Below are positions 1 through 43,478 of a stretch of DNA of 43,478 nucleotides, one piece after another (within the stretch, counting starts at the first letter, position 1; the number at the start of each line of letters is the position of its first letter). The notes below the pieces were generated by a model. The model was not told where the DNA came from. It saw only the letters and a list, made by a program, of their open reading frames with translations, and made no database searches. Source of the stretch: a virus (taxonomy: Duplodnaviria; Caudoviricetes); IMG/VR virus record IMGVR_UViG_3300048578_000426, positions 1 through 43,478 of that record; one strand, written 5' to 3'. The position numbers were made by a program, and so were the translations under genes.

Positions 1-2247
1 ATGGCCTACGTCAAGAAGCTTTTCGACGAGAATTTCCTCTTTTACGCCTCCTACGTCATCAAGGACCGCGCGATACCCGACCTCGAGGACGGCCTCAAGC
101 CGGTCCAGCGGCGCATCCTCCACTCCCTCTTCGAGATGGACGACGGCAAGTTCCACAAGGTCGCGAACGTGGTCGGCCACTGCATGCAGTACCACCCCCA
201 CGGCGACCAGTCCATCTACTCGGCCCTCGTCGTCCTCGCGAACAAGGAACTCTTCATCGACAAGCAGGGGAACTTCGGCAACCTCTACACCGGCGACGAA
301 GCCTCGGCGCCCCGCTACATCGAGTGCAGGGCCAAGCCCCTCGCCAAGGATATCTTCCACAACCCCAAGATCACCGAGTTCGTGGATTCCTACGACGGCC
401 GCCACCAGGAGCCCGTGGCCTTCCCCGCCAAGCTGCCCGTCATCCTCCTCACGGGGGCCGAAGGCATCGCCGTCGGCATGAGCACGAAAATCCTCCCCCA
501 CAATCCCCTCGAGGTCATCAAGGCCGAGATCGCCTGCCTCCGCGGCAAGGGCTTCGAGCTCTATCCGGACTTCCCCACGGGCGGCATCGCGGACGTCGCG
601 GAATACGCCGACGGCATGGGCAAGGTCCGGGTGCGCGCCAAGCTCGACACCTCGGACCCGAAGCGCATAGTTGTGAGGGAACTGCCCTTCGGCTCCACGA
701 CGGAGAGCCTCATCGAGAGCGTCGAGGCGGCGGCCAAGGCCGGACGCATCAAGATAGCGGGCATCAGCGACTTCACCACGGACAAGGTCGAGATCGAGAT
801 CAAGCTCCAGCGCGGCGTCTACGCCGAGGAGGTCATCGACTCGCTCTACGCCTTCACCGAGTGCGAGTCCTCCCTCTCCTGCAACTTCCTCGTCATCCAG
901 AACGGCCTCCCGGTCCAGACCACCGTGGAGGAAGTCGTGCGCTACCACTCGAAGCGCCTCCTCGGCATCCTCAAGTCCGAGCTGCAGATCGAGGAGGGCG
1001 AGCTCCTCGACGAGATCCACGCGCGCACCCTCGAACGCATCTTCATCGAGGAGCGCGTCTACAAGCTGATCGAGAACAAGAAGAGCATGGAGGGAGTGCA
1101 GAAGGCCGTCCTCGACGGGCTCGCCCCCTTCCGCAAGGAGATCGGCCGCGACGTCACCCTCGAGGACGTCGAGCGCCTCCTCAAGATCCCGATCCGCCGC
1201 ATCTCGCTCTACGACATCGAGAAGGCCAAGTCCGAGATGGACAAGCTTCTCGCCCAGCTCAAGGAGGTCCGCAAGCACCTCGCCCACCTCACCGACTACG
1301 CCGTGGCCTGGCTCGAGGGCATCGCGAAGCGCCTCGAGCCCGATTGGGCGCGCAAGACCGAGCTCAGGCGCTTCACCCTCGTGGACGCCAAGGAGGTCGC
1401 GAAGCGCGACCTCGCCCTCCGCTACGACGGCCAGTCCGGCTACCTCGGCACGAGCGTCTCCACGGGGGAGAGCCGCCTCCAGGTCTCGAGCTTCGACAAG
1501 GTCCTCTTCCTGCGGCGCTCGGGCATCTGGTCCGTCGTCCCCGTCCCCGAGCGCCTCTTCGTCGACCAGGGCCTCCTCTACTGCGCCATCGCGGAGAAGG
1601 AGTCCCTCGCTGACAAGATATTCACAATTGTGTATAGCGACGCGGAGACCGGCTATCCCTGCATCAAGCGCTTCCAGATCGAGGGCTGGATCATGAACAA
1701 GGACTATCCCCTCCTCCCCGATGGCGCCCAGGTCCTCTGGTTCAGCTCGGCATCCTCCTCGCCCTTCACCCTCAAGTACGAGCCCAAGCCCCGCCAGAAG
1801 GTGAAGTCCGAGGCCTTCCGCATCGAGGACTTCGAGGTGAAGGGCATCAAGGCCAAGGGCGTGAGGCTCGCCTCCCAGGAATGCGCGGCCGTCCTCGCTC
1901 CCGAGCCCGTCGCTGATGCGGCCGGCGCCGAGGCTCCCGGCCTTTTCGATGAGGCGGCACGGGCGCCGAGGGGCCAAGCCTCCCAGAAGTCCGCGCCGGC
2001 CGGCAAGAAGAAAGCCGCTGAACAGCCGACGGGCTCGAAGGAAAGGACCGGGAAAGGCTCCGCAAAGGCCGAGAAGACCTCAAAAACTACAAAAGCCGGT
2101 TCGGGCGGTCTCCTCGCCGCGGCCGAGAAACTCGCGTCCGGAAAGGCTAAGGCGGTAAAGAAGACGGCTGCCGCAAAAATTGTGGCAGGGAAGAGCCCGG
2201 CCAAGGCGGCCGCAACCCCGAAAAAGGCCGGCGGCAAGAAAAAGTGA
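1..2247 (+). CDS. parC: DNA topoisomerase IV subunit A (GyrA/ParC family) with Lys/Ala-rich C-terminal tail
   Basis: Motifs YASYVIKDRAIP, DGLKPVQRR, YHPHGD and catalytic SAPRY; short C-terminal domain with no GyrA-box seen; high-GC host codon usage. Confidence 0.9.
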   Translation: MAYVKKLFDENFLFYASYVIKDRAIPDLEDGLKPVQRRILHSLFEMDDGKFHKVANVVGHCMQYHPHGDQSIYSALVVLANKELFIDKQGNFGNLYTGDEASAPRYIECRAKPLAKDIFHNPKITEFVDSYDGRHQEPVAFPAKLPVILLTGAEGIAVGMSTKILPHNPLEVIKAEIACLRGKGFELYPDFPTGGIADVAEYADGMGKVRVRAKLDTSDPKRIVVRELPFGSTTESLIESVEAAAKAGRIKIAGISDFTTDKVEIEIKLQRGVYAEEVIDSLYAFTECESSLSCNFLVIQNGLPVQTTVEEVVRYHSKRLLGILKSELQIEEGELLDEIHARTLERIFIEERVYKLIENKKSMEGVQKAVLDGLAPFRKEIGRDVTLEDVERLLKIPIRRISLYDIEKAKSEMDKLLAQLKEVRKHLAHLTDYAVAWLEGIAKRLEPDWARKTELRRFTLVDAKEVAKRDLALRYDGQSGYLGTSVSTGESRLQVSSFDKVLFLRRSGIWSVVPVPERLFVDQGLLYCAIAEKESLADKIFTIVYSDAETGYPCIKRFQIEGWIMNKDYPLLPDGAQVLWFSSASSSPFTLKYEPKPRQKVKSEAFRIEDFEVKGIKAKGVRLASQECAAVLAPEPVADAAGAEAPGLFDEAARAPRGQASQKSAPAGKKKAAEQPTGSKERTGKGSAKAEKTSKTTKAGSGGLLAAAEKLASGKAKAVKKTAAAKIVAGKSPAKAAATPKKAGGKKK

Positions 2248-2270
2248 AGGGGCTGGAAGCCCGCGGAATC

Positions 2271-2299
2271 TTGACATAAATTCCGCGGCACGGTATAGT
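2271..2299 (+). promoter_or_regulatory. sigma70-type promoter of tRNA-Asn
   Basis: TTGACA (2271-2276), 17-bp spacer, TATAGT (2294-2299), about 20 nt upstream of the tRNA. Confidence 0.85.
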
Positions 2300-2320
2300 A
2301 ACCACGCTTTCGTTAAGTAT

Positions 2321-2393
2321 TCCCCTGTAGCTCAGCTGGCAGAGCAAGTGGCTGTTAACCACTGGGTCCCTGGTTCGAACCCGGGCGGGGGAG
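2321..2393 (+). tRNA. tRNA-Asn (GTT); CCA not encoded; prophage integration target
   Basis: Cloverleaf: acceptor TCCCCTG/CGGGGGA, D stem GCTC/GAGC, anticodon stem AGTGG/CCACT with loop CTGTTAA, T arm CCTGG-TTCGAAC-CCGGG. Confidence 0.97.
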
Positions 2394-2394
2394 C
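2352..2394 (+). repeat. attL core (43-bp direct repeat, 3' part of tRNA-Asn)
   Basis: CTGTTAACCACTGGGTCCCTGGTTCGAACCCGGGCGGGGGAGC, identical to 41327-41369. Confidence 0.95.
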
Positions 2395-2398
2395 TTCT

Positions 2399-2430
2399 AA
2401 TAGGGCCGATTATCGGCCCTATTTTTTTTT
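2399..2430 (+). terminator. Rho-independent terminator after tRNA-Asn (supplied by the phage)
   Basis: AATAGGGCCGA-TTA-TCGGCCCTATT hairpin followed by a T run. Confidence 0.85.
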
Positions 2431-2495
2431 AGTAAAAGCATTTACGAAGTGCGGTGCGACAAACTGCAACGTATGCAATAGGGCCGAATTTCTGG

Positions 2496-2525
2496 ACTGT
2501 GCCAAAACTGTGCCGGCACTGTGCC
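2496..2525 (+). repeat. Three ACTGTGCC repeats at 11-bp period; putative integrase arm-type sites
   Basis: Copies at 2496, 2507 and 2518, between attL and the int start; related ACTGTGTC at 41205 inside attR. Confidence 0.6.
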
Positions 2526-2540
2526 ACGAGGAGGCCCTGT

Positions 2541-3836
2541 ATGTCCCGTTATCGCCTATTTCCACGTGATCTCAAGGCAAAGGATGGCTCTAGCTCAAGG
2601 GTCTGGTACTACGAGTATCTTGGGCCTGATGGTGGACGCGTTAGGCGCTCGACCGGCTACACCCGGAAACGCGATGCTGAGGATTTCATCGAGTCCCTTG
2701 ATGCCCAGGACGAGGCGGAAGAGGAGCGAGCGAAGACCCCCTCGCGGCCGCGGGCCCGTCTCCGCGAGGTCGCTGATCCCATGTTCAAGGCGGATTCCGC
2801 ACACATCAAGCGCTGGGCGCAGAAGGGGCGCAAGCTCGTCGCTCACACCATCGAGCAGCACCGACGCTGGATCGACCTCTTCATCATGCCGAAGTGGGGC
2901 GAAGTCTGGTGCGATGAGATCACCGGTCCCGCCATTGAGGATTGGCTTATCACCCTCACGAGCTCGACGAACGAGAAGCGCGGCCGTGGGCCCGGCCTCG
3001 CGAACACGACGAAGAACGGCATCGGGCGGACCATGGGCCTCATCCTCACGGAGGCGAAGCGAGCGGGATACATCGACCAGGTGCCGGAGCTCGAGCTCTT
3101 CGAACGCAACTCCCAGAAGAAGGATATCGTCCTCGACGCGGAACTCGAGAAGCTCTTCCCCGAGTGTCCCGCTGCGCTTTCTCTCGTTTGGATGCGGCGG
3201 CCGAACCGGAATCGCGACGCGGAAGGCACTGATATCGGGCTCATGTTCGGGGCCCTCTTTGCGCTCGCTGTCTCCGCCGGCCTAAGGCCGGGGGAGGCGA
3301 GGGCCCTCCATGTTGACCAGCTCTATCGCGACGCCGGCGGCATTATCGTGGACCGGGCCTATGATACCGATGGCACCCTGGGAGCTCCCAAGAAATCGAA
3401 GGCCGGGGATCCGCGTTTCCGGGTGTCGTTTGTCCCTGAGAGGACCTGGAAAATCATTGACCTCTGGCTCAAGCATAGGAAAGCCCCCGAGGATCATCCT
3501 GGGCTACTCTTCCCCTTTCATGGCAAGCCAATCTCATCCTTCTTCTTGAACGAACGCTTTGGAGTTGGTCTCGAAAATGCAGAAATTCCGACAACAGGGC
3601 GGATCCTGTCGCCGCACTCACTAAGGTATACCTACGATACAAAAATGCGAAGCGTCCTCTCCGGCGATGTTCTCCGCGAGTTTATCGGCCACCGCTCGGA
3701 GGCGATGACCGACCATTATGATCGGGCGAGCCTGCGGCCGGTCCTCGAGATGAGGCTATTCCAGCTTGAGGATCAACGTCCCCTTGTCGAACAGTTCTGG
3801 GTGTCTCCTAAGCTTAGCTGTTCGCTGTCGGAATAG
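2541..3836 (+). CDS. int: Tyrosine recombinase / phage integrase
   Basis: Catalytic motifs GLRPGE, K (PKK), HSLR, GH and Y (TDHY); N-terminal arm-binding-like WYYEY..RRSTG; RBS GAGGAGG before ATG 2541; adjacent to att. Confidence 0.93.
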   Translation: MSRYRLFPRDLKAKDGSSSRVWYYEYLGPDGGRVRRSTGYTRKRDAEDFIESLDAQDEAEEERAKTPSRPRARLREVADPMFKADSAHIKRWAQKGRKLVAHTIEQHRRWIDLFIMPKWGEVWCDEITGPAIEDWLITLTSSTNEKRGRGPGLANTTKNGIGRTMGLILTEAKRAGYIDQVPELELFERNSQKKDIVLDAELEKLFPECPAALSLVWMRRPNRNRDAEGTDIGLMFGALFALAVSAGLRPGEARALHVDQLYRDAGGIIVDRAYDTDGTLGAPKKSKAGDPRFRVSFVPERTWKIIDLWLKHRKAPEDHPGLLFPFHGKPISSFFLNERFGVGLENAEIPTTGRILSPHSLRYTYDTKMRSVLSGDVLREFIGHRSEAMTDHYDRASLRPVLEMRLFQLEDQRPLVEQFWVSPKLSCSLSE

Positions 3837-4680
3837 ATAAGTTGTCGCAAAAGAACATTATTTCGGATCCTTCACCGGAACTATGGGCGCTATAATGGAT
3901 TGAGTATGATCGATTGTGACAATTATGATATAGTGCCCTTATCTCCGGTACATTGTCGTAGCTGACCATCCAGTTGTGTTTCAGGGTTCGCACCCGAGCA
4001 GCCAAATCAGCATGGTCTTCTTGGCGGTAAAAATTCTGATAGAGATCTCCGCCTTTTACATAGTATGGTGGATCAAGATATATGAGAGACTTTTCTGGTA
4101 TTTTCTTTTCTATCTCGTCAAGAAATTTTACTGCATCCATGTTATAAAGGTGAATACACTCAGAAAAATATGCGATCTTGTGTATGCGACTGATTATGTC
4201 TTCTTTGTTGAAGCGTGCATCAATTTTATAAGTGCCAGTCTGGTCTAGGCCACCAATTACTCCACCATTTATGATACCTGATCTATTTGTTCTATTTAGG
4301 AAAAGGAAAGAAAACCCTAAATCAATGGAGTACGGGTCTCGCCCTTTCTTAACGACTTCCTTGTGTTTTTTCCATTCTTTTATGGTGATATCAGTGTTCC
4401 TGATTTTTTCGCATAATTCTTCAGGTGCCGACTTCACTGCATTCCAGAAAGCATGGACTGCAGGATCAATATCATTGAGATGTATTTCATAGGCATACCC
4501 CGAGATAAGCAGCTCTAGGGCGATCCCTGCTCCTCCTGCGAAAGGTTCAACATAATGCCCGTCAATAAGTTCATTTTCTTTTAGTAAAGATTTGAGGAAA
4601 GGGGACAATTTCCCCTTTCCTCCTGGATACCTAAGTGGTGTATAGAGAGAGCGAGTTGTCGTCATGTTGCTAGTATACAT
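3814..4680 (-). CDS. D12-class (Dam-like) N6-adenine DNA methyltransferase
   Basis: TPLRYPGGK, YVEPFAGGAG (SAM binding) and YLDPPYY (catalytic); low GC. Confidence 0.92.
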   Translation of the reverse strand: MYTSNMTTTRSLYTPLRYPGGKGKLSPFLKSLLKENELIDGHYVEPFAGGAGIALELLISGYAYEIHLNDIDPAVHAFWNAVKSAPEELCEKIRNTDITIKEWKKHKEVVKKGRDPYSIDLGFSFLFLNRTNRSGIINGGVIGGLDQTGTYKIDARFNKEDIISRIHKIAYFSECIHLYNMDAVKFLDEIEKKIPEKSLIYLDPPYYVKGGDLYQNFYRQEDHADLAARVRTLKHNWMVSYDNVPEIRALYHNCHNRSYSIHYSAHSSGEGSEIMFFCDNLSIPTANS

Positions 4681-4703
4681 GCATTATCTGAGGTCGGCCA
4701 GCC

Positions 4704-6050
4704 CTAAACGTTAGATTCACCAATATGGACAAAATATGGCTCTAGCATTGTCCATATTCTTATTAGGTCCTTCTTTTCAGGGAAGAAATCCTTGTTGTGA
4801 ACGCATTGATGTAAAGTGTCATATGACAACATCTGGTCCTTGTTTGATACAAGCTTTCGCAAGGCTGTTATTTGCGATTTTTCAAGATATGCATGAGACT
4901 CAAGATAGTTAATTACTGAATTCCAATCTGCATCCCAGCGCCCTTGTACTCCAGAAACTTTTGGGACTCCTTTTTTCTTGGCATATAAATAGGTGCTCAT
5001 CTCGAGGAATGCCCTTAGGAGCATGGATGCCGAGTTGGTATATCTATCTATGTCTAGATGACGTAATTCAACTATCATACACATGATTCTATTGTTGGAG
5101 CAGTTAAACTTGAACTCTTTTGTTATAAGCGTTTTTCTTTCTAGGGGATTCTTCGTGGTAGTGCGTTTTCCCGAAGCTGCAGATTTTGCTTCTTTCCGTA
5201 AATCGATTAAGGGGACTTCTGGACGACTATCACTTCCTGTTGGTAGATCAGGTTCTATGCTTTTAATATATGCTGCTCTTTTAGCTTTGTTTTTAATTAT
5301 GTCGACTGTAGCACCACCATGAAAATCTTTTACAATTTTGGCAAGTGCTTTTTTTAGGGCATCAAAGCTCACAGTTGCTTTCAACTGGCCTTTTTCAAAC
5401 TTTAAGCCAAGAGCAGAACGCGAAGCTTCATCATCTAGGAGGCGCTCTATGTTCGTGAACATGTTTTTTTCTTGGTAAAGCTTTGCAATTTCTGGTGTGT
5501 TTTCTTTCATCCAGTCAATGAGCTGCAGGGTTCTGTCTGGCGTTCCAATTGTATTCGCCAAGAAACGGCGCTGCTGTTCGGTATCCCAACTCGAGACTCC
5601 GACTCCATCATTTGATCCGGTATGACGTTCCTGTATCCAGCTATTGGCCTCAGCCCTTTTTGAAACTACAAAACAGGTTATCTCTTTGGGAATAGCAGCG
5701 CCGTTGGATAAACGCTCGAATGAAGATTTAAATTCCGTGGGAACTCGACTCGGATCAATCAGCCCCATAATGCAGGCTAAGCGTCGATTCCCTTCGAGTA
5801 CTATGTACCACTCATCTTCGGGAACGACAATCATCAACTGAGTAGGGTTTAGGCCATTTTTTGCAATATCAGCGGCTAATTTCGTCATCTTTATTTTCTC
5901 ACTATCAAATAGCTTACGACTAGCCTCAACTTGATCGACTGAGCGGTCAAATCTTGGGTTAGCCGTATCGAGTTTTAACTTATGAATCGGGATTAGTTGT
6001 GGTTCTTTGGTACTGACAATCTTGGGAAGCGTACTCTTTTTAGGGGTCAT
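4704..6050 (-). CDS. ParB/Srx-like N-terminal domain plus putative HEPN-like C-terminal domain; likely defence effector
   Basis: LKLDTANPRF and YIVLEGNRRL (ParB-like); NSASMLLRAFLE and LHQCVH (HEPN-like); 23 bp upstream of the methyltransferase, same strand. Confidence 0.65.
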   Translation of the reverse strand: MTPKKSTLPKIVSTKEPQLIPIHKLKLDTANPRFDRSVDQVEASRKLFDSEKIKMTKLAADIAKNGLNPTQLMIVVPEDEWYIVLEGNRRLACIMGLIDPSRVPTEFKSSFERLSNGAAIPKEITCFVVSKRAEANSWIQERHTGSNDGVGVSSWDTEQQRRFLANTIGTPDRTLQLIDWMKENTPEIAKLYQEKNMFTNIERLLDDEASRSALGLKFEKGQLKATVSFDALKKALAKIVKDFHGGATVDIIKNKAKRAAYIKSIEPDLPTGSDSRPEVPLIDLRKEAKSAASGKRTTTKNPLERKTLITKEFKFNCSNNRIMCMIVELRHLDIDRYTNSASMLLRAFLEMSTYLYAKKKGVPKVSGVQGRWDADWNSVINYLESHAYLEKSQITALRKLVSNKDQMLSYDTLHQCVHNKDFFPEKKDLIRIWTMLEPYFVHIGESNV

Positions 6051-6081
6051 TTCGTTCTCCTTCTTGATGATGGAATATCTG

Positions 6082-6312
6082 CTATTTATCCAGCGTCGGC
6101 GGATCGCACCTCTTGCAGGGCTCGTATCCCTGCTTAATCGCCTCTTCGAGGGTTATCGGGATCTTCGACTTCTTGAGCGACGAACAGCTTTCCTTGTGGT
6201 ACTTTTCGCCCGTCCTGGTGATGTAGACGGTCGTCGTGCCCGGGGCCGCGAGGGCCAGCGCCGCGACGAGGATGAAGATGCCGGCGATGAAGGATCTCTG
6301 TAACTTCTTCAT
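6082..6312 (-). CDS. Small exported protein with Cys/His metal-binding domain (Ada-like VYITxTGxKYH...CxxC)
   Basis: Signal peptide, then VYITRTGEKYHKESC...GYEPCKRC. Confidence 0.7.
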   Translation of the reverse strand: MKKLQRSFIAGIFILVAALALAAPGTTTVYITRTGEKYHKESCSSLKKSKIPITLEEAIKQGYEPCKRCDPPTLDK

Positions 6313-6464
6313 TTTGCCCGCTGCTCCCTTTGCCTGCTCCAGCTCGCGTTGAGTAGTCGCATGATCCTACCCCATTCTCCGCTACGCTTGAACTCTTTCC
6401 GGGAGAGCCCGCTCATGTGTTGTTCGGCTTGTTTGAACATCTTCAGGTGTTGGCGCTTGTTCAT
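6309..6464 (-). CDS. Small basic hypothetical protein
   Basis: ATG at 6464 with GAGG RBS; stop overlaps the next start (ATGA). Confidence 0.5.
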   Translation of the reverse strand: MNKRQHLKMFKQAEQHMSGLSRKEFKRSGEWGRIMRLLNASWSRQREQRAK

Positions 6465-6569
6465 CCTTACCTCTTCTTGTTTTACTATAGGGGCCACTTG
6501 CGGTCAGTTGGTGGAGGGATGTGCCCCGCCCCCATGTCCCGGAAATGCTCTTTCAGTGGATCACTATGC

Positions 6570-7484
6570 TTAGAACTGAGGAGTAACAGGAAGTACATTT
6601 TTTTCTGCTACACCATACAGTTTAAAATTCGCCCCATCAGTACATTGGTATTCTCCAGTAAAATCGCCGGTAAATCTATCAATCGAATAGTGAAATGAGA
6701 ATGTATCTCTGTCTATCTGGAATGTCATTAAGGTAGCTGACAGAGATGCAACATTACCAATCGGATCAAAATTACTGTTGAGTAGTTTTTTTTCATTAAG
6801 GTCTACAATGAAGCTTATTCTTAGTCTTATTGCATCATCTTTGGGTAGCCATTGTTTGTTTGTTTCATTATAAACACTCGATGGATTAAGTGAGATTAAA
6901 TACAAGTTCTTTAGGTCATCCATATTGCCAGATGGCACTAAGTTGATATAGCCAATGCTACTAATTGGGATGCCATTGTTATCATTCAAATCGAGTTGCC
7001 AAAAGAAAAGTTGATAGGCGTTAAAATCCCATTGAGCTCTTGCTCTACTACACCATGATTCCTTGTTTCTTTTGGTAAAGTTTTCATCAATGATTACTTT
7101 GGGTTGTCCAAAGGCGTCTATTAGTTGATAGAGAGGACTTATTGTATCGGATTTGTTAAGTGTTACATGATCCTTGTTGCTGAAGTTGACTAGAATACAA
7201 TCCCATGTTCCATCAGCTTTTTGTCTGTCGTAACATTTGATCTCGTAAATGCCATCACTAATTGAAAATTCACGAGTGATGGTTAATTGTGGGAATAGCT
7301 GTGGATTTTCTGGCGTACTCCAAATGGTTGTCGATGCAGAAGTGCTATTCTCTGATGCTTTTTCTCTGCTTTCTATTGTCTCATTTAGCGTAGTGATTAT
7401 TTTTCCAAAACTATCTTCTGCTGCGAGTTGAAAAGTACAAGAAATTAATACAAGGGCTAGGACTATCTGTTTGTGAATCTTCAT
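6570..7484 (-). CDS. Low-GC exported or lipoprotein hypothetical protein (moron)
   Basis: 304-aa ORF; N-terminal signal MKIHKQIVLALVLISC, a possible spirochaete-type lipobox; AT-rich. Confidence 0.75.
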   Translation of the reverse strand: MKIHKQIVLALVLISCTFQLAAEDSFGKIITTLNETIESREKASENSTSASTTIWSTPENPQLFPQLTITREFSISDGIYEIKCYDRQKADGTWDCILVNFSNKDHVTLNKSDTISPLYQLIDAFGQPKVIIDENFTKRNKESWCSRARAQWDFNAYQLFFWQLDLNDNNGIPISSIGYINLVPSGNMDDLKNLYLISLNPSSVYNETNKQWLPKDDAIRLRISFIVDLNEKKLLNSNFDPIGNVASLSATLMTFQIDRDTFSFHYSIDRFTGDFTGEYQCTDGANFKLYGVAEKNVLPVTPQF

Positions 7485-7802
7485 GTTTTTTTCTGGCCTG
7501 ATTTATTCCCTAATAATTATTGCAGATAGAGTTCATCTTTGAGGAAACTGGATTATCCGACAGTTTCCTGCTGGCCTTGTGCGCCCGCGTGCCGAGCTGC
7601 CCCGGCGGCGCCATGGATCGCTGCGACGAGCGGCTTCCTGACAGGGGCTTCAAGCTCATCCAGGTCGCCAACAGTCTGACTCTAGAATCCAGCGCCGTCA
7701 AGCGAATTACTACACATTCCCGCATAGACAATTGTCTATGGCGTATTTTTCTCTAATCTTCCGATTATCTCCGAACGGTGAAGTTCGGATTCACCCACAT
7801 TT

Positions 7803-8177
7803 TCAGGCGTTTGCCGTAGCGTCAGCTCTATTGTCCCGCGATGTTTCCGCTGCCGCATGAATTCCTGCAAGCCAAGGGGCCCTGATCGGCTCCTCGAGCT
7901 CGTCGAGGTCCTCGAGGACTGGCCGGTAACGGCGAGCCCTCTCAAGGAGCTGACGGTCGGATACTGAGATTGTTGCGGGTTCCTCGCCGGTTACAAGATA
8001 TTCAACCGTTGTGCCCAAAGTCCGGGCCATTGCCACAGCCTCATTAGCTCGAGGGAGATTCCCTTTGCGGCGGTATGAGTTGTATGCGTCTCGAGAAAGA
8101 CCGGCTGCATTCGCAACAGCTTCAATCGTTGTGCCATGTGTCTTTGCTGACTCTTTTACTCTATCAAACCAATCCAT
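7803..8177 (-). CDS. CI-like prophage repressor (XRE-type HTH)
   Basis: HTH TIEAVANAAGLSRDAYNSYRRKGNLP...LGTTVEYLVTG; divergent from the early operon. Confidence 0.8.
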   Translation of the reverse strand: MDWFDRVKESAKTHGTTIEAVANAAGLSRDAYNSYRRKGNLPRANEAVAMARTLGTTVEYLVTGEEPATISVSDRQLLERARRYRPVLEDLDELEEPIRAPWLAGIHAAAETSRDNRADATANA

Positions 8178-8274
8178 AATCTGATTATCGACTAAAAAAG
8201 TGCTCTATAGGCCACTTTTCGCACTTGACAATGTGGTCCAGGAGACATATACCAATAATCAGGTGTGGTATATG
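8176..8274. promoter_or_regulatory. Immunity region: divergent promoters and candidate operators
   Basis: TTGACA (8225-8230), 17 bp, TATACC (8248-8253) on +; inverted repeats ATAATC-T-GATTAT (8176-8188) and CATATACCA-N11-TGGTATATG (8246-8274). Confidence 0.6.
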
Positions 8275-8322
8275 GGCCACAAAAAAGAAGAAGGAGGCGG
8301 TCATGGACGAGGAGGGCGCGAA

Positions 8323-8610
8323 GTGAGATACGACTTCACCAGCGTGGCACGGGCGTTGGCGTCGGAGGGGCTCGGTCTCGTGAGGATTGAGACTGGGGTG
8401 GAGAACGAGCCAACACGGGCTGTTCTGCATGTCCAGGAGCTTGATCCCGTCTCCTTGCCCGAAGGCTGGCATGGAGAGACGCTGCTCGCAGCGATCTTCC
8501 CCAAGGACTGTTCCCTCGAAGATGCGCTCGAGCAGCTTCGGATCTCGTGGGCTATGCGGGGGTCGCGAACAGGACACCCCCGCAGTTCGAGCACATCTTC
8601 ACCAGCATGA
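8323..8610 (+). CDS. Hypothetical early protein
   Basis: GTG start with GGAGG RBS; first sizeable rightward ORF. Confidence 0.5.
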   Translation: MRYDFTSVARALASEGLGLVRIETGVENEPTRAVLHVQELDPVSLPEGWHGETLLAAIFPKDCSLEDALEQLRISWAMRGSRTGHPRSSSTSSPA

Positions 8611-8734
8611 ACGGCATCCGGAATTCATCCCATGACGATGGCTCAATCATCTTGACGATGGTCTGGACACATCCACAGCGCGGACAAGCCGGCAACAACA
8701 GGGCCGGCGGTGTCCCTGGTTCATTCGTTTTCAT
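8552..8734 (-). CDS. Small zinc-ribbon protein, antisense to the early operon
   Basis: CPRC...CSNC; ATG 8734 preceded by AGGAAGGA on the minus strand. Confidence 0.45.
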   Translation of the reverse strand: MKTNEPGTPPALLLPACPRCGCVQTIVKMIEPSSWDEFRMPFMLVKMCSNCGGVLFATPA

Positions 8735-8842
8735 TTTGTCCTTCCTAGGGGCAAGGGTGGGACTCCGTACGGAGCTCGCTTCGCTGCGCCCATTCTGAGC
8801 CTCAGGAAGGGCATTTAGCAAGGTACGAATTGTGAGGAGGGC

Positions 8843-9064
8843 GTGATGGATGGAGTGAAGATCGAATCGAGGAAGGAGCGCTACGCCCGCTATGAACGCG
8901 AGCGGATGGGGCGCGTTGAGCGATTCTCCTTCACCCTCTCCCACGACGAGGCCGCGCGGTTCCGGGCCTGTCTCCTGGCGACGGGGCGTAAGTGCTCCCC
9001 CTGGGTGCAGACGCTCGTGATGACCGCCGTTGCCGCCGAGGAAGCGAAGACCGGGGTGGCGTGA
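8843..9064 (+). CDS. Small DNA-binding protein, possibly ribbon-helix-helix
   Basis: GAGGAGG RBS; beta-strand RFSFTL followed by two predicted helices. Confidence 0.55.
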   Translation: MMDGVKIESRKERYARYERERMGRVERFSFTLSHDEAARFRACLLATGRKCSPWVQTLVMTAVAAEEAKTGVA

Positions 9065-9402
9065 TGGAGGGACAGGGCGAGAGGTTCGTGCTCCCGGTTC
9101 AGGTCCGTGGTGAGTGGACAGAGCCCCGGGACGGAATTCGCGAGCTCTTTACGCCCGGCTTGCCGGTACGCCAGTGGCGCCTTCGGCCAGTTCTGCAGGT
9201 GCCCACGGCCCCCGTGCCGTCGGGCCAGCACGGAAGATTTTAAGATGCGAGGCATGGATATGGATAGGGAAAATGAAGTGGTGTTGGCCGGGAGCATCCT
9301 GGCAATTGTGACAGATCACCGGGGAGCGGATCTGCGTGTGACGTGGAGGTTGTTGGCCCTTCCTCCTGCGTCCGGTATGGTGCGCCTCACGGGAGTTCTA
9401 TC

Positions 9403-9885
9403 ATGAGCGACAACCTTCAGACTGAGTCTGCCGTTCCTTCCGAGCCGCTCCCCGCGGCCGGCGGGCCGGTCCCCTATCCCTCGATCGTCCTGGACCTTCC
9501 GCAGCTCGCACGCCTTGAGCGGATGCTCGAGGCAGCGCTCGAGGGGCGTGGCGGCCAGGCCTGGTACACCCTTGAGCAAGCCTGGCGGCGAAAGTTCGCG
9601 AGCTCCGCCGGCGTGGAGGGGGCCATCTCCCTGTCGTCGATCAAGATGGACATGGCGCTCCAGCCGCGTGGGGGAGTCCCTGATGGCTGGCAGTCGAATC
9701 GCAAGGTGTGGAAAGAGGAATCCGTCGAAGAGTGGTGCCTCGTCGATGATGGGCACCTCGAGGAGTACCTCAAAAAGCACAACCCGAACCGCCGTGTCCC
9801 AGCGCGAATCAAGGAGAAGCTCGCGGCTCGGGTGCCCGTGGTTCGAATGTCGGCCGCGCGAGCGCCGAAGAAAGGGGCAGAGTGA
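9403..9885 (+). CDS. Hypothetical protein, possibly excisionase/AlpA-like winged HTH
   Basis: WYTLEQA...RKVWKEESVEEW pattern resembles Xis-like domains; GGAG RBS. Confidence 0.5.
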   Translation: MSDNLQTESAVPSEPLPAAGGPVPYPSIVLDLPQLARLERMLEAALEGRGGQAWYTLEQAWRRKFASSAGVEGAISLSSIKMDMALQPRGGVPDGWQSNRKVWKEESVEEWCLVDDGHLEEYLKKHNPNRRVPARIKEKLAARVPVVRMSAARAPKKGAE

Positions 9886-10163
9886 TGCACGATGGGATGC
9901 GTTCTTCCCGGCGAAGGATGAGCATCGAGCGCCTCGCGCTCTGCCATGTCGCCACCATGGGACATGGATACGCCCGGGCGGACGCCCAGGCCGTGGTCTA
10001 CCTCGACGAGGTCGAGGGGCTCTCCTTCGGGACGACCTTCTTCGAGACCCTCCTCCTCAATGCCTCGAGGCTCGACCTCTACGAGGAAACGCCCAAGGTC
10101 CAGTATCTCGGCGCCGAGGCGAACGAGCTCCGGCATTTCGATGCGGTGAGGAGGGGCGCATGA
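9882..10163 (+). CDS. Hypothetical phage protein
   Basis: Translationally coupled ORF with phage codon usage; start may be 9918. Confidence 0.6.
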   Translation: MMHDGMRSSRRRMSIERLALCHVATMGHGYARADAQAVVYLDEVEGLSFGTTFFETLLLNASRLDLYEETPKVQYLGAEANELRHFDAVRRGA

Positions 10164-10564
10164 ACACGAGAGAAGAGCGCAGCCACATCCGCCTGTGGAT
10201 CACGACCAGGGAGGGAGCGTGCCGGGCGAAGGTGACCTGTCCTTTCTGCGGGACGGTGGTCTGGACGAGCGACATGACGCTCTGCTTCCACGGTAAAACC
10301 TGCCCGACCTGTGGCGCCTGGCACGGGCCTTTCGAGACCTCGCTCGCTCCGACGGAGAAATCCGCGGCGCGGGCGGCTAAACGCGCGGAGAAGGCGAGGA
10401 CGGAGGCCGCGGCCAAGATGACGCCGCGAACGGCGCAGCCTCGCGCGATGAAGCCGGTGCAGTCGAATCGTAGCGGCGGGAAGCGGCGGCCTCGTCCAGC
10501 GAGCATCGCCACTCCCGAAGCCCTGGCATTCGCTCGGGAGATGGGGCTGGGAGATCTTACATGA
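10160..10564 (+). CDS. Zinc-finger hypothetical protein
   Basis: CPFC...CPTC; ATG 10160 with GAGGAGG RBS, overlapping the previous stop. Confidence 0.65.
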   Translation: MNTREERSHIRLWITTREGACRAKVTCPFCGTVVWTSDMTLCFHGKTCPTCGAWHGPFETSLAPTEKSAARAAKRAEKARTEAAAKMTPRTAQPRAMKPVQSNRSGGKRRPRPASIATPEALAFAREMGLGDLT

Positions 10565-10845
10565 AGGGGCGGGAGTTCGTTATCCACGTTGAAGGGAATG
10601 TGCTCATCGAGGCCCCGAACGAGTTCGAGGCGCAACGGGTGATTTCCGAGCTGTGGTTCTCGCATCGGGCCCGGGGAAGCTCGACGTTGGGACGCTGGGA
10701 AGCTGAAGGTCAGGCCCATGCGAGCACCGCTGTTGTGCGCGAGATCCTAGCATCTCCTGCGATCGAGCCGGTCATAAAGGTCGCCCCGCCTCCTCCCGAG
10801 CGGCGGTATAGCCGCTCGCCGGATCCTGACCTGGAGCTTTTCTGA
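10561..10845 (+). CDS. Hypothetical phage protein
   Basis: ATGA-coupled ORF. Confidence 0.55.
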   Translation: MKGREFVIHVEGNVLIEAPNEFEAQRVISELWFSHRARGSSTLGRWEAEGQAHASTAVVREILASPAIEPVIKVAPPPPERRYSRSPDPDLELF

Positions 10846-10978
10846 TGGGCCCCATGATTTGCCATTGCGCCCGCTGTCGGGGCCGCGGGGGGCTGGGGAA
10901 GGTCCGCTGCACGATCTGGAGCATGAATGGTCGGCCGAGGATCATCCTCAATTGCCGGTTTTATCAGGAGATAGAGTG

Positions 10979-11158
10979 ATGGACCCGACGGCAATCCCTC
11001 AGTGGAAGATAGAAGCGCAACGCTATCTACTCTTGGATCGCATCATGGAAGCGGTCCAGGGCGAGTTCGACTACGCCATCGCGCGAGGCGACTACGACGA
11101 GGACATGACGGTACGGCTGCGCAAACAGATCGACGAGATTCTCGATGGAAGGTTTTAG
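10979..11158 (+). CDS. Small hypothetical protein
   Basis: AGGAG RBS before ATG 10979. Confidence 0.55.
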   Translation: MDPTAIPQWKIEAQRYLLLDRIMEAVQGEFDYAIARGDYDEDMTVRLRKQIDEILDGRF

Positions 11159-11389
11159 GTGAGCCGATCGCCCTACCGGACCTGCGACCTGTGCCGGCAT
11201 TTCCTCAGGACCGCCGGCCGTGATATCTGCCGGCTCCCGGGGCATCGCCATCCCGTTCGCCCGGGATCGGGCTGCGGCTTTTTCGCCGCGCAGACTGATG
11301 AAGTGGAAGGGCGGATCAGAGCCCTTGAGATAGAGAGGTATTCCCCGAAGATGCAGTTGAAGATCCGGCCAGGGCGGGCACTGTTCTAG
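11159..11389 (+). CDS. Small Cys-rich hypothetical protein
   Basis: TCDLCRHF...C...CGFF motif; abuts the previous stop. Confidence 0.55.
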   Translation: MSRSPYRTCDLCRHFLRTAGRDICRLPGHRHPVRPGSGCGFFAAQTDEVEGRIRALEIERYSPKMQLKIRPGRALF

Positions 11390-11544
11390 TCCTGGCACAA
11401 CAAACCTCCCCCAAGAGGGTATATACGGCCCGGCCTGGCGGTACCAGGCATCTCGTCCCGGCGAGTCTTCCGGGATTTTTTCGGCGTTCCAGGCGCGTTG
11501 TGCGACAAGGTCCGTCCTCCGCGGATGGTCGCGCAGCCCGGAGA

Positions 11545-11620
11545 GGCCTTGTCGTTCAGGGGTTCCGGACATGGCTCCTGACCGTCTGCCAGATGTCGGG
11601 TTCGAATCCCGGCAGCGCCA
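11545..11620 (+). ncRNA. tRNA-like element with aberrant anticodon arm (pseudo-tRNA or tRNA mimic)
   Basis: Acceptor GGCCTTG/CAGCGCC+A (one mismatch), D stem GTTC/GGAC, T arm TCGGG-TTCGAAT-CCCGG; anticodon arm is only TGGC/GCCA around a 12-nt loop. Confidence 0.65.
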
Positions 11621-11679
11621 TCTTGTTGTGGCAACTCCGGCGGCTTCACGCCGGGAACTTGGTGAGAAGGGAGATACGC

Positions 11680-12234
11680 ATGGTCAAGCAGTACAGGAAG
11701 AAGCCTGTCGTCATCGAGGCGGTTCAGTTCGACGGCACGAACGCGGAGGAGATATTTAAAAGCTTCTACCGCCCGACAGATGAGCCTTGGACCGGAGACG
11801 GGACGATCAAGATCCGGACCCTCGAGGGAGTTCTTGAAGCATCCGCAGGGGACTTCATCATCCGCGGGGTCAAGGGCGAACTGTATCCCTGCAAGCCCGA
11901 CATCTTCGAGAAGACCTACGAAGCCGTCGAGGCGACGGGCTGCGCCATGCCCAATCAGTTCGGTTTCGCTTTCGCCCTCCAGCTCCTCAAGGCCGGCAAG
12001 AAGGTTCGCCGGTTCGGATGGAACGGGAAGGGCATGCACCTGGCGTATATGCCCGGCTACCCCGAGGGCGTCCCCGCGAATGGAGCCGCCGCCGCGGCCC
12101 TCGGTGTCCCCGAGGGAGAAATCATCCATACGAGACCCTATATCGCCATGAAGGACGCCCAAGGCTACCTGGTGACCGGCTGGCTGGCTTCCCAGACGGA
12201 CCTCCTGGCTGAGGACTGGGAACTCGTCGACTAG
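11680..12234 (+). CDS. Two-domain fusion: RKKPVVIEA/PGDYG-like domain plus DUF2829 (Tad2-like); candidate anti-defence sponge
   Basis: N half YRKKPVVIEAVQF..TLEG..GDFIIRGVKGELYPCKPDIFEKTY; C half FALQLLKAGKKVRRFGWNGKGM..GWLASQTDLLAEDW. Confidence 0.75.
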   Translation: MVKQYRKKPVVIEAVQFDGTNAEEIFKSFYRPTDEPWTGDGTIKIRTLEGVLEASAGDFIIRGVKGELYPCKPDIFEKTYEAVEATGCAMPNQFGFAFALQLLKAGKKVRRFGWNGKGMHLAYMPGYPEGVPANGAAAAALGVPEGEIIHTRPYIAMKDAQGYLVTGWLASQTDLLAEDWELVD

Positions 12235-12245
12235 AAGGAACAAGT

Positions 12246-12596
12246 ATGGACAAACCACGAGCAACCTTGACGACGATTGCGGGGGGGCAGGCTGTAGTCC
12301 TTTTCAACCGCGAACTGGAGACGGTGCTGGAGAACATCGCCGACCCTCGGACGAAGCCGGACGTCGTGAGGAAGATCACGCTGACGGTTGTATTCCGGCC
12401 AGATGAGGAGCGACACGCGACCGATGTCCGGATCGAGTGTACGTCGAGTCTCCCGAAGCACTACGGGGCCAAGGGCCTCGCCTACATCGGCATCAATGAC
12501 GGCGAGGTCGGGATTTTCAATTCCGACCCCAAGCAGCTTTCGCTCGCGGACGAACTTGCCGCGGCGCAGGAAAGGAAGGTGGGAAATGGAAGCTGA
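12246..12596 (+). CDS. Conserved phage protein (first of a YfdP/YfdQ-like pair)
   Basis: GGQAVVLFNRELETVLENIADPRT..RKITL motif, recalled from temperate phages; overlaps the next gene. Confidence 0.6.
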   Translation: MDKPRATLTTIAGGQAVVLFNRELETVLENIADPRTKPDVVRKITLTVVFRPDEERHATDVRIECTSSLPKHYGAKGLAYIGINDGEVGIFNSDPKQLSLADELAAAQERKVGNGS

Positions 12597-13344
12597 TCTC
12601 ACGAAGCAGGTCATCGAGAAAATCGAGGATCTCACCAAGAAGGCGAATGCGAAGGAGAACCGAGTCCTCGAGATCGGGGGGAAGCCTTACGATCGAGAGA
12701 CGTTGCAGCGGATCTACGACAAGGACGAATGCACCCCGAGGACCATCGAGGTATCTTCCCTCGAATCCATCGCGGACTACTGGAACAAGATCGCGGGAGT
12801 GGAGGGCGTCACCAGGGAGAACCTTTTCCTGCTCATCGAGAGTCCGACCCGCGTCGTGCTCATGGAGAAATTCAAGGGTGAACAGAAGAAGCGGGAGGGC
12901 ATCATGGCGGCCGTCCTCAAGAACGACGTCGAGCCCTTCCCCTTCGGCAAGTTCATCGAGACCGAGGAGTTCATCATCGGTCTCATGTCGCGCTTCAACG
13001 CCCAGGGCGATCGGGACACCATCGTGAGCATCGCGAGCGGACTGGTCGCCGAGGCGAAGCTCGACAACAAGGACAGCGGCACTACGACCAAGAGGACGGC
13101 CTCGGCGGGTGTGGTGAATCAGAGCGGCATCGGGGACAAGAACGTGCCCGTTCTCGCTCCGTTCAGGACATTCCGCGAAGTCGAGCAACCCCAGAGCGCC
13201 TTCCTTTTCCGCTACAGGACGGACGGCGAGAAAATCGGATGCGCTCTTTTCGAGGCCGATGGCGGCGCCTGGCGCCATGACGCGATGGCGAACATCGCAA
13301 GCTTCTTTGCAGAGCACGCTTCGGGGCTTCCTGTTCTGAGGTAA
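12586..13344 (+). CDS. Conserved phage protein (DUF2303/YfdQ-like)
   Basis: LAPFRTFREVEQPQSAFLFR..ALFEADGGAW motif; ATG 12586 with GGAAGG RBS. Confidence 0.6.
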   Translation: MEADLTKQVIEKIEDLTKKANAKENRVLEIGGKPYDRETLQRIYDKDECTPRTIEVSSLESIADYWNKIAGVEGVTRENLFLLIESPTRVVLMEKFKGEQKKREGIMAAVLKNDVEPFPFGKFIETEEFIIGLMSRFNAQGDRDTIVSIASGLVAEAKLDNKDSGTTTKRTASAGVVNQSGIGDKNVPVLAPFRTFREVEQPQSAFLFRYRTDGEKIGCALFEADGGAWRHDAMANIASFFAEHASGLPVLR

Positions 13345-13394
13345 TTACGAAGGCCCCTTCGGGGGCCGTGCGTGAGAGGAAAGAGGGAGTGCAC

Positions 13395-13568
13395 ATGAAG
13401 TACGAGATCGTCGAGAAGCCCAAGGGCGAACTCTCCGACTATGAGATCCGCATTGAAGGTGCCGGCAAGGGCTCGCCGAAGATCGCGACAGTCTGGGGCC
13501 ATTATGGCACGGATGCCAAGGCGACAGCCGATGAGATCGTTGCCGCGTTGAATAGGGGCATAGCATGA
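13395..13568 (+). CDS. Small hypothetical protein
   Basis: GGGAG RBS; coupled to the next ORF. Confidence 0.55.
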   Translation: MKYEIVEKPKGELSDYEIRIEGAGKGSPKIATVWGHYGTDAKATADEIVAALNRGIA

Positions 13569-13936
13569 GTAAGCCAACAGGCCAGAATCCCGGCGGGCGC
13601 CGCCGTGTCGTCCCTGTGAAGGTCTCGGTGGATGGGAGCCCCTTCGTACGGTATGGCTCCCTCAAGGAGATGGCCCAGGCCCTCGGCGGCGAGCACTGGA
13701 AAGGGCTTTACACACACGCGAGCGGCAGCGGGCGGGCGAAGGTGCTCGTCTACAACAGGCACACCTACAACATCGTGAAGCTCGATCCCGAGATCATCAG
13801 GAGCGCGCCGCCGTCGGCGCCGGCAAAGCCGCTCGGGATCGGGGCTCTTATTCCGAAGGCCGAGGAAATCGAGCGGGCTTCAGGGCCGCTCCTTTCGCAT
13901 CCGAAAACGCATCGCCTCGGGCGATTCTTCGGGTAA
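13565..13936 (+). CDS. Hypothetical protein (possible NUMOD1-like HTH)
   Basis: YGSLKEMAQALG motif; ATGA coupling. Confidence 0.55.
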   Translation: MSKPTGQNPGGRRRVVPVKVSVDGSPFVRYGSLKEMAQALGGEHWKGLYTHASGSGRAKVLVYNRHTYNIVKLDPEIIRSAPPSAPAKPLGIGALIPKAEEIERASGPLLSHPKTHRLGRFFG

Positions 13937-13940
13937 GGCC

Positions 13941-14189
13941 ATGGGCAAGAAGTCGCCTACCATAGAGTTTTCGGTCGATGCCAGGCAGAAGGCGGAGATC
14001 CTGCTTTTCTGCAGTATCCGCGGCTTTGCGAAGCCCGCGGATCTCGCCCGCTTTGCGACGGCGCAGTACATGCGGAGGTACCCTCTGAAATCCGAGGAAA
14101 TCGCCGCATACATGGCGCGAGGAGAAGGAAACACCCAAGGAGGCGAAACGGACGCAAGGGCGGTACAGCCTGAACGCGCGGAAGGGTAA
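13941..14189 (+). CDS. Small hypothetical protein (possible ribbon-helix-helix)
   Basis: Closely follows the previous gene; TIEFSV strand followed by helices. Confidence 0.55.
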   Translation: MGKKSPTIEFSVDARQKAEILLFCSIRGFAKPADLARFATAQYMRRYPLKSEEIAAYMARGEGNTQGGETDARAVQPERAEG

Positions 14190-14194
14190 TTAAC

Positions 14195-14531
14195 GGAGCC
14201 GAAGTGGACGAGTTTCTCCTGAAGGGCGATCCTCCCTGCGCCTTTCAGCGAGGATTCCCCCTCGGGCCGCTGTCGCGGGTCATGCCGCGCGGCTCCATAC
14301 TGGATGCGAAAGAAGCCGGACTCCCAGGCGGTAATGTCAAACCGCCTGAGGGCCCGGCTTCGCGCATCCTGGATGCAATTGTGAATATCGCGCCCAGGAG
14401 AAGGCGCGGGAAAATAACTCGTAGCGGTCCGGCCATGGGGACTTGGTGCCATGGCGTACCGGGGTGCGGCGACAGGCGGGAGCCTGGGGCGCGACGGCGC
14501 TCGAAAGCGGGTTCGAATCCCGTCACCCCGA
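14195..14531 (+). ncRNA. Structured RNA cassette with two tRNA-like folds (14195-14297 and 14460-14531)
   Basis: 7-bp acceptor-like stems GGAGCCG/CGGCTCC+A and CGGGGTG/CACCCCG+A, each directly preceded by a 5-bp arm; the second has canonical GCGGG-TTCGAAT-CCCGT; long hairpin 14302-14369 lies between them. Confidence 0.6.
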
Positions 14532-14553
14532 ATCGTTCTTATAGGAGGGGAGC

Positions 14554-15441
14554 ATGAAACGGCGATTGGATTTCTATACGACTGAGGCCGACGAATGGAA
14601 CGGGCCGGCGGAAAACTTCTTGAGGATCCACTATGGCGGAGAACAGGGCTGGGCCATGGAGGGGCGGTACCGGGCCCTCCTCGGGCTCATCGCGAGGGCG
14701 GACGACTGCCGGCTCGACCTGTGCCGCCCCATCGTGCGTGGGGATGTCAAGAAGAAGCTCGAGCTCGATGATGCCGGCCTCGACGCGTTCATCCGCGTGC
14801 TGGCCGAGGAATGCGAGCTCGTCCTGGTCGTGGGCGGCGTCGTCTCTCGCCCGGAGATCGACGACGACCTCGAGCGCATGGACAAGAAAGCGGCCCGGGG
14901 ACGGGCGGCCGCCGCGGCCAAGTGGAAGGAACGAAAGAAAGGGACGCCTCCTCCCGCACCGGCTTCAGGGGATACCGCTGCGCCTGTTCCCGAGGCTGCC
15001 CGGACCAAGGAACCCGAGCCGACCCCTTCCCGGGCTGCCGGATGCACAAGCAATGCATCTGCAATGCACAAGCAATGCATGAGCAATGCGCATGCAGAAC
15101 CAGACACGAGTGACACGAGTGAGAAGTATTCGTTCACCACGAATACTTCTCACGAGAGTGTCAGAGGGAGAGAGATACCGCGCGCGAAGAGCCATGCTTC
15201 CCCGGCGGGATGTGGACCCGCCGGGGCACATGGCAGGAAGGGAGGTGGCGAGGAAGGGCGGGAGGGGCGCAGGTTCTGGTGTTCGACGGCTCTTCCTGAA
15301 CCGCTGACCCAGGAAGAGCGTCGCGAGCTTGACGGCAAGTTCGCTGCATTCTGGGGCCCTGATTCACTCTTTGGCGCCATCCTTCGGGGCCAACCGACGG
15401 CGCCGATTTTGCAGCGCGGGATGCTTGCGGGCGTGGGGTGA
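14554..15441 (+). CDS. Putative replication initiator / replisome organiser (lambda O-like architecture)
   Basis: N-terminal winged-helix-like region, ARGRAAAAAKWK helix and internal iterons; position before terminases; GGAGG RBS. Confidence 0.6.
   Translation: MKRRLDFYTTEADEWNGPAENFLRIHYGGEQGWAMEGRYRALLGLIARADDCRLDLCRPIVRGDVKKKLELDDAGLDAFIRVLAEECELVLVVGGVVSRPEIDDDLERMDKKAARGRAAAAAKWKERKKGTPPPAPASGDTAAPVPEAARTKEPEPTPSRAAGCTSNASAMHKQCMSNAHAEPDTSDTSEKYSFTTNTSHESVRGREIPRAKSHASPAGCGPAGAHGRKGGGEEGREGRRFWCSTALPEPLTQEERRELDGKFAAFWGPDSLFGAILRGQPTAPILQRGMLAGVG
15042..15122 (+). repeat. Iteron-like repeats, putative phage origin
   Basis: GCAATGC at 15050, 15061, 15072 and 15083 (11-bp period); ATGCACAAGCAATGCAT twice; GACACGAGT twice (15103-15120). 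Confidence 0.65.
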
Positions 15442-15445
15442 GATC

Positions 15446-15952
15446 ATGGGACGGGCATGCGCTATCTGCAATCACGAAAAGCGAAACGAAATCGAAATGG
15501 CCATCCTCGAGGGCACGAGCCACAAGGATATCGCGGAAAAGTACGGGCTTTCCACGACAGGAATCTGGCGCCATCGGACGAATCACATGAGCGTCGAAGC
15601 CCGCGAGGCGATCAACGGCGCTACCCAGGGCAGACTCGACTTGCCCGAACCCTGCAGTCCCGGGAAACAGGAACGGCTCGGACAGACCCTCACGGTGTAT
15701 GACGAATTCCTGGATATTCGCCAGAAGACCATCGAGCTCTACGACAAGGCGGCAACGAGCGGCGAGAAAGGGCGACTGTCCGCCATGGCTTCGGCCCTGA
15801 GCGAGCGGCGGGCGGTGGTCAACGACATGGTGAAGCTGTCCCTTCTCGAGCGCGGGCTTGGCGATGACGGCGACGATGACAAGGGCGACATACGGCAGGT
15901 CTATGACCAGGCCGTCGAGGAGCTCGTGGAAAGGGTGATCGGTGAAAACTAG
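15446..15952 (+). CDS. Putative terminase small subunit
   Basis: CAICNH plus HTH (SHKDIAEKYGLSTTGIWRH); overlaps the large subunit start. Confidence 0.7.
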   Translation: MGRACAICNHEKRNEIEMAILEGTSHKDIAEKYGLSTTGIWRHRTNHMSVEAREAINGATQGRLDLPEPCSPGKQERLGQTLTVYDEFLDIRQKTIELYDKAATSGEKGRLSAMASALSERRAVVNDMVKLSLLERGLGDDGDDDKGDIRQVYDQAVEELVERVIGEN

Positions 15953-17459
15953 GATCGAGGCGAACGAGGCCTACGTCGCGGGCATCAGGCTCGCCCGGGA
16001 AGGGCGCGTCCTCACGGAGTTCCTGCGGGCCCTCGCGCTCCGGGACCTCTTCTTCCTCCTCGTCTACGTGCTCCATCGAGAGGACGCCGACAACGACTGG
16101 TGCTACAAGCAATGCCGGATGGTGCAGGCGGCGCCCGACGGCTACATCGATCTCTGGGCGCGAGGCCATTACAAGAGCACAATCATCACCTTCGCCCTCC
16201 TCATCCAGTCCATCCTCCGGGATCCCGAGGTGACGATCGGCATCTTCAGCCATACTCGTCCGATCGCGAAAGCCTTCATGTCCCAGGTTAAGCGCGAGTT
16301 CGAGGCGAACGAGCTCCTCAAGTCCCTCTTCCCGGATATCCTCTACGCGGATCCGCGGAACGAGTCCCCGACCTGGTCAGAGGACAAGGGCCTCCTTGTG
16401 AAGCGCAAGGGGAACCCGAAGGAGATGACCGTCGAGGCGTATGGTTTGACGGACGGACAGCCGACCTCGAAGCACTTCAGGATCATGAACTATGACGACA
16501 TCGTGACGAAGGAATCGGTGTCGACCCCTGCCATGATCGAGAAAACGACGCAGGCCTGGGCCGAGTCGCTCAACCTCTGCGCGGAGAATGCCACATTCCG
16601 CTACGCGGGGACGCGGTGGCATTTCGCCGATACGAGCTCCGAGATCATCAAGCGCAAGGCGGCCATTGCGCGCGTATTCACGCCCACTGTCGATGGCACC
16701 CTCGATGGGGAGCCGGTACTGTGGTCGCGGGAGACGCTCGCGAAGAAGTGGACCGACATGGGCGCCTTTGTCGCGGCGGCCCAGCTCTTCCAGAATCCGA
16801 AGCTTGAGAACACGGATGGCTTCCTCGAGGGCTGGCTCCAGTACTGGCCGGCACTCACCTACGCGAACATGAACCTCTATCTCCTCTGCGATCCCGCGGG
16901 CGAGAAGAAGGAGTCGAGCGACTACACGGTGTTCATGGTTGTCGGCCTTGGCCCTGATCAGAACTACTACGTCATCACGATGGTCCGGGACCGCCTCTCC
17001 CTCGCGGAGCGGACGAGGGTCCTCTTCAGTCTGCACCAGCAGTACAAGCCCTTGATAACCGGGTACGAGAAATATGGGCTCCAGTCGGATATCGAGCACA
17101 TCCGGAGCGTCCAGGCTCAGACGAACTACCGCTTCGGGATCAAGGAGCTCGGTGGAGCCATGCCCAAGGTCGAGCGTATCAGGCGCCTCGGGCCGAAGTT
17201 CGAGGCCGGTCGGGTCTTCCTTCCCGAGACTTGCGCCCGGGTGAACTACCTCAAGGAACGGGTGGACCTCGTCCAGGCCTTCAGGCAGGAGGAATATCTC
17301 GCGTTCCCGTACAGCGAGCACGACGATATGCTTGATTGCCTCTCGAGGATATTCGATGTTGGGCCGGTCTTCCCCAATGCCGTTGACGCGCTCTCTACCT
17401 TTAGTGAGCGGGAATCGAATCGTGACAATTCGTTTGATCCACTTCGTTTCGGATTATAA
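15942..17459 (+). CDS. Terminase large subunit
   Basis: Walker A-like WARGHYKST, Walker B YDDIV, GTRWH, nuclease CDPA..SDYT and HDDMLD. Confidence 0.92.
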   Translation: MKTRIEANEAYVAGIRLAREGRVLTEFLRALALRDLFFLLVYVLHREDADNDWCYKQCRMVQAAPDGYIDLWARGHYKSTIITFALLIQSILRDPEVTIGIFSHTRPIAKAFMSQVKREFEANELLKSLFPDILYADPRNESPTWSEDKGLLVKRKGNPKEMTVEAYGLTDGQPTSKHFRIMNYDDIVTKESVSTPAMIEKTTQAWAESLNLCAENATFRYAGTRWHFADTSSEIIKRKAAIARVFTPTVDGTLDGEPVLWSRETLAKKWTDMGAFVAAAQLFQNPKLENTDGFLEGWLQYWPALTYANMNLYLLCDPAGEKKESSDYTVFMVVGLGPDQNYYVITMVRDRLSLAERTRVLFSLHQQYKPLITGYEKYGLQSDIEHIRSVQAQTNYRFGIKELGGAMPKVERIRRLGPKFEAGRVFLPETCARVNYLKERVDLVQAFRQEEYLAFPYSEHDDMLDCLSRIFDVGPVFPNAVDALSTFSERESNRDNSFDPLRFGL

Positions 17460-17552
17460 CGAAAACCGTTTGATCTTATCCGGATTCATGCGATAGACTC
17501 TGCGCATACGAGTTTTTCCCGCGGACTGGGCCGGCGAGAGTCGGAGGTCCAC

Positions 17553-17990
17553 GTGAGCGAAAAGAAGAAGGGCGCGAAGCGCACGTCGTTCCTGGGTGGG
17601 GACGATGGGCAGGCCGCGCTGACAGAGGACCAGGCGGGAAACGGCCCCACCGGGTCCCAATCGAGTTTCGACTACGCGACCGACGAATCGGGCCGCGCTG
17701 TCGTTTTCTCCATGGGGAAGAAGGACGAGGGGAAAGCCTCGTCCGATTCCGAGATTGGAGAGATCGAAGGCGCTCTCGCGTCGCTGGGCTACTACAAGGG
17801 CGAACCCTCGGGGAAATACGACGAGGGTCTTCGCGATGCCGTCGCGGCCTTCAAGAAAGATAACGACATCTCTGGCGATGGCCGCACGATCGACCAGGCA
17901 ACGCGGGACCGCATCCTCGCACGCGCCTCGCGCGATGGCGGTGCGGACTCAGGCGCCGGCCTCGAGGATGCCGAGGGCGGAGGGCTCTAG
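17553..17990 (+). CDS. Protein with a peptidoglycan-binding (PG_binding_1-like) domain
   Basis: EIEGALASLGYYKGEPSGKYDEGLRDAVAAFKKDNDISGDG..IDQAT matches the PGBD pattern. Confidence 0.7.
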   Translation: MSEKKKGAKRTSFLGGDDGQAALTEDQAGNGPTGSQSSFDYATDESGRAVVFSMGKKDEGKASSDSEIGEIEGALASLGYYKGEPSGKYDEGLRDAVAAFKKDNDISGDGRTIDQATRDRILARASRDGGADSGAGLEDAEGGGL

Positions 17991-17992
17991 CC

Positions 17993-19669
17993 GTGCCCGA
18001 TGACACCCTCGTCGAGTCGACGCTCAAGCGCTTCGGCAAGCTCAAGGACCTTCGCTCTCCCTGCGAGTCCTACTGGAAGGACGTGACCGACTTCGCCCTG
18101 CCTCGGCGCTCCTTCTGGGATCTCGACGAGGAGGAGGGGAAGCGCCCGTCCCAGCGGCTCTTCAATACCCGGGCGGGGCTCGCCCTCGAGACCCTCGCCA
18201 CGGGCATCGTCGGCTATTCCGTATCGCCGAGCGTCGCCTGGTTCCGCTTGAGGCTCGCCGACTTCGACCTCCAGAAGCTTCCCTATGTCGCGGACTGGCT
18301 CGAGGACTGCGAGCGCCGCATGTATGCCGAGTTCCAGCGCTCGACCTTTTACGCCCAGGCCATCGAATACGTGGCGGACGCCGCGAGCATCGGGCACGCG
18401 ACCATGTTCGTGCGCGATGCCTCGAGGCGCGTCATCTTCTCGACGCGGCACCCGAAAGAGATCTACATCGCCAATGCGCCTGACGGATCGGTCGACACGG
18501 TCTTCAGGGAATTCCGCCCCACGGCCCTCGCCCTCAAGAAGAGCTTCGGGGAGGAAGCCCTGAACGATCATGTCAGGAAAATCCTGGAGACGGATCCCGA
18601 CCGGAAGATCCGCATCCTCCATGCGGTGTTCCCGCGGGAAGAGCGTGAGTACGGGCGCCTCGACGCGAAGAACAAGCCCTGGGCTTCCCTTTACGTCGAC
18701 CTCGAGAGCCATGAGGTCATCAACGAATCGGGATTCGAAGAGAAGCCCTACGCCGTGACGCGCTGGAGGACGAACTCGGACGAGACTTATGGCCGCAGCC
18801 CCGCCCAGGACTGTCTCGCCGACGTGATGATGCTCCAGCAGGTGACGAGGACTCGCCTCAACCTGGCGCAGCTTGTCGGCGATCCGCCCTACAACGTGCC
18901 CGACTCCCTCCGCGGGCGCGAGCGTCTCGTGCCGCATGGCTACAACTACTACACGTCAGCGCAAGAGACCGTTTCCGCCGTGGCGGTTGGGGGAAATTAC
19001 CCCATCACTGCCGATGTCGAGAACCGCATCGAGGACATCGTCAACAAGCATTTCCATGTCGACTTCTTCCTCATGCTCTCGCAGGCCGAGAAGCCCATGA
19101 CGGCCCGGGAGATCGTGGAGCGGCAGGGCGAGAAGGCCGCCATCCTCGGTGCTTCGATCGGGCGCATCAACCAGGAGTTCCTCACGCCCGTGGTCGAGCG
19201 GACCTTCAAGATCATGATGCGGCAGGGCCGCCTTCCGCCGCCGCCTCAGGTCCTCGTCGATGAGGATGCCTCCTTCGAGATCGACTTCGTGGGGCCGCTC
19301 GCCCAGGCGCAGAAGAAATACCACCAGACTGCGGGGCTCCTCCAGTCGCTCGACCTCGTTGGGCCGATCGCCCAGCTCGATCCGACCGCCATGGACAACA
19401 TCGATGCCGACGCCCTCATGCGCGAGGCGCTCGATGCCTTCCAGATGCCGCAGAAGGCTATCCGCGAGGAGCCCGAGGTCAAGAAGATTCGTGCTGCCAG
19501 GGCGCAGCAGCAGGCACAGGCACAGCAGCAACAGCTTGCCCTCCTGCAGCGGTCGGAAACCCTCAAGAACCTCGACAAGCTCAACAAGCAGAAGGTACCG
19601 GGCTCGTTCATCGACGAGCTCGACCAGCAGCTCCAGGGCGCCGGCGCCCCGGCGGGAGGCGCGGTATGA
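17993..19669 (+). CDS. Portal protein (podovirus head-tail connector)
   Basis: 558 aa; VTRW...ETYGRSPA and MTAREIVERQGEK..LG motifs of T7/BPP-1-type portals. Confidence 0.9.
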   Translation: MPDDTLVESTLKRFGKLKDLRSPCESYWKDVTDFALPRRSFWDLDEEEGKRPSQRLFNTRAGLALETLATGIVGYSVSPSVAWFRLRLADFDLQKLPYVADWLEDCERRMYAEFQRSTFYAQAIEYVADAASIGHATMFVRDASRRVIFSTRHPKEIYIANAPDGSVDTVFREFRPTALALKKSFGEEALNDHVRKILETDPDRKIRILHAVFPREEREYGRLDAKNKPWASLYVDLESHEVINESGFEEKPYAVTRWRTNSDETYGRSPAQDCLADVMMLQQVTRTRLNLAQLVGDPPYNVPDSLRGRERLVPHGYNYYTSAQETVSAVAVGGNYPITADVENRIEDIVNKHFHVDFFLMLSQAEKPMTAREIVERQGEKAAILGASIGRINQEFLTPVVERTFKIMMRQGRLPPPPQVLVDEDASFEIDFVGPLAQAQKKYHQTAGLLQSLDLVGPIAQLDPTAMDNIDADALMREALDAFQMPQKAIREEPEVKKIRAARAQQQAQAQQQQLALLQRSETLKNLDKLNKQKVPGSFIDELDQQLQGAGAPAGGAV

Positions 19670-19941
19670 GGTTCTGGTGGCAGAAGGAGGATCCCGATCG
19701 GCAGCGCCTCGAGATCCAGCGGGCCTTCCGGAATGTCGCCGCCACCGAAGATGGCAAGGTCCTCTTCACGGTGCTCTTCGAGGATCTCAAGGTGTTCGAC
19801 CTGGCCAAGACTCCCGACGAAAAGGCTCTTTCCGAGTATGGCAAGTTCCTCCTGTCCGAACGGATGGGAATCAATGATTCCTTCGCGATGATCGAGGCGC
19901 TGCTTTCGATTTCCCGCGGAGGCAAGGAGAACAGGCGATGA
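19666..19941 (+). CDS. Small protein following portal (Bbp19-like)
   Basis: FRNVAATEDGKVLF..L motif; conserved position between portal and scaffold. Confidence 0.6.
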   Translation: MRFWWQKEDPDRQRLEIQRAFRNVAATEDGKVLFTVLFEDLKVFDLAKTPDEKALSEYGKFLLSERMGINDSFAMIEALLSISRGGKENRR

Positions 19942-20843
19942 GCGAAACGACAGGCGGCCAGAATCCGGCAACGGGCAATTCCGGCGGAGCCCAGGCGGAC
20001 GCGGGCAGGGGGCAGGGCTCCTTCCTCACCGGGTCGAACGGCGGCGAAGCTTCCAAGGGCCAGCTCGAGGGCGCGTCCAAGGAAGCGGATACCGCGAGCT
20101 CCGGCACCGCCTCGCAGGCGGAGACGCAGGCTTCCCAGAGCCAGGCGTCGGCGGACTCCGCACAGGGCGCGAAGTCCGGACAGGCTCAGCTTCCTCCGTG
20201 GGCGGCTCAGCTTCCGAAGGACCTTCAGACCGACGAGTCGACGACCAGGTTCGCCACGATAGGCGATCTCTGGAAGTCGTACCGCGAACTCGAGGGGAAA
20301 ATCGGTAGCTCTATAGCGCTTCCCGGCAAGGATGCCAAGCCCGAAGATTGGGCCGCCTTCTGGGAGAAATGCGGAAGGCCCAAGAACCCCGGGGAGTACG
20401 CGCTCCAGAAGATCAAGGACCTGCCCCAGGGCCTCGAGTACGGCGACGACGCGGGATACCGCGCCAGGGCGCATGCGCTCGGGCTCACGAAGGAGCAGGC
20501 GGAAGGGATGTACGCCTTCATCAATGAGGACACCCTCGCCCGCTACAAGGATCTCGTGCAGGCGCAGCAGCGGAAAGCAGAGGAGACCGAGCTCTCCCTC
20601 CGGAAGGAGTGGGGCAAGGACTTCGAAGCGAAGTACGAATCCATGCGTCGCGCGGTGACCACCTTCGGCAACGAGGAGGTGCTCTCGCTCTTCGGCCAGA
20701 CCGGCCTCACGAACGATCCGCGCATCGCGAGGATGTTCGCGAAGATCGGCGAGGCCCTCGGCGAGGGCGCTTTCGTCGAGGACGACGGATCCATCTCCGC
20801 ATCTTCTGGCGAGCGTCGATTCTCCTACGGGAACAAGCAGTAA
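19938..20843 (+). CDS. Capsid scaffolding protein
   Basis: Low-complexity N terminus; GRPKNPGEY, LGLTKEQA and LRKEWGKDFE motifs; directly before the capsid gene. Confidence 0.8.
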   Translation: MSETTGGQNPATGNSGGAQADAGRGQGSFLTGSNGGEASKGQLEGASKEADTASSGTASQAETQASQSQASADSAQGAKSGQAQLPPWAAQLPKDLQTDESTTRFATIGDLWKSYRELEGKIGSSIALPGKDAKPEDWAAFWEKCGRPKNPGEYALQKIKDLPQGLEYGDDAGYRARAHALGLTKEQAEGMYAFINEDTLARYKDLVQAQQRKAEETELSLRKEWGKDFEAKYESMRRAVTTFGNEEVLSLFGQTGLTNDPRIARMFAKIGEALGEGAFVEDDGSISASSGERRFSYGNKQ

Positions 20844-20855
20844 AGGAGAACGAGA

Positions 20856-21839
20856 ATGCCTACCACGCTTTCATCCGCCGATAAGCTTACCGCCATAGAG
20901 CTCGCGAAGCGCTTCGGCAAGAACGACCAGATCCTCATTATCGAGGGGCTTTCGGTCCAGAACGAAATGCTTCTCGACGCCCCGGTCTTCGAGGCGACCG
21001 ACGGCACCATCAATAAGACCACGGTGCGCCAGACCATGCCGTCGGGCAAGCGCCGCATCTACAACGAGGGCATCATGCCCTCGGCCTCGCAGACCGGCCA
21101 GATCGAGGACCGCATCTGCATGCTCGAGGATTACTCCGATGTCGACAAGGACCTCGCCGACCACTCGCCCGACAAGAACGCCTTCCTCGATTCCGAGGAC
21201 AAGGCCTTCCTCATGGGCATGGGCAAGACGCAGGCCGACGCCCTCATCTACGACAGCCACTTCGTCGACTCGCGCCAGATCGACGGCCTCGCGATGCGGT
21301 ACCCCGCCCTCGCCGATACCTACAACGTGTATGGCCTCAGCGGTACGGGCAACGCCCTCACCTCGGGCTACCTCATCCGCTGGGGTCGCGCGACCGCCCA
21401 CCTCTTCTACCCGCGCGGCCACGAGTCCATCGGCGTGAAGCGCGAGTTCCGCGGCGTCACCGACATCATCAAGACCAACTCCGAAGGGAAGCTCGTGAAG
21501 ATGCCCGGTTATTCGACCTTCTTCTCCGCGCACTTTGGCATGTCGGTCCGCGACAAGCGCGCGGTGAAGCGCCTCTGCAACATCCCCCAGACCGGCGTCG
21601 CGGGGGATGCGATCCTCACGGCCCTCATCAAGGCCCGCAACACCCTGCCCGCGGGCGACGGCAACACCGTCTTCTACTGCAACAGCTTCGTCAAGTCGCT
21701 CCTCGACATCTACGCCATGACGAAGTCGAACGGCTGCTACACGGCGGACGACCCCTGGGGCCGCCCCTGCACCATCTTCCAGGGGATCCGCATCAGGCAG
21801 ATGGATTCCATCCTCAACACCGAGAGCGCGGTCGCGTAA
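20856..21839 (+). CDS. Major capsid protein (BPP-1/epsilon15-like HK97 fold)
   Basis: 327 aa; strong AAGGAG RBS and biased codons; NEMLLD, IDGLAMRY and FQGIRIRQMDSILNTE motifs. Confidence 0.85.
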   Translation: MPTTLSSADKLTAIELAKRFGKNDQILIIEGLSVQNEMLLDAPVFEATDGTINKTTVRQTMPSGKRRIYNEGIMPSASQTGQIEDRICMLEDYSDVDKDLADHSPDKNAFLDSEDKAFLMGMGKTQADALIYDSHFVDSRQIDGLAMRYPALADTYNVYGLSGTGNALTSGYLIRWGRATAHLFYPRGHESIGVKREFRGVTDIIKTNSEGKLVKMPGYSTFFSAHFGMSVRDKRAVKRLCNIPQTGVAGDAILTALIKARNTLPAGDGNTVFYCNSFVKSLLDIYAMTKSNGCYTADDPWGRPCTIFQGIRIRQMDSILNTESAVA

Positions 21840-21850
21840 GGAGCCCGAAC

Positions 21851-22228
21851 ATGACCGATGCAAGCCTTCAGTATTCCCAGAAACAGGCCGTCACGGCCAC
21901 GGCGGTCTCCGATGCCGTCATCGACCATGGTGTCGACAAGATCGGCGACGTCAACCCCGTCTTCCTCGAGGTGGATGTCAACGCCGCCTTCGTAACCGCC
22001 AATGGCGGCACCCTCCAGGCGGTCCTCCAGGACTCCGCGGACGGTACCACCTTCCGCGATGTCATATCCTCGCGAGTCTTCGCGGCCGCTGACCTCTCGG
22101 CCGGTGCCCGTCTCTTCCGCGGATCGGTGCCGTACGGGATCAGGCGCTACACGCGCATGAACTACATCGTCGGTACGGGCGCTTTCACCGCCGGTACCGT
22201 GTCCGCCTTCCTCGAAGGCAGGGAGTAG
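21851..22228 (+). CDS. Capsid cement/decoration protein (Bbp16-like)
   Basis: DASLQYSQKQAVTATAVS..VID, LQDSADGTTF and RRYTRMNY..FTAGTVSAFL; follows the capsid gene. Confidence 0.7.
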   Translation: MTDASLQYSQKQAVTATAVSDAVIDHGVDKIGDVNPVFLEVDVNAAFVTANGGTLQAVLQDSADGTTFRDVISSRVFAAADLSAGARLFRGSVPYGIRRYTRMNYIVGTGAFTAGTVSAFLEGRE

Positions 22229-22231
22229 ACC

Positions 22232-22402
22232 ATGGCCGAACAGCAGAACAGCGGACAGAAGGAGCTCCTTCCCGTGACCTACGTCTGCGCGACGAAGTGC
22301 TACTGGTCCGGCCGGCTCTGGGAGGTCGGCGACGAGTTCGTCGCTCCTCCCGGGACGAAGGTCCCGGAGCATTTCGAGCAGTCCCAGCGCTCGGATAAGT
22401 AA
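22232..22402 (+). CDS. Small head-associated hypothetical protein (56 aa, absent from the ORF track)
   Basis: GGGAG RBS; MAEQQNSGQKELLPVTYVCATKCYWSGRLWEVGDEFVAPPGTKVPEHFEQSQRSDK. Confidence 0.6.
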   Translation: MAEQQNSGQKELLPVTYVCATKCYWSGRLWEVGDEFVAPPGTKVPEHFEQSQRSDK

Positions 22403-22461
22403 AAACCAGGCGGGCGGCGCCATGCCGCCCACCGCATCCTCTCGAGGGAAAGGGGTCTATC

Positions 22462-23016
22462 GTGGCGACGAAGATAGAGATCATCAACCGGGCTTTAGCC
22501 AGGCTGGGCGACCAGGCAATCGAGAGCCTCACCGAGAACTCGCGCAACGCGACGGCCGCTTTGGTCCACTACGAGCCCACTATCCTCGAGACGCTCCGCC
22601 TCGTGCCCTGGTCCTGCGCCATCAAGCGAGCCGCGCTCTCCGCCCCCGATCCCCTCCCGACGAACTACACCCAATACGCAGGCGCCTTCGCGTTGCCCTC
22701 GGCTCTGATCCTGGCCCTCGATCTCGTGAGCGAGGAGGAGTACCTCCTCGAGGGCCAGTACCTCTACACGGACGACCCTGCGCCCGTGCTTCGGCACATC
22801 TCCCGCATCGACGAGGCCGGGTGGGATCCTCTCCTCGCCGAGGTCGTCGAGCTCAGGCTCGCTTCCAAGCTGGCGCTCGAGCTCTCCAACAAGCCCGAGC
22901 TCGGGCAGGCCTTCTTGCAGGAAGCGACGCTCATGCTCGCAGATGCCCGAAGGCTCTCCCTCTTCGAGCACGCATCTCCCGCGAAGGGCAAGCCCTACTG
23001 GACGGAGACCTTCTGA
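22462..23016 (+). CDS. Tail tubular protein A / adaptor
   Basis: TKIEIINRALARLG, PWSCAIKRAAL and YAGAFALPS motifs; podovirus synteny. Confidence 0.75.
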   Translation: MATKIEIINRALARLGDQAIESLTENSRNATAALVHYEPTILETLRLVPWSCAIKRAALSAPDPLPTNYTQYAGAFALPSALILALDLVSEEEYLLEGQYLYTDDPAPVLRHISRIDEAGWDPLLAEVVELRLASKLALELSNKPELGQAFLQEATLMLADARRLSLFEHASPAKGKPYWTETF

Positions 23017-24776
23017 TGCGCCAGACCCCGATCATTACCGACTTTACCGCGGGCGAGCTCTCCCCGAAGCTCTCCGGGCGCTTCGACCTCGCCGCCTACG
23101 CCAAGGGATGTTCGAAACTCGAGAATTTCGTCCCATTCTCGCAGGGAGGGATCACCTACCGCCCGGGCACGAAGTACCTCGGCCGGACCCGCGGCGACAA
23201 GTCCGCGCGGCTCATTCCCTTCATCCTTTCTTCGGATGTGGTCTATCTCCTCGAGATCGTCCCTGGATTCCTCCGGATCTGGCAGAACGGAGTGCTCCTT
23301 GAAGGCGAGATCGGCGTTCCGTATGCAACGATCGGCGAGATACGGGAAATCCAGTTCGCCCAGATATACAACGTGCTGTACTTCGCCCACCGATCCTATC
23401 CCCCGAGGAAGCTGATCTGGAATGGCAGTGGCTCATTCTCCTTTTCATCGCTCGCGATCACATCCAACGCGGGCAAGCTTCCATTCCAGAACCCGACCGA
23501 ATACCCTGGCTGCGTGGCCGCGTTCGGCGGTCGGCTACTCTTCGCGAGTTCTCTCGCCTTCCCGCAAAAAATCTGGGCTTCGAAGCCTTTCGAGTATGAG
23601 AACTTCACCTATTTCGAGACAATTGTTTCCACCTATCGGGGCCTCAAGGATCCGGCTACCTGGGCCGATCCCGTCAAGCCCGAATACGAAACCGTGACCA
23701 AGAGCCGTGATGTCACCGGCGCGGGCAACGCCTTCGAGCTCGAGCTCGCGAGCGATCAGAGCGACCGTATCGAGTGGATCGCGACCGGCCACAACCTCGT
23801 GGTCGGAACGGTTTCCGGCGAGTGGATCCTCCCGGCCAATCTTTCGGCGACTTCGATCGCGGCCCAGTTGCAGTCCCGGTATGGATCCGCGGGGATGCAG
23901 GCCCGCCTCGTCGGCGAGGCGATGGTCTTCCTTCAGGGATCAGGCACGAGGGTGCGCGAGTACTATTACTCCAATGAGGCCGGGGCCTATCAGTCGCCCG
24001 ATCTCGTCTTCCTGGCCGACCATATTCTCTCCCATGGCGTCGTCGACTTCGACTACACCAACGTCCCCGATCCCACCTTGCTCTTCACGCTCGCCGACGG
24101 TTCGGTAGCGGCTCTCCTCTATAACCAGAGACAAGGAGCCATGGCCTGGTATCGCCTCGCCTTCCCTGGAGCCCTGGTGGAGTCGATCGCGGTCCTTCCC
24201 GCTCCGGGGACGGATGACATTTACCTCGAAGTCAATCGCTCCGGCGTCAGGAGCATCGAGCGCATGGAGCGCCTCTTCTCGGGCGTGTTCCTCGATTCCT
24301 TCGTTGAGGTCGTGGCGACCCTGGCGCCGAAAACGGTCACGGGCCTCGAGCGGTTCAATGGCCAGACCGTCACCCTCGATGGTGGGGTGGTCGTCGCATC
24401 CCTCCCGGTGGCCGAGGGCAAGCTTACGCTGCCCGCATCGATCGCCGAGGGCCTGACCGTCAGGATCGGACTGCCCTTCGTGGCCCAGATGCGTACCATG
24501 CGCCTCAACACGCAGATCGACACCGGGGTAGGGCAGGGGAAGCCCAAGCGCATCTCCGCCGTCACCCTGCGGCTCCTCGATTCGTATCCCTTCTCGGTCG
24601 GATATACGGACGCCCAGACGGATCTCGAAACGGCACGCATTGGATCGACACCCTTCTCGGGTGATGTCCGCGTGCCCTTCCGCGGTCGATGGGAGTCCGA
24701 TGGATGGGTCTCGGTTGTCCACAGCGACCCGAGGCCGCTCACCATTCTCTGTCTTGTCCCGGAGGTGGACGCGTAA
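23016..24776 (+). CDS. Tail tubular protein B / nozzle
   Basis: FTAGELSPKLSGRFDL, QGGITYRPGT and YPGCVAAFGGRL motifs; ATG 23016 overlaps the previous stop. Confidence 0.8.
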   Translation: MRQTPIITDFTAGELSPKLSGRFDLAAYAKGCSKLENFVPFSQGGITYRPGTKYLGRTRGDKSARLIPFILSSDVVYLLEIVPGFLRIWQNGVLLEGEIGVPYATIGEIREIQFAQIYNVLYFAHRSYPPRKLIWNGSGSFSFSSLAITSNAGKLPFQNPTEYPGCVAAFGGRLLFASSLAFPQKIWASKPFEYENFTYFETIVSTYRGLKDPATWADPVKPEYETVTKSRDVTGAGNAFELELASDQSDRIEWIATGHNLVVGTVSGEWILPANLSATSIAAQLQSRYGSAGMQARLVGEAMVFLQGSGTRVREYYYSNEAGAYQSPDLVFLADHILSHGVVDFDYTNVPDPTLLFTLADGSVAALLYNQRQGAMAWYRLAFPGALVESIAVLPAPGTDDIYLEVNRSGVRSIERMERLFSGVFLDSFVEVVATLAPKTVTGLERFNGQTVTLDGGVVVASLPVAEGKLTLPASIAEGLTVRIGLPFVAQMRTMRLNTQIDTGVGQGKPKRISAVTLRLLDSYPFSVGYTDAQTDLETARIGSTPFSGDVRVPFRGRWESDGWVSVVHSDPRPLTILCLVPEVDA

Positions 24777-25552
24777 TGGTAGGCCTTACGATAGCCGGAT
24801 TGGTTCTCGGGCTCGGTGGGATGATTATTGGTGGTTTTGCAGCGAAGGATGTCGCCGAACAGAAATCCATAGATGAACAGCTAGATATCAAGAACAAGCA
24901 GGACATCCTTACGCAGCAGTATCAGAATCAACAGTCTGTCTCCGAAGCTGAGCTCGCGTATGAAAAGGAGCAGATTGAACAGCAAAAGAAAGAGGCCGAA
25001 CAGCAGGCCGGGAAAATAGAATCAGAGGCGCGTTTTTCGTATGGCCAGGGTATGGAGAACACCTTCTCGTCCCAGGGCCAGCAGGAAGCCTCCTTTCTCA
25101 AGGCGAAGGCGGATTCCGCGCGGGGGCTCTCCGCGCAGACCGCGGCCGCGGGGCTGTCCGGGGTGAAGAACTCAGGCACGACCGCGCTTCTCCAATCGGA
25201 GGCGAGTGCCGACGCGGCGGACGATCTTGCGGCCTCGAGGGCATCGCTCGACGCTTCCCGTACGGCGAGCATCAAACAGACGCAGTTCGCCTACGACGAC
25301 GCGTTGACCACGGCAGCGAATATCCGCGCCAACATCAAGGATGGTGCGTCGTATCTGGCCGTCTACAATGCGAAGCAGAAGGCGAATGCCAGTCTCTATA
25401 ACTTGCAGAGTTCACAGCTTTCCGACGCCTATACGCGAGCTGGCTGGAATGATACCAAAGCATTCGCCTCTTTCCTTGGTGGCGCGGCTGGAGGCCTTTC
25501 AACCGGGTATAGCGCATTCAAGTTAGGTACCGATGCCGGTTGGTGGAAGTGA
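24776..25552 (+). CDS. Putative internal virion (ejection) protein
   Basis: Hydrophobic Gly-rich ends, Ala/Gln coiled-coil centre and AAAGLSGV motif; position after nozzle. Confidence 0.6.
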   Translation: MVGLTIAGLVLGLGGMIIGGFAAKDVAEQKSIDEQLDIKNKQDILTQQYQNQQSVSEAELAYEKEQIEQQKKEAEQQAGKIESEARFSYGQGMENTFSSQGQQEASFLKAKADSARGLSAQTAAAGLSGVKNSGTTALLQSEASADAADDLAASRASLDASRTASIKQTQFAYDDALTTAANIRANIKDGASYLAVYNAKQKANASLYNLQSSQLSDAYTRAGWNDTKAFASFLGGAAGGLSTGYSAFKLGTDAGWWK

Positions 25553-25560
25553 GGAATGGC

Positions 25561-27534
25561 ATGACTATCGGTGAACTCGGATACGCCCTTGGCTCTGGCC
25601 TCAAGCTCGTTGATTCGGCCTCGCAGTTCGGAGATGCCTTCATCCGAGACCAGGCGAAGGTTCAGCTCGATTCCGCGGAGATCTCGATATCCTCGGCTCT
25701 CCAGAAGGCCACCGACGAGGCTATGAACCTTCCCAATTGGGAGGACGCCGAGACCTACTTCAACGACCGGAAGAAGGAGATCCTCGCCAATTCCCTCGGC
25801 GGGCTCAAGCTCAACGGATACGCCCAGCGTGAGGCCGAAAGCCTTTTCGAACGATCCTGGGCCAACCAGGCGCAGTATGTGGCCGGGCAGGTCGAGAAGA
25901 AGAAGGACAGCTCCATCGTGAGCCAGGCTGAACAGAACGCCGTAGCCTGCAAGGATCTTGCCGGCGTGTCGCCCACGGCGCGCGCTCAGCTTGCCTTGGA
26001 AAAACTGGATGTCGCCCGCGGCCGGATGGACCCCGCCCAGTACGATAAAACCGCTCGCTCCCTGATGTCGTCGATCTATGAGGACGACTGGAAGACCCAG
26101 ACCTATGCCGCGCTCGGGAGCGACGGCTCGGGCCTCGCCGAGGCAGAGAAGCTTGTATCCTCGATGGTCCCCGATTCCATCGATCAGGGCGGTATCACAC
26201 TCGTCTACGGGAAGGGCGCCCGGGATGCCCTGGTCGAGGGCCTCCGCAGGGAGGCGACCTATCGTAGCGCCGCGGCGAAGACCGCATGGGATGCGAAGCA
26301 GGATAAGTACAACAATGAGCTGTCTGCTCAGTTTTACAGCTTGACCTCGGGGAAGGGGAATATAGCAGGGCTCAGGGATCTCGATGACGCGATCGTTGCT
26401 CGCCTAAAGTCTGGAGACCTCGGTGACAAAGTCGGTGGATCCTGGCTGGATAAAATACGATCATGCGTGAAAGCGATAGATGGGAGTGGAAATGGTGCTA
26501 GTTATAACCAAATAAAAACAATGACGAAGGATGAGATATTTGCCTATGTCCTGAGCCAGGGCGATGATGTGCCAGATGCTCGAATTGCTGCATATTTAGC
26601 GCCAGGGCTTGCCGAGCCAAAAATAGCTGAAGCGATTGTCGACGCTCAGGATTTGCGTGCGAGGATTCGTGCCGGGAAGCTCTCGAAGGATCAGGATTAT
26701 CAAGCCGTCCTTCCCCGGCTCGCATCGATCAAGGACAAGGGTAAAGCAACAGAGGCCCAGATTACGTTCGCCAATCGTGCGCTTGAGATCAAGGCTTATG
26801 TCGCCCAGGGGAAGATTAGTGCAACCGAGGGCCGCGCGCAGATGGAGACGGCGGCCAACAACATCGTCAAGGCCAATTATCAGTCAATGCTTGCTGATCC
26901 ACACCAGTTCTGGCGAGAAGGAGGGACTCGCGATTGGGGTTCCGAGGAGAATTTCGAGAACTATGTAGGTGGCGATGCCGGCAAGAATCTCGACCTCGCC
27001 CGTGCCCGCCTCGAGAGCGAATTCCGCAATACCTATGGCCTCAATGAAGGCGACTACACGACGGATATCAACGCGAAGACCGGCGAGATTCGCTTCACCC
27101 GGACGGATCGCGGCCATGTCATCCAATACCGCGCGGACGAGGACGAAAAAGGCAACGACATCTTCGTCGCGACGACGGAACAAGGCGGCAAGGCCAGTAC
27201 CGTCTCGACTCCCGCGACGGCGACGCCTCTCGCTGCGCGTACGATATCCGGACTCAAGCCTACGGATTCCCAGGGAGGCAAGGACAACAAGGCTTCCTGG
27301 AGCCATGGAATCGCGAACTACCTCAAGACCGATCCGGCGGCACCCAAGTCCTGGAAGGACCTCTTCTCCAAGGGGCATGAGGGCGCCGATCCCGTTACCC
27401 TCTGGCGCGCGGCGGCCGAGGCCGGCCTGGATGGCTTGCCGGATCCCAGCAAATCGAGCGCGATACCGGAGCAGACCCGCAAGGAGCTTGTTCCCTTATA
27501 CCAGGCCTACCTCTCGCGTAGGGGAAAGAAGTAA
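25561..27534 (+). CDS. Putative internal virion (ejection) protein
   Basis: Long helical Ala-rich ORF between the small and large ejection proteins; start 25561 or 25540. Confidence 0.6.
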   Translation: MTIGELGYALGSGLKLVDSASQFGDAFIRDQAKVQLDSAEISISSALQKATDEAMNLPNWEDAETYFNDRKKEILANSLGGLKLNGYAQREAESLFERSWANQAQYVAGQVEKKKDSSIVSQAEQNAVACKDLAGVSPTARAQLALEKLDVARGRMDPAQYDKTARSLMSSIYEDDWKTQTYAALGSDGSGLAEAEKLVSSMVPDSIDQGGITLVYGKGARDALVEGLRREATYRSAAAKTAWDAKQDKYNNELSAQFYSLTSGKGNIAGLRDLDDAIVARLKSGDLGDKVGGSWLDKIRSCVKAIDGSGNGASYNQIKTMTKDEIFAYVLSQGDDVPDARIAAYLAPGLAEPKIAEAIVDAQDLRARIRAGKLSKDQDYQAVLPRLASIKDKGKATEAQITFANRALEIKAYVAQGKISATEGRAQMETAANNIVKANYQSMLADPHQFWREGGTRDWGSEENFENYVGGDAGKNLDLARARLESEFRNTYGLNEGDYTTDINAKTGEIRFTRTDRGHVIQYRADEDEKGNDIFVATTEQGGKASTVSTPATATPLAARTISGLKPTDSQGGKDNKASWSHGIANYLKTDPAAPKSWKDLFSKGHEGADPVTLWRAAAEAGLDGLPDPSKSSAIPEQTRKELVPLYQAYLSRRGKK

Positions 27535-27536
27535 CT

Positions 27537-30500
27537 ATGTCCGACCTCTCCCTTGATGCCCAGGTCCACTCCCTCATCGACTCGTCCCCTTCGGCGCGCG
27601 AGCTCGGCGATACCGTAAACACCCTGATCTATGGTAAGCCCCAGACCGACACCGAGCGCTGGATGGACGAGCAGATCGCTTCAGGCTGGCTGCCCGAGGC
27701 TGCCCGGCAGGACGAGGCCTACCGCAACTACATCGACGCCTCCGACAATCCCCTCGAGGCCGTCGCCCGCCTCAACGGGGCGAAGTTCTTCGCGGATTCC
27801 ATGGGCACGGACTTCCAGACCGCGCTCCGGGACTACGATGCCATCGCCGAGGCTTGGTACGGCGCGAACCAGTCCCCCATCTCGAATTGGGAGGCCATCA
27901 AGTTTTCCTTCCAGAGCGGCATGCAGTCGATGGAGCTCGGGAACCTCTGGGCGAAGAAGCGGGATGGTGGCCTTTCTCCCGAGGAAGAGGATCGCCTTGC
28001 AGACCTCGAGGATTCCATGCCACCCGCCGACCAGATAAAGCGCAGCCTCCCCGTGGAGACCCTCAAGCTCGCCGCCTCCTCGATTCCGTATTCCGTGAGC
28101 GGCGCCGTCGGGTCCGGGATCGGCGGAGCCGTGGCGCAGGGCCTTGCCTCCCTCGTGTTCCCCGAGGGGGCCCTCGCCATTGCTACCATCGCGGCGATCG
28201 GCCGGACGGCGGGATCCATGGCCGCCAATCTCGGATCGATGAGCGGGCTCGAGTACCGCGACATGATCAAGGCTGGTGTGAACCAGAACGTCGCCAAGGT
28301 CTCTTCTTTGATCTCAGGCGGGCTCCAGTCCGCGATCGAGTCCGACCAGATCATGGGCCTGTTGCCCACGGAAGGCGCTAAGAAGTCCCTCGCGGGAGCC
28401 GTGAAGAAGGTTGTCGGGGAGGGACTCCTCAAGGGGAAGTGGCGCAATCCCATCATCACAGCGGCTCTCCGGCAGGGCAGCCGAATGGCTTCCGAGGGCT
28501 TCGAGGAGGCCCTCCAGCAGGTCGTCTCTGAATCGGCCTTCGAGATCGCCCGGCAGGCCTCGAACAGCGAGGGAGGGAAGCAAGTCGATCCCCATACCTG
28601 GGATGAGGTGGGGAAGGCCATCGTCGACAACTTCGTGGGCGGAGCGCTCGCGTCCCTCCCGCTCGGCGCCCTCGGCGAGCCCTGGGCCGTCGCCCAGGAC
28701 GTGAGCGAGTACGCGACCTGGAAGAAGGCGAAGGCCGCCGAGAAGGAGGCCAAGGCCCAGGTGGAAAAGGGAGAAACGCCCGCGAGTTCGGCGGCGGACT
28801 CGCTTCCCGCGGGAGCGACCGCGCCGGACAAGGCCTGGCGCGACAAGGAGAGCGGCCGCATCTATGCCGAGTTCGCCGAGACCGGCGAGCACCTCAACGA
28901 CGATGGCGAGGCCGTGATCGAATCGCGCCTCAAGATCGGCGACCCCGACGCGAAGACGACATACGCTTTCATCGACCACCACCTCGAGACCGATGCCGCG
29001 GGAACCCAGACCGTGGTCGTGGACCACGTGGATTTCAACCGACCCGAGGCCGCCGCATCGACCGCCGCCACGGAGGGGAAGAAGTCCTATTTCGACGAGG
29101 CCGGCGAAGGAAGCCAGCCTATGGCCGAGGACCTCCCCGCCGCGATGCGGCCGATCTTCAAGGACGCCTTCACCGAGCTCGCGGCCCACTATCCCGGGGC
29201 GAAGGTCGAATGGCAGGCCGTAACGCCCGAGGAGCTCGCCCTCAAGGATGAGATCGAGCGGGAGAGCCCGACGAAGAATCTTCAGTGGTTCTATCCTGAC
29301 CGTCCCGCCGCGGAGCAGCTTTCGAGGACCGAGCTCCGGCGTCAGATCATCGCGACCTTCAGGGACGACCGAAGCATCGCCGACGAGGCCGACGGGATCC
29401 TCGCGATCGCCGACCGCCTCGCGGCGAAGAAGGGTGTCTCAACTGACTCCATGCTCGCCTCCGTGTTCGAGGGGCAGGCCATATCCCGCTCAGGCGTTCC
29501 CGCTCTCAACAAGTCCGGCACCTCAGATGCGGGCGTCTTCTTCCGCGATGCCCAGGGCGCCGCGGCGAAGGATGTCTTCGCCCTCTCCCGCGAGGATCTC
29601 GGCAAGTTCAAGGCCGTCGTGAAGCTCGCCGAGTCGGCCGACTTCACGGCCTTTTCGCACGAGTTCTTCCATGCTATGGAACGGCTCTGGTTCGATCAGG
29701 ACGAAGTGAAGGCTTTCGAGCAGTCCCTCGGCAAGAGGCGCGCGAGCTGGGGCCGGTCAGATCTCGAGTACCTCGCCGACCAGTGGGAGCACTATCTCTC
29801 GACCGGCGACGCTCCCGCTGAGGAGCTGAAGCCCATCTTCTCCCGGCTTGCCGCGGCCCTCAAGTCGTTCGTGCAGGAATTCGTCGGCCTCAAGCGGCGG
29901 TACGGATCGCGATATGAGCTCTCTCCCGAGCTCAAGGCCGCCTACGATAACCTCCTCGCGGATCCGGCAAGCGGGCTTTCCCTCGCGGAAGGAGAACCCT
30001 CCAAGGAAGGGCAAGGCGAGGAGGGAAAGACCGAGAACGGGAAAAGTAACGCGACGCACGGAGAGGACGCAAAGGCGGTACGGCCTGCGCCTCATGAAGC
30101 CCTCGAGGTGGATGCCGGTCTCTATCATACCCGCGAGGACGAGGAGTTCGCATCGAAGATCGACGACTACCAGCATGGAGCTCTTCCGAGTCATGAGGTC
30201 GTCAATGTCTCCATGCCGCGGGGCGTGCTCGCGAGCTTCCTCCCGCAAAGGGAACTTGTCATCAGGCAGGCTACCTTGCGGAAGGCGGTGGAGAAACACT
30301 CGATCGACCTTGCTGAACTCCGGACGCTGCCCTCGAATCTCGAGCACCCGATTTTCATCCTGAGCGGCAATCGGCCCGGGACGCTTACCGTGCTGACGGA
30401 AGCGCATGACCAGGAAGGGCGGAATGTCCTCGCTGCGATCGAGATCGGAAGGACGTTGACTCCCCAGCCCGAAACCAGGATCGAGGTTTCCAAAATCGCG

Positions 30501-33500
30501 TCCTTACATGGGAAGGATGCCGAAAAGCTTCTCTATTGGATCGAGGGTGGAAGGCTGTTATGGGCGGATAAAGAGAAAGGCCCTGGATGGGTTGCCACAC
30601 TGCCTCGGTCCAATTCCGAGCGTGTTGGCCCCATGCAGGACCTCTACAAGAAAATTTACGCCGAGATCGAGGCGAAGTCAAGCGACTCGCCGGCCCTCCT
30701 CCATTCCCGCCCCGATCTCGCCCGCGAGGCGGCGGACTTCGATTCTCCCGAGGAGTATCGGGACTATGTCGAGTCGCTTTTCGCCGATGCGGACGACGAC
30801 CGCGCGACGCAGGATCTCTCAGAGGAAGAGAAGGCGGCTTTCTATCGGGAGCTCTGGGAGGAGGGGAGGGCGGCTGCCGAGCGCGAGGCCCAGGAGATCG
30901 ACGCTGTCGCGCAGGGGGATCCCAACGAAGCCTTCATCGAGCGGATGGCTGCCCCTGGCGGCGTCGAGGGCTTTCTCGAGAGCCTGTGGGGGGCGGGGAC
31001 CTATCTCGCCCAGGGTGAACACTCGGGCTTCGTCGACGAGTCTGAGATCCTCGAGGCTGAGCGCCTTGATGATGTCGCCCGGCGAGCGGAAAAGGAGATG
31101 CACCCCACCATCAAGTCCGCCATGATCTCCGTGGGGAAGAACGGCCGCGCCCTCTCCGAGTCCCGCCGTGAGGCCATCCTCTCGCTTATGCGCCATGGTG
31201 CCCTCGATTACCGGCTCATCGATGCCGAGCTTCGCGGAGACGATGGTGCTGTCGCCGAGATCAAGGAGAAGCTCAACGATCGCGTCCAGAGGTTCGGCTC
31301 CCTCCCTGACCCTGACGGTGTCAAGAAAGAGGGCCTCACCATAGCTGGCCGGGCGAGGCTTGAGCGAGCCTTCGAGGACGAGGAGATAAAGCGGAAGATC
31401 AGGACGGGGGATTTCACCGACGCGGAGATCAAGCAGCTTGTCTCGGACCTTGATGCCGAAAAGGGCGCTGCGGTGAAGGAACGCGATACGCTCCGCTCCG
31501 AGCTTAAGGACCTCGAGGGAAAGCTCGACGATCGCGAGAATGACTGGATCGATTCGAACAAGCAGCTCATGGCCGCCCGGAAGGAAATAGAACGGGCCGA
31601 TACGAAGATTCAGCGGCTTGCGAAACGGGCCGGCTATGATCCATCGGAACTCAAGACAGCCCTCGCGGAACGCGAGACCCTCGCCGGCCGGCTCGATGTC
31701 CTCGAGAAGGCGTTCAATCGGAAGACCCGAGCCCTCAGGGACCAGGACAAGGTGAATGCCATTGCCGCCCGACAGGCCGCTGTTGAGAAGGCTGTGGCCC
31801 ATGTCCAGGCGATCGCGCAGCGCAAAAAAGCCGCCATCGAACTCCGCGAGGAGAAGATCAGGCTTTCCTCGGACATCATGGCCGAGCGGTCGCTGAAGCG
31901 GGTGAACCATGAGGAGTGGACGGCTATCAGGGCGATCCAGGGCCTCATCGACCCGAACTTCCGACGCGCTACCCTGAAGTGGCGCGGGGAGATTATAGAC
32001 CTTGCGAAGCTCCGGGAAGATCCCGATCGACTCAACGATCTCGGCCTCGAGGCGGCTCTCGCGCGGCGCCTTGCGAAGAAGCCGCTCAACGAGTGGACCA
32101 TCGCGGAGCTCGAAGGTCTCAAGAAGCAGGTCGACGGGCTCGAGACCCTCGGGCAGGCGAAGCTGGCTGCGAAAAAGGCCGAGGACAAGGCAAAGGCAAC
32201 CATGATCGGCAACGGCATTCTCGCGACGGTCGAGCATGACCATAACTATGAGGATGCCCATTCCTACAGCTCCGCCGAGCTCGCAGATCAGCTCAAGAAG
32301 AAGGACCGGAAGAACTTCGCCCTCCTCACCGCCTTCGACATGGATCGAGTCGCAACATACTTCGATGGCGGTAATCCCGGCCGCTTCCACGAAATCCTTG
32401 TCGATCGTGTTCGTGCTGCCCAGAATCGCGAGCAGGTAGAGAAGGAGCGCCGTGAGAAGGCGATCGTCGATGTTCTCACCAGGCACAAGATGGATCTTGG
32501 CGATCTCAAGCGCAAGGACATCGCCATCGACCTCGGGCGCCTGGATCCAGATTCCGGGGAAAGCCGTGTCGAACATTACTCGAAAGAGGATCTCATGTTC
32601 GCGATGCTCGCCCTCAGGGACTATGGCGGTGCGAAGCCCGACGCTTGGCTCGGATCGCGCGGCGCGTACATCTTCGGGAACTTCTTCAACGCTGATCTGC
32701 TGCTTCGCAAGAATGACTCTGGCGAGTATGTCCTCGGCGACGAGGCCCTCAAGAACCTTGGCTCCAGGGTAGAAGCGGCGGTCCTGAAGGCTATCCGCGA
32801 GAATCTCAAAGCCCCCGAGCTCGAGCTTGCCGAAGCCATGGAGGCTGACTGGAATACCGAATTCGACCGCCTCAGGCAAGCGATGATCGACAACTACAAT
32901 CAGGAGCTCGCCCAGGTTCGCCATTATGTTCCCTTGCGCCGGCAGGGGGCCGACTTCTCATCTCTCGAGGCCGAGATGCTCGAGAACCAGAAGACGCTCG
33001 CCGGCCTCACGACGAACCCAGACAAGGGCATGACCATTGAGCGCACGAAGATCGGCGCCCGTCATCAGCTTCCCGTAAGGACCGATCTTCTCAACCTGTA
33101 CTTCGATTCGGTCAGGAAGCAGGAGCACCTCATCGCCTTCGCCGACTACTTCAAGACGGCGAATCGCGTGTTCAAGCAGGGTGACATCGCTCGCGAGCTC
33201 CGGCAGAAGATACGCCTCACCTGGGGCGACGGGGCACTCAAGTACATTGGCAACTACCTTTCAGAGCTCGCCAATCCCTCGGACTTCAAGAGCCTCTCGA
33301 ACGCCGAGAAGGCCTTCCGCTTCCTTCGAGGGAACCAGGGCGTGGCCTACCTCGGCCTTCGCCTTGGGTCGGTGTGTAAACAGGTTCTCACCTCGCCCAT
33401 CCCTTTCATCACATACTCCAATCCGGTTTTCTTCGCGAAGGCTTCCTATGAGGCTATGTCCGATCCGCTCAACTTCCAGAAGCGAATCGAGTCTATGAGT

Positions 33501-34313
33501 CCTTACCTGCGGAGTCGACAGGCGTCGCCTGTCCTCGAGGCGCTCCGATCGGGCGGCGATCCCAAGGCGATCGAGGAGATCAAGAAAGCCCAGGCTCTCA
33601 TGATGAAACCACTCGAGTGGGCTGACCGCTCGACGGTCGCTATTGGTTGGTATGCGGTCTATATGAAAAGCAAGGCCGATGGCTTGTCGGAGGAGGCCGC
33701 TCGCGCGTTCGCCGACGACGTGACTCACAAAACCCAGCCTTCGGTGAACTCGGCCGACCTCGCTCCGCTTTTCAAGGAGGGCGGCGAATTCGCCAAGGTC
33801 TTCACCCAGTTCCAGATGCCCATGAACCGCATCTTTCAACAGGTGTTCTTCGATCTCCCGAATGCGGTCAAGAACAAGGAATATGCCCGTGCCGTAGGAA
33901 TTATCTGCTCATATGCCCTTTCGGGCCTTGCGCTCATGCTCGTGGCCGGTCCTCGAGGCGATGACGATGACAAGAAGCGCCGGGATTGGATCTTCTCGGC
34001 CTTTTCGCAGTTCACTGATTCGGTGCCGTTCATCGGTGGGCTCGCGACCGATCTCACGAGGACGGCGCTCACCGGAGACCGGGAACAGCAGTTTTCGACA
34101 TCCCTTCTCCCCGCCGCCGAGAAAAGCCTCGGCGGAACCACGGTCATGCTTGACGCATTGTGGGATCAGAACACCGAGAAGCTGGGCAAAGGAATGCTCA
34201 CTGCGCTCGAGGGGGCGGGTATTGGTGTCGGGCTCCCGACGCAGACGATCAAGGACCTCACTCATATTCCTGATGCCGGGCTCGGGGCCCTCTTGGGGAG
34301 GCGGAGCAAATGA
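27537..34313 (+). CDS. Large polyvalent-type internal virion protein (2258 aa) with HExxH motif and MuF_C/PBECR-like domain
   Basis: FSHEFFH at about 29652-29672; KAVEKH..LPSNLEHPIFIL..LTVLTE..IASLHGK at about 30150-30600; coiled coil; C-terminal KTQP..FTQF region typical of large ejection proteins. Confidence 0.7.
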   Translation: MSDLSLDAQVHSLIDSSPSARELGDTVNTLIYGKPQTDTERWMDEQIASGWLPEAARQDEAYRNYIDASDNPLEAVARLNGAKFFADSMGTDFQTALRDYDAIAEAWYGANQSPISNWEAIKFSFQSGMQSMELGNLWAKKRDGGLSPEEEDRLADLEDSMPPADQIKRSLPVETLKLAASSIPYSVSGAVGSGIGGAVAQGLASLVFPEGALAIATIAAIGRTAGSMAANLGSMSGLEYRDMIKAGVNQNVAKVSSLISGGLQSAIESDQIMGLLPTEGAKKSLAGAVKKVVGEGLLKGKWRNPIITAALRQGSRMASEGFEEALQQVVSESAFEIARQASNSEGGKQVDPHTWDEVGKAIVDNFVGGALASLPLGALGEPWAVAQDVSEYATWKKAKAAEKEAKAQVEKGETPASSAADSLPAGATAPDKAWRDKESGRIYAEFAETGEHLNDDGEAVIESRLKIGDPDAKTTYAFIDHHLETDAAGTQTVVVDHVDFNRPEAAASTAATEGKKSYFDEAGEGSQPMAEDLPAAMRPIFKDAFTELAAHYPGAKVEWQAVTPEELALKDEIERESPTKNLQWFYPDRPAAEQLSRTELRRQIIATFRDDRSIADEADGILAIADRLAAKKGVSTDSMLASVFEGQAISRSGVPALNKSGTSDAGVFFRDAQGAAAKDVFALSREDLGKFKAVVKLAESADFTAFSHEFFHAMERLWFDQDEVKAFEQSLGKRRASWGRSDLEYLADQWEHYLSTGDAPAEELKPIFSRLAAALKSFVQEFVGLKRRYGSRYELSPELKAAYDNLLADPASGLSLAEGEPSKEGQGEEGKTENGKSNATHGEDAKAVRPAPHEALEVDAGLYHTREDEEFASKIDDYQHGALPSHEVVNVSMPRGVLASFLPQRELVIRQATLRKAVEKHSIDLAELRTLPSNLEHPIFILSGNRPGTLTVLTEAHDQEGRNVLAAIEIGRTLTPQPETRIEVSKIASLHGKDAEKLLYWIEGGRLLWADKEKGPGWVATLPRSNSERVGPMQDLYKKIYAEIEAKSSDSPALLHSRPDLAREAADFDSPEEYRDYVESLFADADDDRATQDLSEEEKAAFYRELWEEGRAAAEREAQEIDAVAQGDPNEAFIERMAAPGGVEGFLESLWGAGTYLAQGEHSGFVDESEILEAERLDDVARRAEKEMHPTIKSAMISVGKNGRALSESRREAILSLMRHGALDYRLIDAELRGDDGAVAEIKEKLNDRVQRFGSLPDPDGVKKEGLTIAGRARLERAFEDEEIKRKIRTGDFTDAEIKQLVSDLDAEKGAAVKERDTLRSELKDLEGKLDDRENDWIDSNKQLMAARKEIERADTKIQRLAKRAGYDPSELKTALAERETLAGRLDVLEKAFNRKTRALRDQDKVNAIAARQAAVEKAVAHVQAIAQRKKAAIELREEKIRLSSDIMAERSLKRVNHEEWTAIRAIQGLIDPNFRRATLKWRGEIIDLAKLREDPDRLNDLGLEAALARRLAKKPLNEWTIAELEGLKKQVDGLETLGQAKLAAKKAEDKAKATMIGNGILATVEHDHNYEDAHSYSSAELADQLKKKDRKNFALLTAFDMDRVATYFDGGNPGRFHEILVDRVRAAQNREQVEKERREKAIVDVLTRHKMDLGDLKRKDIAIDLGRLDPDSGESRVEHYSKEDLMFAMLALRDYGGAKPDAWLGSRGAYIFGNFFNADLLLRKNDSGEYVLGDEALKNLGSRVEAAVLKAIRENLKAPELELAEAMEADWNTEFDRLRQAMIDNYNQELAQVRHYVPLRRQGADFSSLEAEMLENQKTLAGLTTNPDKGMTIERTKIGARHQLPVRTDLLNLYFDSVRKQEHLIAFADYFKTANRVFKQGDIARELRQKIRLTWGDGALKYIGNYLSELANPSDFKSLSNAEKAFRFLRGNQGVAYLGLRLGSVCKQVLTSPIPFITYSNPVFFAKASYEAMSDPLNFQKRIESMSPYLRSRQASPVLEALRSGGDPKAIEEIKKAQALMMKPLEWADRSTVAIGWYAVYMKSKADGLSEEAARAFADDVTHKTQPSVNSADLAPLFKEGGEFAKVFTQFQMPMNRIFQQVFFDLPNAVKNKEYARAVGIICSYALSGLALMLVAGPRGDDDDKKRRDWIFSAFSQFTDSVPFIGGLATDLTRTALTGDREQQFSTSLLPAAEKSLGGTTVMLDALWDQNTEKLGKGMLTALEGAGIGVGLPTQTIKDLTHIPDAGLGALLGRRSK

Positions 34314-37300
34314 GCGCAACGACGCTGCAGGACTATGCAGATCAAGAGCTTGTAGTTCGTCGGGTTACCTCGCTTGAAGGATCCGATGGAACGGCTGAAC
34401 TGGAAAACAAGACCAAGCTGGATGTCGCCCTGGGGATCGCGACATCCGTCTCTGCCTCATATCAGGGCCTTATTCTCGCGATCATCTCCGATGGCGTCGT
34501 CTCGATAGCCGAGAAGCCCCAGCTTTTGCAGAAGTGGAATGAGATAGTCGCGGAGTATCCAATCGTCCGGAAACGGGCCATCGACATCGGAATCAAGACC
34601 GACGATGCGGACATATTCGCATATGCAAAGGCCTATTCCGATCTCGATACCTATCTCCATGCCTCCCCGGGAGTCCTCTCCAAGATGGGAGAGAACACAA
34701 CGATCAATCCGGCCGCCTACCAGGCGGTGTGGAATGGCTACTTCTCGGCGAGGGAGACGCTGCTTTCCCGAATCAACTCGCTGGACAACGTTCTTCATCC
34801 CCATGTGGCCCTGCCTGTTCCTGGTGCGATAAGCGCCCTTTCTGTCAGGGCGTACAAGGATCGCCTGATCATCAGCTTTCTTCCACCGGCAGAAACCGGG
34901 AACATTGCGGAAAAGGCCGTTTCCTATTGGGTCGAAAGATCAAAAGATGGAGGGAATAACTGGGAAAGGGTCATCACCCAAACCAATTACTGCGAGTGGG
35001 TGTTTAATCGTACATCGGATGGATACCCAACGTCGGCGGAGCTTGGAACGTACCGGGTCAGGGTCGCTGCAGTATCTGTGTATGGGACGGCATCGCAGTA
35101 TGTCGTTTCCGATGCGCCAGATGCCACCCAATATGGCGTTTTCACGCCCATCGCCCCGAGCCTCTCCGCATCCGTTGCCAAGCGTACAGCCACGCTCCAG
35201 ATCGGGACTCAGGCAAATCTTAACAATGCCGATGGATGGGACGTCCAGATATCCCGTAACGGGACGAACTGGTGGAAGCCAAATCTCTTCGCCACGAGCG
35301 ATGCGAGCTCCTGGTATGATGGAGCGGAGAACGCATTCCTCACTCTTCACGATGTCTACCTGACCATCGGATACCTCACTATTCCACTCTCGGCCGGCCT
35401 TCCAGCTTCAGCGCAGGACTACTACTTCCGCGTGAGGGCGCGATGCTCGAGCCCCGTCTCCGTGAGCGACTGGACGACCTCGGGGAAGCTCACCGCAACG
35501 CCGACGCTCTATGCCGATATTGCGGCTGCACAGATCGCTGAAGCAAACCTCGCTGCCGGATCGGTGAGCCTCTCCAAGTTTGCGTCCAGCTTGCGTCCGG
35601 TTAGGATTGTGGACGTGCTCCCTGCCAATCCCTATACGGGCTATGTCGTCGGCGACTGCGTGACGCTTACAACCGACGGGAAACTCTACAGGATGACGAA
35701 CACGGCGAGCGCGGGGACGACAGGGTGGACCTCGGCCATCGCCACCACCGATCTCGTCGGCGACAAGGGCATCAGCACCGCCCTCCTTGCCGACCTCGCG
35801 ATTACCCAGGCCAAGATCGCCGATGGGGCGGTAGCGCTCGCGAAGATTGCTTCGGGTGCCGTTGACATGACGAAGTTCGCTTCGGGAATTCGTCCTCCCC
35901 GGGTTGTCTCGGCTCTTCCTGCTTCCCCGTTCACCGGCTATTCCGCTGGCGATACTGTGGTCCTCACTACCGACAACAAACTGTATCGCTTCACGGGGGC
36001 GGCATTCACCTCAGTTGTTGCCACAAGCGACCTCGCTGGGAACGGGGGGATTGGTACGGGCCTCCTCGCCGACCTCTCCATCACCCAGGCCAAGGTTGCC
36101 GACGCAGCGATCGCGACCGCAAAACTTGCCGATGATGCGGTCACGACCGCAAAAATTGCAGCATTCGCTGTCACCGCAGGGGAAATTGCTGCCGGGGCGG
36201 TCACAACAGAAAAACTCTACGCTGGGGCGGTTACTACTGATCGCCTCGCCGCGAATGCTGTCACGGCCGCGAAGATCGCCGCAAACACAATCACGGCTGC
36301 CCAGATCGCAGCCGATACCATCACCACCGCCTGCATCGCTGCCGGAGCAATCACGGCTGACGAGCTTGCTTCGAGCGCCGTTACTACGGACAAGCTCGCG
36401 GCTCTCGCCGTCACCGCCGCCACAATTGCTGCTGGGGCGATTACGACAGAGAAGCTCTACGCGGGAGCTGTCACCACCACCTGTCTCGCGGCCGGCGCGG
36501 TTACCACAGAGAAACTTTATGCAGGAGCGGTCACGACTACCTGCCTTGCCGCTGGGGCTGTCACCGCTGCGAAGATTGCGGCCGACACGATCACATCCGG
36601 CTGTATTGCTACGGGGGCCATTACGGCCGACGAGCTCGCGGTCGGCGCGGTAACAGCGGCAAAGCTCCTCATCAAGGCAACCGGGAAGCAGATCAATCTT
36701 GATCCCAACATGGAAGATGTATCCGCATGGACGGTCGATAGTGGAGCATTCGTAATAACCTTGGATACAACAGCACCGTGCGGGAATAACGTGCTCGGCC
36801 CATCTAGCTATGCCTGCCAAGTAATGGACGCGAACTATTATCCTATCGACACGTCGAAACGATATCGAGTCCGTTTCTGGGCGAAGAAAACAAGTGATGC
36901 AAATGGCACTCTCTATGCCGATCTCCGCCAGTACAGTGCAGCAGGATCAATGTGTGCGACTAATGGTGGGCGGTCACCGTATGGCATTTCAGCAGCCGCG
37001 ATCACGACGAGCTGGGTTGAATACAGTTACGAATGGCTTCCTGCACATGCCCAAAGCGGAGTCAGGTTTGTGCGCCTTGATTTTCTTCTCAACTACAGTG
37101 GCACTGCTGGGAAGATGTACATTCAGGGTGTTCGCTTCGAAGAGGAGATCCCAACAGTCCTAATTGCAGATGGTGCAATAACGACAGCAAAACTCACGGC
37201 ATTATGCGTTACAGCAGCGAATATTGGAGTCTCCAATCTCGATGTCGACTCTTCTGCAAACGTGCTCAACCTGAACGCAAGTCTCATTTATTCGGGCGCT

Positions 37301-38842
37301 ACAGCAGTCAGCACATCGACCGCACTCGGGTCACTTGCTTGCCCTAGCGTTGGAAGTTACTCGGGCAAATATGCTCTTAATTACTTTAACCTTACCACGG
37401 GTTGCTTCCGAATCGGAACAGCAGACAAGTATATATTCTTCAATGGTACAGACATCCTTTTCCAGTCGGTTAATGTCCGCCTTTCGACATCAGCCCTGGA
37501 ATCATATTGGGACAACACCGCACGATTCCAGCACGGCTATACAGTATCGAGTACAACGCATCATGGCCTCCAGTGGGATCGCTGGAATGGCTCAGCGAGT
37601 TATGGCGAGCGCATCGCCATAGTCGGCTACCTCGACACTAACCTCTCAGCGAGTACTGGAAACGCTGACCTCCTCAAGATCAGGATGGAAGGTAATGATA
37701 TCATCGGAGTGACTGCGGGAGCCGCGCTTAATGTTAAAGGAACATTCGCAATCTCCAGTGCTGGCACGGTTGCTACCCTTACGAAATCGCTTACGCTGAG
37801 TGCCACTGGTTCTGGAGTAGGTTATATCGGTGTTGATAGCGACCCTGACACCGTTCAATTATCCAATGGTTCCGTGCAGGTTAATGGGACACTTACGATA
37901 GTTGGGTCTGAATCGAATGCAATAACGTCGGTGCGAAATGATGCTGGCGCAATAACAACAAACACACCGTCAGCTTTGGCGGCAATAAGACACGCATTAG
38001 TATTTAATTGGTATGATACTCAATGGCAGGTAGGGAATATCAGAGGTGCAGGCTCTGACACTCAAGGATTCGGAATAACTTTCGGGAACGCTAATCTCCG
38101 TTGGCGCGTAACGAATGGTACGACATATGACTACAATTCGCTGATACTTAGCGGCGGTCTTTCTGTCGGTACGAATAATTCGGTAAACGCTGCAATTGAA
38201 CTTGGCTCGGGCGGAACAGCAACTACTCCATACCTTGATTTCCATTCATCTGGAACAGGGAATGATTACGATGCAAGGATATTGGCGTCTGGGGGATCGT
38301 CGGCAGTAGGTCAGGGAGCACTAACTATATATGCAAAGGGCGGGGCTGAGTTCACCGGGGCGGTTCAAGTTGATGGGACGCTAGCTTGCTCGCATAACAT
38401 CTATGTATCGGAATGGGTAGTCGCTAATTATGGTTTATTCCCTGGCTGCAATGGAGTACAGCAGACATCCGTCGCTTTACTGGGGACTTCATCTGGACTG
38501 ACTGTAGATGGAAGCCTTGCAGTCAAGGGAGAGTTCACTTCAAACGGAAGGATGAATGCGCGTTGTGGTATGCATACGAACCTTATCAATACAGGAAGCG
38601 CACTCACGCAAAATGATTTGTATCAAATGCTTTCTGGTTATGTGCCAACCATTGGGCAAGATTATGGAATTGCCGCAAGTGGTGGAGCTAATGGGTGGTA
38701 TGTTCAGTACATTTATAGAACTACAAGTACTCAAATAATACTACTAATTTACAATTTAGTTAATTATACCCTTGATGGAATTACTTGTTCGGCAGGTAAT
38801 AGCTCTCTGGTTTTTAACAGCGGACTGAGATTGTGTTTTTAA
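34310..38842 (+). CDS. Tail fibre / receptor-binding protein (1510 aa, mosaic)
   Basis: FN3-like domains, duplicated module, 10-aa AGA(V/I)TxxK(L/I) repeats, CBM-like domain, fibre motif IELG..TPYLDFHSS..DYDARI. Confidence 0.8.
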   Translation: MSATTLQDYADQELVVRRVTSLEGSDGTAELENKTKLDVALGIATSVSASYQGLILAIISDGVVSIAEKPQLLQKWNEIVAEYPIVRKRAIDIGIKTDDADIFAYAKAYSDLDTYLHASPGVLSKMGENTTINPAAYQAVWNGYFSARETLLSRINSLDNVLHPHVALPVPGAISALSVRAYKDRLIISFLPPAETGNIAEKAVSYWVERSKDGGNNWERVITQTNYCEWVFNRTSDGYPTSAELGTYRVRVAAVSVYGTASQYVVSDAPDATQYGVFTPIAPSLSASVAKRTATLQIGTQANLNNADGWDVQISRNGTNWWKPNLFATSDASSWYDGAENAFLTLHDVYLTIGYLTIPLSAGLPASAQDYYFRVRARCSSPVSVSDWTTSGKLTATPTLYADIAAAQIAEANLAAGSVSLSKFASSLRPVRIVDVLPANPYTGYVVGDCVTLTTDGKLYRMTNTASAGTTGWTSAIATTDLVGDKGISTALLADLAITQAKIADGAVALAKIASGAVDMTKFASGIRPPRVVSALPASPFTGYSAGDTVVLTTDNKLYRFTGAAFTSVVATSDLAGNGGIGTGLLADLSITQAKVADAAIATAKLADDAVTTAKIAAFAVTAGEIAAGAVTTEKLYAGAVTTDRLAANAVTAAKIAANTITAAQIAADTITTACIAAGAITADELASSAVTTDKLAALAVTAATIAAGAITTEKLYAGAVTTTCLAAGAVTTEKLYAGAVTTTCLAAGAVTAAKIAADTITSGCIATGAITADELAVGAVTAAKLLIKATGKQINLDPNMEDVSAWTVDSGAFVITLDTTAPCGNNVLGPSSYACQVMDANYYPIDTSKRYRVRFWAKKTSDANGTLYADLRQYSAAGSMCATNGGRSPYGISAAAITTSWVEYSYEWLPAHAQSGVRFVRLDFLLNYSGTAGKMYIQGVRFEEEIPTVLIADGAITTAKLTALCVTAANIGVSNLDVDSSANVLNLNASLIYSGATAVSTSTALGSLACPSVGSYSGKYALNYFNLTTGCFRIGTADKYIFFNGTDILFQSVNVRLSTSALESYWDNTARFQHGYTVSSTTHHGLQWDRWNGSASYGERIAIVGYLDTNLSASTGNADLLKIRMEGNDIIGVTAGAALNVKGTFAISSAGTVATLTKSLTLSATGSGVGYIGVDSDPDTVQLSNGSVQVNGTLTIVGSESNAITSVRNDAGAITTNTPSALAAIRHALVFNWYDTQWQVGNIRGAGSDTQGFGITFGNANLRWRVTNGTTYDYNSLILSGGLSVGTNNSVNAAIELGSGGTATTPYLDFHSSGTGNDYDARILASGGSSAVGQGALTIYAKGGAEFTGAVQVDGTLACSHNIYVSEWVVANYGLFPGCNGVQQTSVALLGTSSGLTVDGSLAVKGEFTSNGRMNARCGMHTNLINTGSALTQNDLYQMLSGYVPTIGQDYGIAASGGANGWYVQYIYRTTSTQIILLIYNLVNYTLDGITCSAGNSSLVFNSGLRLCF
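36100..36665 (+). repeat. 30-bp (10-aa) degenerate tandem repeats in the tail fibre shaft
   Basis: Units such as AGAVTTEKLY, AGAVTTTCLA, ANAVTAAKIA and AGAITADELA. Confidence 0.85.
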
Positions 38843-38854
38843 TAGGAGGACGAT

Positions 38855-39049
38855 ATGGCAATGAGTACGGCGAATCAGGATGCGCTTAGAAACGCAATCA
38901 CGGCGGCGAAATTCCACGTGAGTTCAATGGAGGATACTGCCATCGGAATCACTGTTGATGGGATGCCGAAGAACGTGCAGGCAGTACGCCTCACGGTTTA
39001 TCTCGAGTCGGACAACGTGGCAGTCGCCACGAGCCAAGCTACTAACTAG
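38855..39049 (+). CDS. Small hypothetical protein after tail fibre
   Basis: Strong GGAGG RBS. Confidence 0.65.
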   Translation: MAMSTANQDALRNAITAAKFHVSSMEDTAIGITVDGMPKNVQAVRLTVYLESDNVAVATSQATN

Positions 39050-39062
39050 GAAGGAGTAGGAG

Positions 39063-39392
39063 ATGAAGTTCAACTGTATCGACAAGAACATCAACGATCT
39101 CAATGATCAGCCTCTTCGCCTCATGTCAGAAATGCTTTCCGAGATTCTCGTCTACGCCGATGGGCGGCGTGAGGTTCAGAAGCTCTACGCACTCGGCACC
39201 GGCATACGGAAAGGCGAGATCGATGTCGACGAGGCCGACATGAAGCTCATCAAGGAAGTCGTCGAAAACTTCACGAACCAGGGGAACCCTATAGCCTCAT
39301 CGCCTCTCGTGAAGGCCCAGATTCTCAACGAGATCGAGGCCCAGCAGCTCGCCGCCCGCGCTGGCGAGAACAAGAGCGAGAAGAAGAGGTAG
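39063..39392 (+). CDS. Hypothetical protein (possible fibre chaperone)
   Basis: AGGAG RBS; GEIDVDEADMKLIKEVVE motif. Confidence 0.65.
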   Translation: MKFNCIDKNINDLNDQPLRLMSEMLSEILVYADGRREVQKLYALGTGIRKGEIDVDEADMKLIKEVVENFTNQGNPIASSPLVKAQILNEIEAQQLAARAGENKSEKKR

Positions 39393-39397
39393 AGCCA

Positions 39398-39838
39398 ATG
39401 TCCGAGGCTGTCGATCCCTGGGCCAGAGAGCAGATAGGCAAGATCTGGAGCGCACATCGCGAGCTCGCCGCCGATTACTGGGGGCCGAACCGGGACAACG
39501 GCCGGCGCTCCGAGATCGCCGACAACACGCGACGAATCCAGGTGGTAGAGGGCGAGCAGACCGCCCTCCGCGGGGATCTCCGGCACTACCTCGATGCGGA
39601 GAGGGAAGAGACATGCCTCGGACTCAAGGCACTGGCCGAACACGAACAGCACCACGAAGCAGATGCAAAGGAGGAGACGGATGTGGAAGTAGCGAAAATC
39701 CAGGCAGGCGGGCAGATCGTGGCCGCGAAGGAACAGGCCCGCGGGGCCGCATGGCGCGAGTGGATCGTCCTGGCGGGCGTTGTCCTCATGGCCCTGAAGG
39801 ACTACCTCGGGCCGATTCTTTTCGGAGTAGGAAAATGA
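39398..39838 (+). CDS. Coiled-coil protein with C-terminal transmembrane segment (lysis module)
   Basis: C-terminal WIVLAGVVLMAL..ILFG; ATGA-coupled to the next gene. Confidence 0.6.
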   Translation: MSEAVDPWAREQIGKIWSAHRELAADYWGPNRDNGRRSEIADNTRRIQVVEGEQTALRGDLRHYLDAEREETCLGLKALAEHEQHHEADAKEETDVEVAKIQAGGQIVAAKEQARGAAWREWIVLAGVVLMALKDYLGPILFGVGK

Positions 39839-40251
39839 TCCAGGGAATACAGACCTTTTTCGAGGAGGCCGGGAAGGCGGCCTGTTATGCACTTTCCATC
39901 GTCAACATTGCCGAGGAGGTCCTCGGGCGTCAGGTAGATGCTTGCACCGCCCTCCTCGAGGGCGTAGCCAAAGGCTTTATTCGCTATGCCCCCTTCGAGG
40001 ATCCCGACAACTTCTTCGTAGACCGACCGGCCGAGTTCCTCGAGTACCTCACCGGCCAGAAATGGACCGTTCGGAAGGAGGCAGCGGGCTACCGGCCCGC
40101 CCAGGGCGAGTACGTCGTCATGCGCTATGAGCGGCAGGCCACGGGCATGACTATCGGACATTTCAGGCGTCCGGGGTGGGACAGCCTCGTGACATCAAAA
40201 TGCGTCCGCGAGGGGAAGCTAGTCTCCCTCCGCGTGTTCGCCAAGGCATGA
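39835..40251 (+). CDS. DUF261-like putative Cys-His-Asp peptidase; candidate endolysin
   Basis: IQT..AACYALS..GHF..WDSL..G..S.RVF pattern; located between membrane proteins of the lysis cassette. Confidence 0.55.
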   Translation: MIQGIQTFFEEAGKAACYALSIVNIAEEVLGRQVDACTALLEGVAKGFIRYAPFEDPDNFFVDRPAEFLEYLTGQKWTVRKEAAGYRPAQGEYVVMRYERQATGMTIGHFRRPGWDSLVTSKCVREGKLVSLRVFAKA

Positions 40252-40265
40252 AAGGAGAGAAGGGG

Positions 40266-40541
40266 ATGGAATTCGTTCAGTGGGTAACCTGGCTCGCCGG
40301 GGCTGTAGCGGTCGTCGGCGTCCTCCAGTGGATAAAGGGCCTTGCTCCGAAGGCCCCCTCTTGGGCCTGGAGCGTGGCAATGGTGGCGCTGTCGATCGCG
40401 GCGGCCTTCGCCGCGGGAGGCCCGCGGCCGTGGTTCGACGCTCTCGGCATCGCCGCGATCAGCCAGCTTGGATACGAGCTCATTATCCAGGTTGTGCGGA
40501 AGAAGATCGCCGGAGTCACGGCGGGCTCGAATGAAGGTTAA
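40266..40541 (+). CDS. Putative holin
   Basis: About 91 aa, 2-3 hydrophobic segments, basic C terminus (VRKK); AGGAG RBS. Confidence 0.7.
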   Translation: MEFVQWVTWLAGAVAVVGVLQWIKGLAPKAPSWAWSVAMVALSIAAAFAAGGPRPWFDALGIAAISQLGYELIIQVVRKKIAGVTAGSNEG

Positions 40542-40887
40542 GCAGTTCTTCGCGGGGCTCCTCGCGGGCCTCGCGGCGGCCGGCGCCGCGATCGTGGCCG
40601 TGCTCGCCGCCCTGAACCGGGACGCCCGGGACAGATACCAGATCACCGAGGAGGTCCACAATGAGATCGAGCAACGCGCCCAGGCCGCGGCGGACGAGAA
40701 GAAAGCCGAGGTCATGGCTGCCAGTCCTCATGATGTTGTTGCTAGCCTGCCCACTGACGCTCAGGGCGCAATCGACAGCATCGAGCGCACAGCAGTCAAC
40801 TCTGCCCTCGCTCGAGCACGGGAGCTCTCCCGTGCTCATGCTGACGGAGGCGGAGCTCGAGAGCCTGGTCAGCCAGGCAGTGCATGA
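40531..40887 (+). CDS. Putative i-spanin-like protein
   Basis: N-terminal TM (FFAGLLAGLAAAGAAIVAVLAAL) followed by Ala-rich helices; follows the holin. Confidence 0.5.
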   Translation: MKVKQFFAGLLAGLAAAGAAIVAVLAALNRDARDRYQITEEVHNEIEQRAQAAADEKKAEVMAASPHDVVASLPTDAQGAIDSIERTAVNSALARARELSRAHADGGGAREPGQPGSA

Positions 40888-41101
40888 GGCCGTCGAGAAA
40901 GCGGTCCAGGTGGCGGTGGCAGAGGAGCGGGCGAACACACAACAGACGCTGGTTGAGCGGGACGGGTATCGTGACCTGGCAGCCTCGGCGAACGAGGCCG
41001 CGAAACAGGCACAGTCCGCAGTATCGTTCTGGCGGCCTTGCGCGGTCGGTGCCGCGGTGGTCGCGGTCATCGCCATAGGTTTGAATTTTATCCCGCGATA
41101 G
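40730..41101 (+). CDS. Overlapping membrane/exported protein, possible spanin partner
   Basis: Overlaps the previous ORF in another frame; MMLLLAC start, coiled coil, C-terminal TM; ends just before a terminator; true start uncertain. Confidence 0.45.
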   Translation: MMLLLACPLTLRAQSTASSAQQSTLPSLEHGSSPVLMLTEAELESLVSQAVHEAVEKAVQVAVAEERANTQQTLVERDGYRDLAASANEAAKQAQSAVSFWRPCAVGAAVVAVIAIGLNFIPR

Positions 41102-41139
41102 GTTTGCCGATAATAGGGGCGAGAGCTTTACCGAAAGCG

Positions 41140-41179
41140 AAGGCCCGCGGGGTTGGTTGCCCGCGGGCCTTTCCTTTTT
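41140..41179 (+). terminator. Rho-independent terminator of the late operon
   Basis: AAGGCCCGCGGG / CCCGCGGGCCTT stem followed by TCCTTTTT. Confidence 0.8.
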
Positions 41180-41326
41180 CATGCTTCGGATTATTCTGTC
41201 ATTGACTGTGTCACTGCTTGTTGGTGGGACACCAATTTGTCTATTTGTTTCGTAGCATTTGACATTAGGTGTCAGCCTTTGTTAGCATATGGTCAATATT
41301 TGGCTCTAGAAATTATGGAATCGCCC

Positions 41327-41369
41327 CTGTTAACCACTGGGTCCCTGGTTCGAACCCGGGCGGGGGAGC
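41327..41369 (+). repeat. attR core of the prophage, also the left boundary of a second element
   Basis: Exact copy of 2352-2394. Confidence 0.95.
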
Positions 41370-41397
41370 AAGTTAAGTTCTTACTAGATAAGGTGAT

Positions 41398-41432
41398 AGG
41401 CCCTGGCGATGTCCAGGGCCTTTTGCTTTTTT
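41398..41432 (+). terminator. Terminator after the tRNA 3' fragment (second element)
   Basis: AGGCCCTGG-CGATGT-CCAGGGCCT followed by TTTGCTTTTTT. Confidence 0.75.
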
Positions 41433-41439
41433 CAGGCCC

Positions 41440-41460
41440 ACTGGTCGCAAACTGGTCGCA
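41440..41460 (+). repeat. Two ACTGGTCGCA repeats at 11-bp period; putative arm-type sites of the second integrase
   Basis: Copies at 41440 and 41451, just before the second int start. Confidence 0.55.
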
Positions 41461-41476
41461 GATGTGGGGGGACAAC

Positions 41477-42754
41477 ATGGGAGTCAAGAAGAAGTATCCG
41501 GAACCGTATCGCCGGTCGGACAGCAAGATCTACTACTTCATCTATCTCGGGAAGGATGGCAGGCGCCGCAAGGTGAGCACCGGACTCACGGCCAAGGAGG
41601 AGGCACGGCGCTTCATCCATTCCTTCATCGATGAGCAGAGCGCGGAGGCCACCACTTTAACCTTCGCCGAGTACGCCGCTCCCTACTTCAAGTCCGAGAC
41701 CTGCCCTCACTTCATCCGCTATCGCCAAGAGGGAAAGAGCATCGGCCTCAATCACCTCAGCCAGTGTCGCTCCCTCCTCGACAAGCACGTTCTCAAGGAC
41801 CCGGCCTTCTCCCGGCTCGCCATGAACAAGATCAAGCGAGGTGATCTCCTCGACCTCCGGCGCCGGCTGCAGGCGGGCGGCCTGGGCGTCAACTCCCTCA
41901 ACAAGTGCATCTCCACGGTCAAGACGATTCTCTCTGAGGCCTGCTTTCGTGGGGATATCGAGAACAATCCAGGATCCATGGTGGGGAACATCAAGTACGA
42001 GCGCCAGGAGCGCGGCGTCCTCAACCCCGAGGAAGTTGGCCGCTTCCTCTCCTTCCTGAGCGAGCGCACCGCCCGCATCAAAACCGAGGCTCGAGAAGCC
42101 GCGGCGATCAAGAAAGGAGCCAAGGAATCCCGTCGCTCCCTCGATGCGCTCCAGGCCGTCAGGGATGAAGCTCTCATCGCCGTCCTTTTCTGCTCGGGCA
42201 TGCGGGCGGGGGAGCTCCGTGCCCTCCGCTGGTCCTCCGTCGACCTCAAGACCGGTCGCTGCAAGATCATCGAGGCCGACAAAGGCAAGGACGGTATTGG
42301 AAAGCCCAAGTGGGGCAAGACGCGGGAGATTGTCCTCGCCAAGCTCGCCCTGGACCGACTCAAGGCCTGGAAGGAAAGCCTGCCCTACGAAGCCCCCGGA
42401 GATTACTTTATCTTCGGAACCAGCCTTGGGAAGGGGCTTGGCTACGAAGGGCTCCATAATGTTCTCGAGGACTGCATCAAGGAGGCGAGGACGGACAAGG
42501 TCATTCCCGACGACGATCGCTGGGTCTCGCCCCATGCCGCCCGCCACACCCTCAACACGAACCTCCTGGCTGCCGGAGTCGCGCCGCTCCTCGTCCAGAG
42601 CTTCCTTGGCTGGTCGAGCGCCGAGGCGAGGATTCTCACGCGGGTGCAGGCCGTCTACACCCACTTCCAGTTGCTCCGGGTCGATGATGTTGCGAAGGCG
42701 GTGGACCTGATGTACGCTCTTCCTAAGAAGAAACCTGCGACCAAAGCAGGGTGA
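41477..42754 (+). CDS. int: Tyrosine recombinase / integrase of the second element
   Basis: SGMRAGE, KPK, HAARH, LGW and VY motifs; N-terminal YYF..RRKVSTG; real start likely ATG 41477 rather than 41153. Confidence 0.92.
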   Translation: MGVKKKYPEPYRRSDSKIYYFIYLGKDGRRRKVSTGLTAKEEARRFIHSFIDEQSAEATTLTFAEYAAPYFKSETCPHFIRYRQEGKSIGLNHLSQCRSLLDKHVLKDPAFSRLAMNKIKRGDLLDLRRRLQAGGLGVNSLNKCISTVKTILSEACFRGDIENNPGSMVGNIKYERQERGVLNPEEVGRFLSFLSERTARIKTEAREAAAIKKGAKESRRSLDALQAVRDEALIAVLFCSGMRAGELRALRWSSVDLKTGRCKIIEADKGKDGIGKPKWGKTREIVLAKLALDRLKAWKESLPYEAPGDYFIFGTSLGKGLGYEGLHNVLEDCIKEARTDKVIPDDDRWVSPHAARHTLNTNLLAAGVAPLLVQSFLGWSSAEARILTRVQAVYTHFQLLRVDDVAKAVDLMYALPKKKPATKAG

Positions 42755-42779
42755 CCCCAGGTCAAAACAGGATCAAGCG

Positions 42780-43478
42780 ATGCCAAAGCCCAAGAAGAAA
42801 CGGACCTCCAACGCTGTCTCTCCAATTGCCGCGCGAGATACGGGCCAACTGCCCCAGGGCGGGGTATTCGGGTCGACAATACTCCCCCGGCTGACTACCC
42901 CCGAAGAGCGCGAAGCCTTCGAATTGCCGGACCTCGAACCCATTGTCGCCAAGCTGAGGAAGGATCTGGCCGGAGCGCCCAATAGCGAGTATCGCCTCGA
43001 ATTATATCGTCTAACTTTGCTCAGGCTCGAGACCATCCGGGACAAAGGAGCCAGGCAATATCAAAGACTCATGGCTGGGGGTGAGCTCGTAAACCCCGAG
43101 GATTTGGACCCCTATGCGGAGAGACTGCTTGATATCATCGCCGGGTTGTCCATCGAGCGGGATCGCCTATATCTGGAGGCTCGAGTCATGCAAGCTCCTA
43201 AGGCCGAGATCTCCAATCCGAGTTTCTTGCCACCTAAAGAGCCTACCCCGGTCGCAGTTCTTCAATTTGCGGCAAGCTCTTCTCCGGTGCCTGATCCAAT
43301 GTCCCTTAAGGACCTTGCAATCTACCTTAACTACAAGCGCCAATGGCTCTACCAAAACTGGAGGACCTTGGATATCCCATATTTCGAGGAAGGACGTCAG
43401 CCCCGCTTTCGCAAGACGAGCGTCGACAAATGGATCGAGGAACGGGAGAAGGCGGGGAAGGGGAAGGGGAAGGCATGA
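42780..43478 (+). CDS. Protein with C-terminal excisionase-like HTH domain
   Basis: MSLKDLAIYLNYKRQWLY...IPY...RFRKTSVDKWI matches the HTH_17/Xis pattern. Confidence 0.7.
   Translation: MPKPKKKRTSNAVSPIAARDTGQLPQGGVFGSTILPRLTTPEEREAFELPDLEPIVAKLRKDLAGAPNSEYRLELYRLTLLRLETIRDKGARQYQRLMAGGELVNPEDLDPYAERLLDIIAGLSIERDRLYLEARVMQAPKAEISNPSFLPPKEPTPVAVLQFAASSSPVPDPMSLKDLAIYLNYKRQWLYQNWRTLDIPYFEEGRQPRFRKTSVDKWIEEREKAGKGKGKA

Follow-up and report, generated by a model that had tools for sequence, protein, structure and literature searches.

An anticodon-less tRNA-shaped element ahead of a likely prophage replication gene and its possible role as an RNA cut signal

The window analyzed in this study is the whole 43,478-nt stretch of the viral record IMGVR_UViG_3300048578_000426 (Duplodnaviria; Caudoviricetes). 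As read from its gene content, it is an entire prophage with short host flanks, and we read the prophage as BPP-1-like from its gene families. The prophage lies after a topoisomerase IV/gyrase A gene and a tRNA-Asn gene (2321-2394), and its ends are marked by an att pair, a 43-bp repeat of the 3' part of this tRNA at 2352-2394 and 41327-41369. Its genes include an integrase, a divergent HTH repressor (7803-8177), small rightward genes, a terminase, a portal protein, a GP7 capsid protein, and Bbp16. The host is likely a spirochaete, since a gene in the host flank shares 58% identity with a record titled Spirochaetes bacterium and 71% with G111, a genome of the same phylum and the best of 151 genomes searched with this gene. 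Among five host-kin genomes, RNase P RNA was found in four, RNase Z scored above the cut-off in four, and RNase III was found in all five. In the nearest genome, G111, 42 of 43 tRNAs have no encoded CCA.

The gene at 14554-15441 on the plus strand encodes a protein of 295 aa, likely a replication initiator or organizer with a Lin1244/Lin1753-like N-terminal domain. The protein itself had no match in Pfam, PHROG, or NCBIfam. Its N-terminal 130 aa resembled the Lin1244_N, Phage_rep_org_N, and DUF1376 Atlas clusters (scores of 0.93-0.95, TM up to 0.80), and among its 224 relatives at E up to 0.001, two of the 24 aligned members matched Pfam Lin1244_N. Four iteron-like repeats of 8-9 nt with a spacing of 11 nt were also found within the gene (15049-15089, plus strand). 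From this evidence, the label of replication gene given in the earlier note is likely right. The region 15049-15200, where the repeats are joined by a strong inverted repeat, contains the best 100-nt fold of 7500-16500 (z -5.9) and is a likely replication origin.

Upstream on the same strand lies an 82-aa gene (13941-14189), which marks the syntenic slot in relatives. Its product, which by eye we take to be ribbon-helix-helix-like, had no match in family libraries. The two genes are separated by a gap of 364 nt. Neither a sigma-70-like promoter nor a plus-strand terminator-like site was found in 13500-15600, so that the element E2 described below is likely read within the early message. Strong folds (z -3.0 to -4.3) were also observed at 8200-8600, to the right of the repressor gene, as a possible leader structure of the early operon.

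The gap ends with a 72-nt tRNA-shaped element without an anticodon, named E2 (14460-14531), which lies on the gene strand 22 nt ahead of the replication gene. Its top half includes a 7-bp acceptor stem with a C1:G72 pair, a discriminator A73, a 5-bp T stem, and a consensus T loop, while the positions of the D and anticodon arms are occupied by a GNRA hairpin and a 6-bp hairpin, both with 4-nt loops. No CCA is encoded, and both U8 and a standard D arm are absent. The cloverleaf described in the earlier note was recovered in full as the minimum free energy (MFE) structure, at -40.2 kcal/mol (z -2.83, with one of 200 shuffles equally good). The combination of a 7-bp acceptor and a canonical T arm was found twice in the window, in the tRNA-Asn and in E2, as compared to none in 200 third-order Markov windows. 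When the top half was set aside, the remaining 40-nt core was more stable than 982 of 1,000 shuffles. In the ensemble, the T stem had a probability of about 0.4-0.8, versus mostly 0.8-1.0 for the other three helices, and the latter fell to 0.3-0.4 in the context of 14440-14560. The T stem competes with an alternative pairing in this model, which ignores tertiary contacts. In another data set, made up of four runs with contigs of one study and probably of DNA, one contig spans 14430-14681 with one letter different, which shows only that the junction exists there.

The earlier note had proposed checks with ARAGORN and Rfam, and E2 was called neither by ARAGORN nor by the Rfam scans at gathering thresholds. 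Its best match in the Rfam tRNA clan was tRNA-Sec, with 18.1 bits (E 5.1) against a cut-off of 47. A tRNA-Sec would have an 8-bp acceptor, a UCA anticodon, and a long variable arm, and this identity was rejected from the score, the 7-bp acceptor, and the absent anticodon. Of the features of a canonical tRNA, the acceptor and the T arm were present, while the 5-bp anticodon stem with its 7-nt loop and the D arm were not. Judged by its structure, E2 cannot decode because the 7-nt anticodon loop is absent, in agreement with what had been expected of it.

Comparisons with tRNAs of the host kin pointed to proline. A covariance model of E2 had five matches in 42 genomes of the G111 family, four of them tRNA-Pro(TGG) and the fifth a weak match with three broken pairs. 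Over the 32 top-half positions, tRNA-Pro(TGG) was the best among the G111 tRNAs with 26 identities, where the runner-up had 24 and the median was 20; this set included 43 of the 44 tRNAs, one being left out for a T loop that could not be parsed. The residues C1, G72, and A73 occurred together only in the three tRNA-Pro among the 43 host-kin tRNAs. The C1:G72 pair is described as unique to tRNA-Pro and as read by ProRS and ProXp-ala (PMC10164551). Two of the tRNA-Pro identity features, C1:G72 and A73, were present, while the NGG anticodon was absent along with the anticodon loop. Bacterial tRNA-Pro (RF00005) also shares with E2 the 7-bp acceptor, the 5-bp T stem, and the T loop, and it differs in U8, in the standard D arm, and in the anticodon loop that a 4-nt loop replaces in E2. 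The acceptor stem carries two two-sided changes relative to the host-kin tRNA-Pro, and it is identical to that of the phage tRNA-Pro genes in the viral records L006 and L009. These changes may therefore stem from the donor and are no proof of selection. The likeness of the D segment to tRNA-Pro was not significant (73 of 1,000). Taken together, the comparisons suggest that E2 was likely derived from a proline tRNA.

The strongest fold of the gap is a 68-nt interrupted hairpin at 14302-14369 on the plus strand (z -8.42), with a pair probability of 0.98-1.0 in every context; its 100-nt window ranked second of 180 over 7500-16500. It presumably resembles RNase III sites known from early T7 RNA, and it is a candidate RNase III site. 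Two 7-bp hairpins follow on the same strand, at 14388-14409 and 14432-14455, with pair probabilities of 0.77-0.96. The former has an 8-nt loop complementary to 14214-14221 with borderline significance, and the latter, which stops 4 nt short of the predicted RNase P site, would close off the upstream RNA at its 3' end. All three hairpins had been described before and were borne out, and the region 14380-14460 as a whole folded no better than shuffles (z -0.38).

A second cloverleaf had been proposed for 14195-14297 on the plus strand, here named E1. The 7+5 bp stack exists, and E1 folded alone had a z of -3.28. However, the loop on its 5-bp stem is a non-consensus loop of 6 nt and not a T loop, and the MFE structure has a single long irregular arm in place of two, with the two-arm version 8-10 kcal/mol worse and the second arm at a probability of 0.05-0.09. 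The acceptor helix was also dependent on context: its probability was 0.98 for E1 alone and 0.73 with the next hairpin, but fell to 0.14 when the whole gap was folded and to 0.01 once upstream sequence was included, and in the whole-gap fold 14195-14214 paired with 14416-14430 instead. This geometry is common by chance, with 2.16 occurrences per simulated window (25 simulations) versus four in the real window, while the chance of one falling in this gap was estimated from the simulated rate at below 1%. For an anti-Shine-Dalgarno loop in E1, the best complements were 8-9 nt and none lay at an evident start. An 11-nt complement between 14302-14312 and 13892-13902 was judged by estimate to be due to chance. 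For E2, the data support a mimic of the tRNA top half on the gene strand, and the GNRA loop in a replacement arm favors an RNA from the plus strand; for E1, a tRNA mimic is not established.

The gap is also spanned by an open reading frame of 117 codons (14204-14557, plus strand), which the earlier note had raised as a caveat. The frame exists, and it is probably not a gene. Its G+C by codon position is flat (0.65/0.63/0.64), and its codon score of -0.14 falls under the 5th percentile for 111 windows in true frames, though above off-frame windows. No relatives were found at E up to 1, and the frame is absent from the gene-call collection in which both flanking proteins are present. Were it translated as a leader with coupling to the replication gene, the folds would be side effects or aids of the coupling. 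In favor of this, its stop overlaps the replication-gene start, and its GTG has a weak Shine-Dalgarno-like 4-mer ahead of it. We assign this possibility a very slight probability in view of the codon statistics and the searches above, and it would also leave the canonical T loop unexplained. The gap was therefore treated as non-coding, as it probably is.

No orthologue of the gap cassette was found in any search. Among viral contigs, a first pattern scan returned 16 loci, all of them tRNAs, a second returned none, and a third returned four, which were three tRNAs and one unrelated tetraloop tRNA shape. A blastn search of phage records returned only a 24-nt match to the T arm, and a BLAST search of 301 genomes of the order returned weak matches in 67, of which the 20 examined were short and had no tRNA-like context. 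In the 42 family genomes, the E2 model found nothing beyond the four tRNA-Pro and the weak match given above. Relatives of the terminase were located at 22 viral loci and 11 genome loci, and neither the replication gene nor the cassette was present in the DNA examined around them, and word-based protein searches returned only the replication and 82-aa proteins of the window.

The replication-gene family was found at 29 loci (14 viral, 6 metagenomic, and 9 in 401 genomes), which are at most 27 distinct ones because one prophage accounts for L082, L096, and L102. In none of these distinct loci, several of which have short flanks, did a T-arm element immediately precede the replication gene. The closest prophage, L111, has five genes in common with the early region of the window and carries two open reading frames in the cassette slot. 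In all three relatives with the upstream 82-aa gene, a gene and not the cassette comes directly after it. As relatives run the same genes without the cassette in this slot, the synteny marks the cassette as an accessory, movable piece, and by its sequence E2 is a real but unconserved, singleton example.

A second tRNA shape with a broken anticodon arm, E3 (11545-11620, plus strand), lies in the same operon and scored 23.4 bits with the Rfam tRNA model (cut-off 29). The D and T arms of E3 are kept, the anticodon loop is enlarged to 10-12 nt, the acceptor has one C-C mismatch, and the core folded no better than shuffles (416 of 1,000). The element is 59 nt ahead of a Tad2-like gene starting at 11680 and is preceded by a terminator-like hairpin with a U run at about 11456-11482. 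The protein of this gene (11680-12234, plus strand) has a phrog_419-like N half fused to a C half like the Thoeris anti-defence protein Tad2, and the two halves are separate genes in L054/L104 and L111.

Similar elements are occasional in relatives, being found in early-operon gaps at two of the at most 27 loci. The 7+5 stack of the L111 element (10766-10854) is perfect, its T loop is a variant, and a bulky branched arm takes the place of the anticodon arm. This element is located 15 nt ahead of a start codon and 1.6 kb upstream of the replication gene, at the end of a hairpin-rich 290-nt gap (10581-10869, the same in L082 and L096). Its core folded only marginally better than shuffles (60 of 1,000). 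In alanine tRNAs, the G3:U70 pair is the identity rule, and this pair is absent from the L111 element, which ARAGORN names Ala. The L085 element (2250-2351, z -5.05) has two long hairpins along with its acceptor and canonical T arm, and it lies 650 nt upstream of the replication gene. Within 2225-2600, it is followed by folded non-coding sequence of about 245 nt and by a terminator-like hairpin. When 29 whole viral records were searched with a strict T motif, eight matches were obtained, versus six for a reversed control pattern; the eight comprised four tRNAs, an att-like remnant, the L085 element, a bare T hairpin, and a poor match.

These analogues are likened to E2 by shape only, and their intact top halves are partly built in by the T-arm search that found them. 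An alignment of E2, E3, and the two relatives' elements was poor. The analogues have different acceptor sequences and discriminators and do not share the proline identity, which fits the shape mattering more than the amino-acid identity. The series E3, L111 element, E2, and L085 element suggests a route by which a phage tRNA gene may become a processing signal through loss of the anticodon arm. Support for the earlier claim that E2 was selected and not decayed comes from these analogous elements and from the stable replacement arms (18 of 1,000 shuffles as good as the core).

Other tRNA-like shapes were observed in the course of the searches. A full tRNA cloverleaf with a GAAA tetraloop as its anticodon loop is part of a tRNA cluster in an unrelated phage (L167, 1471-1545). 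The phage L158, which has the same replication-gene family, carries a bare T-loop hairpin (about 1480-1540, minus strand), possibly with a short acceptor helix, that lies about 14 nt ahead of a start codon. In L172, a folded gap of about 230 nt (about 2080-2310) separates an SSB-like gene from a possible replication gene, and a T arm was not found there.

Among known systems, E2 would work, by analogy, most like the t-elements of plant mitochondria. These are non-canonical cloverleaves with a conserved T-arm motif upstream of coding sequence (Forner et al., 2007; PMC1920247), where a proposed cut by RNase Z and RNase P gives the message its 5' end and the freed element gains CCA-like tails (PMC1920247). 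Both have the T-arm motif in a non-canonical cloverleaf on the sense strand and adjoining coding sequence. The t-elements belong to a plant organelle and have mapped ends, whereas E2 belongs to a bacterial prophage and is known from sequence alone. C4 RNA of P1/P7, CI RNA of P4, and M3 RNA are, like E2, structured non-decoding RNAs in the early transcript of a temperate phage (PMC11143913, PMC4919922, PMC3632133), and a host tRNA enzyme that cuts out the phage RNA is named for C4 and M3 (PMC11143913, PMC4919922). Non-decoding RNase P substrates are thus already known from phages. In contrast to these RNAs, the T arm of E2 is a true one and its acceptor is of the tRNA-Pro type, and no Rfam C4 or IsrK match was found for it. 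C4 and CI RNAs carry unpaired antisense segments complementary to targets both upstream and downstream, and such loops with flanking targets are absent from E2. Y RNAs, including YrlA, have a tRNA-like module with a T arm, and one member is described as cut by RNase P and CCA-tailed (PMC4201824). Unlike in that system, no Ro60 gene was present among the 47 open reading frames scanned, and E2 had no Rfam Y RNA match. Finally, mascRNA/menRNA (RF01684) resemble E2 as a small tRNA-like tail behind a larger folded RNA, but they are vertebrate nuclear RNAs, and E2 had no match to the family. The scores of E3 and the L085 element with RF01684 were 21-23 bits versus a cut-off of 42.5.

With moderate confidence, E2 is interpreted as a t-element-like cut signal in the early polycistronic message of the prophage, likely from a proline tRNA. 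A 7-bp acceptor stem is described as a main determinant for RNase P (PMC4201824, PMC11143913), while RNase Z contacts the acceptor stem and the T arm and not the D arm or the anticodon loop (PMC7479834). In CCA-less precursors, the RNase Z cut comes after the discriminator, C residues immediately downstream hinder the enzyme, and the archaeal enzymes tested required the 5' end to be mature (PMC7479834). The bases that follow E2 are A-U-C, with no C directly next to the discriminator. E2 keeps what RNase P and RNase Z read, which counts for a cut signal. The processing-signal idea of the earlier note thus fits both the anatomy of E2 and the enzymes of the host kin, and the cut itself is a prediction of the model.

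According to this model, E2 would be transcribed as part of the rightward early operon, and RNase P would cut before C14460, so that the upstream RNA would end just past the hairpin at 14432-14455. RNase Z would then cut after A14531, giving a replication message with a 22-nt leader (14532-14553, plus strand) as its 5' end and an intact ribosome-binding site (Shine-Dalgarno at 14543-14548). The cuts would release the 72-nt RNA, probably CCA-tailed, together with a structured RNA no longer than about 265 nt, a possible target of RNase III at the 68-nt hairpin. They would also make the lifetime of the replication message independent of that of the upstream genes. The predicted RNA ends are precise, at 14460 and 14532. 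The energy for opening the ribosome-binding region was 7.5-9.2 kcal/mol before the cuts and 7.2 kcal/mol after them. As ribosome access changes by only 0.3-2 kcal/mol, the effect is likely on message lifetime and release of the upstream RNA and not on translation. Cutting as a switch that turns on translation was considered for both E2 and the L111 element and was not supported for either. If the cuts occur, a stripped-down tRNA serves the phage as punctuation of its early message, as in plant mitochondria, and the cut falls directly ahead of the replication gene. In the literature covered, most of it outside subscription journals, no report was found of anticodon-less tRNA shapes punctuating phage mRNA.

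It is also conceivable, though unlikely, that E2 is a relic of a phage tRNA-Pro with its lower half scrambled or replaced, maybe still cut and not kept for function. The top-half identities, the four tRNA-Pro among the five model matches, and the acceptor stem shared with L006 and L009 are all in line with such a relic, as are the three syntenic relatives that lack the cassette in the same slot. Additionally, E3 resembles an ordinary decaying tRNA, and neither its core nor that of the L111 element stood out clearly against shuffles. Decay is less easily reconciled with all 12 top-half pairs and the T loop being intact while the lower half is not recognizably tRNA-like. The lower half has moreover re-formed two full hairpins, which a single replacement event could still explain.

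A function in trans, where the freed and CCA-tailed 72-nt RNA would be a decoy for readers of the acceptor end or the T arm, is quite unlikely. The proposed targets are a tRNA-tail nuclease, a toxin modifying 3' ends, or proline-specific factors such as ProRS and ProXp-ala, for which E2 has the C1:G72 pair and A73. Cas12a3 is described as binding the T arm, the acceptor stem, and the CCA tail without need of the other loops (PMC12851939), and the prophage carries other conflict genes, among them the Tad2-like gene and a PD-Lambda-5-like defence pair. This pair (3814-6050, minus strand) consists of a 448-aa protein like PADLOC PD-Lambda-5_A (E 1e-103) and a D12-class adenine methyltransferase. 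On the other hand, a single copy without its own promoter would make a poor sponge when set against the pool of tRNAs, and the proline identity is not common to the analogues. The decoy suggested in the earlier note is unlikely for defences that cut the anticodon, as E2 has no anticodon loop, and leaves the acceptor-end and T-arm readers as possible targets. The broader proposal that spirochaete prophage early operons carry interchangeable anticodon-free tRNA look-alikes, cut and CCA-tailed by the host and with E2 as a decoy, is held to be just as doubtful. If the decoy were real, it would be an RNA counter-defence immune to anticodon nucleases and wearing a tRNA-Pro acceptor identity.

The possibility that the gap is an RNA immunity or attenuation module of the C4/CI type, in which processed E1 and not E2 would pair with sites on both sides of it in the nascent transcript and so control read-through into the replication gene, is regarded as improbable. 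Besides the precedent of C4 and M3 as phage RNase P substrates (PMC11143913, PMC4919922), such a module would account for the two-block complementarity of E1 (14208-14221) to 14395-14402 and 14416-14422 and for a 9-nt repeat at 14120 and 14396. The MFE structure of 14190-14460 likewise has a long-range pairing that breaks the E1 acceptor helix, giving two competing folds. The complementarity was borderline, however, being equaled in 60 of 2,000 shuffles downstream and 1,911 of 2,000 upstream, and other sites in the window scored equal or higher. No C4, c4-a1b1, or IsrK match was found at E up to 10, and 13500-15600 has no plus-strand terminator. E2 itself has no unpaired stretch of more than 7 nt, and none of ten loops tested matched both sides beyond chance.

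An integration scar or a chance fold is barely credible for E2 and largely ruled out: prophages do leave tRNA 3' halves, as here at 41327-41369, but the true att pair is the tRNA-Asn repeat, no 5' acceptor strand lies within 200 nt of its attR copy, unlike in E2, and the E2 shape was absent from the 200 simulated windows. As a separate observation, a second integrase (in the 41153-42754 reading frame) and an HTH_17 gene were found past attR, which suggests that this tRNA is also the site of a second element.
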